DNA of 64,000 nucleotides from the NCBI GenBank assembly GCA_002633005.1, contig NMRA01000438.1, forward strand, positions 1 through 64,000, read 5' to 3'. A model generated the notes under the pieces. That model had not been told where the DNA came from and did not search any database. It saw only the letters and a list, made by a program, of their open reading frames with translations. The position numbers and the translations under genes are program-made. The DNA is from Phoronis australis (Eukaryota > Animalia > Phoronida). This document shows positions 1-64,000 of this stretch, piece after piece. How positions within the stretch are numbered: position 1 is the stretch's first letter; the number at the start of each line of letters is the position of its first letter.

Positions 1-1042
1 GGTCACTTGCATTCACAATTGCCATGATCGAATTAGCACGGTCTAAACACATGCATAAGCCTACGTGTCGTAGCACTCGACTGATCTGGGCCGGGGATGA
101 GGGCCTGGCATCACACGCCCTAGAATGGAAGCAGTTTGTTCGTCATAGTAACGCCACTTTTGTGTTTGGTCGAAACACGATTCCTTGAAATGTGTCCACA
201 AAGAGTTTGTTCCCGCCCGTTCCACGCTGACGTAACACTCTCGTACGGCGCTCAAGCTGATCCCATATCTGTGCAACTGTCTTAAGGAAATTTGGTCACG
301 TTCTCGGTCAAGTTGCTGTTACTACAGCCTCCACAAACGCATCTTTTCATGTCTGAAAAAGGCGATTCTCCGCGGACCTTCTGCTTAAAAATCCTGATCG
401 CACTGGTAAAAACGACAACGGTGGAGACGCCTGGGTCTTCCACCCATTTTCAACCCCAGTTACAGAAAAATAATGAAATTTTTTACTTGTTTCTTACTAG
501 CAGGTATATTAAGGGGTATTAATTCTCTTGAGATGCATTAATAAAATTCTTTTTGAAACACAGGGTCATGGTGGGAACTCTTACACCGAGGCTAATCACG
601 GGCACCGAACGCGCGTTGGGGTAACAAAAAGGGTCTAAATACAAATGTCTATACCTATATAGCAGCCAAAGAGTGCCCAAAAGTGGTGTGGGAGTGCCTT
701 AGAATCGACCAACCAACAAAACAGAGGAAAATAGGTTTTGTTTATGCTATTTGGGTATACCTATAAAGTGTAGCATTTTCAAGTGATCGTTCTAGTGCAC
801 GCTTTGGTTTTATGATGTGCAACCACTTGAAAAGTCTAAGACTCTGTGCGCGGACTGATTACCCCCTACACGCCCAAATGCCAAAAAACCTAAACCAGGG
901 AATGCTTTTGAAAACTGTGGTAAGTTAGTATTGTAGGCCAGAGACTGACCAGCCAAAATTGATTCAAAGGCAAGCAAGCCTATATTTGAGAAATTCCAAT
1001 AAGAGAGCACTGCGTCATTGCAGTATAAAAACTCATTGACGC
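1..1042. repeat. Direct repeat copy A (near-identical to 2390-3431), ending at a single N
   Basis: 1-1042 recurs at offset +2389. The three ORFs at 61-276, 292-522 and 810-1010 recur identically at 2450-2665, 2681-2911 and 3199-3399. Only one substitution noticed (226 g vs 2615 a). Copy A stops at the 'n' at 1043. Confidence 0.95.
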
Positions 1043-2389
1043 NCCGACTAGAAATTCCACGGGTGCTTCACTTCAGCCGTCCATAGCAAACATAAAACTC
1101 AATAAATTTACACAAAACAGGAGTTCAACAAACCATGGAGAATTGTTCTTTCTCATTGCCGATGAGAGCAAGACCCATAAACTGTATTAGCCATCTCTGA
1201 CTACATAGTGGCGAATTTTCAAAATGCATTGACCACTAATTTTCATTATAAACCACGGTATTATTCAGCTGGAAAAAACAAACAAGTACTGTTTTCGATT
1301 TTTAAAAATCGATGAATTAATAATCTAAAAACTACAACCATTGGGTACGATTGAAGATAAACTACTGCGCGTATTGATATACTCGGTGGATATTCAAATG
1401 TTGATCAGAGTTAACAATATCACATGGCTTTATTTTTTAATATTCTTTCAATCTCGTTTAAGCAGATTTTGATCAGGAAACAGTTGTTGTGCCCACATTT
1501 CATTTTTTATTACTGACAAAGAGCTAGAATAGTTATATAGTCAGTGCCACCGAAATTGTCCAGAGATTCCAAATCTTCAGTTTGGTTATCACCATATTTG
1601 CACTTTTGTATATATTTTATGATTTGAGTTCTAATAAAGATTAAACTTTAATAACACCTGAAATGTTTAGTGTACCTGTAATGTGGTAAGTTTAGGGATG
1701 GGCTCACAATGAACTTAATTAATTAAGTTTAGCTGGCGATCAAAATCTACCACTGTTTTGGTACTTCAAGCTCAAAATTTAGATAAAAAGTTATCAACCC
1801 GTTCCCAGTAAGAAAAAAAAAACAAGTGGGCAGACTCAGCATTAAAAATTAAATAAAGAAAACCAATGTGAAACTTATCATTCCTTTGGGAAGTGGCCCT
1901 TTGTGAAGATAAACACGAGTTAACCTTTTTAGTCATTTTGTAATATTTATAATGTACCAAGTTAAAACTACTCTAAAGAGTTGCAGGCTGTAACTCTGCA
2001 AATGTCAGAGAAAACCAAATTGGGGGTACTAACAACAACCATTGTTGAGACAGTAATGCTAGCAATTACCTTTCCACTTCATTAGCTCAGAACTACTTCA
2101 ATACAAAGGGCATGCTGATTAGGCATCGCAAAAGTTGTCTGGGGCTTAGGGAATCAGCGCGGTCACCAGTCAAAGCGAGAAATTCTCACATGAGCGAGAA
2201 TTGGACGACTATTATGCAGATCACAGAGCGGAAATCAGACAATGAATTCGACGATGAATACTGCAGTAATGATCCAGTAGGGCTACTCAAACAAAGACGT
2301 ATGTGAGCTATCGCAAAATGAACCAAAGGTTGGTCAATATTCACAAAATAGACACTTAATAATCACTGACAAAGGCCACAGTAAACCTG

Positions 2390-3431
2390 GGTCACTTGCA
2401 TTCACAATTGCCATGATCGAATTAGCACGGTCTAAACACATGCATAAGCCTACGTGTCGTAGCACTCGACTGATCTGGGCCGGGGATGAGGGCCTGGCAT
2501 CACACGCCCTAGAATGGAAGCAGTTTGTTCGTCATAGTAACGCCACTTTTGTGTTTGGTCGAAACACGATTCCTTGAAATGTGTCCACAAAGAGTTTGTT
2601 CCCGCCCGTTCCACACTGACGTAACACTCTCGTACGGCGCTCAAGCTGATCCCATATCTGTGCAACTGTCTTAAGGAAATTTGGTCACGTTCTCGGTCAA
2701 GTTGCTGTTACTACAGCCTCCACAAACGCATCTTTTCATGTCTGAAAAAGGCGATTCTCCGCGGACCTTCTGCTTAAAAATCCTGATCGCACTGGTAAAA
2801 ACGACAACGGTGGAGACGCCTGGGTCTTCCACCCATTTTCAACCCCAGTTACAGAAAAATAATGAAATTTTTTACTTGTTTCTTACTAGCAGGTATATTA
2901 AGGGGTATTAATTCTCTTGAGATGCATTAATAAAATTCTTTTTGAAACACAGGGTCATGGTGGGAACTCTTACACCGAGGCTAATCACGGGCACCGAACG
3001 CGCGTTGGGGTAACAAAAAGGGTCTAAATACAAATGTCTATACCTATATAGCAGCCAAAGAGTGCCCAAAAGTGGTGTGGGAGTGCCTTAGAATCGACCA
3101 ACCAACAAAACAGAGGAAAATAGGTTTTGTTTATGCTATTTGGGTATACCTATAAAGTGTAGCATTTTCAAGTGATCGTTCTAGTGCACGCTTTGGTTTT
3201 ATGATGTGCAACCACTTGAAAAGTCTAAGACTCTGTGCGCGGACTGATTACCCCCTACACGCCCAAATGCCAAAAAACCTAAACCAGGGAATGCTTTTGA
3301 AAACTGTGGTAAGTTAGTATTGTAGGCCAGAGACTGACCAGCCAAAATTGATTCAAAGGCAAGCAAGCCTATATTTGAGAAATTCCAATAAGAGAGCACT
3401 GCGTCATTGCAGTATAAAAACTCATTGACGC
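2390..3431. repeat. Direct repeat copy B (near-identical to 1-1042)
   Basis: Starts ggtcacttgcattcacaattgcc like position 1 and matches through ...ctcattgacgc at 3431. Confidence 0.95.
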
Positions 3432-4439
3432 ACTATGATTGCCTTTCTCGCCTTTCTTGTCGCATTGCATTCAGAATCTACTAAAATTCAGAATACGTGA
3501 ACAAAATAGCAATTTTAACTATATGTGGTCTACCATATAGATTTCAACTGTTTATGTATGAGTTTATTTAAAATGAAATGCAGTTAGCTGTTCAGGACAA
3601 TCATCAATCGCGCATCGTACTGAGGTAGCAGACGTCATCACGCATATTTAAATAACACACTAAAAAACCGAATAGAAAAGGGCGTCTGACATTTGACTAA
3701 CGTGACCCATAGGGCCCAGAACTGGCAAATGCATTTGAGGCTATAAAGACGCGTTTTTCTGAAGTGATCCCTCCCACGACGAAGCCGGTACGTTTCTTTT
3801 CTTCCACCTAGCCAACTGAAATGGCAATGCATTGATGAGCACCTGTCACATGGATGATACTGCAATCCTCCTCGGAATTGGGGCAACAGGTATGGAGAAC
3901 TGCAGAGAAATAGGTTTCAAACGTGTAATAATAGAATGTGAGTGAGTCTGGTAATAACACCAAAAGTATTGACGTCATGGTCGCTATTCTTCAGACTTAA
4001 GAGTCGATGTAACATGGTTTGCTGCAGCATTACGTGTCCTACACGCAATGACAGGGCGTGACGTCAGGGCCAGAGAAACCTCTGGCAATCCTAATGGAAG
4101 ACTCATTTCGAACACCTATCCAAGTTCTCAGAGTTAACAAGCGTGTATGTCCCAGACGAAAAAAAGGTATAAGAATTAATTTGCATCCTGTATAAAGTTA
4201 AGGGAGGGGTCAAAAGATTTCCATGAAGCGGTGACTCTGAAATTAATTGAGATCATCGGAGAGAAAAATAACTTGAAGCTGTATGAAAATGACTACCAAT
4301 AACAGTTTAGTACAGTATTAAATCAAAAGGCCCAGTCTCTCGGATGATGCTCATGTGTCCAGGGTCGAAGTTCTTGTTTGCCAGCTATCAAAGAGGTGGT
4401 TCCAATGGAATTTTACCAGAAAAAAATGATGTCCAACGT

Positions 4440-4760
4440 TAAGAAGATTTTGTGCCCATTGAACTAACTTGGAGCCCACCAACTGAAGTTACATTCTCTG
4501 GGGTCAAACGCGGGGATTCGACCAATTCGAAAAAGGTTTGGATCCTCTAAACTACGGATGGAAGCTACAGGATGGATGCTATACATCCGAATGGCATTGT
4601 GGGTCTGTCTTTTCTGTTGTCCTTTCAGAAGGTGCTGGCCTCTTCCAATTAAGAAAATCAAGCAGATCGGAAATCGATTTTGACGACTCGGCGTCATAGA
4701 ATGAGCCCGAATAAAGATGGATCGAGTAGCCGAGTGACAACTATTTCGTCGACATAGCAG
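4440..4760 (+). pseudogene. Degenerate C-terminal fragment of a DNA-transposon protein (Academ/XPG-type tail, tentative)
   Basis: + strand translations give SPPTEVTFSGVKR and, in another frame, GLDPLNYGWKLQDGCYTSEWHCGS followed by an acidic tail with stops. This resembles the recalled LPPT..H.KRA....P..YGW...G...W motif of such elements. Frameshifted. Confidence 0.35.
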
Positions 4761-5304
4761 TGGCTTTAACGTGTCGTCTGTGAGTTCATAGCAACAATAT
4801 CGGAAACCATCACCGACTCAAGAAACTGACGTTTCAAATTTTATGAGGTTCAACCCCCAAGATTGCAGCCGGCTCGAAAACAGCGCAACCTGTGCGCATT
4901 AATTAGTGGCAGTAGTATAGGCTAAAGGTGCCTGAAATTCCAAGAAAGGACCGACCAGTTCAAAGTCAAAACCTCTTTTTTTCAATTTTTTCGAATCTGG
5001 GGGGCCGGCCAGAGGCCCTCCAGCTTTTAGTCGGGTCTCAGTCACTCGGGTCGGCGCCGGGCCGGTTAACCGGGCTGGCCCGCGGGTGCTTCGCCTGGTC
5101 ACTGAGTCCGCCGGGGTTCATGCTCCCAGCTATACCGAAATTCGTCACTCTAGGGGCGATAAGGAGGTTACACATGAACATTTCATGTTTTACTGTAACT
5201 GTTTCATTGTAACCACTTAGTTGCAGGACAGCCATATAAGCCATATGTCCCTGGGCACATACAACACATATATTGCCGCGGTATACGGATCTTGATTGTT
5301 TTAA

Positions 5305-5314
5305 GTCACGTGAC
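5305..5314. promoter_or_regulatory. Palindromic E-box GTCACGTGAC (USF/MiT-TFE 'CLEAR' type) upstream of the Ig receptor start codon
   Basis: Exact 10-bp palindrome 87-96 bp upstream of ATG 5401, in a locally CpG-rich region. Full CRE palindromes TGACGTCA also occur at 3970, 4059 and 5557. Confidence 0.45.
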
Positions 5315-5400
5315 ACAGGTGCGACGAAGCCCGGATATTGACCTAAATTAACCGACGCGGCGACATACCATAACTAGGTCACCGTACTGAAGAATTTAAA

Positions 5401-5449
5401 ATGGATCAGTTGTCTGTTCTAACGTTCTTATGCGTAATTTTCAGTTCAA
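5401..5449 (+). CDS. Ig-superfamily receptor exon 1 (signal peptide MDQLSVLTFLCVIFSS)
   Basis: ATG 5401, hydrophobic leader, donor A|GTAAGT (phase 1). Joins in frame to 12071 giving ...IFSSSVLVSSQENG. Not in the ORF track. Confidence 0.8.
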
Positions 5450-8349
5450 GTAAGTATCCATTGATATATTTATTCATCAACTACGTCATAGTAACGGTTG
5501 AATAGTCGTAGATGCGTTTATAATTCTGTTTCGACTTGTTCACCCATTGGCTTGCATGACGTCATGGTGCCCATATTAACGGAAGAATTTTATACGTTTG
5601 TATTGCAACGAGCCCCAGTTCATGAGTGACAATAAATTTTCTGTGCTATAAAGGCTGTGTCGTGCGTTCACGCGCATACGAGAAGCAATTGTTCCACTAT
5701 TTTTGGCAAGTTCGCACCGATCTAAATCAGAGCACTCACGCTTGGCCTGGACCTTGGTGTTATTGACTGTCATCAGTCATCAGTGATCAGATATGCTCCA
5801 GTGAAGTGCTTGACCAATTTGCCATTGTTCGACCCCTGTATTTGATGTTTAAATAGCTTTTCATGCAACACCCAACATTTAAATCTACCAACAACCCAGA
5901 TTTTCCACATATAGCGTGTCTGCTTTGTGGGGGAGGTTGAAATTTGTGAATCTGCCAACCTACGTGTAGAAATGAGGACGACCATCATTTCCTGCTGTCA
6001 GCCATAGGTGCACCCAAGTGAATTGTCCTTGTTCAGTGACAAAACTGTTTTAAAATTAAAAATTTTTTACTAGGCTTTCCAGTTGATTGAAACATGGAAA
6101 TAAATATACTTTGTTTTAATTGAGCTCTTGATTAAAATCTCTGATTTGTATGAAATGCCACCAGGAAGTGAACTTCAGTTTGTTATTCAGATCGACATTT
6201 CTAATTGCTGGATATGTATGATTGTATCTTTATCCATCAAAATCTATGTCTGCACTACTTAAGGTGATACGAGTTTCAAACATTCCAGTGAATATTTTCT
6301 AAATTATTATCTACAAATGTTTCATACTAGTAGCTGAATTCAGTGTTCCACAGAAATTAGTCGTCACATAAGTATGTTCGTTTTTTCATTTGGCTAATTA
6401 TAACATCAGGACAATTAATATGCATGCTCCTGTTTCCATTAAAACTGTAATTATGCCTTATGCACACAACCACTGTTTGTTCTGTTAATTCGATTTTCGA
6501 TAAATAGAAGGAAAATTTAAATTCCAATGCTAAATTGTTCAATAACCCATGTACGCAAAATGCAATTGGGAAATTCAACTTTTGTTCAATATCCCAAATT
6601 ACACTTCCAGAATACAAAAGGAAAATGGAAAATCCATTTTTTTTGTTCAAGGGATGCATAATTCTCACATTAGTTAGGGAATCTCCATTTTTTTCATAAT
6701 TTAAATTTTGTATTGAAAGGGTAACATGATTTTGTTAAAATATTTTTGTTAATAAGGGGACATGTTATGTATGCCAGCCAATCAGATTCTGACAGAGTGG
6801 TCACATGACTAGCCATTCTGAGGAGAGACAGTTGGAGACAGTTATAGCTCTCTCCATTATGAGAAGTGACAGAACCAACGGTTTCTCTTCCTGTTTGACA
6901 ACACCCTTGGCATGACTTCTTAATAGCTTCCTTGTTAATGAGTTGTAACAGATAGGAATTCATTTTGAATTACATTGATCTCGTCAACAAATGGCACTTG
7001 AGAGGTATGCATGCGCTACCCCTCATTTGGCAAAGTGGGCAAAAAGGTCCACCTCAGGTAAACAAAAACTCTGAAAAAAGTAGAAAACGAGACAAAAGTC
7101 CACGAAAAAAGCAGGAACTACCAGAATTTGGCGAATGCACAATTTGTGGCTTTGAACGTACCCCGTGAATCTTAGTAAAAACTGCACATTCTCAAAAATT
7201 CAAGCACACCCCATTTTTAGGCTGGGTGCGTGTATGAAAAGTACACAAGAAAACCACTTAGAAAGTGCTCACCATACTGAATAATATTAGTTTTTGGCCA
7301 AATTAGGAAACAAGAAGTGGAAAACAAAAACAAAGCTAGATTGCATGAAAACGACATTTCGATATTAGGCGAAGATTGTCCCTAGGTACAATAGTCAGGT
7401 GTAACCAATTCTTGCTCCACATGCATCCTTGGTAATTAACACAGTTTCACTAAGTAATTGAATTATGTTAAAATATTACATTATACGTATTTATGCACTT
7501 AGTTCAAATATTAGGAGTCTAAGCGCATATATTAGTGATAAGAAATACCATCTGAGTGTGTTATTGTAAAAAGCATTAAGATTTTAAACTACTTTTGAAA
7601 TTAATGATTCATAATGACACAAAGTTATTCCAATTCTGAATTAACATTAAAATATTCAAAAATCACTTCTGAAGTACACGATGAGCAATAAAATCGTTAG
7701 ATCAACAGGCATTTAAAAATATGCTGCAACATACATGTGGACTCAACTCGGGGTTATCCAGGAGTGCAAAAACAACCTGAATTGGATTTTTAAATTCTCA
7801 GGGTGTCCTTGACTCATGACTGCGTTTTACGACCCCAATTCAGATTGCTGTTTTAGTGCAGTATCTGTAATAAAGTTTGCTATATCTTACACGATATAAA
7901 AGCATGAAAATTTTGAGACATCCAGTTTAGTTGAGAAAACAGATCAAGTTATAGTCTAATACTGGAATAAAAACTTACAAAAATTAGTGACGTTTTGTTT
8001 GCAAGTTAGGTCTAAAATTAGACCAGGTTTAAGTGTTAAACTGGTTTTTGTTAAACCACCTGTATGAAATCGGCTGATGGAGTTCTTTGATGAGTTATAC
8101 CTTAGTCTCAGCAAAAAATAATTTTGCCAATAGAGGTAGTCGCAGTAGTCAAACACGTCTGAAATTAAATGAATGCCTGCACTGGTCTTCTCATTAGGAA
8201 CACAGCTCCCAATTTTCAAAAAATATCTTTTGAGTGGTTAGGTATATAGAGAGGTGGTTACCAAAACAGGCTTGGAATATTAATAATGGCCTTGGTGATC
8301 GTGCAAAACATGTCAAAATCAGTTTGAAAATGAGAAGACGTCATCGTAA

Positions 8350-8580
8350 GGGCCCGTTCCAACAAAGCTGACTTAGCTAAGACAAATCTTAAATTTTAGA
8401 AAATTTTAAAATAAATGTTAAATTTGTCTCAAAACCAATTCAAGAAAGAGATCTTAAGTTTGACTTAAATGTTTGACAAAAGTTTTGTCTTAATTTTGAC
8501 GAACTTACCGAATGTGGAAGTTTCAAAGTTTGGAACTTAAGTCAAAAATGAACTTAAGTCAGTTTCTTGGAACAGGCCCC
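8350..8580. mobile_element. MITE with ~25-bp imperfect TIRs (PIF/Harbinger-like GGG termini)
   Basis: Left end gggcccgttccaacaaagctgactta; right end taagtcagtttcttggaacaggcccc (reverse complement ggggcctgttccaagaaactgactta). Internal cttaag repeats. TSD not clear. Confidence 0.6.
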
Positions 8581-8787
8581 TATTTGATAAATTTCATGAA
8601 AATCCATTAAGGAAATCCAAAGATACAGCAACTATAAAAACTAAAAAACCTGGGGGCAGTGGGAGTAGTGGGACCGGTTGGAAACTTGTTCTCCTAGTGC
8701 CAAGTTTTACAGACTCTCTCTCTCCGCATCACCCTGTCTCCCTCTCCTCTCCCCCTCGTCCCCCCTCTCCATCTCTTCCCTTCAATC

Positions 8788-8866
8788 NNNNNNNNNNNNN
8801 NNNNNNNNNNNNNNNNNNNNNNNNNNNNNNNNNNNNNNNNNNNNNNNNNNNNNNNNNNNNNNNNNN
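8788..8866. other. Assembly gap (79 N) inside a C/T-rich low-complexity tract (~8714-8925)
   Basis: Run of N flanked by polypyrimidine sequence. Confidence 0.98.
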
Positions 8867-9110
8867 CCTCCCCTGTTCCCGCCTCCCCTTTTGCCATCCC
8901 CTCTCCCTGTACCCCAACACCTCTCATTTTTTTGCATTTTTTTCTGCATCTCCCACACCCTCTGCAGGATCTTTTAATTTGGCAAATGTATTTGTATGAA
9001 GTTCACAACAGACAACGACGACATTTGGATGAATCTGACTACCGCTTTGCCCCCCATGACAATTTTGTCTTTTTTTATTGTCCCCTGTATTTTTGAAACT
9101 GCTTGGCAGA

Positions 9111-10367
9111 TTTTTATGCGCCCACAAACGCTATATGTGGACGCATTATGCCATCATCTCCGTCCATATGACGGCGTCCGTTCAGCATCAGCTGTTCTGT
9201 CTCCAAAACCCTTTGATGTATGCTCATAAAATTTTGCACATGTGTTCCTTTCATAGATGGGATGGCATGAGCGAACTTTCGGACGGATCTGACTACTGGT
9301 CCTGAACGAATTTTCATAGAATGTGGCATATAGGTATCTACTAGTGAGAGGATGCTATCACCCCGTTTTAGGATAGATTCGATGTAGTTTGGGCCACCTA
9401 ATGGCCATTTTTACTGTTTTCTAGTCTGCTTTTTGGTGTCCACCCCTCTATCAACCAAATCGCCCTAAGAATGATTGTGAAAATTGGCATGTATGCTCTT
9501 ACTATGAAGAGGACAGCTCATGACTTTCCCACGACTTTAACTACAGTGGCGCCTCCTAGTGGCAGTTTTTGTTTTTTGCGCCCATGGCTGTATCTCTTAA
9601 ACTGCCTCCAGGATCTTTACTAAATTTAGCTAGTGTATTTATATGAATGTTGCCGACAAATGACAACCACTTTTGGACTGATCTGACTACCGGTGTTCCC
9701 CCAAGTGGCAATTTTTGTTTTTACGTTTACCTCTGTGTCTTCAAAAGTCCTCAACAGATTCTCCCTAAAATTTGGAATATAAGATTCTGTTGGTGAGATG
9801 ACGCCGTTTTCTGATGGATTCGAGGTGTTTTGCGCTATCTAGTAGCCATTTTTGCTGTTTTCGAGAGTTTTGGCATCCACCCCTCTGTCAACCAAACCAT
9901 TCTAAGGGTGATTTTGATAATTGTCGGTCTTGGTGTGAAGAGGATGGTTGATGATGACGACTTTGGCTACTGTGGCACCTCCTAATGGTTACAGTTTTGT
10001 TTTGTTTTGCACCTAGAGCTGTATCTCCTAAGCCCACTGTAGGATCTTTGTTAAATTTAGTACATCGTGTATTTATATGAAACAAACAACAGGCGATGAA
10101 TTTCTGGGGGATCCAAGAAACGTTGTGCCCCCTAGTGACAATTTTATTTTTTTCCTTTTTCCTTTGTATCTCAGAAGTTCCTTGGCAAATTTTTATGAAT
10201 TTTTGTAAACAGCTTTCTTTTAAAGAAGCGATGACATGCTCTTGTTTTGGATGGATTGGACATTTTTGTGCTATCTAGTGGCCATTTTATGATACAAATA
10301 AACTGTAGAAGCACCCCATTTGCGGTACATTCATGGGTGTATTTCAATGCTCTGCGTTGCTCTTGTT
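9111..10367 (+). mobile_element. Non-autonomous Helentron/HINE-like element, copy 1, nested in an older related repeat (~8930-10740)
   Basis: 5' tttttatgcgcccaca..tgtggacgca hairpin, ccgtcc tract, internal ~145-bp tandem monomers with CTAGTGGC, 3' end ...gttgctcttgtt. Same termini as 21018-22702. T-rich insertion site, no TSD. Confidence 0.7.
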
Positions 10368-12070
10368 ATGAAATTTATTAAATAAGTTTCCATTGTAGAG
10401 TTGTCGGGTTCCTGTAATGTGTTTTCGGATAGATATGACATGTTCTTGCCGTTTATATTGTCGTGAAATTTTGGAAGGGGGCGATCACCTTTTTGGTGGC
10501 CATTTTGACATTTTTTAGTATCTTTGTTTTTGACATCACCCTCTCGGTCCACCAAACCGCTTGAAGGATCAATATTATGTTGTTTGAAGTGTGTTCCTGA
10601 TGAGAAAAATGAGGCTATTGTTGTTTTTCGATAGTGTTCAACTACTCTGGTGCCTACTAGTGGCAATTTTATAATTTTCGCATTCATGGCTGTAAGATCT
10701 TTCTGGAATTTAACAGAAGTATTCCTATGGAGTGGAAAATTTCTCAATTTTGAATTTGAAATCCATCTCAGAAGTTCTGCTCTGTTAGCAAATTGAGTAA
10801 ATCACTGGGTTATTTTGCATGAGTTTGGGTCCCTTTATATAACACTGCTTAACTGATAAAAAATTGATTTTGACCAATATTTCTAGAAATCACAATTACC
10901 ACTATTTTTATGGCCTTTTCGCAAGAATCATGCTTTTACTTGATATTCAAAAATTCAAATGTACCACAGGAAGGAAAACATTTTATGGTGATAAAAAATT
11001 ACGTTCAACTGTCTAAATTAATGGGAACTTTGGAAGTCTTTTAGATTTTATTCTATATAATAGTAATATCAAATATTTAAACATGTCAAAATGAGGTCAA
11101 AGGCGCTTTTGTAAACCAGACTTAGAAGTAGTTTGTCACTTGTTTTTAAGTAGAGGTAAATGTGCCAGAAAGTGCACAAGTCATTAAGTGTGTACTTCTT
11201 CATAATTTGATATTTGTAGGTGAAGTCAATAGCAATATTACGATCTTGCATGTACTCGTCAGTAAGCTAACCAACACCTCCCTCCATCATTATGTTATCA
11301 ATACTGGTAGCACAAATTGAAAATAATCTATAATGTTGTTCAGTCAAAATGTTTCACATTAGTATATGCTCAGTGTGAAATCAAACATGAGTTGGAAAAA
11401 CAGAACGTTTTAAAGAAGATAAGCGCAGAAATTCCGTCTGCCACATAATTTTCCGTTCGTGACATGTTTTTGTACTAATTTTATCCAAAGAATTGTTTGA
11501 ATTAAATAATTCTCAAGTTTTGATATACATACATTATTTCCATCTTGAAGATTTTTCAGAATCTGGAGTTTGGAGCAAATTATTATTTTTTTCTAAACCC
11601 AACTTCATACCCAAACCGTCAGGGACGGATAATTGTCGTTAGGTTAGTTAGTTAGGAAAAAACTAATGAAGATAATTGGTTCTACCAAATTTCAGCTTAG
11701 TCCAAGTGTCATGTTGTATTACTGTCCCCAAATCAATTTTAGACTGAAATCATGATAATTTTGATAAAAGTCGAACTGAAAAATTTGGTCTATAATGCAA
11801 TGTTTTTATTTTTTAGACAAAAACTACTGAAAAACACAGAGAGTGGCAAAACTTTAAAATATGTTGTGTGATACAACAAAGTTCAGGCATTTGACTACTT
11901 AGACACCAAGTTTCAAGAGCAAAAGCTAATTTTGAAAAAATACTTTGGAGGATCAAATGCCTCGATTTGACCCTAACTGCTCTGTATATTTGGAGTTCCT
12001 TAGCGTATTTTCAAGAAATTTATAACACTTTGTTTTACGTTAGTTACAGCGACTGTTTTGTATTTTCCAG

Positions 12071-12490
12071 GCGTGTTGGTCTCCAGCCAAGAGAATGGCG
12101 TCAATATTGACAATAATTCACCTGTGTATGCGGAGATAGGATCTAACCTGACGTTGTCGTGTCGGTATACTTGGGTGTCAGGTGGGAAGGTTGAACTTAT
12201 AGAATGGTACAAGGATAATGTGAAGTTTTTTAAACAGATTTGGATTTCAGGTGGAACTAAGCAAGAGATTACGTGGTATAATGCATATGTAGGGGATCAA
12301 CCAGGTGTATCCAAGAAAGGTGCCTTCCTTGGCAACGCCAACGACGATGCAGGCGGACCAGATGGTAACGCTGGTATGGTGATTATGAATGTGGTCAATG
12401 ATGACAAGGGAAAGTACAGGTGTGAAGTTGAAGTTGAGGCTTCAGGTGTCCCTTCTTCACATTCAGATGAAGTAGACGTAGAAATTAATA
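12071..12490 (+). CDS. Ig-superfamily receptor exon 2 (V-set Ig domain)
   Basis: ttttccag acceptor and A|GTAAGT donor, phase 1-1. Motifs LTLSCRY, IEWYK and DDKGKYRCEV are the canonical V-set C, W and DxGxYxC. Confidence 0.95.
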
Positions 12491-12995
12491 GTAAGTGAGA
12501 TCTTAATAGTGGCAGTAAAGATGTGTTCCATAAAACTAACGTAAAATTTAGACCACTCTCAACTTATTCTTAAGCATAATGTAAATTTAGCAATTTTGAC
12601 AGCTGTGCTCAGTTCATTAAAGCTCCGGAATCATATTGCTGTTTTGACCATTAGGAATAATTTGAAAACGATGTCATGACAACAAGTGATTGGATTCAAA
12701 AGTTGGTTTTTGTGACGGAAAGTGAGGTTATGACCTCTTTGAACAGTTATATTATCACAGAATATAAAAACGTCGTGTTAAAAAAAGCGGTGAATTGTTT
12801 ATGATAAACGTAATACTGTAAGAAAGTTATCAAAGTACAAACTGCTGTTTTCTAGGTGTAATCTGGTAGCATGTTATTGCTAGCTCTAAAGAATGAATGG
12901 TCTAACTGTGTTCTTTGGAAATCACATTTATGTTAATGATGTGTTACTGCTGTTTTGTATTGACGTCTTGGGAGTTTTTACGCATTAACTTTCAG

Positions 12996-13337
12996 TTGTG
13001 CCAGTAGTCCCTACTGTCACCTTTGAACCTGATAAGACGGACCTGGTTGATGGCGACAAAATAGTCATGACGTGCACTGGCAATGTGGGGTCACCTCCCG
13101 GAATGTTGTCATGGAAACGAAAATCTGGAACGATGTGGGATATACAGGGAAAACCTCAGGAGCAATTCCAGATAATCGAAAATAAAACAGACGGCAGCAA
13201 AGTTGGCAAAATTGTGTTCAACCACACATTTTTCGCTAACAACAATGACGATGGGGCAGTGTTCCGTTGCGATGCATCAAGACAGTCAATGTCGCAAAAA
13301 ATCATTTCAAGTGTTACACGGACTTTCAATGTGAAAG
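12996..13337 (+). CDS. Ig-superfamily receptor exon 3 (CD80-like C2-set Ig domain)
   Basis: tttcag acceptor and G|GTGAG donor, phase 1-1. MTCTGNVGSPPGMLSWKR...DDGAVFRCDA. Confidence 0.95.
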
Positions 13338-13996
13338 GTGAGATGATGAGTTGTTCTAACAGCTTTTTAGGGTTAAGTAGGTCTATTGCTTTATGCTATG
13401 CCGTAAACTCGTGGGTTTACGCCCATACCCGGATAATCATCTTCCCTGACTTTTGCCAAATTCGATTTTATCGCCCACTGCTTGGGTAATCACGCATACA
13501 CGTGTGTCATGTCTTCTCAATTTAAGTGCCCATGGTGTTAACCGCAATTTATGTTCTAAATTAAGTTTGAAATAGTCACTGAGTTTGGCACAGTGAGCTT
13601 CTGCAGAATAGTAGAAAATGCAATATTTTATTCATCTGCCCCAAATTCATGGTTTACGTTAAGCAACAAAAAATTATTCACTTCGATGTTAGACACGGGT
13701 TGCATGAAAAGCACTAACATTTGCTGCGTCAAGGATTTTATGAACTGCTATTCAGTCTTCTTAGTTGCACTGAAGGCAGTGTTTAACATTTTGGGAAATA
13801 TGATGGTCACCAAAAGCGTACTCTACATCCAATATCCCAATCTTTAGAAGAAAAACTGTCAATTTCAGCTTGAATTTCTTGTCCAAATTTTTGAGAAGCA
13901 CGGTCACAAACTGCAATTTTTACTGTGCCCATAAACAGTTCATTGTACACTGCCTGAAGTGCTGATTGCTCTACTGTGTTAACATATGCTTCACAG

Positions 13997-14185
13997 CTAC
14001 AAAGCCTGTGACTAACGACAACATAAACGCTAAGTCAACAGACATGGAGAGCAAGCAGGATAAGAGCAACTTTGAAGCAGGAGCCAACATTCAGCTGTTC
14101 TGTGACGTCAGTTCTTACCCTACGGCAGACATTAAGTGGATGAAAGGGGGGGAAACTGTCGGCGATAAACCCCTTTTCACAATAG
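13997..14185 (+). CDS. Ig-superfamily receptor exon 4 (third Ig domain, N-terminal half)
   Basis: ttcacag acceptor and G|GTATG donor, phase 1-1. IQLFCDVSSYPTADIKWMK. Confidence 0.93.
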
Positions 14186-14311
14186 GTATGTGTGTTCTAA
14201 TTCAGTAACTTTTAGTTCAGAAATCTTGATAGTCATACAGCACTTTAGTGGTTTATGAGATGGTTAAGGGATAGTTTCAATATTTTATGTATTGAATTTT
14301 AGCCTGTTTCT

Positions 14312-15240
14312 TATTTTATGCATATATATTGCTGCATCCGTTCTCTGGCCATCTGTTCGTCTATCCTGTGGCGGGAGCAGCCACTACTGTATCTCCTGAA
14401 ATCTCTCGCAGGATCTTAATGTGAATTTGAAGATGTGTTCCTACCAAGCTCACGGCAGATGATAATATCTTCCAGTCTGATGATCTGACTACTGTTGTGC
14501 CCCCTTGTGTCAATTTAAGTTTTTTTACAAATACATGTCATTTACCCCAGTTTGTATCTTTGGAGTTCGTAGGTGGATTTTCCTGAAATTTAGTAAACAG
14601 GTGTCTCATAAGGAGACGGCATTGCCTCCCATTTTTGGTCCGATTTGTTGTATTTTACAGCACCCAGTGAGCATTTTGTATTATTTATGAATCTGTTTTT
14701 GCTGTCTGCCTTTCTACCTGCCAGTTGATTGAAAGATCTTTTGAAAATTGGCAGATGTGTTCCTGCTGAGAAGAGCAGCTTCCTGCAGATGTTGATTTTT
14801 GTACAAACTCATGCAACTACTGTGGTGCTCCTTATCTGACGTTTTCATTTTTGTGTACGCATCGTTAGCTCCTTAACTTCTTCCACGATGTTTGTGAAAT
14901 TTGGGAAGTGATATCAACTTTGGAACGGACCTAACTACATGTGTGGTTGCATCATTACCGTCATTTCTGTCTGGGCATGCTGTATTTCTTAAAAATTTTG
15001 ACATAATTCCAGTTTCGGACAGATCCGATTTCTGCTGTGCCCCCTAGTGGCAATTTTATTTTTTACATTTACCTCAATCTGTATGTTCACTGAGAATTTC
15101 TTGACAGATTTTTCGTGAAATTTGACAAGGTTTCTATAGAAAATAGCTGCTGCACTCATCCGGGTTACCGTCGATGCTCGACTTACCACCCACCTCCGAA
15201 ATTTTCAATTTTTCATTTTCAAGCATCCATATTCTTCTTG
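14312..15240 (+). mobile_element. Degenerate copy of the HINE-like tandem-monomer repeat family (intron 4)
   Basis: Contains gtgccccctagtggcaattttattttttacatttacctc (~15037) and other monomer remnants shared with 21018-22702. Boundaries approximate. Confidence 0.55.
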
Positions 15241-15652
15241 CCGCCCATCACCAATTTTTCCTGATCGAGACTTCCTTAAAAGTGTTAATGCTTTTGTGAA
15301 TGTTCGTCACACAAATCTTAGATTCGGAAACATGCGCCACTCGCTACTACATTTCAGCGACAGTCAGTTTTAGCTGAAGCTGGACCAACAATACTGATCA
15401 GGAGATGACAATACCGTTCAATTTTGGACATGCATCATTGTGCAACATCTAATGGACATTTTTATGATACTTATAAACACCCGTAGAAGCAAGCCATTGA
15501 TGGATCAGTTGTGGCTTCATGTCAACTCTCTGTGTTGCTTTTGTTTTTCTTCGGTTGGTAATTTTTCTAAGATGCCTTAAAAAGTTGTACTCTGACTTAT
15601 GTTGTGGAGTACTGTAATAAAAATCATCGCATATGTGTTGTCTTTTTTGCAG

Positions 15653-15760
15653 ACAAAGCAAAACCAACAGATTCGGGCACCTACACTTGTGTGGCTACGA
15701 ATTATATAAACGGAACGAAACACGAAGGGAGGCGGGATGTCAAAGTGACTATAGCTGAAG
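15653..15760 (+). CDS. Ig-superfamily receptor exon 5 (third Ig domain, C-terminal half)
   Basis: ttttttgcag acceptor and G|GTAAGT donor, phase 1-1. AKPTDSGTYTCVATN carries the DxGxYxC motif. Confidence 0.95.
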
Positions 15761-16658
15761 GTAAGTGCAAGGTGCATCAAGGGTTGGAGATTTTTCATAT
15801 CGTAGGAGTGCCACCAGTTTATTGCAAGAAGGATGTGCTGCGAAACATGGTTAACTGTTCATTTTTATGCGCCACATGTGTGGTTGGATCATTACCATCA
15901 TTTCTTTCTCGGCATGCTGTATTCCTTAGATGGTAAGACAGAATACCAGTTTCCCTCCAATCAGTCTTCCGCTGCACCCCCTTGTGGCCATTTTTACACT
16001 CCCACTTATACATATGTGACGGATCTTCACAAATTCCGGCAAGCAAGTTTCTATTCATTAGTTGAGTATGGAATCCACAGATTCTGCACAACCTAATGGC
16101 CACTTTTATTAACATTTTCAAGTCCATTTTTGACATATCCTATTCTGTCCTCCAAACTGCGTAAAAATTTGCGTAAAAACTATGTGTTACTTCAAAACCG
16201 ATTCCGCCTGATGTGTATTTTTCCAATTCTCCTGATCGCCATAAGCTTAACAGTGTTGATGACGTTACATTGCAGCCTGTATACATTTATTTGATGCATT
16301 AAAGATCTCATGATGCTAGTCAGACAATGTTTATTACATGATGGTGTAGCAAGACCTTAACACTAGCGCCATCTATCATAGGCTAGGAACATTAAACATA
16401 ACTGGAAGCATAAACTTACTTTCACGTTTTATACACGAGATATGGTCAATCAGTGCATTTGCAAATATGGTCACATGGTACTTACACAATTGGCGGATTT
16501 AAGTGGTCAAGGCCATGACCATGTCGGTAGCATGTTGATTGTATTGATAGGAATTTTCCTTTGTCTTTTTACTTTTAGCACTGTACTGCCTTGGTATTCA
16601 CGGACTGTACTTGTCCTCATTCGTTATTTGTCATGTTCCTTTACAATATCGTCCCTTA

Positions 16659-16745
16659 GTCAACTGTAGTACTGGTCAACTGTAGTACTGGTCAACTGTA
16701 GTACTGGTCAACTGTAGTACTGGTCAACTGTAGTACTGGTCAACT
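16659..16745. repeat. Perfect 16-bp minisatellite (gtcaactgtagtactg) x5.4
   Basis: Directly visible tandem array. Confidence 0.97.
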
Positions 16746-17282
16746 CAACATGCCTTTTGCTTTTCTACAATATCTTAACCACGCAAATTTCTTGTTTTAC
16801 TCTGCAATGTAGCTCAGAGCATGACCCAGGCAAAATGATTCCTATAAACATGTCTTGTCCCCTGTGAGACGACAGTCGTTCCCGAGGTGCTGGTAGCTAC
16901 TTGTTGACCTGACGGATTTGTCAAAGAGAAATTTCCGCTGATATTTGCAATCTTCTACCTTCACTGGAGTCATAATCATGGTCTGCTCTATTTATGTGAC
17001 CTTTACAATCCCAAGTTTTATAAATTTGTCATTTAATAATGCCACTTGAAAATTCAAAACTGCGGGCAATTCTCTTTTTAGTAAATTTATGCCATTTATA
17101 CGTAACCTTAGGTGCCATATTAGTTCCATATTTAATTGCTCCACTCAATAAGAAAGTCGGGGGTTCCTGTAGCCAAGGTCACGTTTGCATGTTGACGTAC
17201 TGTGCAGTGAACTCATTGTTTAGAATTGGCGCCACCAGTCATGTCAAGAGCTCCAAAAATATAGAGTTGCTTGTAAATATTA

Positions 17283-17542
17283 AATAACGTAGAAAATATA
17301 TCTGAAACTATATAAGGCGATCCAGATCCTCCCAAGGATACTATTGTTTCGTGAAATGAAGAATATAAATCGGTAAATAAAACAACAAGAATGGATCAAC
17401 TGAAATTTGAAATTTTCGGAGGTAACAACTTCCTTTATCAATATTACTTTATTTCTGTTTTGTTGATAAAGGAAGTTGTTACCTCCGAAAATTTCAAATT
17501 TCAGTTGATCCATTCTTGTTGTTTTATTTACCGATTTATATT
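17283..17542. mobile_element. Short insertion with a perfect 80-bp inverted repeat; probable truncated Penelope-like element (inverted pLTR)
   Basis: Arms 17362-17441 and 17463-17542 are exact reverse complements with a 21-bp spacer. ttgtaaatatta occurs at 17271-17282 and 17541-17552 (TSD-like). A diverged single arm recurs at ~46622-46706. Family assignment is inference. Confidence 0.6.
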
Positions 17543-17874
17543 GTAAATATTACTAATGGACAATGCAAATTTATCCATTTCATAATGTGAAAATTGCAAG
17601 CATTTTTGCTTTGAACTCTAAGTATTAAAAATGGACAATGCAAATTATTCCATTTCTTATGTGAAAAGTACAAGCATTTTTGCTTCAGTGGGTATTACTG
17701 AATACTCAAGGTAAGGTTTTGGTTTGCAAATGAAGGTCAAAATGCGATTCACGAGGTTTCTACCTGTAGCCTTGTGTCTCTGAACGCTTATTTAGTGGCA
17801 GGTTACATGTCTGAGTCCCTACTTAACATCTAAAGATAATAAGTCAGTGTACTGAATGCACGTCTACGTTTCAG

Positions 17875-17994
17875 TGAGCAACGCAGGAATGATAGCGGGC
17901 ATTGTGATTGCGGTCATCGTCGTCGTGGGAGTGGTCATCGGGGTACTCGTCTACGTACTCATCTTCAGACGCCGACAGGCTGGCGGCAAAAAAG
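17875..17994 (+). CDS. Ig-superfamily receptor exon 6 (transmembrane helix)
   Basis: tttcag acceptor and G|GTAATT donor, phase 1-1. VSNAGMIAGIVIAVIVVVGVVIGVLVYVLIF followed by stop-transfer RRRQAGGKK. Not in the ORF track. Confidence 0.93.
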
Positions 17995-18295
17995 GTAATT
18001 ATCAAAGTATAAGACGGTAAAATCGTATTAGTGTTCAGACCCATCCCGTGACCAATAGTTAAGGCTGAAAAATCGTCGTCTCATCCGTGGCACCAACCCG
18101 AGTTTTTCTGCCAACGGTGCAGACGCTCTAATCCAGTAAGCTATGGTGCCGTTATAAACCAAAGAAAGAGTGCTCGGACATCAAGGTATTTTGTCTTGGC
18201 AGAGAATGTTTTATGGCAAACGTCATGCATTGTAAATTGTCAACTGTAATTCTATAAATGTGTTCCCGATTGTAAATACAAGGTGCTTGTTTCAG

Positions 18296-18362
18296 AATCT
18301 GGTGTTGCCCAAGTGGATGGTGACGGATCTAAAGACAAAGAACTGGACGAGAAGAAACAACA
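18296..18362 (+). CDS. Ig-superfamily receptor exon 7 (cytoplasmic, ESGVAQVDGDGSKDKELDEKKQ)
   Basis: tgtttcag acceptor and CA|GTGAGT donor, phase 1-2, open frame. Confidence 0.85.
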
Positions 18363-19671
18363 GTGAGTTACTCCATCGCCTGCTAGGCCCTATTCTTAGT
18401 TATTAACACTAATGGAGCATGTTCAAAGTGCTGTTGGGACTAATGGAGTTGGAAATGGATTTTTCTCTAAAAGCACTCTTTTTGTCCTGGTTGTTGTATT
18501 TTTTCCAATGTCTTTTTCTGACTGAAAAAACACCACGATTAACACCAAGATTTTGATATTTTGCTGGAAATGCGCCCTAACATTTGTCAATGTATCGGTC
18601 TTCACAGCATCTTGTTAGATGTGTGGCTTTGCGAGCTTGCAACTCATTTTCCCCGATGTGTGACAATACTTTTACCTTGTTGGTTGCCATGGATGTCGTG
18701 AAACATGAATAAATTATGCTAATTTATTCATAAAAAGCTGTGTTGCGGCGAATAGAACTTACACTTGCTTCGTCACGCTATTAAGTGATCGCCCTATCAA
18801 AGGGACATTATCACTTTTACGGCTGAAAAATGCATTTTTGGGTTTTTTGTTGGTCAGGAAGGCTATAGTTGTTTTGAAGCTTTAGTTTGAGCTGTGATTT
18901 TATTACAAATTCCCAAGTGTGATCATTGGTGAAATCAAGACGCATGACTTTATCACTTAAATTATCTCTTCAAATACTCTGTCGAGCTCTGGCAGCATAA
19001 TGTTGTTGTGCAAATTTATGCCTAAGCTGTGGCTTCTATTTCTTATCACATTTCATCGCAGAAAAATCATGTTTCTGGCGGACAGTGCCCCTTTTAGTAA
19101 ATTGTGCTGTGCAACGCAGGAGATTGCGTGTTAGCTTCAAGTGTTAACAGAGCTGTGTTCTGTAGATCAAGTGAGATATCGCCATGCATACAAACGCAGC
19201 ATGTGTCACACTTGCTAGTGTCTTGTGTTCATTGAACATGCTTCAGGTTGCTTTTATTGATTGAAATAGTCAACGTTTATAAAAATCGCACGATTTGGCT
19301 GCCAGTTTGAACAGTCCTAATTTTATTTAGCATCTCTTTGTGTAAAGCGAATCAAAGAACGCATGGAAGCTGCATGATTTTTCTTTTGGTGACTGTTATA
19401 CTTCGATGTTGTTTGGAAATGCAGTACCTGTCACTTTTCTGCTCATTTGTGGGCAATGTATAGTTGCAGTGTCCCTTGGACACCAAATTCAGTTGGGTAA
19501 GTGGGCTTGCTTGAATATTGGGGATTGAGAGTGGCCAAATTCTCAGCTGTACTCTAGTTCCTACAGAACAGCAGAACATCCGAGTAGAACTATAGTCCAA
19601 GCCATTCTCTGCTTTTCACTGACTTACTCACCAACTGTCCTCTTTAGTTCCCACAATGCCCTGTTTTGTAG

Positions 19672-19708
19672 CGCTGATCCGGAGGCTGGCCAAGGACTTG
19701 AGGCTGAC
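19672..19708 (+). CDS. Ig-superfamily receptor exon 8 (37-nt cytoplasmic micro-exon, HADPEAGQGLEAD)
   Basis: ttttgtag acceptor and GAC|GTAAGT donor. Phase 2-0 exactly bridges exon 7 (phase 2 out) to exon 9 (phase 0 in). Confidence 0.8.
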
Positions 19709-21017
19709 GTAAGTCGCTTTCAGCTTTTCTACCCCTTTAACTAATTTTCTCCTCCCTTCTCACTGGATCCTAGAGTGTGCATGGAATGACTGGTGGTGTG
19801 GGTCAGGCAGGAGTTCCACACAATGCATGTCTATATAGTCATGTTATTAGACACGGCACACATTTCAATACTTACGATAAAAATTCTTCAGTTTAGTATA
19901 CAATATGGCTGAAAAGCGAAATTTTATATTGTCAAATATCTCTTCAAAAATTCATTATAATTTAGTTGTTGCAGTAAAGTTTTCAACAAAAAAATGGTAA
20001 ATTTTAGCAATGTGGCAATTAGCCTGTTTGTGTACCAAATTGAAAAAATACCGTAAGTTGTTGAAGTCACCACAAATTTCAGACAGCTGTGGATAAAATA
20101 ACAAATGGTTCACACCGTACTTGGAAATATTAATTGTCATGTTACAAATGAAAACCCGTGTAAGCGTGGTTTGATTTGCGTAATTTTTGGGATCTCAAAT
20201 CACACCCAGTCTGGTTTTATTTCTTAAAAATGTTAAATTGAGGATACCAGGCACGGTCGCATGCCCCTTAACTTGATAAGTTGCATCACATTCGCTTAAT
20301 GGAATTCTGAAAATGACATTAATCTGCTCTGTGTACACTTTCATGCGATGTCTGCGATGTGACTGCATGTTTCAACTTCTTAACCGACATACCCTAATGC
20401 CATTCGCATGAGAAAATTGTTCGACATTGGATGTGCCATAGCGGTTTTTAAAGATAGTAGCATTCAAAAGCCAATGTTGAAGTCAGAACTTGGTCTGCTG
20501 TGCGGTCTGATGCAGGCCTGCAAAAAGTAGTAGAATTAGGCTCCTGCTTTTACGGACGGTAGCTGCAGACTTAAGTTTTCCACAGGTTGTATGAGCAAAT
20601 AGTTCAGTTTGCAGTGTTTAGAAGTGTTAGTAAAAGTTTCTCCTTGTGTGACATCAAAAAAGAATGCAATGTTGCAGTGCAGGACGCTACAAGTCAAGTG
20701 TAAATTTACTTAATCTTTAGCCACCTCCTTTTCCTATGTGATGAAGCAAATTGAAATGTGTTGGTTAAATTTTCTGCATCCCCGCAATGTTTAAGAAGTC
20801 TTGGGACCTTAGCTTCCATTAAAGTGCCAGTGTCTGTGTGAACACTTTACATCCCAGAATGTATCCTCTTTGGTAGATGTGCATTAAAATGTTATGGTAC
20901 ATGCATTCTAAAATGGTGTAGGTATTTGTGTGAAGTGACCATTTGATTTAACAGCGGCATCGGCATGTCAAACTTCATTTTCAAGCATTCACACCCTACT
21001 TAATGCCCTCCCCTTGA

Positions 21018-22702
21018 TTTTTATGCGCCCACATATTTATATGTGGACGCATTAAGGCGTCACCTCTGTCCAGTGTCCACTGCTCTATCTCCAAAACGCC
21101 TTGAGGTATGTTCATGAAATTTTGCACGTGTGTTCCTTCCGTAGGTGGGACGGCATGAGCGAACTTTCAGACGGATCCGATTACCGGTGTGCCCCCTAGT
21201 GGCAATTTTATTTTTTTACGTTTACCTCTGTATCTTCAAAAGTCCTGAACGGATTTTTGTAAAATTTGGTATATAGGCACCTATTAGTGAGATGACATTG
21301 TCCTGCTGTTTTCAGATGGATTCAACGTAGTTTGTGCCACCTAGTGGCCATTTTTACTGTTTTCAAGTTTTTTGCGTCCACTCCTCTATGAACCAAACTG
21401 CTCAAATGATGATTATGCAAATTGGCACATATGTTCTTACTATGAAGTGGACGGCTGACGATTTTTCGATGATTTCGACTACTGTAGCGCCTCCTAGTGG
21501 CAGTTTTTTTTACGCCTATGGCTATATCTCCTAAACCGTTCGAAGGATCTTTACTAAATATATTAAGTGTATTTATATGATGCTGACAACAGATGACGAT
21601 GACTTTCGGATGCATCTGACGACTGGTGCACCACCTAGTGGCAATTTTATTTTTTTACGTTTACCCCTGTATGTTCAAAGGTCCTCAACTTATTTTCATA
21701 AAATTTGGCGTACAAGCATCTTTTAATGAGGTGACGCTATCTCTTAGTTTTCAGATGAATTCGACCTAGTTTGTGCCATCTAGTGGCCATTTTTACTGTT
21801 TTCGAGTTTTTTTTGCGTCCACTCGTCTGTCAACCAAACCGCTTTCAGGATTATTGTGAAAATTGGCGTGTATGTTTTTAGTAGGAATTTCACAGCTGAC
21901 GATCATTTTCCGACGAGTTCTACAACTGTGGCACCTCCTAGTGGCAGTTTTGTTTTTTTGCGCTCATGTTTTTATCTCCTAAACCGTTTGCAGAATCTTT
22001 ACTTAATGTAACAAGTTTATTTATATGATGTTGACAACGAACGGCGACGGCTTTCAGACGGATCTGACTACTGGTGTGCCCTCTAGTGGCAATTTCTGTA
22101 TGTTCAAAGATCCTCAATAGATTTTCATAAAATTTTGAATATAGGCATCTATTGGTGAGATGACGCTATCATCCTGTTTTTGGATGGAATCAAGGTATTT
22201 TGCGCATCTTAGTGGCAATTTTTGCTGTTTTCAAATCTTGTGTTTGGCGTCCACCCCTTGATCAATCAAATCATTCTAGGGATGGTTTTGCAAATTGGTG
22301 TATATGTTTTCAGTGTGAAGAGGATGTTTGATGATGGTGACTGGCAACTGTGGCGCCTCCTATTGATAGTTTTGTTTTGTTTTGTTTTGTTTTTTGCCCA
22401 TAGCTGTATATCCAAAACCTACTGCAGGATTTTTATTAAATTTAGTAAGTGAATTTATATGAAGATAACAGATGACGACTTTCAGGCGGATCGAACGGAC
22501 ACTTTGCCCACTTCCGTTTTCCTTTATTTCTCTGAAGTTCCTTGACAGATTTTTATGACATATGGCATGTTCCCGTTTTTGGATGGATTGTACATTTTTG
22601 CGCCATCTAGTGGCCATTTTTATGATACAAAAAATAACCCTAAAAGCACACCATTTGCGATGCATTCGTTAGTACCTTTTAACGCTCCGCGTCGCTCTTG
22701 TT
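21018..22702 (+). mobile_element. Non-autonomous Helentron/HINE-like element, copy 2 (intron 8), with an internal ~440-bp higher-order repeat of three ~145-bp monomers
   Basis: 5' tttttatgcgcccacata..tatgtggacgca hairpin and 3' ...gtcgctcttgtt. Monomer types recur at ~21190/21630/22078, 21335/21775/22205 and 21488/21932/22353. Confidence 0.75.
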
Positions 22703-23330
22703 AATTTTCCAAAAAGTGGCGCTCCCATGCAGTTTGAGGTCCCAAAAACAATCTAGGAAATAATAGATCGGATTAATTCCACAATTGGGTGTGTAACCAA
22801 AGAATTCACGATTACCGTAAGTTGTCACTCTTATTGGCAGACACTGACACTACACAGGCAGTGTAGTAGGCCCACAATGCATCAGTGGTTTTATGTTGCA
22901 GATAATCAGAATTTTCATTGAATCAACAAACCACACATTGGTCAAGAATGATTCCCCCCGCTATTAAGCCAGCGAAATTTGGTGAAACTAAGAATTCTGG
23001 CAAATTCGTGTCTCAATGAAAAAAAATCCTCGTAAAAATTCGTTTGAAAACCACACTAATTTGCACGTGAGAACGGCACTAGTCTATTTAAAATCGTGGG
23101 CATTAAAGTCAGGCAAGTAAGTCTTAACCCTTGTCAATGTCTTCTCAATGTTTCAATTATAATAAAATAAGACAATGCAAAAGTTGTTGCATGTCAGTCT
23201 CTGTGTTTCAACATTACGTCTACCAATTCATTTTAGTTCAAAACACACTTTCAACACATCAAGCCATTTCGATCAAATCTAACTCCAAGTGGTGATTTTT
23301 GATTTTCAGCGTGGTATCACTGTTGCTTAA

Positions 23331-24233
23331 AGGCGAGGCAACCGTTTTTCATGTCATTTTTAGCAAAAATATGGTTCGTTGATTATCCAAGACATATTTT
23401 TCAGTTAATTACAGCGTTTTGGTAATTCAGACAATTACTCGCCCTCTACTCCGGAAGTGACGTTTTGGGGGGCAAGACTTTCACGCCAATTTATTTTTAT
23501 ATAGTCTGACTGTGAGAGCTGCCAAGTTAGTTATTGTTCTATCTCGGTTGTGATAAGTTTGGTCGTCATTTGCTTTTGTTTACAAGTCAGTCAACACTGT
23601 TGCTGCGTACCGCAATGTACTCATTATCGTCTCAAAGACATAGGAACAACTGTGCCACTTGCCCGAGTGTCCCGCGACACACTCCCACTGGATAGTGACC
23701 TGAGCACACAAACTACTTACATCCTGCCGTGTGTCTCCCTTGCCACACATGTGGATCCTTCTAAGTAGCCCCAATACTTTAGACAAGTCCACAATAAACT
23801 TATGAAAGATTGGCTCACCGATCTGTTCATTGAACGACGAACTGTCCTGTTCAGTGGGTGTCGAACTGGGCCTGTATTCACTCCCACTACTCAACATCGC
23901 AGCAGAGTTGCTTACAGACTCTGAGCGATATTGAGTACATCCTGGTATGCAGCAAAAGTGTGGCGTGTTAAATGATTTGCAAGCAACAGCAAACGATGAC
24001 CGAACTTATCACAACCGAGGTAGAACAATGACTGACTCAACAGCTCTCATAGTCAGACTATATGAAAAGAAATTGGCCCGAAATTCTTGCCTCCCAAAAT
24101 GTCACTTCCGGAGTAGAGAACGAATAATTAATTAGATTACAAAAAGCTTTTAATTTAATTGAAAAATATGTCTGGGATAATCAACGAACCTTATTTTTGC
24201 TAAAAATGTCATGAAAAAAGGTTGCCTTCACCT
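23331..24233. mobile_element. Internally deleted Kolobok-like DNA transposon (TTAA TSD, AGG...CCT ends, ~300-bp diverged TIRs)
   Basis: TTAA at 23327-23330 and 24234-24237. Ends aggcgaggcaacc and ggttgccttcacct, with long inverted similarity. THAP-like starts CCVPQC (+) and CCIPGC (-). Minus-strand remnant FIVDLSKVLGLL...WECVAGHSGKWHS. Confidence 0.8.
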
Positions 24234-24839
24234 TTAAAGTTATAAACAATTTCAAATTAATATGATTTTTGAAATTCTGACTGTTCAAAAATCGGGCTGC
24301 CATGGATAAAGCATGATTGACATAGAATTTCTCTTTAGGCCATAAAGCATTGTTTACTCTCAGGGTCTCTACCCCAACTCATTTTGTGACCTATGCTCAC
24401 CGCCTAAAAAACACCCGTCCAAGTCAATCTCAGCCATGCAGGTCCGTGTTTTTAATAAAAGCTACACAAAGGCACGTAAGCAAAGTTTGAAACACCATGA
24501 TTTGCCAAAAGGTGAACAAAAATACCGTGTCATTTCTTGTCATCTTGGTGAATTTTCATTTTTGAGGAATTATCTGAGCAAGGTAAGCTACTATAAAAAT
24601 CACCGCACTACTAGAGTAGCCTTATATTGGAACTGAAGAATTGGCCACCGACAGTAAAAAGTGCAAATAATACACAAAAATTTAATAAATTTACGCCATT
24701 AGTTCAGTGATATTTCGAGTGAAGAGACCCGCTTACGGTTCCAAAACTGTGTAAGTAATGGAAAGAGTATTTTACATGACTTAATAATTTCCTCATATTT
24801 GGCGACTGAAATAATTAGACATTCCATTTTTATTTGCAG

Positions 24840-24995
24840 ACCGACGGAGAGCCCCATCTAAACTATGCCGACCTGGATTTGAGAATGAGGGACGAAGACC
24901 CACCAAAGCCAAAACCACAGGAGAACGAGACGGAGTATGCAGTTATTCAACGTCCAAAGCAAAAGCAGGAGGGGCCTATAGGTACCTCCATCTAA
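24840..24995 (+). CDS. Ig-superfamily receptor exon 9 (terminal; ITIM LNYADL, ITSM TEYAVI, stop TAA)
   Basis: tttttatttgcag acceptor, phase 0: TDGEPHLNYADLDLRMRDEDPPKPKPQENETEYAVIQRPKQKQEGPIGTSI*. The nine exons sum to 1488 nt = 495 aa + stop. Not in the ORF track. Confidence 0.9.
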   Translation, partial: TDGEPHLNYADLDLRMRDEDPPKPKPQENETEYAVIQRPKQKQEGPIGTSI

Positions 24996-25030
24996 ACATG
25001 ACAATAATTGTCGCTTTAACGGATCCTGGA

Positions 25031-25081
25031 TTTGAGAACCAGTTATCTGCACTAAATAATGAGCATCAAACTGGTTCTCAG
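25031..25081. repeat. Small palindromic repeat family (tgagaaccagtt...aactggttctca), copy just after the Ig receptor stop codon
   Basis: Hairpin core recurs at ~51494-51545 and ~62288-62335; probably a tiny MITE family. Confidence 0.65.
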
Positions 25082-26156
25082 GCTTCAGGTCCTTAGCAAC
25101 AGGTGTCTATAATGGAATAAATGGTCTCCATCTTGTGCTGACCTTCTTAATTTAATGTTTGTTTTAGCTTTTTATACGATATGTTTTACCTCGTTCACAA
25201 GTGTTGCAGTAGCTTTACTCAGTTGTTCAAATTGTCGCCAGTTTCTTCTCTTGCTGTTTTTCATCACCAGGAAATCAACATCTTTACGACTTTAATTGCT
25301 CATACTTAGTAAGCTTTTCCATGACTCAAAAGGTATTCAGACAAAACAACCTGGAATTCCAGGTCATCATGGCTAGGCGGAAGCCGAATTGTCTTGTTAA
25401 AGTAGACTTTCCACTTGTTTTAGAATGAAGGGATTTACATGAAAATTAGTTTAATAGCCAAGCTATTCTAAAATTAGAATTTTGCCGCCCTAATAGTTAT
25501 TACCAGTCATTTTTGCTGTTAACAGATTTAGCCGTCACGAGGGAAAAATGGTATTTTGTTCGATTACTTCGGTCTTGTTCTGCAGCTACAGCAACTGTTC
25601 CATGCAAGAACCTGGAGCAGGTTTGCTGAGCCTAACGTGTCTCCTTTCAGTAATCACTATACCTATTTTGAGCTGGTGAAGTCGTCTGCTGAAATTGTAG
25701 AAACCTGGAGTCAGTCTTTTCCTGAATGAGCATGATGTTTCCAAATATAGAGGAGACTAGCCTTGAGGCGTAGGTCCAGAGAGGGGGCATCTTTGCTCCT
25801 CTTTCCTGTTGTTTCAGTCACGCGTTAACATGTTTTCTGTGTGTCTGTACATTTTGAGACTTCTCTGGTCGTGATCTTCGATCTGCCTCTGGTGTCAGTT
25901 CACATGCCCAAAGTTTTTGTCGGAGCCTTTTGCAAGATGAAACTGTTGACGTTTTTACCCACATGTGAACGGGGTAACTCTGCCTGAACATATGCTCTGA
26001 GCATTTGAAATAGTTTAGTGTGCTTTGAAAACAATTGTGTCACTTTTCATGATCTATAAACATGTAGGCCGTGTTGCAGAAAGCTTCAACTTATCCACTG
26101 GATAAGGCGATGGTTTCATAACTTCGACTTAATTGTCAAACAATTGTGTTGTGACG

Positions 26157-26157
<1 letters not shown>

Positions 26158-26190
<33 letters not shown>
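26158..26190. repeat. (ATT)11 microsatellite
   Basis: Directly visible. Confidence 0.97.
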
Positions 26191-29100
26191 TTGTAAATGC
26201 AAGTAGCCATATCGCTTGGTTACCATTGGGTGTGGAGTGCATAGGCTTTTACCTTAATCAGGAAATACGTGTGCCTGAATTTCATTTCGGTTTCTCAATT
26301 TTTATCATGTCTATGTATTGCATGTATACAGCTGCAATAACTGCCCCAGCAGAGTCGCAGTTATTTTATGCGAGTGCGTGTGTGGTGTTAGAGCAAACAA
26401 AGTTCCATTTGAGAAAATTGAACACATTCCAAAAATCTGTTCCGAGCAACATCACCCATGGTGAAGTTATATATACATATATTTATTGGGCGAGTTTTGA
26501 TATTGATACCGCTATACTTTATATTTATATTTAGCCTGGGGGGCACTCCACTGAATCTTGGGCATGGTATGCTGTCGCCGATTTAAAAGATGAACACTGC
26601 CAGATGGTATTCGCAAGTAAACAAAAGATGAACCATGAACTTTTGTTGCTAGCAAAGATATTTGGTGAAAAAGATTCTTGTGTGGAAGTTTCGCAATGAA
26701 ATGACCCAATATAGCAGCGCATTTCCATATATCCGAGAAAGGGAGTACCCCCAAACATACATTGGCTCTATAAATGGCTGTGATCTCTGCATTTTTTATT
26801 GACAACATTCCATCTCGATGGTGATATTTTCCAATGCATTTCAAATTGATTGAATAAGAAGTTGACTAGTTCCTTAGAAATTTAATTAACTATTGCTTGT
26901 ATAGTATAAACATTGCTTTGTTAGAAAATAAACATAGAAATTAGCCAGGAATGTACTTTTAAAGCTTTCATATTTACATAATTTTTTGCCATAATAGGAA
27001 TGAATAAAGACTGTTTGTATATACGTAATGCAAAGAATGTGTTGATTGGGTCTTGCACTTGTGACTGATCTGCAAATGATTGAACGAATGCACTGTGTAC
27101 GTCATAACACGATAGGAAACATTTACTCTTTAAATGCAGGGCTAACCAGAAAGATTGTGTAGATGCAATACACCTTGAATGGCACATGGCTTGCAAACAC
27201 GACTTTTAGCAAAACCTGTTACCACAAAACACTGCAAGGCTGGGCACCTAACAAAAACCCCAGCCTTGGTGCAAAACAGCGTGAAAACACAGCGGCGGAA
27301 CCATTTGGATAAAAAGTAAGCAAAAAATCACAAAAACTACTCTCCCTTGAAGTTGGTTAGTGGCAAGAAAACAATGTCGTCAGAGTGTTATTCCACAGTT
27401 AAATATGTGAAACAATCATTTGCATTAACATTGAGCACCATGAAATGGAGTGCCATCTGTTGGCCAATTTTTGTTTTCTGCAATTCTTCAATCCAGTGCT
27501 TTTTTCCCCCATGTTCGCGTCAGCAAGTAGTTTTGAGTATTTCACAAGCAACTGAAATTTTGAACAAATTGCGTCGGCACAGTTATCATCATCTCTCAAA
27601 TGATGTCACTAAACCGAAACAAAAATTAAACTAACGGCAAATGCGTGGGGCGCAAACGTACTGCTTTGAGATTGACCTCTGAATTATGTTTTGTTACAAA
27701 AGCAGGATAGATTGTTTCTTTTAAACCTTGGTACCACGGACAAAGTAGGCCTCATTTGAGTGTCGGGAGTTGCAAAAATTCATGCACAGCTGGGTGTGCT
27801 GATTTTGGTTCAAGTTTCATTGTGCGAGGACCAAGACTAGAATTGTGGTGAACTGAAAAAAGCGGGCTCCGCCTCTATTGGCATGTTTTTACTTATATTA
27901 TTCTGCTGCTGTGTTTTAACATTTAAGTCGTGCGTAACAAGTCAGCTGGCTACAAAAACCCAAACATGTGAATTCGTGGGAAATATTTATTAACCTTCAA
28001 ACTCAGTGCTGGGATCACTATTACGAAGCAAAGTCAATTTTGTAGCACAAATAAAGGCATACCATGTGACTTCATTGTTAGTGTTTGTGGTGCAACACTC
28101 CTGTTTTGTGATGCGGAGGTTGTTTTTCCAGGCCTAAGATTCTTGTTTCACACGTGTCTTTCTATTGTTAGTAAACCCTGAGTTGTGTCAGTGTTCGCTT
28201 TTCCATCCATTTCAAGTGATAACATTTATGCATTATGAATTCGCTGAAAGCTTGTGAGAATTATTCTTCGAATGCCTGCTTCTGTTCGACCTTCTGCTGA
28301 GGTACTTTGAGTACCCACATCTAAATGTTTAGCTTGTCATTTACAAAATGCACCCATGTGTCACCCATTCAGTAGGTATTTTACGAGCTAATTTTACCTG
28401 GGTGGCATGAAAGTAGTCCTGTAAATACCTGTAGAATTTCAGTGCAATGCGAATCTATGATATTAGCTAATCCAAATTAAGAATGTTGCTAATCAAAACC
28501 AATGCAGGAAAATTCATGACGAATGTTAAAATGTATGACAAAAGCATCGTGTATAGGATATTAGCAGGCATACTGTGAAGTTATATTTTTGGTGAAGGTC
28601 ATTTGTAATTGGAGAAAAAAGTGGTAAATTGTGTTTTGAAACGGTAGGCACTGTTTTAATGCATTGTTAGCTTTTAAAAATGGGTGATTTTCTGTAATGC
28701 CTTTTCTACCTAGTAAACATGAACTTATTATATTCTGCCTTTATTTCTGAATTATAGATGTGAAGATTGAATATATAACTTTTGAGTTTAACATCCCACC
28801 TTTCAACACGGAACACAGTCAAACCCTACAGAATCGTATGTCAGCCATGGTCTCATGAACAGGACCGCCCGGATTTTACAGCAACACTCACATGTCACCT
28901 CGTTTTCAATGCCATTGGAGTTGGCATGTTATTTGTTTTTGTCTGGTTCTTTAAAAGCTTTTCTCAATGACATTACTCTATTCGCTCTTCCAATGCCAGT
29001 GAAGTATTACTGCAGTGCTGTTGGCTGAAACTCTGATTTGAGAAAGTTTGAGAAACTGGAGCAATTATAATACTCGTGGATGCGTGATGTGAAATTCTTT

Positions 29101-30318
29101 GACTTCCTCGACATCAACGAGAGACATAAAAATGTTCCTGACTTCCAAATCGAGGTCACGCAGTTTTTTGACTCCGGTACAAAGGAGAGTTCTATTGCCA
29201 TATAATTTGGGGCAGCCTTATAGGACCACATCTAACTTTCATAATAACACTTACGAAGTTTGTGGACACTAAAAAGAGACAAACTGCACAAGACCAACAG
29301 TAATACATGATTCATTACAGAAAAGTGTGACTATGGGTTACAATTATGACAAGATCTTATTTGCACAGCGATTGTGTAACCGTTGTTTTAAAAATTTTCG
29401 TTAAACCAAAAATGTCATGATCAAATACTGGAATATCCTCAAGAGGATGAATCAGTAGACCTATTCACCCCCAGAACTCAGCTTCTGTCAAATGAACCAT
29501 GAAGACATTTCGTAGGACAGAAAGGTGCCAGACAGCACTTAATGCACCCAAATACTATATTTATAAAATAAAAGAACAAAACCACTGCAATTCTACTCTA
29601 ATTCGACATTCGCCAAAAAATTGACACGAGCATGATTTGGTGTGATATTCACAATGACACGATGCGTGCAACCTCTTCACTCAATTTTTGCGGTTGAATC
29701 GACAAAGTCAATCCATAAATTTCTTGTTATTCAGCTACAGAAAGGCCAATAACAGTCTGGCAGACAGCCAAACCCGGTAGACGCGTCACATAAGACAACT
29801 CCTACGCTACCATTTGGTGCTTTGTTACCCCAACACCAAAACAAGCCTAAGCCAGACTGCGACTAACCCGTCATAATCAATTCACAAATTAATGCTTGTG
29901 GCTATGCCGCGATGCTGAAGAAAACCTATATGCTAATTTCTCTTATAGCGCATCCATTTTAGAAGTTCAAAGATGGCTACTATTTACTTTTCAATTTTAA
30001 AAACAGTCATTTTGGCTGTTAGCCTTGGATTTTAAAACTTGTAAACAGGCGTGTTGGTTTACGACCACAATTATTGCATCCAACATCTTCAGCCAAGTCC
30101 ATGAATAGCTAATGGCTCACTTCAATCGGTGACAGCATCATCAAGCCTTTGATGTGTCGAAGACTGTACTGGATACCCTGGGGTAAACAGCACAGGCTTT
30201 CTCGTCCACTGGCGTGCAAATCCTGTTAGCGTAAGATTTGCCTAATGACAGGAGCTAGTGAAGTGCACCACGGCTTCCAGCAAGATAGCTCTTCACACCT
30301 CCACCAACACTGCTAATA

Positions 30319-30510
30319 TCATCTACTGCTACTTTGTTGTTGTTCCTGGTTCACTTTAGATGTATTGTCTGTCCGGTCCCGATTTACCCAATCAGGCAAT
30401 GGCGAACTCCAGTCTGCAGGGGGTCTTCTTCTGTACTCCCATACGTCATTATCCTGCGCTGCTTTCAACCTCTCCAAACGCCGTTGTGTCTCATGTTCTA
30501 TGATATTCCT
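30319..30510 (-). CDS. C22orf39: C22orf39/UPF0545 homologue exon 3 (terminal)
   Basis: Minus-strand acceptor ttccag, phase 0. RNIIEHETQRRLERLKAAQDNDVWEYRRRPPADWSSPLPDW matches the family VW..R..PP.DW..PLP motif. Confidence 0.9.
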   Translation of the reverse strand, partial: RNIIEHETQRRLERLKAAQDNDVWEYRRRPPADWSSPLPDWVNRDRTDNTSKVNQEQQQSSSR

Positions 30511-31524
30511 CTGGAATTTCAAAACACACTCGATTTTCAACATACGTCACAAATATGTGCCGCGACAATGCCATTTTTGAGCACAATTCGTCCACTGGAT
30601 TTTATAAAATTTGGCATCATTATACTGGCTTGATCGACATAAGCTACCACTTTAGTTTGATGATGACATCTTGTAAGATGGTTGTTATGATCCAAGCACG
30701 AAATGCGATTTAACTAGACAGAGTACTGTACAATCTATATATCCAAGTTCAAAAACACACTCATGGGTCACTCTAGGTAATATCTCTCATTATTTAAATT
30801 CTTTAATGAGCAATTTTGACCAATTGCCAAGAAATAGGCCTTTGAAACAGGTTTACAAACTAAACCTGGCCAACTCCAGAAATCTTGCCCAACTATATAC
30901 AGCACGCTTTAATTTAGGACAAAACTTAAGTAAATGCTAAGATTGAAATTAGTCTCAATATTTTCGAAGGCTTATGTTGTTGCTGAACATGTTTAGAATG
31001 TTACCAAACATTGTCCGCTGACGGCCGCTATAACGTACAATCTAGGCTAAAAGCAAGTTTAAAACTAAGTGTAATTTTTGCTAAGAAATTCAACACACTT
31101 AAATTTGACTTTTCCGCCATATTGTATCCAAAACTGAAAAAGTAACTGCATACTCCTCAGCTTGGGATCATTAATTAAACTGATTCAAGTCTGCAGGGAT
31201 GAGAACGACCAAACAATCAAAGCACTAGTGACTCTGCTCAGGCCATATCATTAATCATGCATAATCATAAACGGCTAGTTTGGCATTTAAAGACATCACT
31301 CTTGTCTAGCTTTAGTCGTTTTGTAATCAGTGGCCACGTCTGCAAAAATTTGTCTTTAATTATATGCCTACATTCCCTGTGACTCGTGCTGGCGCACAAA
31401 TGTAATCCCATCATAATAAAGAACATAGTATAGTTAAGAGAGTGAAGGGCCAAATTCGATTTTTTTTGGTGGCTAAAGAGGGCGAAATGTCGCTTAAAAT
31501 CACAGCTGTGTAAACAAAACGTAC

Positions 31525-31689
31525 CGCGTCGTCAGTGGAGTTTGTCTTGCGGTAACTGATGCAGGATTTATAGTCCTGCCACCACTTGTCACAGTCGAGC
31601 AACTTCCCAAACACGTAATACTGGTTTAACCGACCCATTAGGCATGTGCACTCGTAGTGTTCATCTTTATACATTTCACATGGACGGAT
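31525..31689 (-). CDS. C22orf39: C22orf39/UPF0545 homologue exon 2
   Basis: cttttcag acceptor and GCG|GTACG donor, 165 nt, phase 0-0. IRPCEMYKDEHYEC...LNQYYVFGKLLDCDKWWQDYKSC has the family's four-Cys RPCE.Y..E...C.....YY..G...C..W..D...C pattern. Confidence 0.93.
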
Positions 31690-33870
31690 CTGAAAAGACA
31701 GAATTACCACAAGTTCATTTTCAGTCATTTTTAAGTGACTTAAAAGCATGTTGGAGTTCCATCGACACGCACTTATGCGTCTGAAGTAAAAAAACTCCGT
31801 GTATGAAATATTGCAAAATCGGGCGATTTTTGGACAATCAAAATTAGAATCCCATCCCATAATTCAGTGTTCCAATCTCACCAACCTTTTTATGGTTTGC
31901 GATTTATCCAATATTGACGCCACCTGTTGGTGATTTCATGCTGCTTCAAGGATGACACAAAATACATTATTGCATACTGTGATGCATCCGCCTATCCGTT
32001 AAAAGGTCAAACATCAGTTCCTGTCGTATTGTTAGAATACACTAAAGCTCTGAATGCATACTTTTGAAACACTCACCTTTCAATCATTAATGATTTTGTA
32101 TTGTCTTACTTTTTGGCAAGATTCCTGCATCTACAGAACACAACCCTGCTTGCAAAAATTGGACGCTTAAAAAACAATTCCTACATGTATAAAAGCGTTG
32201 TGCAGTACAGTACACAAAGTATCAATCTGATCAGCCATTTCTGAGATATGGTGTTTTGAAGTTTGAAAAATATGAAATTTGTCAAGGGACTGCATAATAG
32301 TCGTCACAGGATGTGCCACCATCATATGCTGGGACTTCAGGACCTGTGTAGACAGTGAGCACTGTCTGCTCAGTAGAGACGGTGTAACTCCCATAGGAGC
32401 TTCATACGCCAGAAGTTTTTTTGGCAAATTATGCCTCAAAATGATTAAAAAATCAAAGTAATGTTGTTATAAGTACCTTTTGCGCATAGACGGACACAGA
32501 CAGGAGGCCGTCGATGTCTTTAATTCCTTCCAACTCGAACAAATATTACCAGTATCAAACTTTTTCATTGAGCAATCCTTCGTTCAGTTCCCAAAATCGG
32601 AAACTTTTTATAGTCATTTTTAACACTGAGCACCGTAGGTGGTATGACTTCATATCCCCTGGTGTGCGCAGTGTGCCAGCAGAGACGATGGTCATTGTCT
32701 ATAGGAGCCGTGCTGCTAGCATGCGGATCACTTTAGCGTCCAAACCAAATGACGCACTGAATTGGCATTTTTTTGATTGCACATCAGACAGTATTTTAGT
32801 GAGGCATTTTATACGACAGCTATTCCCAATTAAGTCATGTATCACAACATCTGGGTCGTGTCATCGTAGACGCAAGAATCATGTGAGTATGTTAGTGTGG
32901 CCACGTGCTTCCTTTGCACTGGATGACAATATCTCGCGAAATATTCTATTTACATTACATAATACACCCTTCTGGGCATGCCTTAAACAGGCCCCCGTCC
33001 CTGTTGCCCAATCTCGTTGCGGTCACCAGATATGTGTGACCTCCTCATAACTAGTGAGAACAGCATTTTTCAAAAATTTTAGAAAATGTGCATGTAATAT
33101 ACATCATTAGAAAGCTCTCCACGAGACTAAGAGAACGGTGGAAAAATTTTTTAAATCGGACTTGTGGTTCCGGAGAAAACGTCATTTTTGTGTCGAAATT
33201 TTTTATAAAAATTCTGTCAAATCGAATTTGCGAGTTTAAAATGTTATGGTTTCAAAATTAAGTAACCTAGACAGACATGTGATACAACATTTTAAACAAC
33301 TTTTTATGATAAATAATATGCCGAAAAAAACATTTTGATTGGACGTTCCTGTGCGAAGATATTGACCTTAAAAGTCAACATAGTCGACAAAGAAAAGTCA
33401 CAACATTCAATTTTGCAATTTCAAATTGACATAAAATAAGAATTACTCAAGGAAAAGAAACAAATAAGGTATCATTTTAAAGATTTTTCATCAGGAAATT
33501 TGAAATCTGATAATTGGTTGAGCAAATTATTGATATTACTTTGTGATTTTTTGTTAACATGCAATTTGCAACCGACTTAACTTTGTCAAAATCAAATACA
33601 TTAAATAAAAACTAAAGATAAACATCATTTCAAAAATGTATTGATGACAAGTATGATAAATAGAATAGTTTAATACAAATTTCTGAAAGACATATAATAA
33701 ATAGAACTTATTTAACATAAACTTTCCACAACCGAAGATCTTGTCTTGAGCCATCCAGGAATGTTCATGCTATGTACAAACAAGGACCTCAATATTTATA
33801 ATCTCAAAGTTGTCTTAAGTGATATGAGCACAAAAAGGAATGTAGGATGGACAAATAAATAAAGTTCTCA

Positions 33871-34081
33871 AGGCATCCTCAAGGAAGGGGGGCCAAACCC
33901 TTTCACTGACTACCGAAGTCAGCGGAGTACCTTACACAGATCAACTAGTGGCATCCTCAAGGAAGGGGGGCCAAACCCTTTCACTGACCAAGTCAGTGGA
34001 GTACCTTACGCAGACTTGTGGCGTCCTCAAGGAAGGGGGGCCAAACCCTTTCACTGACTATCGTAAGTCAGTGGAGTACCT
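33871..34081. repeat. Three ~65-78-bp tandem units with conserved hairpins, just downstream of the transposase stop
   Basis: ggcrtcctcaaggaaggggggccaaaccctttcactgac-[variable loop]-agtcagyggagtacct at ~33871, ~33950 and ~34020. Confidence 0.92.
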
Positions 34082-34098
34082 ATATATACAACATAGAG

Positions 34099-34209
34099 TT
34101 ATTCCAGCACTTCGAGGTCCCCTTGACCGAAGTCGTCCATCAACCGAAAGGTGTAGACAGCCTCATCTTCATCATAATGGATATTAAACCAGGATGGATA
34201 TCCAGGGAC
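34099..34209 (-). CDS. Transposase coding exon 2 (C-terminal half of Spin/Ssty Tudor-like domain)
   Basis: Minus-strand acceptor tattctttcag at 34211-34210, phase 0: VPGYPSWFNIHYDEDEAVYTFRLMDDFGQGDLEVLE*. Joins donor CAG|GTTAGT at 34480 across a 270-nt intron. Not in the ORF track. Confidence 0.9.
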   Translation of the reverse strand, partial: VPGYPSWFNIHYDEDEAVYTFRLMDDFGQGDLEVLE

Positions 34210-34479
34210 CTGAAAGAATAACATGATTCATAAACAATTTGTTGCTACGACATATAAGCATTACTAATTTGAACATTGTTACGCAAAAATGTTACCACAA
34301 CATGGAAATTATGCACAACACTTCAACAAACAAAGGCGACATAATACTATTAAACAAAAGGGTTAAAGAAAAAGGAAATAGCAAGGTAGGATACGTCAGT
34401 ACATGAAAATCAAGAGCATATTGCTTGTCAGATGTTGCGATTTGTTAATAAGCATTGCAAAAGCTCATTACATACTAAC

Positions 34480-37401
34480 CTGAGAAATAACAAAGCCATG
34501 ATACCAAACCTGGTCATCACCTTCATCAAACTTGTGCCGAACATTTTTGCCAACCAGGAAATTTGATGATGTTGGCTGCGCTGCTGACTTTGACTGCTTT
34601 ATCAAGGTTTTAACGTTCTGTGCCAGTTCCTCAGGCGACAAATTAACTCGACGTGTATTCTCCAGCTTTGTAAATCGATATGTTGTGGGGTCAGCAAGCT
34701 GATTCAGGACATACTTTCGAAAGTTCAACTGGGCTTTCAAAGCACTGGTCTTGTTTTTGATGGTTTTCAACCTTTTCAGTCGTGTTTCTACCTCTTCTTC
34801 TGTCTGCCACAGTCCCCAAACAATCATCTCACTAGTGAATTCCTCCAGCTGACGTAACTTCTTTGCTCTTGTCTCCTCCTTCTTTCTCTCTCTCTCTTCC
34901 ATTATCTCTCTTCTCCTTCTTCTGATTTCATACTCCCTCCTCTTGAACAGCTGCCTTGTTGCCCTCACGCGGCTACTGGCTCCATCAAAAAGTTTTGCTT
35001 TCTCAGCATCAGACTTGGTGTGCAACCACTGGTGGGTCTTGTTGTGGCAGTACATGACGTAGCTTTCTGCGCACAGGGTACTAACAGCCGGCATTTCCCT
35101 CAGAATTCGGTCAAAATGACCAAACACAGATTCCGAGTATTTATTATGCTTGGGTAGGCCGACTGTCTTCCTCCGGAGGTCTTCGAATTCATCGTCAGGC
35201 AGTGTGCACCACTTCCCACCTTGAAGGTGGTCGGCAAACAATCGCTGCACAACTGCCGATAAGGCTGGCAACATACATTCTAAAATCACCTGCACCTTGT
35301 CATCATGTTCCCATGATGTTACGAGACTGGCGAAGATAGGGCTGGTCTCTAGAGAGCGCTGGCTACAAAATGACATGACCAAATCTCCCAGCATAAAATC
35401 TTCCACCCTGGTGCTACACTGATAGATGAAATTCAGCACTTCCTCATAGTATGTCGAGGCATCTAGAATGTGTATACGTTTATCTTCAATGATGGTCCAG
35501 AGGGGAGAGGTGATTAGATGACAGATGAGACCAAGCGCTTTGCAGCCTGCCAGATACTCAGGAATATGAAGGTCAAACTTCACTGCTTGAAGAAGTCCAT
35601 TTGAGTCGTTGGTAGAGAGATAATTTTTGAGATATTCAGAAAGGAAGAATAGTGCAGCGGCATTGGAGAAAAGAATGTTGAAACGGTTTCCACGGTACGG
35701 TTCTATAGGCAAAGACCGAAAGCCATGGTTGGTCAGAAAATCTTGAGCAAAGACAGTAAACTCGTAGTGACAACCATTCTTCTCGTCAGCTCCTCTTGCG
35801 ATGGCCTTTGATGCTGTTCGAATGAGCCGTGATGTGCCAGATTCGGACGACCTCAAGAAAGATGAGTTGAAAATGGGAAGTGATTCACCAAAGAAACCTT
35901 TCTGGATTTCAAGTAAAGATGAAGATGCCGCCTCTGCCATGTGAACTAATGAGTGCAGACCACAGAAGAAATTGGAAATTTGGCTGACAGCCAACTGTTC
36001 ACTCTCATCCAGGGTTTCAAAATTTTCAATCATTTGTGGTAAGATGTCTTTGCGGTATTCAAACAGTAGTTCGTTAAATTTCATTTGAGTCGCAGCTCTA
36101 TCAGACATGGTAGCAGTGATGTTCAGCAAAAGTTTCTTTGTTGTTTGTGATGATGATGAGATTGATGCCGTTTCAATGTCTGCCAAAATTTCTTGAAATA
36201 CTTGAAGTGTGTTCTGGGACGATTTGGTGACAAGTTGGCGAAGACCAAGAGTGTACATGTCGCCAGCGACATCACTGATGTGAAACCCTTGGTACTTCTT
36301 GCCGAACTTTGATGTTTCGTCTGAAAGCAGGCCGAGAGGAAAAGATCCATCAGACTCAACAACCTCAGCAAGCTGTGACTGTGATAACAGTAGACGCATG
36401 ACATTCCAGTTGTTAATGGTCGACTTGCTGGGGAGATCGGATGCTTCCAAGCCGGCTAACTTTAAGACAGATGAGATCACATGAGGAATGTTTCCAGATG
36501 ATACATTTTCTTGCAATAAACTAAATACACATTCATTCATTTGGGTGCTGAACTGTCTCCCAGTTTTTGTGGTTACTATGTTGGTACCCTGGTTATTGGC
36601 TACTTCAGTTATCCATTCGATCTCCTGTTTGCTCTGATCCAGTTCTTGTTGCATTGCTTCAAGTGCTTTGTTATTGTCCTCCAACAACTTCTCTGTCTTT
36701 TCTTTTTGCTTCTCAATCTTTCTACGATTTTTTTTCTCCCTTTCATTCAAATACTGCACCTGACTTGATTTGCGTTTCAGTTTCTTACGATTACGTTGCG
36801 CCTGACTTTTCAAGTGTCTAACTTCTCTAGCTTTCTGGTGGTATTTCACTTTGAATGATTTTGGAGTTTGAGTTTCAAGTTCTTGGACTTTTCTTTTAGT
36901 TTCATGAAGTTCACATGCCAGATCATCAATTACACGCTGAAGTTCTGATGGCTGCAAAGTTGAGACGTGCGATGGCGTGGAGCGACCAGACGATGATGGA
37001 GAACGGGACGATTGTCGAGATGTACCCGGAGTTGAGGTACCAGATGACTTTGCAGAGACATCACGAGAAAAGGACAGAGTGGGTGTCCGAGAGACACTCC
37101 GAGACCTCGATGGCTGAGGGGTTGTCTCCAGTGATGTTGATGGCTGTGGAGTTATCTGACGAGGAGTCTGAGGGTGTTTTGGAATGTGAAAGTCTTTTTT
37201 GTTGAACTTTTTCAGATTCGCAAGTCCTTTTTTGTACCTGGAACTCTTGTTCAGCTTTGCAAATGTTGCGTAAACATCCTTTATGTTTGTAGCAAGCTCT
37301 TCTTTATTCACATTATCATGTTTATGAGCAATAGCATTAACAGTATCTGCAATACTGAATTTATTCTTTCGATAAATTGCAAGTACGTCCTTGATTTTCA
37401 T
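34480..37401 (-). CDS. DDE transposase coding exon 1 (974 codons; spliced product 1010 aa)
   Basis: 977-aa ORF with an S/T/P-rich linker and a coiled coil, then LLSDETSK (D361), MSDRAA (D434), FCGLH (CxxH), RGNRF and NKYSESVFG (E757). This is the DD..CxxH..E layout with a long insertion domain typical of the hAT/P/MULE/Kolobok group. Superfamily not assigned. Confidence 0.88.
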
Positions 37402-37782
37402 GGTTCAGGGTTAACTGCAAGAAATAAGAAGCAATGCAAGAAGCAGGAACAGACACCACAAAGGAACAAAAAGCGACAAAAGCAAGATTGTTAAGCATAG
37501 TGCTAACAGGTTATGCAGCACATGAAAATATAGTGTTAATAAACAAACACACCACAAAAGAAGACTGAGCAAGCATTTAAAGACCCACAAAAGCATATTA
37601 GTTGCCGAAACATGTAACATGGTTTAGAATGTCTTTCAGACAGTCATTGTTAAGTGTTAAAACAGGAAAAGCATGAAAGCGTTAAGCTAAATTCACTGTC
37701 AACCAAAGCTGTAGCAAACTCACCACACAACGTAATCTTGGTTCACAGTGAGGATTCTGAAAATAGAATAAGATACGTAATG

Positions 37783-38365
37783 TTTACCTCTGAACATTGA
37801 AGGCGAGGAATGAAATAAACATAAACATAAACTTTGATGAAAGTGTCAGTAATTTACTCACCACAGCAATTACCTCAGAACATTGAAGGAGATCGAGGAA
37901 CGAATTGAATCCAAACCGTAATGAAAGTTTTAGCAAGTTACTCACCATAGTAAATAACAATAAACACTACCACAGTGCAACAAAGGCATCAACATCAACA
38001 TGGAATCTGAAATAAAATTATATCTACATCATTGGAAATTTAAAAGTGACTGTTGTTCGGTTGTTTACTATAGAACACTAAAAGTGAAAATGAAATCAAC
38101 AGATAACTGAAGGTGGACAAAAGGGTGGGCCAAAGAGCTCGCACCCCCACAAGCAATGTTCCAAATATGTCATTTTTAGCAAAAGGCAACTATTTTATAT
38201 GTAAAACCTGCATTTAATTTTGAAATTTGTGGTTGGCCTCCTGCAACATTTTTGATCAACCACGTATAGCTGTGATGACACTTTGGAAATTACTCACCAT
38301 AGTAAATAAAAATAAACAGCATCATACAACACCATCATCACTGTCAACAGAACATGGAACCTGAA
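37783..38365 (-). repeat. Locally duplicated segments carrying minus-strand splice donors (putative multi-exon 5' UTR of the transposase)
   Basis: ttacctcwgaacattgaagg at ~37783 and ~37870; ttactcaccayag at ~37853, ~37938 and ~38290 (GGTGAGTAA on the - strand); acatggaayctgaaaata at ~37998 and ~38352 (acceptor-like on the - strand). Confidence 0.55.
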
Positions 38366-38733
38366 AATATATGAAATAGACATTGGCAGCAACAGTGGTG
38401 CTTCAGTAGACACTGAAATTTAAACTGCACCAATTACTTGGCTTAAAGACGGGCATTAATGCAAGTAAACGCACTGATGGATAACAAGAAATAATTGCAG
38501 TCAAGAAATACTCAAGTTTAAAATTCATTAAAAATTACCGTTAAGGTGCAGGCAAACTCCTTCATGAGCAAAAGAACAAAGAAGTTAATAGTTAAAGAAA
38601 AGTGGAAGAAAAAGAAGGAACTGAACTGAATGAAAGAGAACTTATAACAATGAAACTTTCTTATTGACTCAACTGTAAATAATTAACTTTTCAATTAAAT
38701 ACAACATCATGTGGGGATGACATTGATAATGAG

Positions 38734-39171
38734 TCACTTAGAGTCAGAGGTACTGGGTATACACTGTTCTGACATAAACGCAGCACGATATTTGTTTGGC
38801 AGTGTCTTGGGTGGTGGTGGTGGCATACGGTACTTCTTCACAGACTCCCCAACAGCATCAGGAGCTGAAAAGCATCGCCTGATGGGTGGAGGGGAGAGCC
38901 AAAGAGAAGGAGGCTCAGACCGTGTGTCCATGAGATCATTCAAGTCTGTGACACAAGTATGCCTGTCTGCATCACTGACCCCTTTTGGTCTCAGATAACC
39001 CACACCCGAATATGATCCTGCTTTTCCAAATATGTAAGATGAAGATCGAGAGAGGCTAGAACCAACTGAATTTACTGATAAAATGTAAGTAGAATCAGTA
39101 GAAGCAGGAAAGTAGAAGGATCTGGACCAAGAGTTAGAAGCAGAGTCTGATGAAACAGAAATGTGAGACAT
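38734..39171 (-). CDS. Ser/Pro-rich accessory or upstream ORF within the transposon (145 aa from the ATG at 39171)
   Basis: Open frame MSHISVSSDSASNSWSRS...RMPPPPPKTLPNKYRAAF, more GC-rich than its AT-rich flanks. No recognisable domain. Confidence 0.3.
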   Translation of the reverse strand: MSHISVSSDSASNSWSRSFYFPASTDSTYILSVNSVGSSLSRSSSYIFGKAGSYSGVGYLRPKGVSDADRHTCVTDLNDLMDTRSEPPSLWLSPPPIRRCFSAPDAVGESVKKYRMPPPPPKTLPNKYRAAFMSEQCIPSTSDSK

Positions 39172-40681
39172 CTTGATAGTAAACTGATAAATAGGAGTGA
39201 AATTATAAGAACAAAAAATAACAAAGAAAATAACTGGTTTGGTCCACAGCATCTTCCAACAAAGCTTACCTGGAAGATATAGACCAGGGTGAGATGTATG
39301 AATAATCTAGCAAACCTTAATTTTTTTGTTGAAAACTATATACTTGCCTGTGGTCAGAAAAAAGTTTATCGAAAGCATGTATATTTTTATGGTAGTGGAC
39401 TACAAAGTCTTGAAAACAAAGGGCTGTAGTAGAAATATGCAATTGTAATATTTGTTTAATCTAAATTTAAAATGTTTCCATTTTGTATCTTGAAATTCTG
39501 GCTAAACTGCCTTGGCCAAGAAGGCAACATATGGGTGTGGCCCTGTCTGGCAACAAGCCAATTCAACCCAAGTCTCAGTGGCTTGACCAACAAAAATGTG
39601 AGGCAAAATAGAAAATAAAACCTAAATATGAGAATCATTATTCTTACTACCAGAAATGATTGTTTAGTTCTCTTTTACATTGTGTTTTCATCAGGAAAAG
39701 TGCTTCAGTATTGTAAAACAAACATTCAACGCGATTCGCAGGAGCACCCCTAGCGGCAGTACCCGGAACTACGAAGTGAGTCAGAAAAACGCCCGATTGT
39801 CAGAAATCGACGAAGTGCTCATTAGCAACAAGTGTTTGAAATAGTTAAGTAATGAACCCTTTAGTGCGGAATACAATTCATTATGTTCGCAAATTATGCT
39901 ATATACCAATAAATTCAGATCGAAATTGAAGGTCGCGGGAATAGGCAACTTTTTCAACTTTTAAGTGCATGAAAGTGAAAACTACTTACATAATCGTGTT
40001 CGCATGAGTTCCTTCTATAAACTCACGAAGTTTCACGTCAAAATTCGAGAGTTTAGTCTTCTCCTGGGTTGAAAACCAAATAGCAGTCATTTTTACCGGC
40101 TTCCATTTTGCTCTGAAAAATCGGTGACGTCGCTGCAAAAAACTCGTGCAAAGTATTATTAAACGGATTTTGCGATAAAAAAAGACTATCAGATAAGTAA
40201 AACAACATATTATTTCATACTTTGCGATAATTTTTATTTACATTTATTATATTTTTGAGTGATTTTTTGCCGATTGTAATGTGCGAATTTTACACGGTGA
40301 CAGATACGCGAAGCGATTTGGTGACGTATGTTGTCCTCGCTATCATAACCCCCTACCTTTCCGTTTGATCTCGAACACATGGACATTAATGGAGTTCAGT
40401 TTCAATTCTGTCAACGGAATGAAAGAGTAGTTGGAACAAGGTTTTAATTTTTATAAATATGGTGTATTTGAGACATGCTCCAGAAAGATGGAGATAAGCT
40501 CCCTCTGCCGCCGGCGTTACACTCCCCATCTGTCTCGGGCTCGGCTCAGTGGTCTAGTGACGGTCTGGCAATGTCCTGAGCAAAATGAGCAGGAAATGTT
40601 CGGTTACACTTCATCTACATAGTTTCACAGAAGTCTGTCTTTTCAAATGAGCAGAAATTTCCAAAAAAATTAACGTATTAC

Positions 40682-40732
40682 CATCCACGAATCCTCTAAA
40701 CTTTCATTGTTTACTTTACCCGTTCCCGACAT
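40682..40732 (-). CDS. C22orf39: C22orf39/UPF0545 homologue exon 1 (MSGTGKVNNESLEDSWM)
   Basis: ATG at 40732 and donor ATG|GTAATA, 51 nt, phase 0. Splicing gives DSWM|IRPCE, placing the Trp just before RPCE as recalled for this family. Total 135 aa. Not in the ORF track. Confidence 0.8.
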
Positions 40733-40851
40733 TCGGAACACCTGTTGTGTACTACGTCATGCACGAAAGTGATGACGATGGGCGCAAGGAAGCAAATAAA
40801 CTGTCAGTTGACAAACAAGCAGTCTCGTTGACGGTACAAGCGCAGGTGAGT
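40733..40851. promoter_or_regulatory. Probable bidirectional promoter with a + strand first-exon donor (CAG|GTGAGT at 40845/40846) of an unidentified divergent gene
   Basis: CpG-enriched ~110 bp with CRE half-sites, between the - strand ATG (40732) and a consensus + strand donor. Followed by >20 kb of T-rich intron-like DNA. Confidence 0.5.
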
Positions 40852-43800
40852 TTTTGTTTGTTAATTGGGTTCTGATCAACTAAAAAGTTGTCCATACGAC
40901 AGCGTCAAATTAGACAAATAATCGGTAATAATCTTCCGTGACCAACTTTAAACCAACTTCCAAGTTCAAGATTGAAAACTTGTCTTTTTTGCCCGACTGT
41001 CTAGCGACCTGTGCGATTCACACACTCGCTTCTGACGATTGACAAAGTATAGTGACTCAGTCATATCGGGCAGATTCCTTGCGTTTCTGGTACTGTTGCT
41101 TATCATAGGTTTGGGAAGGAATCCCGCACAAAGAACACCATAAAATAGCAACCAATCCGTAGAGTTTTGTTCCCGTAGGTCAGTCCGTTTCTTGATAAAT
41201 ATTATAATCTCTCAGACTCAGGACACTAGCTGATATTGCCAATGTGGGAAGAACGTACTTTCTGATGCAAAGGTCTCAAAAATGGGACCAATGGACATTC
41301 ACGTAGGATGGAAAGAACCATTTCAAAAGTTGATAACTGTTGTTTATGCCATGCCAATGGTCAACGTCCTGGTACTTACACAAACAAACCTGTCCTTGTC
41401 ACAAGAAGCCTGTCGTTTGTCATTTCTTACCAGCCTTCCCATTTATGTGTATGTCCAGGGACGTTATTGGGATGGCCGGTTTTAAAAATCGACAGCTTGG
41501 ACAACGTAGCCAAGAGAGAAAAAAGATGCCCTGTTCAAGACCAGTGGCCTCTGCAGAAGCGATGGCTAAATGAAGAATTACAACTAAGTCTGATTAATAT
41601 TTTTTGAAGTTTAATAATAGATTTATTGAAACAATTAGTTGTTTTAGTTCGATAGATATTCAGGCATAAAGCGAAATCTCAAATTATTTCCATCTATTTT
41701 TATTGTAAATGTCACACTCACAGTCAGCAAATGCTGGTAGCCATGTTTTACAGTGGATTACCTCCTTGTCCTGTGACTCGTACAGAACTCCGGCATATGA
41801 CGAGTGTGAATCTCATGAATTTGGAAAACCACTTTTGGAATCCTAGATGAGTCCCTGGGACCTCCGTCATTGAGATTTGTTGGTCCGTTGTTCCCATTGG
41901 TTTGTCCACTACTTCCCATCAAAAGGTCCATCCCATCCCATCGGCACCCCAAGCTTCACTATTATTGGTTGGTAAAGGTCTACTATCTGAACTCTACACT
42001 TGTTCCTAGAAATCCTATGACATATTATGACTTCAGTAAACTATGCAGTTTCAATTGGGGTGTTTGTACAAACTTGCATGCACTTCAACACGTTTAAAGT
42101 CTATCTTTGTTTAAACACTGTCTTGTTCAGATTAGGAATGGCTCATATCTATTTGGAGTTGCTTAAAGTTTAAGAAACTCATGTCTGACCAATAAGCTGC
42201 ATTAGCTCATTGATCTGACCCAAGTGCCCACTCCATTTCCTGAATTAATTATCAGCTGGTTTTTGAGGAACGAGCAATGGTCCTGCATGTTGATATCTGT
42301 CCTAGGTTCCGACATAATCAGTTGCAGGCTAGAAATTTGGAAATGTAAGCTGAGGTTTTGACTAACTTGCAATTAGTCACACATGCGCGACTTGGGAATT
42401 CCGAGTGTGAGTCGAGTATTTTTACGCTTCATAATCCATAACCGATATAAATGGGGGCTATTTGTGTGAATCCGGTTATTTTAAAAATTCCCTTATAGGA
42501 CCTGTTGATGACTCGCCAAATCAATTTGAAATGAATAAACACACTTGACTCCATTCCTTTTCGTTAATTTGTTTTTGGCCTGCAAACTTTCGTTAGCTGG
42601 AGATGGAACCTGAATTCTACGTAATGACATAAATGTGACTTTATGGTTTTGTCCAGATTTCATGTGATAACTGGTCACTTTGAGTTCTGTATTTGGCATT
42701 GATTTGGTTCAGGCCCCTTTCTTCTGTAAGCTATGAGTGCGTGCGTGTGGCGTGCGTGCCTGCATGGGTGTGTCCAGGAGTGCATTTGTTAGGGCCCTTC
42801 CAGCCTAAGATACGGTTGGGCTCGAATTTTTGGCAATGTGGACCTTTTCCTAAACTTTTGTCTCGTTTTCTCGCACTTTTTTTTTCTGAGGCGAACCTGT
42901 TCGCTTACTTCGCCAACTAGGGGAGCTCGTTCGAGCTCCCCGAGCCCCCTGAGTGCGCGCATGTTCAGGCCCCGTTCTCCTGTAAAATTGTTGAAAAACC
43001 TCATGAAATTGCCTTAATCGGGTCAAAAAAATTACTCCAGACCTAATGATTAAATTCCCCTCAATGTCAGAATCCCCTCTGCTAGAAACTAAGTTTGGCT
43101 TCTTTATCATAACTGATGAGGAGTGATGACGGTGGAAGGAGGAGGGTTAATTTTGAAATGTGTTTCTCGAGGAAAGCTCGGAAGCGTGTTCATCATCTAG
43201 AAAAAAAAGCTTGAATGCTGAATCATTAGCGAAAGTGGCTACTTCTATTACATAAGTCAAGATTTTTCACCACATATTCTTTGCATTTATGCAACGTGCC
43301 TCTATTGACTTGATGTGTATTGTTCTGGCACTGATTTTCAGTGATATGATTATCCTGAAGGTCTACTTGTGTTTTTCTTGTGCATCCTAGTGCTGGGATC
43401 GTTTTAGAAAAACGTGGTTTGGTGAATTGACCCATGCGGCCTCAAGTCTATGGGTCATTTTGGAGGACATGAGCCATGTTGTTTTATCCTTTTTCCTTCC
43501 TATTTTAATGGCCCCGTTAGCCAAAGCTGGGCATCAGTAACAGATATGTGAAGGAAAAGATTCCCATCATAAGTCCCGTTTAGACATCAACTTTTGGCCC
43601 GACGCAACTGACCCAGAGCAAATTGACCCGTGTCAAACGTCCGTTTACACACACAACTCACTAACCGTGGCAAGACGGAAATTGCAGGCTAGAGAGACTG
43701 GATCGCACATGCGCAGGTTTACAAATGACGAGAGTTGCGTATGAAGGTCATTCCACAAGCGTAGTAGAGATGATCCTTTCCACCTTGCCCCAGTTTCGCG

Positions 43801-46800
43801 TTTAGACATATAATTGACACGGCGCAAGATGATCGGGTGCAAATTGCTCTACCTCAAAACTGGTGGCAAAAATTTGTCATCGCGGTGTCAATTTGCTCTG
43901 TGACAGTCAGTCCGTTTACACACTGGAACAACTCGTTCGTTTGTGTCAGCTGATCGTTTCAACTTTGTAATGTGTAAACAGCACTTTAGACACTACTGCC
44001 AGTATTCAAATTTTTAATTGTTATCCATGACTAGACTCAAAACTGAGTTTAATGAATGGATACATGCTGAAAATTACGTAATCTGTTTTGGTGCAGTCAA
44101 TTTTCTTGGCCATTGTTAGCCAGGGTCGATGACTCACTAAGAGATATTTCAATCTCAATTCTCTCACTTCATTTATTTTAAGTTCCAGTTGGTAAGTTCT
44201 CAATTCAACTTTTTCTGTAGCCTTTGAGATACCACCAGCTGTTGCTTTTATTCTGGGCTTCCAGTCACTTGTCTCCTTTGTGCCTATATGGATGTTTTAT
44301 GAATTTAAATCATGTGACTGGACATAGGAAGCACTGATGCAGTTTGTAGGGCATTAAGTTTGCGTGATTCTGTAGTTGTGGAGAGAAAACTTCACTTGTG
44401 ACGGAGAAATCAGAATACGGTTTGGTAGCAGCCCTTCATTGACACAAACTTGGTTGAAAACACGACTGTTAGTAGTTTTTGTTCGGCACAGAAATTGAAT
44501 TTTCTCCGTAAATCAGACTAGTCACTTCGGCGGTGGCCATTTTGCAAGTCTTTGATTTTAGGTGGTCTTGCGTGATCTCGCTTTTCTCGCAAGATATTTG
44601 CTCTGAAGATGTGGGATGGCAAACAAAGTACAGTGATTTCCTACAGAAATAATCGCCGAAGTTGTAATTTCCATTGGCAAAATGACGAAGTGCAATGTCG
44701 GAAATTGATAACATTTTATGGCATAACATTTAAAATCACTTTTCAGGCAATGAACTTGAAAAATATTTTATGTACTAGATTGCACGGGATATCTTCTTTG
44801 ACTGGTTATTAACTTGTGGTTATTATTATTTCTCCACGAACCACAACATTGGAGTTTTATTAAATTATAGACGTCTGTGATACTGAGGATCGTTAGCAGG
44901 TCCAGGAGCGTCATAGAAATCCATGCGGTTCTGAATACCCAGACGTTTAGGGTTTGCAAACTAAGGACTACCCCTTGTTCACAACAAAGGCAAATATGTG
45001 GCTTATTTCCTCTTGTCAAAACAGAGGGGCATTTTTTATTGGGCAAATTGGATATCAGGTTGCAACTCTGAACTTCAGTCCTTCTTTCAATGTTTTGTTG
45101 ACTGTGGCGTATCTTGGTTGGTAGTGTGTACTTCAAGGTTAGTAATAATTTTATGTTACGGGCATGTTGAGGTTGCTGTCGGGGGAACGTTTTGGAGGCC
45201 TTTTTAAACTTGTTTACTCTCAGGAATGTAAGCATGAGACAGAACGGAAAATCAAATTGTTGTATCATGGTCTTATTTGTAATGTTGATTCACTGAGCTG
45301 GTACATGTAGTCTACTGAATGCATAATTTGCTAACTAGTTGTGAACAAAATATAAGTTCCTTATAAAAAAGCAGTTCATGTTTTATTATGAATAGGAACC
45401 ACAAGTTATGAGCTGATGGTTCAAATACTAGGTTCACACGGCTGGTAAAAATGATGGCTGTTTTATTGACTAAAACAGTAGCGAATATACTAAAAGAGCC
45501 AAAAAGAGTGTCCGTGAAGGGATCATTTTGGCTAGGAGTTTGTTTCTTCACTACCCATGTTGCTTTTCAGCAAAAATTGATTTCAAAACATGTTCACTAT
45601 CTGCTATGAATTGATTATTAATGCTATAAACAAAGGCTTTTTCCCTAGTGGATGTTTGTCCTTTGAAGTGAGCCCTCTGGCTACGAAAGTGCAAGTGCGA
45701 AAACGGCAACAGTTTCAGGGCAACTCAAAACTGCCAACAAAGCAACAACAATGATAACACTTGTAACCTGGTTACATTATTAGTATTTTTAGGATCGAAA
45801 GGGCTTGGTGAGAATTCCAGCATTTTAACCAATATCTGAAAAGGGTAAAAGGTTTTACTAAAATTTTGAAATTGCCTTAATCAGTTCAGCAAGTTTGAGC
45901 TATCTTTCTTAATTGTTTAAGTGCTATCCGACTACGTATCAGTAACTTATCAATGTCTTGTTTATATGCCAGCTTTTCGATACTTTAAACTGAACTTTTC
46001 TTACTTGCTTTTTTATAAAGCTCTGACTTTCAGTGATTGCATTTTGTTTTCTGCTCAGTATCCATCGATTAATTACAAACTAATGCACATATAAAAAACG
46101 TTGGATAAGATGAAGCGTGAACATATTTAAACCTCAATCTACTGTAATTTCCTCACCGTAACAATGAGCAATTTTCCCACACAACAATCATTAAACGAAT
46201 TGATGATGACAGTAACGCGTCTGTATTCCAGATCTCTTGTGTCATACCTCAGTAACATCAGCTCTGATCACGTCACGTAATATTAATCCAGGTGCGGCAT
46301 TACCTGAATTACTCAAAGTTCCCAGTCTCTTCAAATATTGATCACAAGTCATCAGGCTGGCTGAGGTCTTGTAATGACTGTGTAATTCGTTTCTCAACAA
46401 TAGACCCTTGGTGTCATTGTCCTGTTTGTCTTTCCTGACTTCCATTGTTTTCAGGGATGTTTTCTTTCGGAATCCTTCAGGTTTCCGTTTGGCAGCTTAT
46501 GTGTTGTTCAAAGTGGGAAGCTGTATCTCTCCTGTTTATAACATGCTTTGATATTCAGTGTTGGCAAGGACAGGTAATTAATTCTTGGTGTTTGGAAAAT
46601 TTTAGTATGATGTAGTTCTGACTTTATTTCTGTTTCTGTTGACAAAGGACGTTATTACGTTAGAAAATTTCATTTGATCCATTCTTGTTGTTTTATTTAC
46701 CTATTTGTAGTTCTGAAGGTATGCAGGGATATTTATTGGCCGTTTTACCTGATATATGACAACTAAACTCACGCGTCAAAAAGTGGCCGAATTTGAAGAA

Positions 46801-47494
46801 TGTTTTTCCTGTTGAAACTATAGCTTCAAACTATTTCATGAATATTGCGACGTGAGAAACTCGTTAAATTCAATTAATGTTCACAGATTTGATTGGGATA
46901 TGAAGTCGGACGCAACACTAATTACGCGTCGGCCATAGCCACTAACGTGAAACTTTTAAGTTGGTACTGACGAACCTTGGCACTTACAGATTTAATGTAG
47001 GTCCTTATTAGCAATTCTGTGGTTTAGCCAGATGTCTAGACAAAATAGAAATCAAATCTGTAAAAATCAATGTTTTGTAGTCATTCATTGGCTCACGTGA
47101 TATAAATGGTCAAGATGAAATTTCAAATATGCGGTTACGGTTTTCTATTCATTTTCGTTTTACCTAATTGATGATTTTTTCAGAAATCATACACGTCCTG
47201 TTATGTGATAGTTTCTAATCAAAAGTAGCAATGTTTTGAAAAATTCTTAAGGTGTATAAATATATATTTTCAGTGAGACGAGGATAATATGAGGAAATAG
47301 TTTATCCCATTCAACCCGCCATCTTTTTGGTCACATCACGTATTTTTTAGAACATTGCGATTCACCAGCTAAGTCTACAGTTGTATAGGAATCCGTTCAG
47401 CAATTTCCGAGACACAACATTCAAGTTAGCCAAATGTAGACACTTTTCTAGAGTTCCACACAATGAACTCCATTCTGTCCACGGTGTAGTACGG

Positions 47495-47530
47495 TGTAAT
47501 AATGTGTAATAATGTGTAATAATGTGTAAT
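47495..47530. repeat. 10-bp tandem repeat (tgtaataatg) x3.6
   Basis: Directly visible. Confidence 0.9.
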
Positions 47531-50500
47531 TATGAACAACAATTCCCTGTAATAAATATAGTTCGAGGGAGGAGTCCCTCCCAAAAACAGGAAGGAAAAC
47601 AATGGCAATCAGAGATGGTACTGTGTGAGGCTTTAATGAGCCATAAAGTTAATTGAGCACTCCTGGTATTTAGGTATACTGTCCTGACAGTTGAATGGGT
47701 GGTTAGGTTGTTTTAAAACCCCCTGAAGCCTGTTTCATTTCAGCTCCTTGTAAAATCTCATTCTGTCAACCAGGAAGCAGATCTTGACAGCCCTGACTTG
47801 ACTATCATTTTGACCTCTGACCTGGTTATCCAGATGTACAAATTCATTGCTGGTTGGGCTATTGTGTTTAGATGGCGGACACTGATAGTGGCGCAGATGT
47901 CTGAACTGTGATGTTATTGTACAGTGGTTTCCCATGTTAGCTCTAGCCAGAAGTTTTCCTGTTTGGATTCATGGCAACAAAATCTTTGCAAACTCTTTGC
48001 TCCCGGGTAAGTTGTGTTGTGCTATTCCTGAGCAGTTTAAAAAAAAGTGTGGTCAAAGTTGCCAAGCTTTATTCTGTGTGATTTCATTCATTTTGTTGCC
48101 AAGTAAGTTTTATTTCTATCCATCTCTGCGAGGTCCTTACCAAAGCTTGACTGTGGCTCACAGGTTTGTCAACTTAACAATTTACCGTCATCCGCTTCAT
48201 AGTCTAAAAAAAGTTTGGATGACAATCATAAATTTCTGTTCTACTTTTTCTACTGACGTCAAGTGGCTGCGCTGGAACATGAGCAAAATATCTGCCAACC
48301 ACAGTTCCGCACCTGTCCATTGCAGTAGCTAGCTATGGACATGGACTTGCATTTAAACTTAGTTAACAAACTCAGACTTATTTCACGGTTTAGGACATCC
48401 CACGTTAATTTCAGTTTCAAATCCCGGTTTACAGATTCCCAGTTTCAGGTTCTCACAAGTCAAAAATCACGTTTCACGGATCATGAAAAACGTCCCTCCT
48501 AAAATTTCTGTTTCTTTTCCCACAATTCACATGGCATTGTAACTTACCATATGTTACTTTGTAAAGCAGGGAACCTGTCAATGTGCTGCTGGTTTATGTG
48601 CTAATTGCCATCAGCAGCAGTTCTTAGGCCAAGAAAAGTTTCTTTGATGATCTTGTTGTCCAATGGCGTATCTTCCTCCGTGGTGTTGTTTCCCGTATAT
48701 TTTTTGTATTTTCCTGTTTTTGGCATCCCATGTCACGTGAAACAGAATTTGAATCCAGGACTCACAGAATAAGTTGTTGTTTTCAACAAGTTTCTTTTTG
48801 GAATTTAACTATCAACTGTTAATGTTTACTTTAGTTAAATCATGAAATTGACCATGTTTCAAGCATTGCTGTGAATGCCCTTTAAAGCATGTGTCATAGT
48901 AGCAGCTATTTATGTGGCTTGAACACTGCTGTTTTCATTCGAAAAACTTTGTGTTGCTGAATCTCAGTTTTCTCACTGAGATTGAAATTGAGCACATCAG
49001 GAATGATGGAGTGCTGTCAGTGGCAATGCTCTGCTAAGTCTTGAAGCTGAGACTAACTGTTCTGTGTTCTTGATTAATTTTTTTCAAATGTCACGGTAAA
49101 AAGCCTCCAGTTTGGGACAACCTTAAAAATTTGAGACATAGAAATTCAAGTAGACATCGATTTTCTTGATTCTGACGATTGGTACTTGAGTGATTTTGGT
49201 TTCCCTCTTTTTCTCAAATTTTGGACCCTCATAGATGACAGTAGTCTTGTACAGGCATCCTGCATTTCGATTACCGGTTTTCTTCACTGAATTTAGGCAC
49301 ATGAGATTCAGACTGCTGTTGGCACTAAACTGTAAAGGTGGCATTGACGTTTAAAAGGTTGAGATCGCACTGTCACAATTGATATATCAACCATTAAGCA
49401 AATTTGCGTAGAGGCTCAAGAATTTGAGCACAGATGGGGGTCGGCTGTAAAGGACTGAAGAGAAGTCAGAACACCAAACTTTAAAAAGTATGAGACTGGA
49501 TTCCAGTTAGTTGTATTGTGTTGTCTGGGTAACTGCTAATCCCGTCATGCTCCTGTTGTGTCCACACACAGTCTATCCTAGAACAACTTGCACTAGTGCA
49601 ACTTACCCCTCTTTGAGTAGAGCGTGCACGCAATGACCTATCCCATTACTAGGGTTAGGCAGAAGTTGTTGCTCTGTGCGTGACAATGAACACCTAATGC
49701 CAATATGACGCGCAAGAGAAAACCCGTCTGTACGTAACCGCTGATTATGACTTCCGCCCTTCCCCACTTTTGCAGCCACACAGTTTTTACATGTGGCGCA
49801 AGTTACCTTAGAACCAGTAACCCCACCTGGATAATATGGAGCAAGTTGTCATAAGTCGGGTAAGTTGCGCTACTTTAAGTAGCGTTCAGACAGCACTCAA
49901 ACCTAGCGACAAGTGACAACTCATTCCAGAAGTAACTTCCAGGAGTAATGTTCGAGCAGTAACTTGTTCAACAGTAAGTCTATAAGTGGAGGACACTTTA
50001 ATGTCATGGATGAGGACAGCATTTAATTACATGCTTTCTGCTGGTTACACATGGTCATTCAACTGCCATCTGGTGGCTTGACAACATGGTGCAGGTTGTT
50101 GACATTAGTCCTGGTATTTTAGTTAAAGGTTCTTAACGATTTGTTATGCACATTTAATCTGCCTCCAAAAACTATTTTCTAACTTACACGTGACTGTTTT
50201 TGACGGGCGAGGGCTCTGGCTTTGTTATTTCTTTGGTTTGGCCATCATGCTGTCAAATTGCCAGTATTGTATGAGTGAGGTTTTCAGAACTTGTCAATAT
50301 ATCGGAAATATCCAGCATTGTAAAATGTCCACGAAAAAAAGATCTTGTATTTAATCTTTGTCCGTTCAGCGTATGTTGTGCTCGTCAGATCAAATGAAAG
50401 TTGCTTTTGTGCTCTTCCAAGCCTGACGAATTGAATGTTTGGTGGCTTTATGGAGTACGGTACACGCCTCACAACCCCAGCCACCTCCTTGATATTGATG

Positions 50501-53500
50501 TGAATTTGCTAAAATCAAATCTGAATTAAGCATGGTTTTCGTGGAATTTGAATTTTCTGAACTCGTGGAAAACTGCTTAAACGTGGTGGCACGTAAAATC
50601 GGCTTCATTTCACATGTCTCCCCAAGTTGCAAATTAACCAAGTTCCAAACATTTACATGTGCATGAAAATCAGTGGGCTGAGATTACAAAAACAGTTTTC
50701 ACTTCCTGGTTTCATAAGTGAGGCCTGCCAACTGAACTTAACAGCAGTTCTTCTAATTAGCACACAATATGGCTGACAAGTGAAACTTTATTCTGTCACA
50801 TTTTAACACAGAAGTGTGGATTAAGAAAATTTTAATTGATTACTGGCTTAGTTTGCACTGTGTAGATGGCGTAAAGCAATATTTGAATAGGTGAAGAATT
50901 ACGCATCATTGTGAATCGATACTGTCATTCCAGGCTGTTGGACTACTATGTATCCAGTCAAGCCAGTGGAACTTCTTCATTGCTTTTGCTAACTGCTGTA
51001 CAGTTCACCAGGAACCATAGAACATGTCATCTTGAGAGCATTGCTGTTATCTCTCTGAACTTTTATGTCCTTGAGAATATCGGTCTATGAGTGAAACTGA
51101 AGTGGGAACATAGTTCACAAACAGGGCTTCAACACATTGACCTCTGACTTGATCTTCCCCCCAAGCCTCAATTCAATTGTCTGCAAGTGCTCAAATGTTG
51201 TAGGGGCCTAACCAGAGGGTTGTGTGTGACCTTATACAACTGTCTCATGTCAAAAGTGGGTGTATGACTTTGGTATTGGAAACAATCTCACCTGTTGAAA
51301 GGACACAATATGATTCATGGATTGACATCCCAATTTTTTATTATTTTCCATGAAACATAATGGTCCAGGACAAAACACCAAATTAAATGCTTTTATGTGG
51401 TTTTTGTACCACAGCTACTCTTAGAAAATTTTTAAAAAATTTGTGGGCTTGTAGCAATTTGTTTGGTGATGGTCGAATATAAGATGCCCGAATTTTGAGA
51501 ACCAGTTTTCTCTACTGAATAACGGTTATCAAACTGGTTCTCAAAATACAGGCATGTTATGTCTGACTGTTGTCACTCGATTAGGCCAAAACTGGTGAGA
51601 TTTAACTGTATCACGGTGCACCTTAACTAACTCTTAGTATGATTACTTTGCACCTGTTACGTTCATTTTCAAGAATTTGGTTACTAGAGCTGGCAGTCAA
51701 TGACCTGTCGCATCAGCCCTGCATGCGGGTTGTAGTGGTGATTTTCTGTTCTAGGGAGAGAGGTGCATCAACAGCAAGGCTGTGTTCAGCAGACCTAACT
51801 TGCTACCGGGGAAAAGCCAATGCAATTACTTGTCTCGTTTATGCGTGGCAATATCGCAAAGTAGTTGCGTTATCTCGGACTTTTGCAAATTTCCTGCAGG
51901 TCTACAGACCACAGTCCAGGTCATCACCCAGTGATCTACCACTTTAAATAAACCTTTCAAAGTTTGATAAAAAAGAACTGAGTGATAAATTACTATTTAT
52001 TCAAATGCTTAATCTTCTTTTTGTTTTGTTCTCTATAGAAAAGATTGCATCCAAAGGGATTTCTTATGAGTATCAATGAGTTGTGCACTCCCAGGCTATT
52101 ATTGCTAAGCACGCATTCAGTCTTTAGAACCAGGCAAAGGTCGCCCTGACCTTCATTCTCCTCTCCTGTTGGAGTTCTATCTCAAATGATCTTTGTTGGA
52201 GTTCTGCAATCCATCATCTCTTTCCCCTTACTAAGTAGAAGACACTGTTCTGGTCAATGGAGTGGTCGCTGTTTGAATTTTTGGAAATTGAGTGCGGTGT
52301 ATTTTGCTCTTTTGTAAAAAATCCAGGAAACTGTGCTGAGATAGTGTGCTAATTGTCTGCTTATTCTAGACAGAAATTATTGCAATTTTGCCATTTTCCA
52401 CTATTCTAAGTCTGATATTGCAAATAATGGAAGCTTTACTAAATGTTGAACGTATTTAATGACATTTACACGGTACAAAGCAGGCTAGTATTAAAGAGAC
52501 TCAATTTTTCTGTTAATCTGAATTATATTTTGTTGAGAAATTTTACACTAAAGAATATTCCTTCTCGCCATAGTGTGCGGTAAATAGTTGAGGAATTCCC
52601 CAACTGACAGTGGTGGGACCTGCCCAGTATCTTTTGCTGTCAGTCACAATGGTGCGCCAGCCAAAAACAACACCAGTCAGTCAGGCTAAATACCAGCTTC
52701 AATATTTATCCAACCCCTGATGTTGTTTTCATAAAGCCAGTATTGAAACAGTCTACTGCAGTGGCTGCAGTGTGTCAAGAAGCCAATATGTGGTGTCTGT
52801 TTGCAGTAATTTTGTTGAAGCCAAAGGGTACAGTCTGCACTAGACTGGTGCCTGGGTTTGGGAAAACCTCTTATCCTGTTTCATAGTGCACAAGTTGCCT
52901 GGACCATTGTACCCATTTATCCCACATTTCATTACTTGTGATTGAAATGCAAGTGTGTTGCCAGTGGATTTTCGTTAACTACCTCATTATAGAAATTTGT
53001 GTTCTCTAACTAATTTCTGGTTTTAGTACTTCCAGGAGTGATGAATGGTTTTAATTGCTATTAGAAATTTGGGTGACCTCTGCCTCTGGCTGATTGCTCA
53101 ATTGGTTCATGGCAGTAACATACTTTTGGGTTGTGTTCTGCAGCAATTGTCGTTTGTCAAAATTTGTGCTATAATGTAAAGTTTCGTCAGCTGCTGAGTG
53201 AAAGTGTCTTGGTCTGTCATGTTCGTGGCGTTCAACACCTTAGGTTTCTTCTGGATATTACTAACTGTAGGCTGAGATATTCTTGGCATCTGCTAGAATA
53301 GTTCAATTGGCTTAGGGGTTGTTTGAGTATTTATAAAATAATTTCTTAACAGTCAATCTTCTGTTTACTCAACATAAACACTAGGGGTAAATGTACTGTG
53401 ACTGGAAATCAGCTTGGGTGGGTTTGCAGTGACCTCTGGTGAAGATCCTGAGGATGTTATGTACAGTACAGATTAGCTGCAGTTAAAGTAACCAACTCAT

Positions 53501-54633
53501 CAATTTCAAATAAAAATAATTGCTAAAACTACCGTTTTCTTATTTTTGTGGACTTCTTACGTTGGTGTGAGTGTATGCAATTTTTCAAAATGTGACCTGA
53601 TCGTATGGTAACAGAACTTGAGCTTGGCAAAACATTGTTTTCTAATAGTCCTTATCATTGATGAAAAACGAGAAAAACAAAATTCTTCTTGTCCACCATA
53701 CTGTGTCCTAAAGAACATTTGGTAAAAGGTAAATATTCTCCTGTTTGGGGTTGCCAATATTGCTTACGTCTAAACTTTGGTACAAGGTCCAACCAGTTGA
53801 GCAAACTGGCTAATCTTGTGATCAACATAGGTTGGTTGATATTTTTGTAAAACTTCAAATCTATTTTCAAGCTCTGCTTATTAATATGTAGCATGGTATC
53901 CGATATGCCCAAAACGGCCTGCTTCCGTTCTTCAGAATTGAGAAGATTCAATTTCGCGTTGAATTTCAACTTCCTAAACTTTTGAGACCTTCCCAAACTG
54001 TAGAATTTTTACTGTAGTGAGATTTTACCAGTGAATGGTAGCTCTTCAGCCTGCTCTGAGTGGTCATGAGCCGGATTGTTTGTGATTCCCTGCAAGGGAA
54101 AGCAATTCAAATGTTTTAATTTTGTATGGTGTAAGGGGCTACACCACATTCAGTGACTTCATTGGTTCCTTGAAGCCCGCGATATTTTAATGTGCCAGAG
54201 TGGAAATTTGACCGCATTCTCAGACTGGCTAAAACGCTAGCTTTTTCGCCAACACTTTCACCAGAAGCAAATGGTAGTCATGCGTCACTTTTGTTAGCAC
54301 TTTGCTGGTGGTTTGAGTTACCCCAAAACTGCTGGCGTTTTAGCATGCGTTTTTTTTTTTTTACCAGACCGCTTACTTCAAAGGACACGCGTGTGCAGGG
54401 GAAAGGGCCCCTTGTTTATCACCGCATTAATGACTGGCTGTTCTGACATTAATTTTTGCTTTAAAAAACTTGGGTGGTGTTGAAACCAACTAACTGCTGA
54501 TAAAAATGTTGGTCTTCCCTTCTGTCAGGCTGAAACACTCAAGCCAAAGAAACTGGTAGTGTGTTTGCCATTTGCCGAGTAAATGACTTTTTACTCAATC
54601 TTTGACCCTGGACTAAGTATGTGACAAATTTCT

Positions 54634-54789
54634 CTGGGCAGAGTTCAATAACGCTAGGACCTTGCTAAAGGGCTAGACTTCACGAGATTACGTGAGGTAT
54701 TGCCATGTATTTTAAATGAGAACGCATGATTTTGGCTGGATTTCAGCGAGGTCCTAGTGTAGGTCCTAGCATTATTGAACTTTAGCCTG
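54634..54789. mobile_element. Short MITE (~155 bp) with ~20-bp TIR core
   Basis: agttcaataacgctaggacc on the left vs ggtcctagcattattgaact on the right (one mismatch). Confidence 0.7.
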
Positions 54790-55494
54790 GTCTGCCCTGA
54801 CTTTGTTCACAGCATGAGTGCCAAGGCCTGCTGGCATTGACTGTTATTCATTACTTGGACTCTGGCAGGATTTCAACTTGAATTTTAAAATTGCAAGCAC
54901 AATATATTTATAAGTTAATGTTAAAACATGAAGCAAACTTGAAGAAACAAAAGTTTTTCATAGGTTTAAATCTCAGAACTACAACTGATACAAGCATCCG
55001 TGCTTTTTTTGCAAAGCAAAGTTCAGAAAATCAGGGTCATGCTTGTGCTAAATTTGAGCCCTGTGTCCTATAATCAACACCCTCAGCACTTGGAACTTAC
55101 CAATAGCCTGGGGCTCACTTCACAGTAGACCTATGGTACATACAACCACTTGCATAAGCCCTTTGGTGGTTAGTGAAATACTACACTTTATGCAGTGTGT
55201 ACTTGTGTTGAACCTAGATAGCTGTTCCTACTTGTTTTTGAATGAGTTTGACTGGAGAGGTTTGAAGTGAAACCTGTGGAGAAATCTATTATGGATCTCC
55301 AGTCAATGGAATTTGTGGCAAGGCCATGCATTTTTTACAGGGTAATATCCATTTCAGCAGCTCAGCAGGGCACTTGACTTTAGAATATGAATGGTTGTAA
55401 AATGAATGATGTAGCCATTGATATTTCCGTGACTGTAGTATTGAATTTAATATTTGCTATGGTAGACTGTCAGTGTGTGGATTGAATAAAATGA

Positions 55495-56220
55495 GTTTTG
55501 TTCCTCACAGCTGCCACAAATAGTTTAGCCATTAAAAAAAATTTAAAGCTCTTGGTGGTGAATCGGTGGTTCATTTAGAGTCTAAAATTGACAATAATGA
55601 ATGAAAAGTTGTAGAAATGGCAGCAAAATAGTGATCAAGATCCTGAATTTTAATCCTTTGAAAATATGACTTACCAAACTTGTCCTCTGTGCTGCACCTT
55701 CAGTTTTAGCTCAAGCATGTTCTAGAGTTGCAGGGTATTGATGATGTTAGTTTTGGGTCAAATTAGTAACAGAAAACTCAGCACAATTGTTGTCAGCATT
55801 GTGTATGTGCACATATACCATGACCAACGTTTGGTTTGGATGTAATTCAATTCACCATCCTCAAGGAGGAAGGTTGTAGAGTAAGGCAAGAACTGTAAAA
55901 TAGCCAGGAATGTTTAACTGGACTGGTCATGGTTGTTAACATGTGGGTTTTGTTCCTCACAGCTGCCACATATATAGTTTTAGCCATTAAAAGCAACATT
56001 TAAACTCTTGTTGAAAAGATGAATCAGTGTCTCATTCATGGTTAGAATCTGACTCTGAAAATTCGAAGTGTCCCCAAGGCATTATCCGTAAATCAAAAGT
56101 TGTGGAAATGGTGATATGACTTTGTTTTATCAATCTGTTAATTAATCCATCGAATACACGACTTTTTACAGGTGTCCTGAGCTGCAAGTTCAGTTTTACC
56201 TCAGGTTTTATCTAGGGTAG
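55495..56220. repeat. Diverged local duplication, offset ~452 bp
   Basis: gttttgttcctcacagctgccaca...tttagccattaaaa at ~55495 and ~55947. Similarity continues through aaaagttgtrgaaatgg and ttcagtttta-ctca. Confidence 0.7.
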
Positions 56221-59200
56221 TCATTAGTAAATTACCCAGGAATGTTATTGGAGTGGTTGCCAAGATACATCTCTTGGGTGTCTGGAAACCACTGACCATA
56301 GGGACCAGATAGTTTAGTTTAGGTATTGAGATTAGTCAACCATGACAAGTTGTTACCTAGCCTACTGCTGGTGGTATATTTTGTTTCTTAAGGCAGCTGT
56401 GTGTTTCGTGGGTGTCATTTAGCATTATTGTGGGCAAAAACTTCAAAGTTGACGCTGAGGGAGTACATGTATAGTGAGAATGGTTGAGACCATATAGCAG
56501 TTATTCAGTGTTGCATATGCTAACATTTTAACTTCAGCATTCTCCCCAAAAGAAAACAAACCCAAATTCGATGAGAATATAACAAAATTCATGTTGTAGA
56601 ACGTACTCAAAGTTGTGTGTCTGTACTATTGGGACTTTGTTGTTGTAAGTCTAAATAAAATATCCTAATTTGCTAAAAAGAACTAATGTTCGGTAACAGC
56701 AGTTCAAACTCATTGCATAAGTTTTCAAACTCAAGGCACCAGTGTAGCCATGCTCGGATGAGCGGAATTGAATGTTGCCACGCCGAGTCCAAAAAGATTA
56801 TGGAGAACATTGATCCAAAGAAATACTCTTTGCCTAGCAGTCGTTTACGCTAGCAGGTTGTCTCACCACCTGTCTCAGTCACTTTTATTTAAAGAAGCAA
56901 TTGTTGTTTTTGTCTGAAAGAAGCTCTTTGTAAGGTACTTTTAACAAGTCATTGGCCTTTTTACTGATGGTCAGAGAGGTCATGTTCAAAGGACTGTAGG
57001 ATATTGGTCATACCTAGAAGTATAGCCAGCAGGTAAATGTATGAGGTATATGAGATGACTTCATTTTAGTAGCAATTCTAGCAGCCAGATGTTCAGTTGA
57101 CCAAAAGTGTGAGTTGGTAGCATCTATCCAAAATCAATTGCCAGCTTACCGAAGAGACGATCGCCCGCGTGACAATGCCTTTCTGGATTCCGGATATGAA
57201 GGAAGCGTGTACTACAAATCGTGTGTTCAGAGATGCGCGCACATTGATTTTCGCTATCCGTGGTAAACAGGTCAATTAATGTCTCAGACAGTAAGTAAAA
57301 ATGCAATCTTTTCTCTTTTGTGTGAACGTGTCCTTTGAAGTAAGCTCTATGGCTACAAAAACGTCAGCAGTAACTCAATGCCAATCGAGAATGAACCTGT
57401 TCAGGTTACTGATTTAGTTTTTTCATATTACATTGTTCGTGTATACACTAGAGATAACAGGAGCACAAGGAAAACCCATTTACACCCTCGTTCACACCTT
57501 CCTGACTTCATTGCGGAGAGAGTGGTCTAGAAAAGGTCACATTTAATAGCAAGTTTCTGAAGGACACCTGGTGTTCACCTAAGTTACCATCTATATATTA
57601 AAACGCTAACTTTGGGTACGGATCTTGGCTCCGACTCTGTCTAACGAGGACACCCGCCCCCTTTCAACTCCTCTGTCTTCCCGATGAAAAAACGCCAGAT
57701 TACACTTAGTGCTTTAAAGATTAGCATTTTAGAATACACTATGGTGAAAATGTGAAATTTTCTTTTCTTATTTATTCCGTAAAGGACGCAGAGAGCATCG
57801 AGTTAATGCTTTTCCATGTTCAAGTTCTGTACCATAACTACTATGTAACGTGGTTGTTCCCAACAATGATAGAAGACCTTGAAAAGGGAAAGTGACACTT
57901 TATCGGAAGTTCTAGAAAATTGTAGACTTACGATAAGTATTTATTCAAATCCACAGTTCTCACATTGCAAGAGAGGCTGTTGAAGAGCACCCTGTACAAT
58001 TTGTCTATAATCAAAGAGGCCTATTTGTCATGAAAGTAGATATAAGGAAGGTCCTATTGTTTGGAGTATCACTGAAGTTCGGAATGGCTTCCCAGTGCTC
58101 AATGAATACTGGCTAAATTAATTGGTATATTGTGTACTAAAACTGGTGATTTTTTTTCTGGTTGCTGTCTGAAGTTGAATTCCTTATAGAATAGTTGAGT
58201 TACGAATTTACCTGAATAAATACAATAAGGTCGCCACCCCTCATCTGCAATACCTCACAGTGGTTAAAACTAACATTTTGCTTAAGTGATCTTAATCATT
58301 GGAGGGGAATTTTATGTTTTATTTCTCATAGTGAAATGGAGCCGATATACTGGCACAAATTTCAAGCATAGAGGGTCCTGGAATTGCTCTACTGCAACCA
58401 GTCCAGTTGCTGGATTTTTGAACTCTCCTGCTAGATTCCTTTGTAAACAAAAGACCTTCAAAGCTATATCTAAACCACATAACAGTTCATCATAAACAAA
58501 GCATCTCTCCAGATGACTTTTGTCTAGGGCCTGTTGATGCCCTGTTGGTTTATGCTGTCCCCATTGCTGGTGATTAGTTAGGTAAGCCTCTTGGGAACTA
58601 TAACAGCTCCTAATTTGGGTGCTCATAAGTCCTGTAGTTTAACACACATTAAATTATATAGCTAAGGGCAGTAACAGGCAACTAAGGCAAGGCCAGTTCA
58701 CACTATGGCTATGTTCAGATTAACTGAACCTGGTTTTAACTCTGTAGTTGTAACAGATATAATTGTCACTGTTCACATTGACAATTTTGTAATGCAATCA
58801 CAAAGACAACACAAATTCCATTGTTTTAGAGCTCTGGTCAAAAAGTCTATCCCACTTTATAATTTCAGAAATACAATTTCTGTCTGTAAAATCAGTAATG
58901 TCCCTTTAAATGTCTTTTTGAAAACTGGATTTTTTATTCTCCTTGGTACTTTGTGTTTCGGCTTGTTCTGTTCAACCTCCTGGGATTTTATGACTGTTGT
59001 TTTCGGACAATTAGCCTAATAATTATCAAAATTTTAGTAGTTTTGAAGTAGGAATGATCCTTCACGTGGCTGACAACGCAGGCATCAGATCCTCAGATAC
59101 GGTAGTCTGTTAAATGTGAGGGAGCTTTCTTGTGTCCTGGTTTTGTTTTAAAATAATTTTCGTTTAATGTAGAGTAATGTATCTATGGTAAAATATCAAT

Positions 59201-62200
59201 TTCGGACCAAAATAATCCCCAAAATAACACTTATTCATTTGAAGGGCTTCTAACACTGCTGTGATTGATCTCAATTTTTAAAAAAAATATCGTCTGTTTA
59301 TAGCCATTGTACAGAACATGGTTGTGGCACAGCATAATTTTGGCACTGTGGATCATTTATTTTTTATATGAGAAAATAAAATTTCAGCAGTCTACCGGAT
59401 CATGTCTTAAATTGGTACGATTTTAGGGTACAAAGGAAAGACAATATTTCTCTGTAAGTTGTTTTAACCAACCATTGAACCATTGAATTTTACATACTGT
59501 TGTAGTATGTAATTGGATAGCACGTATTCTTGAGTTACCAGTGCAGTATTGTGACTCAATGTGGTCTTAATTAGGTCAGTGGGTGTGGTCTGGGTTAATT
59601 GACATCACAGTGGTTTATGGTCCAAGTTATTCAACATGTGGTGCTCTCCATGACACAGTTCAGTCATGTGTTAAGAATGTTGACTGACTATGTCTGAAAC
59701 TCCAGTGTTTGTGACACTGAGAGTGGCTGGGAAGGTTTGAGTAAAAGGCTCTAGGTTGAGTTCCTGTCGCAATCTCTGGGTTTTTTCATATTTTATACAA
59801 TCAGGGCATGCGTCTATTGATTGATGGTATTTTTATCTGTCCCTTATCATGCATACTGTAGTTAGTACTGTACAGTAAGTATGTAAGTATAAAAATATAT
59901 TTTGGGTTCTGTCAGCGTCATTTATTTGCTTAAGTTATCACCTTACAGTGTTCATTGAATGACCATTTTATTTGTGACTGTTGACCTGTAGCACACTTAA
60001 ACTCTTGAAGTTTGTCAGCAGCAAAGCTTTCGCTCAGCCTCTGAACTATCAATACCCTGATGTGTCCCCTCTTAGGAATTCAGTTTGATCACATACTTTC
60101 CTGTTGGGATTTGTTGAACCCATCCATTCTCAATGGAGTTTGGTCACAACCATTGCAAAGTTCGGAGACCTACTGCAATTTTTATTTTTGGTACCTCTGA
60201 AAAACAGGTTGCTGACAGTTTTTGGTTGTGTTCGCAGGGTGTAGGACTGGCCTAATATGTAAATCTTCATTCAGACAGGTTTCAGTGCTTAAGTCAAGTT
60301 GTCAAGGAGATGTGTGTTTAGAATTTGAGACAGCATTTTTGTGATTCGAATATCGTGATATTAGCTCAGACATTAGTACATCTATTTCATTTAATAACTT
60401 CACCTCTTGTTTTGAGTGTATGCAATTGACAATATTCTGTAGGACCAATTTTTTAATGATTCCGTCTCTCAAATGAGTTGGCAATGTGATGTATTGGTTT
60501 TAAATGAATGTATATTTAACAGCTTAGTATTTAAAATGACTTATTCTTATTAAAATGGCACAGGCAAGAAACTGAATTTCGAGTCGCAAAAGTGGGGCTT
60601 CTTTATTATCATAGGCGGGCCCCCTGCACCTAGGCCACCTTCCGGCGGAGGCACCTATGTAGAGGGCCTCACGTTTGAGGCCCAAATTCAATTTTTGCCT
60701 GTGTCATTTTAAAATAAGAATAAGTCATAAGCTGTTATTTGAAATTTATGTTTATATTTACATGCACATACATCCTCATGCCATAGATTCTGCATAGTTA
60801 CGCTTCTCGTTTCTTTTTCAGTTTCGGCAAGGCTTCCATGGTACATATTAGACCAGGAACAGATATTTACAGTAGCTGCCAGACTAGTCCAAGACATTAA
60901 ACACACTTGGGGCAAGTGATATAACCACAAATTATTTCCCAAAAGCTGTGGTCTGTGAATGTTGAAACCACATCAAGTTGAAAGATCAGAGGGCTGAGCT
61001 TTGATGAAGACATTCTGTTGTGAGGCAACACTGAGGTTGTATATTCAGTGGCAGTGAAGGTGACATGGCCAGGATTTGACTGAGTCATTCTCAGCATGAG
61101 GGCTTCCAGTGAGAAGTTGAGTGTGAATCCACAGATCAACAGGTTGTCCAGAGAAACATGAGCACTCAGAGATTGTAAGTACATTTACTGGCCAGAACAT
61201 TTACTGCAGTGCTGTAGTGGTAAAATTAGAGGTAAGGAGGTGCCCAAAGCCCACCGTATCACCTCGAGCACTGAACGTAACTTACCTACATTCAAATGCC
61301 AAAAGGTGGTTGGCTGCATCTACGTGCACCTACGCCCTACCACAGCACTGATTTCCTACGCCCTACTACAGCATTGATTTACTGGCCAAAACATTTACTG
61401 ACCAGAGGAATTTTGTAGGATGTGTTGTTAGGGTAAGGTTCTTAGTTTGTGGGTATTTCATAATGTACTGGGAACACTTTTTGTGCAAGGGTCTGAGATT
61501 GGGAAGGGTTGTGGTTGGGGGTTGTGCTGGGGTTAGGGTTAGGCAAATGGGACTTCAGGATACATGCATGTTAGAAGGAAAAAATGGAAATATCCTATTT
61601 GGTACAATCCTGCATCGTACTCACTCAAAGTGCAATACAGCCATGCTGAAAATGATTGTGTGCTTTAATAACTTGATTCAAAACAGTAAGGTTAAGTCTA
61701 CAGGTCTTAAATAATCTTGAGCAACTTTCAAAAAAGTGTAAGAACAGTGAGAGCTTCGACTTGGAATTTTACTCGTTAACTCACAGTGAGCAATAGGCAG
61801 GTATTCCCCAGAGTCTGTGCTGCCACCTCTCCTCTTGGCTGGCAGACGAGTGACCTCCTCATAACCTTCTGAATGCTGTTTCCTGGAGCACATCTACTGT
61901 GGAGTTTATTCTTCATTTTTAACAAACGAAGTTGTTTGCCAGAGCAATTGCTCAAACTGGAAGTACACCTGTAACCTCTTGAGGTGCCTCTCATTATGTG
62001 CAAAACGTATATTAAGAAATGTGAATTTGGTGGCTTAGCCAGGATTAAGAATTATTTGCAGAAAATCTTCCGGACATGCCAATGCCTAACTGAACAGTAG
62101 CCACTTCACAGAATATCACATTGTCCACTCTGATTCTACGGTATTTACCCACAATGCTACTCCCTACACAGTTGGACTCTACTTCGGTGCTTCACTAATC

Positions 62201-62667
62201 TTCACTAAAACTGGCTTGCCTTTTATCATTCTGATGCAAATTAAGGTTTGCTGTAGCTGCACAATGAGTTGCAGTGCCCTCATAAAAGAGAACCAGTTTG
62301 ATGCATATTATTCAGTTGAGAAAACTGGTTCTCAGAATTTAGGCACGTTATATCAGACCTTTACCGGAATTCATGTATGTGAAACTGTAGAATTACATTT
62401 TCCTGATCATCTGGGGTCATGTTTATGATATTGAAAGCAACGAGGCCAGGTTGTGAACCCTTGTGACATTATACTACATAGCATTTTCACAATGAAAGTT
62501 GCCATTATTTGATATAAAAGGTTAAAATGTCAATTTATGATTTGCAGAGCAAAAAAGCACTGGAAAGCATTATTTCTGGGCTTATAAGGGCATGGTTCGT
62601 ATCAACAGAGTGGAACCAATTAATTTTGATAAATGCATAAGGCATAAGCCTCTTGGTGGTGATTGTA

Positions 62668-63185
62668 CAGGGTGTCCCAAAATGTACTCGCATTTTGGTA
62701 TCGTATCACGAGTTCAAGTTCAGTTCTTCCGAATCAAACTCGGCACCCGGGCTTACTGTATAGTTTTGCCTTGCTATGAAAGTAGGTGCGTGTGTCGTCA
62801 CGTGCTCTGTTTGCACAAGAATGGCAAACAAATGTTTCAGTTTTGGAGAACGAAAATTTATCAGCGTCGTCACTGGAAGCTCGAAAAACGTCGAGGAAGT
62901 GCTAAAACAATCTTCTTAACAAGGCATTAAAATGCTTTTATTTTATTTTAAAGAGTTGATTTCATTTCGTACACCTCGTTGTGAATTTAATTAAACTATG
63001 GAAATTATAACGAGAGGTGATCAGAAAACACAAGCAATATCTGTAACGGCAAAACCAAGACTATATTAGGGGAAAACAGTGCAAATACAGGACTGAGGCC
63101 AAAGGTCAATATAACAATCCACACAAAGGAGCCATCTTGTTCCAAGTCAATCATTTGAGGTGCAGTGCATTTTTGGGAAACCCTG
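62668..63185. mobile_element. Non-autonomous Tc1/mariner element (518 bp)
   Basis: TA|cagggtgtcccaaaa ... ttttgggaaaccctg|TA: typical CAGGGTGT TIR with TA TSD. Confidence 0.85.
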
Positions 63186-64000
63186 TATAGATGTTGCTTT
63201 TGATGTTTTAATTGTTTTATTATGTCTGGACTGATTAAAGACTGAATGTCAAGTTTGAGGGTTGAGCTGACAACTTTTGTCTAATAGGCTGATGTTACAT
63301 GGGGGAGGGGAGAGGTTCCTTTTCATATTATAAGTGTTAGGGAGCTGCTGCAGGCAAATTAAGCAATACAGTTGTTGTATAAAAAATTGAAGATATGTCC
63401 TCCTTTAATCTTGTGTCTTCCTGTTGCAAATTGGTGAAGTTGTGAAACAAAAAATTCAAATTATTTATACAGAGTTTGAATGCCGTGCGATCGGAAGACC
63501 ACACTTAAGATTCGTGATCTGGTGTCTGAAAAAATCTGATATAAGATGTACAATTATAGCCTTCTTATTGCCCGACCCCAAATGTGGAGGTTACCACGAG
63601 AAAACTACATTCCAGTGCCGTGATTTGTGATTAGGCTCTGCCCACGTTATAGTAATTGCACCTGATTGGCTAGATTATTAGCATTTTGCACAATCATTAA
63701 TGTTAATTAGCCATACACAGAGGCAGGTGGAACACCTTTGTGAATGTTCGTTTTAATACCACCTTGAGGTAGATGACACACCACAGGCTTAAAACGAGGT
63801 TTCAAGAAGGAATCCTACCTACCTACCATCTTAGATATAACTAGCATTTACATTTTAATTTACAAAATTTTAACCAATCACACGTGATCACCTTGGGCTG
63901 GCAGAGCGTGTGGTAAAATTTCGACATTCACACTATGGCTGAGAAGTGAAATTTTATTTTTTCATGTTTTCAGAAATCAGAAGTACCGCAGAACAAAGGC

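Follow-up and report, generated by a model that had tools for sequence, protein, structure and literature searches.

A hAT-like transposon of Phoronis australis whose predicted spliced transposase ends in a Spindlin-type domain

The locus studied here, part of the first 64,000 nucleotides of Phoronis australis contig NMRA01000438.1 (the window), raises the question of whether a cut-and-paste transposase can carry its own reader of a histone mark and what it would use it for. A preliminary description of this DNA had proposed a DDE transposase joined to a Spindlin-type (Spin/Ssty) Tudor domain with an intact methyl-lysine cage. Both parts were borne out within a real mobile element, and the enzyme, previously left unclassified, proved to be hAT-like. 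Our main reading, to which we give a probability of roughly 55%, is that the window holds an intact hAT-like transposon whose predicted spliced transposase uses its Spin domain to bind methylated histone H3, most likely H3K4me3, tethering the enzyme to active-promoter chromatin at insertion. If true, a cut-and-paste transposase would recognize an active-promoter mark through a reader of its own and choose by it where to land; among the described cases considered here, most are retroelement chromodomains.

The gene model, with coordinates collected in Table 1, builds on a 977-aa ORF on the minus strand (34468–37401, program-made ORF list). As had been claimed, its reading frame continues from a donor after position 34480, the last base of exon 1, across a predicted phase-0 intron of 270 nt (starting GTTAGT and ending TTTCAG) into an exon of 36 codons. 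The resulting 1,010-aa product contains no internal stop and scored 98.7 bits against a family profile built from relatives, versus 32.9 bits for the unspliced form. In three raw RNA runs carrying the same species label, 18–19% of which was read, depth was ~0–0.4 over the intron and near zero over the ORF, too low to list reads across the 34480/34209 joint. From the sequence, we infer that the intron is removed in the present copy. Exon 1 comprises an N-terminal helical domain, a disordered Ser/Pro stretch, a coiled coil, the DDE core and long C-terminal helices (AlphaFold model, mean pLDDT 85.8). Upstream, four GTGAGT donor-like sites could mark the 3' ends of short, untranslated transposase exons. 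A further 172-codon ORF in the element gave no Pfam match and had no counterpart in 66 related loci.

Table 1 Features of the element and its insertion site (window coordinates)
Feature	Position	Strand	Basis
Full-length hAT-like DNA transposon, 7,291 bp	33052..40342	-	empty-site contig, 40342-33052 joint, ends read
Target-site duplication, left copy, 7 bp	33045..33051	.	identical to right copy; single copy in empty allele
Target-site duplication, right copy, 7 bp	40343..40349	.	exact match to left copy
Terminal inverted repeat, transposase 3' side, begins TAG	33052..33066	+	12/15 bases match other end
Terminal inverted repeat, transposase 5' side, begins TAG on - strand	40328..40342	-	sequence
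Three tandem repeats, 70–78 nt, downstream of stop codon	33866..34081	.	repeat families D1 and D7
Transposase exon 1, 974 codons	34480..37401	-	ORF reading, AlphaFold model
hAT-like DDE core, residues 317–794 (D361, D434, C480xxH483, R573-F-N, E757)	35020..36453	-	relatives' conservation, Foldseek, VIA-align
Spin/Ssty first half, residues 949–974 (F958, D959, Y967)	34480..34557	-	Pfam PF02513 (weak alone), profile alignments to SPIN1 repeat 2
Predicted 270-nt phase-0 GT-AG intron inside Spin domain	34210..34479	-	sequence; same position in 5 related loci
Exon 2: Spin/Ssty second half, residues 975–1010 (Y986, D989, Y993, D1000, D1005), and stop	34099..34209	-	PDB Spindlin matches, Pfam PF02513
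Four GTGAGT donor-like sites (38297, 37945, 37861, 37723)	37723..38360	-	sequence only
Ser/Pro-rich ORF, 172 codons, inside element; coding status doubtful	38734..39252	-	ORF list
Host PANTS-like (C22orf39-type) coding exon, other side of element	31525..31689	-	Pfam PF11326, E 1.1e-12, 48.5 bits, cut-off 27
Predicted first coding exon of host PANTS-like gene, 17 codons	40682..40732	-	sequence motif

The boundaries of the element were given by DNA reads. One contig joins 33044 to 40343 and represents the empty site, and a second joint links 40342 and 33052. This empty site, together with an exact 7-bp duplication at ends fixed independently by the empty allele, marks a mobile element; it runs from TAG to CTA with inverted repeats of 15 bp, and it is intact and likely recently inserted. 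DNA contig cover, a measure of depth and not of copy number, was ~160–1,060 at the element ends versus 10–21 over the ORF, and a joint between 34330 and 38843 marks an internal deletion; non-autonomous derivatives would be expected to leave both signs. When 28 of the 66 related loci were scanned for inverted repeats with duplications, no complete TAG-ended element emerged; the scan returned 58 repeat pairs, mostly AT-rich, compared with 83 in three shuffles of the flanks. End motifs like those of the window occurred three times in the 66 loci, which is near chance.

All residues of the catalytic layout proposed previously (D361/D434/CxxH/E757) are present, with C480-x-x-H483 as the CxxH motif. 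Across 70 aligned relatives, no substitution occurs at D434, H483 or E757, and D361 and C480 are each retained by 90% or more. Foldseek searches with the predicted core placed Hermes at ranks 1–10 (top E 3.1e-7), and VIA-align gave Z 18.0 for Hermes (rmsd 3.4, 346 aligned), compared with Z 11.1 for ISCth4 and 8.7 for the P element. Folding thus predicts a Hermes-like core, and on these models the transposase is hAT-like. Known features of hAT elements include a CxxH following the second catalytic Asp, an R-W-N motif and a hairpin formed on the flanking DNA during excision. The present element shares with Hermes (PDB 6dww, 4d1q, 8sjd, 8edg, 2bw3) an RNase H DDE fold into which a large helical region is inserted, and with hATs generally a CxxH placed behind the second Asp, along with short inverted repeats and deletion derivatives. 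It differs from Hermes in sequence (~12% identity) and in adding long C-terminal helices and the Spin domain, and from hATs in an invariant R-F-N in place of R-W-N and in its 7-bp duplication, seen at one site, versus the usual 8 bp. Neither a BED zinc finger nor the PF05699 dimerization domain gave a Pfam match in the window ORF (E up to 1) or in 34 relatives (E 0.05); the structural match nonetheless reaches Hermes residue 609.

Subgroups of hAT elements with 5-, 6- and 7-bp duplications exist alongside those with 8 bp. The hATm group also has TAG termini, but these read TAGGGTG, with 8–9-bp duplications and PF05699, whereas the present ends share only TAG. Fungal hAT7 has a 7-bp duplication but groups with Ac and Tam3, and hATx-6 differs in its 8-bp duplication, BED and PF05699. 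The hATw group makes 7-bp duplications, and the present family may be catalogued under that name in Repbase or Dfam.

The preliminary description had called for profile and structure comparisons of the protein's tail with Spindlins, and both point to the same assignment. Searched alone against the PDB, exon 2 retrieved only Spindlins below E 1e-6 (17 sequences, best E 4.9e-9), which places the Spin match beyond chance. The two halves tile Pfam Spin-Ssty (PF02513) at positions 1–29 and 27–50; scanned apart, each scored 12.2–19.0 bits (gathering score 25), and 18 of 24 full-domain relatives exceeded the cut-off. Neither the first half alone nor the unspliced ORF had a sequence match in the PDB. 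A family Spin profile scored 66 bits against SPIN1 repeat 2, 45 against repeat 1 and 29 against repeat 3. By sequence, the tail is a single repeat of the Spin/Ssty type and most resembles repeat 2 of Spindlin. For relative P0020, the modeled domain (pLDDT 96.9) predicts a Spindlin-like barrel, with TM 0.84–0.94 to Spindlins, rmsd 0.7–1.0 Å to Spindlin repeat 2, and Z 10.1 with rmsd 0.7 to SPIN4 residues 118–176. The likeness to repeat 2 of Spindlin1–4 (PDB 4mzg, 4h75, 7cna, 4uy4) covers the fold, at TM ~0.9 for the relative's domain, as well as the aromatic cage and acidic anchors. Spindlins differ in having three tandem repeats, which according to Su 2014 form one integrated globule, and no transposase, whereas the present protein has one repeat fused to a transposase; no further Spin exon was found downstream in the window element or in 16 related loci.

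Su 2014 assigns the K4me3 pocket of SPIN1 to F141, W151, Y170 and Y177 and the H3 A1/R2 anchors to E142, D189 and D184. HMMER alignments pair F141 with F958, W151 with Y967, Y170 with Y986, D173 with D989, Y177 with Y993 and D184 with D1000, in agreement at all six positions with a mapping first made by eye. In the window protein, each of the seven pocket and anchor positions is occupied by an aromatic or acidic residue (cage F958, Y967, Y986 and Y993; acidic anchors D959, D1000 and D1005), with Tyr replacing the Trp of Spindlin1 at the W151 position. Of 143 Spin domains drawn from 325 proteins, 93 have aromatic residues throughout the four-position cage and 139 have them at three or more cage positions; because the domains are related and a profile of their own family served to select them, these counts lack independence. 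A full aromatic cage is absent from the other 50. The Y170 position is Tyr in 141 of the 143 and the D184 position Asp in 136, although SPIN1 repeat 1 has Asp there as well, so the conservation of this Asp may be structural. The remaining anchors vary more, with Asn at the D189 position in 30 of the 143, while the E142 position lacks conservation across the family, holding an acidic residue in 6 of 24.

Whether the fusion and its intron are conserved had been left as a question. Among 157 cores with tails of sufficient length, 114 bear a Spin-type end (65 full, including that of the window, 47 cut at the intron and two double). The same-position intron splits the domain in all five related loci that hold both halves (L003, L005, L009, L043, L052), and 11 related loci encode the domain uninterrupted. 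Judging from these sequences, the DDE–Spin fusion is a family-wide trait and not a local event. A sister clade bears a different Tudor-like module at the same place (22/157), and 21 cores, including one clade of six, have no recognized barrel, which indicates that the lineage can do without Spin itself. Tails with two repeats (P0154, P0161, L016, L029, L060) gave weak Spin-like scores. In relative P0098, a zf-CW domain probably reflects a gene-model chimera: its transposase part breaks off ahead of the final catalytic residue, and its tail resembles a host MORC.

On our main reading, the transposase would bind the TAG-ended repeats and insert with a 7-bp stagger. F958, Y967, Y986 and Y993 would hold trimethyl-lysine, D1000 and D1005 would hold the H3 N terminus as in SPIN1 repeat 2, and mark reading would bias insertion towards promoters; if the tail is a methyl-mark reader module, the transposase would likely choose landing sites by active-promoter marks. 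The insertion site offers one data point. A host PANTS-like coding exon lies downstream of the element, and 40682–40732 is presumed, from a sequence motif, to be the first coding exon of the same gene, so the distance from the likely host start codon down to the element is probably 390 bp. Among 34 downstream frames, no coding exon of a divergent plus-strand gene was identified. A promoter-proximal insertion fits promoter targeting at this single site (n = 1), but hATs lacking a reader also favor promoters, as exemplified by Tol2, which has no known reader and prefers start sites and H3K4me3 regions. A wider claim, that hAT-like DNA transposons forming a large lineage in animals bring along an H3K4me3 reader and direct themselves to active promoters with it, is one we put forward tentatively, at somewhat under even odds.

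Two other roles for the domain deserve weight, each of which we consider unlikely. The barrel might make general contact with nucleosomes, DNA or partner proteins and read no specific mark, with element and domain being real all the same. Integrases carry small beta-barrel tails. The different barrel of the sister clade and the incomplete cages of many relatives agree with such a role, as do PDB titles recording SPIN1 bound to the non-histone partners SPINDOC and HBx. The four aromatic cage positions of the window protein, the near-constant Y170 and D184 positions and the best match to the K4me3-reading repeat 2 speak against it. Alternatively, methyl-lysine reading might serve regulation and not target choice, by keeping the transposase at its own active locus, gating cleavage or competing with host silencing readers, perhaps through another mark such as H4K20me3 or H3K9me3. 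The RAG2 PHD finger, for example, gates cleavage. SPIN1 structures with H4K20me3 and K4me3-K9me3 peptides exist according to their PDB titles, hATs reach promoters without readers, and Grau-Bove et al. suggest that captured readers may help elements to evade suppression (10.1101/2021.11.30.470311). Set against this regulatory role are the residues of this copy that match the H3 A1/R2 anchors and the probably promoter-proximal position of the one observed insertion. That the fusion is an artifact in which a stray Spindlin exon of the host was attached to a transposase, or that the gene is a domesticated host gene, is very improbable and largely refuted by the empty allele and the related loci: despite the absence of a listed spliced read at near-zero RNA depth and the NCBI name 'SPIN3-like protein' on some relatives, the inverted repeats and duplication enclose both Spin halves, and related loci share the intron or encode the domain in one frame.

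In line with the preliminary description, which knew of no such family, no published account of a DDE transposase–Spin fusion was found in the literature searched. A hAT–chromodomain fusion from Ephydatia is already in print (10.1101/2021.11.30.470311), and the Ectocarpus element Gypsy-10_Ec32 is called the first reported transposable element with a Tudor domain (PMC12477816, 2025); words beginning with 'spin' are absent from the main texts of both. Chromodomain Gypsy integrases, Gypsy-10_Ec32 and the Ephydatia hAT likewise fuse a reader to an integrating enzyme as a proposed insertion guide, but they are retroelements or chromodomain/PHD fusions, whereas the present case is a cut-and-paste Spin fusion. 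Since this copy is intact, with defined ends and an empty allele, it is directly testable, and swapping or removing the barrel would probe how target choice is set, a matter of relevance for transposon vectors.

The fusion lineage also suggests a testable account of where the Spindlin domain arose, although we doubt that vertebrate Spindlin, a protein now reported to silence young transposons, derives from the mobile Spin domain or is its sister. All 111 matches of our Spin profile look transposase-linked, but the same search missed the vertebrate Spindlins and therefore cannot show that host Spin proteins are absent from invertebrates; of five candidates examined as short Spin proteins standing alone, two matched. 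Mya arenaria gene models named 'SPIN3-like' or 'SPIN4-like' are in fact these transposases.

When its intron is removed in frame, the transposase ORF gives a predicted product of 1,010 aa, which bears out the ORF, donor and intron of the preliminary description. Against a profile built from 24 relatives, the spliced protein scored 98.7 bits versus 32.9 for the unspliced form; no spliced read across the 34480/34209 joint of this copy was listed, and RNA depth was very low. The tail had been described as a Spin/Ssty domain, an identity upheld by a PDB search in which exon 2 alone matched 17 Spindlin sequences (E 4.9e-9 to 2.5e-7; following match E 0.79). The two halves tile Pfam Spin-Ssty, the ORF end covering positions 1-29 and exon 2 positions 27-50, each alone under the cut-off. 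The family profile scored 66 bits against SPIN1 repeat 2, 45 against repeat 1 and 29 against repeat 3. For structural superposition, the domain of a related protein, P0020, was folded as a stand-in for the window's spliced domain. The model (pLDDT 96.9) was Spindlin-like (TM 0.84-0.94 to Spindlins; Z 10.1 and rmsd 0.7 to SPIN4 residues 118-176), with the RDM15 Tudor as second-best fold (Z 8.2).

Features of the transposon and its host gene (window coordinates)
Feature	Position	Strand	Remark
Transposase ORF, 977 codons	34468-37401	-	ORF reading
Predicted intron, 270 nt, phase 0	GT donor after base 34480, AG acceptor before 34209	-	sequence
Run of repeated short exon-like units	37723-38360	-	upstream of transposase
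Ser/Pro-rich ORF, 172 codons	38734-39252	-	upstream of transposase
PANTS-like coding exon	31525-31689	-	host gene
PANTS-like (C22orf39-type) host gene	30322-31689 + 40682-40732	-	predicted first exon 40732-40682

Among the first 98 homologs, sorted by pattern, 24 carried the full domain, 39 broke off right after an ISQ-type motif and 35 did neither. A Spin-profile match was found in 24 of 66 related DNA loci. Both domain halves were present in five, all with GT and AG at the identical codon boundary (introns of 308-533 nt), so that the intron, whose conservation the preliminary description had raised, keeps its position in 5/5. Two more loci showed the acceptor and one the donor; 11 had an uninterrupted one-frame domain, three had two weak tandem repeats and two had cut or partial matches. 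In a FastTree phylogeny of 157 cores, 42 of 47 intron-cut forms, the window and six NCBI gene models, whose spliced status is an assumption, fall together on a single branch of 56 rows (SH-like 94, not starred) that lies within the uninterrupted forms. The two halves thus make up a single Spin domain, split by a conserved intron.

The transposase-Spin fusion is real and family-wide, with a function that is only predicted. A profile search (E up to 1e-30) returned 2,034 clusters, with named members from bivalves, gastropods, a sea urchin and an annelid. Tails of the 157 cores comprised a Spin-type domain (114), a different Tudor-like barrel (22) or neither (21). A transposase-profile match preceded 102 of 111 hits in a Spin search; the remaining nine were fragments, most with the family's helix before the domain. 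The different barrel, which has no Pfam match, belongs to a sister transposase clade (P0091-P0094, P0173, P0187, P0212 and others). Two tandem Spin-like repeats end the transposases of P0154, P0161 and the loci L016:12437-12880, L029:1635-2054 and L060:6335-6684, with weak scores of 8-26 bits; P0154 matches Pfam Agenet, not Spin-Ssty. Four family transposases from Mya arenaria (P0018, P0020, P0030 and P0081) are named SPIN3-like or SPIN4-like at NCBI.

No transposase family in Pfam matched the window ORF. D434, H483, R573-F574-N575 and E757 were invariant in 70 relatives, with D361 and C480 nearly so. In an AlphaFold model (mean pLDDT 85.8), the first strand of the core bears D361, D434 comes directly behind a later strand, and E757 sits in a helix, a modelled placement corresponding to the usual DDE layout; the proposed D361/D434/CxxH/E757 arrangement stands. 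Foldseek with the core ranked Hermes at all of positions 1-10, and VIA-align also placed Hermes on top (Z 18.0, rmsd 3.4, 346 residues; ISCth4 11.1, P element 8.7). The closest named ESM Atlas clusters, a lead only, were DUF659, DUF7963, FAM200-ZBED5 and Dimer_Tnp_hAT (all 0.76-0.77). The enzyme most likely works like a hAT transposase. It has, however, no BED finger or PF05699 match, and the target-site duplication is 7 bp. The element may be a Repbase hATw. Subgroup features were compared from the accessible parts of PMC12730594 (Kojima 2025), PMC6004678, PMC8721813 and PMC12905397; the termini do not fit the hATm termini published in PMC6004678. The closest unnamed ESM Atlas clusters for residues 275-800 (0.91-0.94) have some members from Basidiomycota and from Cnidaria; given the former, the core may extend to fungi.

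Element ends were set by an empty site in the DNA run X1, where one contig links 33044 straight to 40343 with 0-1 differences; other X1 contigs match the interior exactly. These ends show an exact 7-bp duplication, 15-bp inverted repeats with 12 matches, and TAG at both ends of 33052-40342. The empty allele holds a single copy of the 7-mer, as expected of a pre-insertion site. We infer a recent, polymorphic insertion, both alleles being present in X1, which is perhaps the same sample as the window and so not independent. The ORF had far lower X1 contig depth, which does not equal copy number, than the element ends did, and one contig joint leaves out 34330-38843; both fit many shortened derivatives.

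The element probably sits in intron 1 of the host gene, 390 bp from the start codon. If the predicted first exon holds, insertion would have lengthened this intron from 1,694 to 8,992 nt. Of 15 candidates within 13 kb that exon is the best, and it alone ends in Trp-x (4/53 overall), as relatives do. CpG o/e near the predicted start codon is ~1.0 (median over the window, 0.61), and a plus-strand donor-like site near 40846 adjoins the codon. A bidirectional promoter at 40700-40850 is suggested; a coding exon for its plus-strand transcript was looked for and not found.

In SPIN1, the accessible text of Su et al. 2014 (PMC3967050) assigns the K4me3 cage to F141, W151, Y170 and Y177 and the anchoring of H3 A1 and R2 to E142, D189 and D184. 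The window has F958, Y967, Y986 and Y993 at the cage positions, aromatic throughout as the preliminary description held, and D959, D1005 and D1000 at the anchors. Among 143 full domains (mutually related rows chosen by family profile from 325 stored proteins), 93 keep four aromatics and 139 at least three; the D184 position is D in 136, the E142 position varies freely and the D189 position is N in 30. We give slightly better than even odds (roughly 0.55) to a mechanism in which the transposase would bind its own ends, cut and insert in the hAT manner, while the Spin barrel would hold a methylated H3 tail, probably K4me3, and so bias insertion toward promoters. The 390-bp site fits such targeting, but is a single site (n=1), and Tol2 likewise favours start sites and H3K4me3 regions, according to the available part of PMC3413126. 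That the barrel is a general contact with the nucleosome or a partner is an unlikely reading. Equally doubtful is that it reads its mark for regulation, or reads another mark. Neither an artefact nor a domesticated gene is at all likely.

A literature search that excluded Repbase, Dfam and most subscription papers found no report of a transposase-Spin/Ssty (spindlin) fusion, in keeping with the novelty proposed earlier. As far as the source was available, Grau-Bove et al. (bioRxiv 2021.11.30.470311) catalogue 823 fusions of readers with TEs, among them a sponge hAT joined to a chromodomain; the word 'spin' is absent from its main text, and its supplements may bear on novelty. According to the accessible part of a 2025 paper (PMC12477816), an Ectocarpus Gypsy element is the first TE reported to carry a Tudor domain, and a 2026 preprint, available in part, concerns the silencing of young TEs by SPIN1.

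Elsewhere in the window, exons of an immunoglobulin-domain gene occupy 12004-16093 (+), and a dispersed family with tandem units of ~430-450 nt lies at 9000-10700, 14450-15060 and 21060-22560. Long inverted repeats resembling miniature transposons were found at 23336-24227 and 17348-17556. Positions 1-300 exactly duplicate 2390-2689 (at least 300 nt, spacing 2,389 nt). Low RNA cover upstream of the transposase, at 38682-39349, may stem from other copies, and a high-copy repeat in the host intron (32229-32700) reaches a DNA contig depth of ~9,200.

Follow-up and report, generated by a model that had tools for sequence, protein, structure and literature searches.

A 64,000-nucleotide stretch of the Phoronis australis genome (contig NMRA01000438.1; hereafter, the window) carries an intact and young hAT-like DNA transposon whose transposase ends in a single Spin/Ssty domain. 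A hAT-like transposon with a Spin/Ssty reader that would tether it to chromatin is, in our judgment, the likely source of the domesticated three-repeat Spindlin of vertebrates. With slightly less assurance, we also lean towards the fuller account in which the Spindlin/Ssty genes came from the H3K4me3 reader of an invertebrate transposon, which was triplicated by the host and then turned against transposons. The features on which these readings depend are listed below, with the kind of evidence for each in parentheses.

33052..40342, minus strand: whole hAT-like DNA transposon, 7,291 bp (depth steps, empty-site contig, ends, target duplication)
33045..33051, plus strand: 7-bp target-site duplication TCATAAC, left copy (empty-site joint and sequence)
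40343..40349, plus strand: 7-bp target-site duplication, right copy (empty-site joint and sequence)
33052..33066: terminal inverted repeat on the 3' side of the gene, TAG start, 12/15 match (sequence)
40328..40342: terminal inverted repeat on the 5' side of the gene, TAG start (sequence)
33872..34081: 70-bp tandem repeat, 2.8 copies, past the stop codon (sequence)
34209-34099, minus strand: last exon, 36 aa plus TAA, completing the Spin/Ssty domain with its second half (Pfam and PDB matches; acceptor in RNA)
34479-34210, minus strand: phase-0 GT-AG intron, 270 nt, at SQ|VP (sequence; same intron in relatives)
34480..34560, minus strand: first half of the Spin/Ssty domain (sequence and Pfam)
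34480..37401, minus strand: main transposase exon from its ATG (sequence, predicted model, alignment)
37724..37757, minus strand: short upstream exon with donor 37723, 5' edge predicted (RNA joint and sequence)
38734..39172, minus strand: Ser/Pro-rich upstream ORF of ~146 aa within the element (sequence)

The preliminary description placed the Spin/Ssty unit in a mobile element, and the inverted ends, the target duplication, and an empty-site contig bear this out. The ends are short and imperfect and escaped plain repeat searches; they were revealed by read data. One contig, with 23 letters on its short side, joins 33044 to 40343, and seven letters at the joint fit both sides. Joints and depths were taken from contigs of DNA run X1, which has the same species label and is possibly the window's own source, so they are not independent of it. 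Identical contigs from the interior of the element had a depth of 14-32 versus 42-45 for the flanks, which would fit a heterozygous insertion. The ends of the element reached a depth of ~900-5,700, and a joint from 34355 to 38789 had a depth of 2,537 (depth does not equal copy number in either case); together, these values point to a much commoner deletion derivative. This derivative consists of 33052-34355 plus 38789-40342 and retains the two ends together with the second half of the Spin domain; diverged copies are transcribed in three RNA runs. Ends and target duplications were sought in 19 of 69 relative loci, where nothing convincing was found. At relative locus L013, the reverse strand at 4138 has a TAGCGAGAAC start that closely resembles the ends of the window element.

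The 63-aa domain is divided between two exons. The minus-strand frame 37404-34468 (978 codons) terminates with half of a Tudor-like domain, three codons inside the intron, and the product of the exons joined by coordinates is 1010 aa without internal stops. On the minus strand the domain begins with F/LVGK at 34560/34557; 34480 is the final position of the first exon (..VISQ), and translation of the last exon gives VPGYPSWF..LMDDFGQGDLEVLE, followed by a stop. Acceptor 34210 was in use in RNA (four reads in one of three raw runs); reads across donor joint 34479 were not listed in these three runs. The donor was accepted because an identical GT-AG intron is present in 5 of 69 relative loci (L004, L005, L030, L043, and L055), annotated homologues are spliced, and the match ends right after SQ in 61 of the 120 homologous ORFs listed, out of 155. 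The full domain lies within the ORF in 37 of these 120, and the predicted protein has no domain in 22. RNA depth across the transposase exon was mostly below 5 and is uninformative on expression either way. In some transcripts the short upstream exon is spliced straight onto the last exon (37723 to 34210), and the transposase exon is skipped whole; the corresponding RNA joint, 34207 to 37722 (CT..AC with the cut at +2), was seen in run X7 in four reads at four starts. These transcripts may represent regulatory splicing or may be products of deletion copies. Farther upstream, at 37780-38370, short segments occur in similar pairs, bearing GTGAG as donor and AG as acceptor, and resemble duplicated 5' exons of the element, and a Pfam scan of the stop-to-stop frame of the Ser/Pro-rich ORF gave no match.

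Scanned separately, each half of the domain scores under the Pfam cut-off on its own, and the two halves are complementary: the first covers positions 1-26 of the Spin-Ssty profile (PF02513; E 0.073) and the second positions 27-50 (E 0.0013). Staub (2002) is said to be the paper on the Spin/Ssty repeat. Searched against the PDB, the 36-aa last exon matched 17 Spindlin sequences, with E values of 5e-9 to 2.5e-7, the next match having an E of 0.79; its only matches below E 0.7 are thus Spindlins, and the C-terminal LLDDY..GDL tail is that of Spindlin repeat 2, as previously described, so an unrelated Tudor family is not indicated. Among 50 family members, 33 had a Spin-Ssty Pfam match at E<=0.1, the best being 1e-12. 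The unit at 34099-34560 is therefore real and its coordinates are exact. It had been called stand-alone, and it is indeed single, but it forms the C-terminus of the transposase. Relative to Spindlin-1 to -4 (PF02513; PDB 4MZF, 4H75, and 5A1H), the window protein shares the domain family, the repeat-2 cage, and the acidic residues for the H3 tail, and the predicted model of a relative's domain aligns to a Spindlin-Z cluster at TM 0.88. It differs in having one copy rather than three, in the fusion of that copy to a transposase inside a mobile element, where a Spindlin is a fixed host gene without transposase, in the intron that interrupts the domain, in Tyr at the W151 position and Asn at Y167, and in the absence of a partner pocket for R8me2a or K9me3. 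The domain can also be aligned, with TM 0.81, to a structure cluster of 348-aa, mostly molluscan proteins, which could be a non-transposon carrier of it.

The transposase exon encodes an N-terminal helical domain, a coiled coil, an RNase H core, and a C-terminal helical domain, with catalytic residues D361/D434/E757 in the core, a CxxH at 480-483, and R573. CxxH is a feature of the hAT transposase family. Among 58 relatives, D434, C480, H483, and E757 were present in all 58, R573 in 57, and D361 in 50, the other eight being gapped at that position. An AlphaFold model (mean pLDDT 85) retrieved Hermes as the top 11 Foldseek rows (E 1e-6), and full structural alignment to Hermes gave Z 16.4 and an rmsd of 4.8 over 352 residues; the next structures by Z were ISCth4 (10.0) and the P element (9.3). 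By this model, the enzyme is a hAT-like DDE transposase of the Hermes fold. Kolobok, P, and MULE were rejected, as their folds rank below Hermes where solved and the duplication is not TTAA. What the element shares with Hermes and other hATs (PDB 8EDG and 4D1Q) is the RNase H DDE core with its helical insertion, the CxxH, and short inverted ends that start with TAG; hAT terminal inverted repeats are short, with a consensus start of YAG. The differences are an identity of only 10-12%, a 7-bp target-site duplication instead of the usual 8 bp, and the C-terminal Tudor. In addition, neither the hAT Pfam domains nor solved hAT transposases matched P0001 at E<=1, no hAT Pfam domain was found among 25 of 42 families listed (50 family members scanned), and no BED finger was detected by Pfam scan. 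hATw is a hAT group with a 7-bp target duplication. Repbase, according to the text available, also annotates hAT families that have 7-bp duplications (PMC4455052). Because no hAT Pfam domain was detected and the duplication is 7 bp, we use the term hAT-like rather than canonical hAT. Language-model features of the core placed it nearest to clusters from Basidiomycota, Mollusca, and Chordata, a result that serves only as a lead.

In the available text on SPIN1 (PMC3967050), repeat 2 binds H3K4me3 through F141, W151, Y170, and Y177, and the H3 N-terminus is held through E142, D184, and D189. The four cage residues align to F, Y, Y, and Y of the window domain, and E142, D173, D184, and D189 each align to D; by alignment, then, the window domain has both the repeat-2 aromatic cage and the acidic H3-binding residues. 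Of 170 transposon domains, 119 have an aromatic residue at every cage site and 51 lack the full cage; D184 is kept in 159, and the cage occurs together with both acidic residues in 80. Over 58 relatives the domain averaged 48.6% identity against 38.0% for the transposase and was the more similar of the two in 1547 of 1653 pairs, and selection is therefore acting on it within the transposon. With the pocket kept and the domain conserved above the transposase, chromatin reading is likely, and from its sequence we consider it fairly probable that the domain acts in the transposase as a reader of methylated histones, predicted to be of the H3K4me3 type. A less probable reading, to which we would give perhaps one part in four of our belief, is that the domain is real and serves instead in protein-protein contact, in multimerisation, or in binding a non-histone methylated partner. 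At the W151 position 129 of 170 transposon domains have Tyr, at the Y167 position 169 of 170 have Asn, one transposon clade has Leu at Y177, and Tudor 3 of SPIN1 operates via protein contacts, as reported in the portion available (bioRxiv 10.64898/2026.08.20.746118). Against this stands the joint retention of the cage and the acidic residues for H3 A1/R2 in the window domain and roughly half of the family. The SPIN1 repeats make one integrated globule according to the same partial text (PMC3967050), and a lone repeat may thus behave differently. As a histone reader, the Spin/Ssty Tudor domain would likely bind methylated histone tails and tether the transposase to chromatin; a transposase multimer would present several readers, and insertion would be biased toward marked chromatin.

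The domain had been described as most like repeat 2, and this holds by profile score, the family profile giving 28.3/53.4/20.7 bits against SPIN3 repeats 1/2/3, but not by identity. The window domain is 36/33/38% identical to SPIN1 repeats 1/2/3, the family means are 32/35/33%, and the SPIN1 repeat closest by identity was repeat 2, 3, or 1 in 66, 53, and 51 of the 170 transposon domains, respectively. Given these identities and this split, the domain cannot be called a copy of repeat 2 in particular. The window domain combines the cage and tail of repeat 2 with the QVP found in repeat 1, and on sequence grounds it is best regarded as a sister of all three repeats. Domain-to-repeat identities of 32-35%, compared with 25-31% between repeats, had suggested an ancestor-like status; this was dropped as evidence of direction because identities give no root.

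Multi-repeat Spindlins have a restricted range in the protein searches, which had cyclostome (lamprey and hagfish), amphioxus, tunicate, and other invertebrate genomes outside their scope. Searching 1.84 billion representatives with the profile yielded 770 matches, and the best 150 of these were classified as 75 transposon-linked proteins, 23 multi-repeat proteins, and 52 single-domain proteins without a detected transposase. Eighteen of the 23 multi-repeat proteins were looked up; the organism was named for 12, all jawed vertebrates, and two of the other six are partial duplications of the transposon-type domain. A Spindlin query likewise gave only jawed vertebrates among the named organisms in the 120 of 173 matches listed, and Spindlins are described as vertebrate proteins in the available text of PMC3967050. 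No invertebrate three-repeat Spindlin was present in the best 150 of 770 matches, where summed repeats rank high. The preliminary description had asked whether the transposon copies nest within an ancient cellular Spindlin clade; in these data they do not. The transposon family itself is broad. The window transposase has 155 homologues (120 listed), and the hosts named among the matches listed are bivalves, one abalone, and one sea urchin. Each of 102 new domain matches has one repeat, 95 of them with transposase pieces. The deep lineages L016, L027, L024, L062, and L035 carry Spin-like domains. In place of the Spin type, a distant relative has a Tudor-like domain of the conventional kind (WYPGEV), encoded farther downstream in a frame of its own (L031:6146-6499).

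Two trees bear on the direction of transfer: a transposase tree of 57 rows and 650 columns, and an unrooted domain-only tree of 64 rows and 62 columns. For the domain, 39 of the 170 main-type copies and four to six Spindlins were used, and rows without the domain, including L031 and L050, were pruned after rooting. The root was set on L031 and L050, which do not fall on one side of a branch, and it carries a long-branch warning, with no true hAT outgroup. The deep split of the transposase tree reappears in the domain tree (99/85), and the domain thus descends vertically with the transposase. Repeats 1-3 of Spindlin are joined into one group (91/92) in the domain tree, on the side of the main clade. 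When this group was placed on each of the 89 branches of the fixed transposase tree, 68 of which are in the main clade, the RELL weight was 95.4% for the main clade, 2.7% for its stem, and 1.8% for the root zone; the AU test accepted the stem (p=0.37) and, of 20 placements in the root zone, 7, the best of them with a delta lnL of 11.1 and p=0.06. Repeat 1 placed alone was divided as 41% main, 16% stem, and 43% deep. Deep loci are broken or fast-evolving copies and may cluster through long-branch attraction. Of the two routes that had been left open at the outset, domestication and capture, the data thus lean to the former: the RELL weight favours the transposon-to-host direction, which we regard as the likelier from sequence, short of proof.

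It had also been suggested that the position of the SQ|VP intron be compared with SPIN introns to test the origin. In the transposase tree, the copies that bear the intron make up a single derived clade (support 92) amid intronless lineages. The intron therefore arose within the transposon and, being confined to that clade, is uninformative on the origin of Spindlin. The clade sister to the intron-bearing group (P0072, P0075, P0076, P0079, P0089, and P0114) has predicted proteins without a Spin domain, which may reflect loss or an additional intron. The introns of Spindlin appear, indirectly, to lie between repeats: among 148 proteins, 11 of 22 early ends of read-through Spindlin ORFs fall at residues 196-199 and none at 157-160.

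The stronger competitor to a transposon origin, to which we assign roughly a quarter of the probability, is a single capture from a pre-vertebrate cellular Spindlin-like gene, of one repeat or three, that was lost or is unseen in invertebrates and from which Spindlin also descends. It would accord with the root-zone placements that the AU test accepts, with the 52 single-domain proteins lacking a detected transposase (48 of which have fewer than 60 residues ahead of the domain) among the best 150 of 770, and with the readiness of transposons to take up reader domains, for which the available text of one survey gives 823 candidate fusions (bioRxiv 10.1101/2021.11.30.470311). It has to contend with the small RELL weight of that root zone, with the lack of any invertebrate three-repeat protein in the same best 150, and with a transposon domain that is about equidistant from all three repeats. 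Capture of repeat 2 from a vertebrate Spindlin after triplication, followed by horizontal spread among marine invertebrates, is very improbable: repeat 2 scores highest by profile (53 versus 28 and 21 bits), the tail is common to both, and the unrooted tree (repeat 2,(repeat 1, repeat 3)) is compatible with a root inside Spindlin, but the domain has the QVP and LVGK features of repeats 1 and 3, absent from repeat 2, joins ~0.7 changes per site below modern repeat 2, belongs to transposases that have diverged to 26-33% identity, and has no named vertebrate host among the matches listed.

Under a transposon origin of Spindlin, the element would much earlier have acquired an ordinary Tudor domain, probably from a host. 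In an early vertebrate the domain would then have left the transposase and been triplicated, after which the pocket would have been kept in repeat 2 while repeats 1 and 3 diverged. Tandem pairs of Spin-like domains at L016:8398-8883 and L027:1608-2054, from one transposon lineage, were considered as a possible intermediate equivalent to repeats 1 and 2, which is not supported: their identity to any SPIN1 repeat is 21-28%, and in the domain tree they fall among the deep transposon domains. Their PDB matches are Spindlins only, and the pair is apparently an independent duplication; a single-sequence fold of the two-repeat tail of L016 (pLDDT 37) was too low for use.

RAG1/RAG2 are vertebrate genes domesticated from a DNA transposon. 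As with them, the origin proposed for Spindlin involves transposon relatives in invertebrates and a host gene in jawed vertebrates; it differs in that the accessory reader would have been kept and not the catalytic core. Fusions of readers to transposons are also established, and the available text of the fusion survey (bioRxiv 10.1101/2021.11.30.470311) includes chromodomains in Gypsy, hAT-chromo in a sponge, and PHD in cnidarians; the window element likewise fuses a mobile-element enzyme to a chromatin reader, the difference being that its reader is Spin/Ssty. "Spin" as a word is absent (0 occurrences) from that survey's main text, and the supplements may name the domain. Within the accessible portions of the literature searched, no paper ties Spin/Ssty to a transposase or proposes a transposon origin of Spindlin, and no origin of Spindlin is stated. 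A widespread, still mobile family with the single-unit form is a concrete and testable source. SPIN1 silences young transposons via Tudor 1 and 2, according to the available text of bioRxiv 10.64898/2026.08.20.746118, and, if the proposed origin is true, this would be a domestication that retained the reader and not the nuclease, the reader later serving transposon silencing. Irrespective of that history, an intact DNA transposase with a built-in putative methyl-lysine reader may be guided by chromatin when it inserts, a candidate role that can be assayed directly.

Other repeats lie elsewhere in the window. A separate repeat at 32170-32830, with a depth of ~20,000-40,000 in run X1, lies close to the left end of the element; an 890-bp element with long inverted arms occupies 23336-24227, and a 94-bp palindrome is at 17348-17556. 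Arrays with units of ~440 bp are found at 8999-10700 and 21065-22560.

Follow-up and report, generated by a model that had tools for sequence, protein, structure and literature searches.

The window, a 64,000-nucleotide stretch of Phoronis australis DNA, contains a full-length transposon of 7,291 bp, classed as hAT-like, in the first intron of a C22orf39/PANTS-like gene. Its transposase ends in a Spindlin-type Tudor domain that is predicted to bind H3K4me3. We tentatively propose that this domain steers the element to gene starts through that predicted binding, as a soft bias, a reading to which we give somewhat less than an even chance. A single site proves little, and the family to which the element belongs renders the targeting question directly testable.

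The transposon spans positions 33052 to 40342, with 15-bp inverted ends of the form TAG...CTA and a 7-bp target duplication. This end pair ranked best among 300,000 candidate pairs scored on inverted matches and duplication; duplication lengths of 4 to 9 were allowed for the window and 28 loci, and only 7 was asked in later searches. The inverted ends match at 12 of 15 positions and the flanking duplication is exact. Independently of the end-pair scan, the summed depth of contigs is 9,392 on the element side of 40342 and only 44.8 beyond it, and behind this position 4 DNA contigs and 9, 10 and 7 RNA reads continue into mixed flanks. A preliminary description of this DNA had tentatively placed the right end at 40325, which is 17 bp short given the inverted ends, the TCATAAC duplication, the depth drop and the mixed flanks. 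The left GTCACC word that would pair with an end at 40325 lies in host DNA, 30 bp outside the element. The proximity to exon 1 reported in that description stands, and its figures (~356 bp to the donor, ~400 bp to the ATG) are corrected to 339 and 390 bp from the element end, with the divergent donor at 504 bp. The element and its borders are as follows.

33052..40342, minus strand: full-length hAT-like DNA transposon, 7,291 bp, oriented as the host gene (end pair, contig depth)
40328..40342, minus strand: 5' terminal inverted repeat, at the end closest to exon 1 (end-pair scan, depth)
33052..33066, plus strand: 3' terminal inverted repeat, 12/15 matches to the other end (end-pair scan)
40343..40349, no strand: target-site duplication TCATAAC, exon-1-side copy (end-pair scan)
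33045..33051, no strand: target-site duplication TCATAAC, other copy (end-pair scan; end of the X1 and X2 left-flank contigs at 33051)

The minus-strand ATG of the host gene is at 40732 and its exon-1 donor at 40681. RNA reads splice from 40682 to 31692 in X6 (n = 3) and X7 (n = 4), with none listed for X5, and host exon 2 (31525-31692) matches the Pfam PANTS-like family with an E value of 4.9e-13; we take PANTS to be C22orf39. On the opposite strand, 8 X5 reads splice from 40845 to 60822 at donor 40846, with none listed for X6 or X7, and the exon that they join occurs once within the window, at 60822. The host and divergent joints therefore define two oppositely pointing first exons within ~165 bp, and both are transcribed. 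The ATG, the exon-1 donor and the divergent donor, all proposed in the preliminary description, are confirmed by these data. CpG o/e is 1.34 over 40650-40950, which covers the two-way promoter; RNA read ends examined there for transcription start sites formed no pile-up. The element lengthens intron 1 of the host gene from 1,691 to 8,989 bp. The corresponding features are listed below.

40682..40732, minus strand: exon 1 of the C22orf39/PANTS-like host gene, coding part (donor 40681, RNA reads)
31525..31692, minus strand: host exon 2, Pfam PANTS-like (Pfam, RNA reads)
30319..30510, minus strand: probable host exon 3, coding part (sequence only)
40733..40845, no strand: compact two-way promoter region and divergent plus-strand first exon, donor 40846 (RNA reads, CpG o/e)
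60822..61175, plus strand: exon 2 of the divergent transcript (start from RNA reads; end tentatively placed at a donor-like site)

The first intron of the divergent transcript is ~20 kb long (40846-60821). Its second exon is rich in stops, and the 5' UTR would therefore cover at least two exons.

The state of the insertion site was assessed from contigs of X1 and X2, two runs of a single sample from which the window itself may derive. Flank contigs in X1 have depths of 41.6-44.8, versus 13.7-25.9 for three element contigs identical to the window copy. The left-flank contig ends at 33051 in both X1 and X2, and in both the right-flank contig has 23 unlaid letters ahead of 40343. These 23 letters and the 7 of the duplication make 30, which is the overlap expected with the left-flank contig for an assembly word size that we presume to be 31. 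Contig depth and geometry thus point to one insertion-bearing and one empty allele. We infer this one-allele state rather than read it directly; no contig spanning the filled right junction was seen. The insertion looks recent and polymorphic.

The element belongs to an abundant family. Joints 34185-39087 (depth 1,351) and 34355-38789 (depth 2,537) correspond to abundant internally deleted derivatives, and the summed depth of the family's ends runs in the thousands, versus ~43 for the flanks. As a rough guide only, depth not being copy number, the genome would contain a few coding copies and at least about a hundred ends. The RNA/DNA depth ratio of the element ends, a poor measure, is 2.0-6.1 and falls within the 0.75-7.1 range of three other repeats. 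Few RNA reads cover the transposase at 36765-37215; all their first mates are minus-strand, opposite to the X6 reads of host exon 2, hinting at antisense RNA from some element copies.

A 978-codon open frame, joined to a last exon across a putative 270-bp intron, would encode a transposase of ~1,010 residues. None of the RNA joints listed crosses this Tudor intron. It follows an ISQ motif and appears common to many homologues whose open frames stop there. The two exons are as follows.

34480..37401, minus strand: main transposase coding exon, which at 34480-34557 encodes the first half of the Tudor domain (open frame, motifs, fold)
34099..34209, minus strand: final exon of the transposase, encoding the other half of the Spin/Ssty Tudor domain (Pfam; preceding 270-bp intron inferred)

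The transposase motifs occur in the order D-D-CxxH-E, with D362, D435, C481xxH484, R574 and E758 in P0001 numbering. The core was modelled with a pLDDT of 95, and Hermes is found in the top 10 Foldseek ranks, with E values of 1e-6 to 2e-5 but TM-scores of only 0.19-0.36. The element shares with the hAT superfamily (Hermes, Ac/Ds, Tol2) this Hermes-like fold, the D-D-CxxH-E motifs, short inverted ends and non-autonomous deletion derivatives. It differs by a 7-bp rather than 8-bp duplication, by the C-terminal Spin/Ssty domain and by the absence of a Pfam BED finger or hAT dimerisation domain, neither of which was detected in P0001 and eight homologues at E values up to 1. As judged from these sequence features, it is best described as hAT-like but outside the canonical hATs, because of the duplication length and the two missing Pfam domains. 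The Repbase hATs with 7-bp duplications are presumably hATw and share that duplication length with the window element. That Repbase holds hATs annotated with such duplications is stated in excerpts of PMC4455052. The duplications of hATx-6 are 8 bp long and it carries both a BED finger and a dimerisation domain, which places it in a different group (PMC8721813, excerpts).

Transposase homologues made up 155 of 7,989 scored candidates, and the named ones are from bivalves, abalone and sea urchin. We searched for further members with resolvable insertion sites. Viral contigs yielded 0 matches to a 23-base end pattern and no relative in a family alignment search, and a single-protein scan of metagenomes found no relative; a metagenome scan recovered 68 loci of the family. 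A weight-matrix scan of these 68 loci for single ends was discarded as unspecific (17 wrong- versus 12 right-orientation matches). End-pair searches over 28 and 24 of the 68 loci resolved two distinct elements, L015 and L044 (identical to L045), the end pair of L018 being ambiguous. With flanks of only 210 and 29 bp, L015 was left unscored. L044, on a metagenome contig, encodes a C/F/Y/W cage and lies in mostly CpG-poor DNA with decayed transposon remains.

Most sites came from G001, a bacterial MAG that holds animal contigs bearing Delta, Piezo and Death-domain genes with introns, together with family members. These animal contigs appear sponge-like. G001 is a 20-Mb bacterial species-representative genome, and its many animal contigs (that of L070 and others) amount to host contamination. 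The end pattern had 63 matches in G001 versus 20 for the control; we excluded 10 matches, all on a multi-megabase contig judged to be bacterial. Of 40 regions fetched, 2 had a partner end with a duplication. In total, eight sites in G001 combine TAG ends with 7-bp duplications, one of them having TAA at an end. The preliminary description had proposed defining the duplications across the family: these are 7 bp at the window element and at its relatives' sites, 11 of 11 in all, and the TAG ends are the same in L015, L044 and the G001 copies. The 11 duplications form a loose palindrome, approximately Y-T-W-N-W-A-R.

The C-terminus of the transposase is a single Spin/Ssty repeat, and the best PDB match of the last exon is Spindlin1 repeat 2 (E 3.5e-10). 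A profile built from 19 homologues matches 99 of 122 collected proteins, 29 of them at full length. The window copy has an F/Y/Y/Y cage at the positions of Spindlin1 F141, W151, Y170 and Y177, and D at those of E142, D184 and D189. It thus shares with Spindlin1 repeat 2 three of the four cage residues (F, Y170 and Y177) and acidic residues at 142, 184 and 189. The three tandem Spin/Ssty repeats of the Spindlin family were not found in the transposase, which differs from Spindlin1 in having one repeat, a Tyr in place of W151, a fusion to a transposase and a binding activity that is only predicted. In Spindlin1, the cage residues hold K4me3 and the acidic residues anchor H3 A1-R2, and D184A causes a ~90-fold loss (PMC3967050, excerpts). 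Across 45 complete Tudor copies (43 distinct), the four cage aromatics are present in 28, D184 in 37 and D189 in 32. Position 142 is acidic in only 15, which, like the Tyr in place of W151 here, speaks against targeting by the reader. The retention of D184 and D189 favours H3K4me3 over a generic mark, and the domain is predicted to bind H3K4me3. Distinct cages are carried by some sub-families, W/Y/Y/L and C/F/Y/W (P0093, P0096, P0104, L070, L084; L028, L035, L044). These natural variants offer a series for testing mark specificity.

H3K4me3 is an established mark of active promoters. In the mechanism that we consider, a recent, likely polymorphic hAT-like transposon would have inserted in intron 1 beside an active two-way promoter. 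H3K4me3 would cover the insertion site, as the active state of the promoter suggests, and would be bound there by the C-terminal Spindlin-type domain. This binding would tilt landing towards gene starts as a soft bias rather than a strict rule, and the weak palindromic preference noted above would pick the exact base. The premises on which the preliminary description had based its fit to reader-directed targeting hold and are strengthened, in that the end lies closer than thought, both first exons are transcribed, the insertion looks recent and polymorphic and the reader residues are conserved across the family; the conclusion itself stays tentative. For a genome of 300-800 Mb with 25,000 genes, both figures being assumptions, 3-8% of random sites would fall within 500 bp of a start, and the window site was picked after the fact, so that one insertion is only suggestive, as that description had already judged. 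On the empty allele, an unrelated high-copy repeat also lies in intron 1, ~0.7-1.1 kb from exon 1, which argues against a bias due to the reader. This repeat (~32250-32700) has by far the highest summed depth of three unrelated high-copy repeats in the window, the others being at 42630-43080 and 30000-30250.

The comparison of family sites with gene starts, also proposed in the preliminary description, gave a divided answer in G001, with three of the eight sites near a putative start codon and four in repeats. The former lie upstream of the putative start codons of a Delta-like gene (13 bp), a sulfatase gene (448 bp) and a Death-domain gene (610 bp), a proportion with P values of 0.04-0.32 under assumed base rates of 10-25%. 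In-frame stops are present in the Delta-like and sulfatase genes, two of the three, and tolerance rather than targeting may therefore explain these sites. The latter are inside nested inverted-repeat elements (C13), a tandem repeat, a 534-bp MITE and a dispersed repeat. One site, that at 448 bp, belongs to both groups and two of the eight sites belong to neither. Two of the three start-proximal copies have W/Y/Y/L cages and the third is non-coding; C13, the sole G001 copy known with an F/Y/Y/Y cage, is the one within nested inverted-repeat elements. The copy 13 bp upstream of the putative start of the Delta-like gene is a derivative that keeps the Tudor exon (L084, 8695-9173).

CpG content was also compared. 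The mean CpG o/e of the eight empty G001 sites exceeds that of a non-random background of ~0.77 Mb of G001 fetched around pattern matches, with P values of 0.024, 0.059 and 0.086 at 250, 500 and 1000 bp; this background excludes four regions of another contig that looks bacterial. With seven sites the values were 0.007, 0.027 and 0.055, and the eighth site raised them. The signal arises mostly from adjacent repeats. As a promoter proxy CpG o/e failed in both directions: the top 'island' (C55) proved to be the 534-bp MITE, and C58, at 13 bp from a start codon, is CpG-poor. The empty site of the window has an ordinary CpG o/e of 0.73, a value reached by 29% of 549 windows. Taken together, the eight G001 sites give only a weak, mixed signal, and with the one on a metagenome contig they show no clear-cut targeting of promoters.

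The reader might instead act on the donor, at the element's own active and CpG-rich ends, or recognise another mark such as H4K20me3, the site then reflecting an ordinary open-chromatin bias of hATs; we regard this as possible, if on the doubtful side. The terminal 350 bp of the window element indeed have CpG o/e values of 1.91 and 1.46, four of the eight relatives' sites are nested in repeats, and the RAG2 PHD, reportedly acting on the substrate side, counts in the same direction. We know of no reader domain in Tol2 or Ds. Both are enriched near start sites and in H3K4me1/me3 regions (PMC4825651, excerpts), and in Spindlin1 Tudor 2 the same cage also accommodates H4K20me3 (PMC5348760, excerpts). 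A role on the donor is harder to reconcile with the chromovirus integrases, in which a C-terminal reader directs targeting (as cited in excerpts of bioRxiv 2021.11.30.470311), and another mark with the conservation of D184 and D189, which grip the H3 N-terminus, in 37/45 and 32/45 copies. It is unlikely that chance and tolerance account for the site, the element having met a suitable 7-bp word in a permissive intron with no part played by the reader: the assumed 3-8% base rate, the many copies in the family, the post hoc notice of the site, a duplication that fits the loose family consensus and another repeat in the same intron all agree with this, but three of eight independent relatives' sites are near putative start codons, and the window copy is apparently on one allele only, which would have left little time for selection to filter its position.

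Transposon-reader fusions have already been described, including hAT-chromodomain elements, and the chromodomain gypsy integrases, sponge hAT-chromodomain and cnidarian PHD fusions likewise place a histone reader on a mobile element, its suggested role being to direct insertion or to escape silencing (bioRxiv 2021.11.30.470311, excerpts). The proven case differs in targeting H3K9me heterochromatin. The string 'spin' is absent from the main text of that preprint. Among the matches listed by title and abstract, no paper reports a Spindlin-bearing transposase, subscription journals and Repbase Reports being outside the scope of this search. Start-site enrichment of piggyBac and MLV is due to chromatin tethering through BET proteins (PMC4786924, excerpts), and Mu is reported to co-localise with open-chromatin marks (PMC2774946). 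Chromatin tethering is thus shared with piggyBac and MLV, if our proposal holds, but these borrow a host reader whereas the window transposase has one built in. More broadly, a widespread marine-animal hAT-like family might aim at active promoters with its own Spindlin-type H3K4me3 reader, a generalisation that we put forward as conceivable but rather less than probable. Such a family would be the mirror image of the chromodomain retrotransposons, which aim at heterochromatin. The cage variants F/Y/Y/Y, W/Y/Y/L and C/F/Y/W may then aim at different marks.

Most explanations of how cut-and-paste transposons pick gene starts invoke open chromatin or host proteins that they borrow. A built-in H3K4me3 reader, if true, would be testable by single cage mutations and could provide a one-protein marker of active promoters, and the family would be a source of promoter-proximal mutations in marine invertebrates. 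With many copies and natural cage variants, a single assembly and a single ChIP data set could answer the question. Should there be no bias, the site would be an ordinary intronic insertion, yet the conserved reader would still call for an explanation.

Several other features of the window were observed. At 61850-61866, 17 bp are identical to the empty insertion site; a match of this kind occurs for 220 of 4,360 random sites, so that it is probably unremarkable. Immunoglobulin-domain exons of another plus-strand gene are located at 12004-15933. The 5' part of the element (37780-39340), part of which is retained in the abundant deleted derivatives, contains a 190-codon minus-strand frame (38734-39306), for which a Pfam search returned no match. 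A donor-like word is repeated three times there (~37850, ~37935 and ~38290), an arrangement suggestive of a second gene or of several small exons upstream. Finally, three tandem copies of a 70-78 bp unit are found at 33866-34081, directly downstream of the transposase stop codon.
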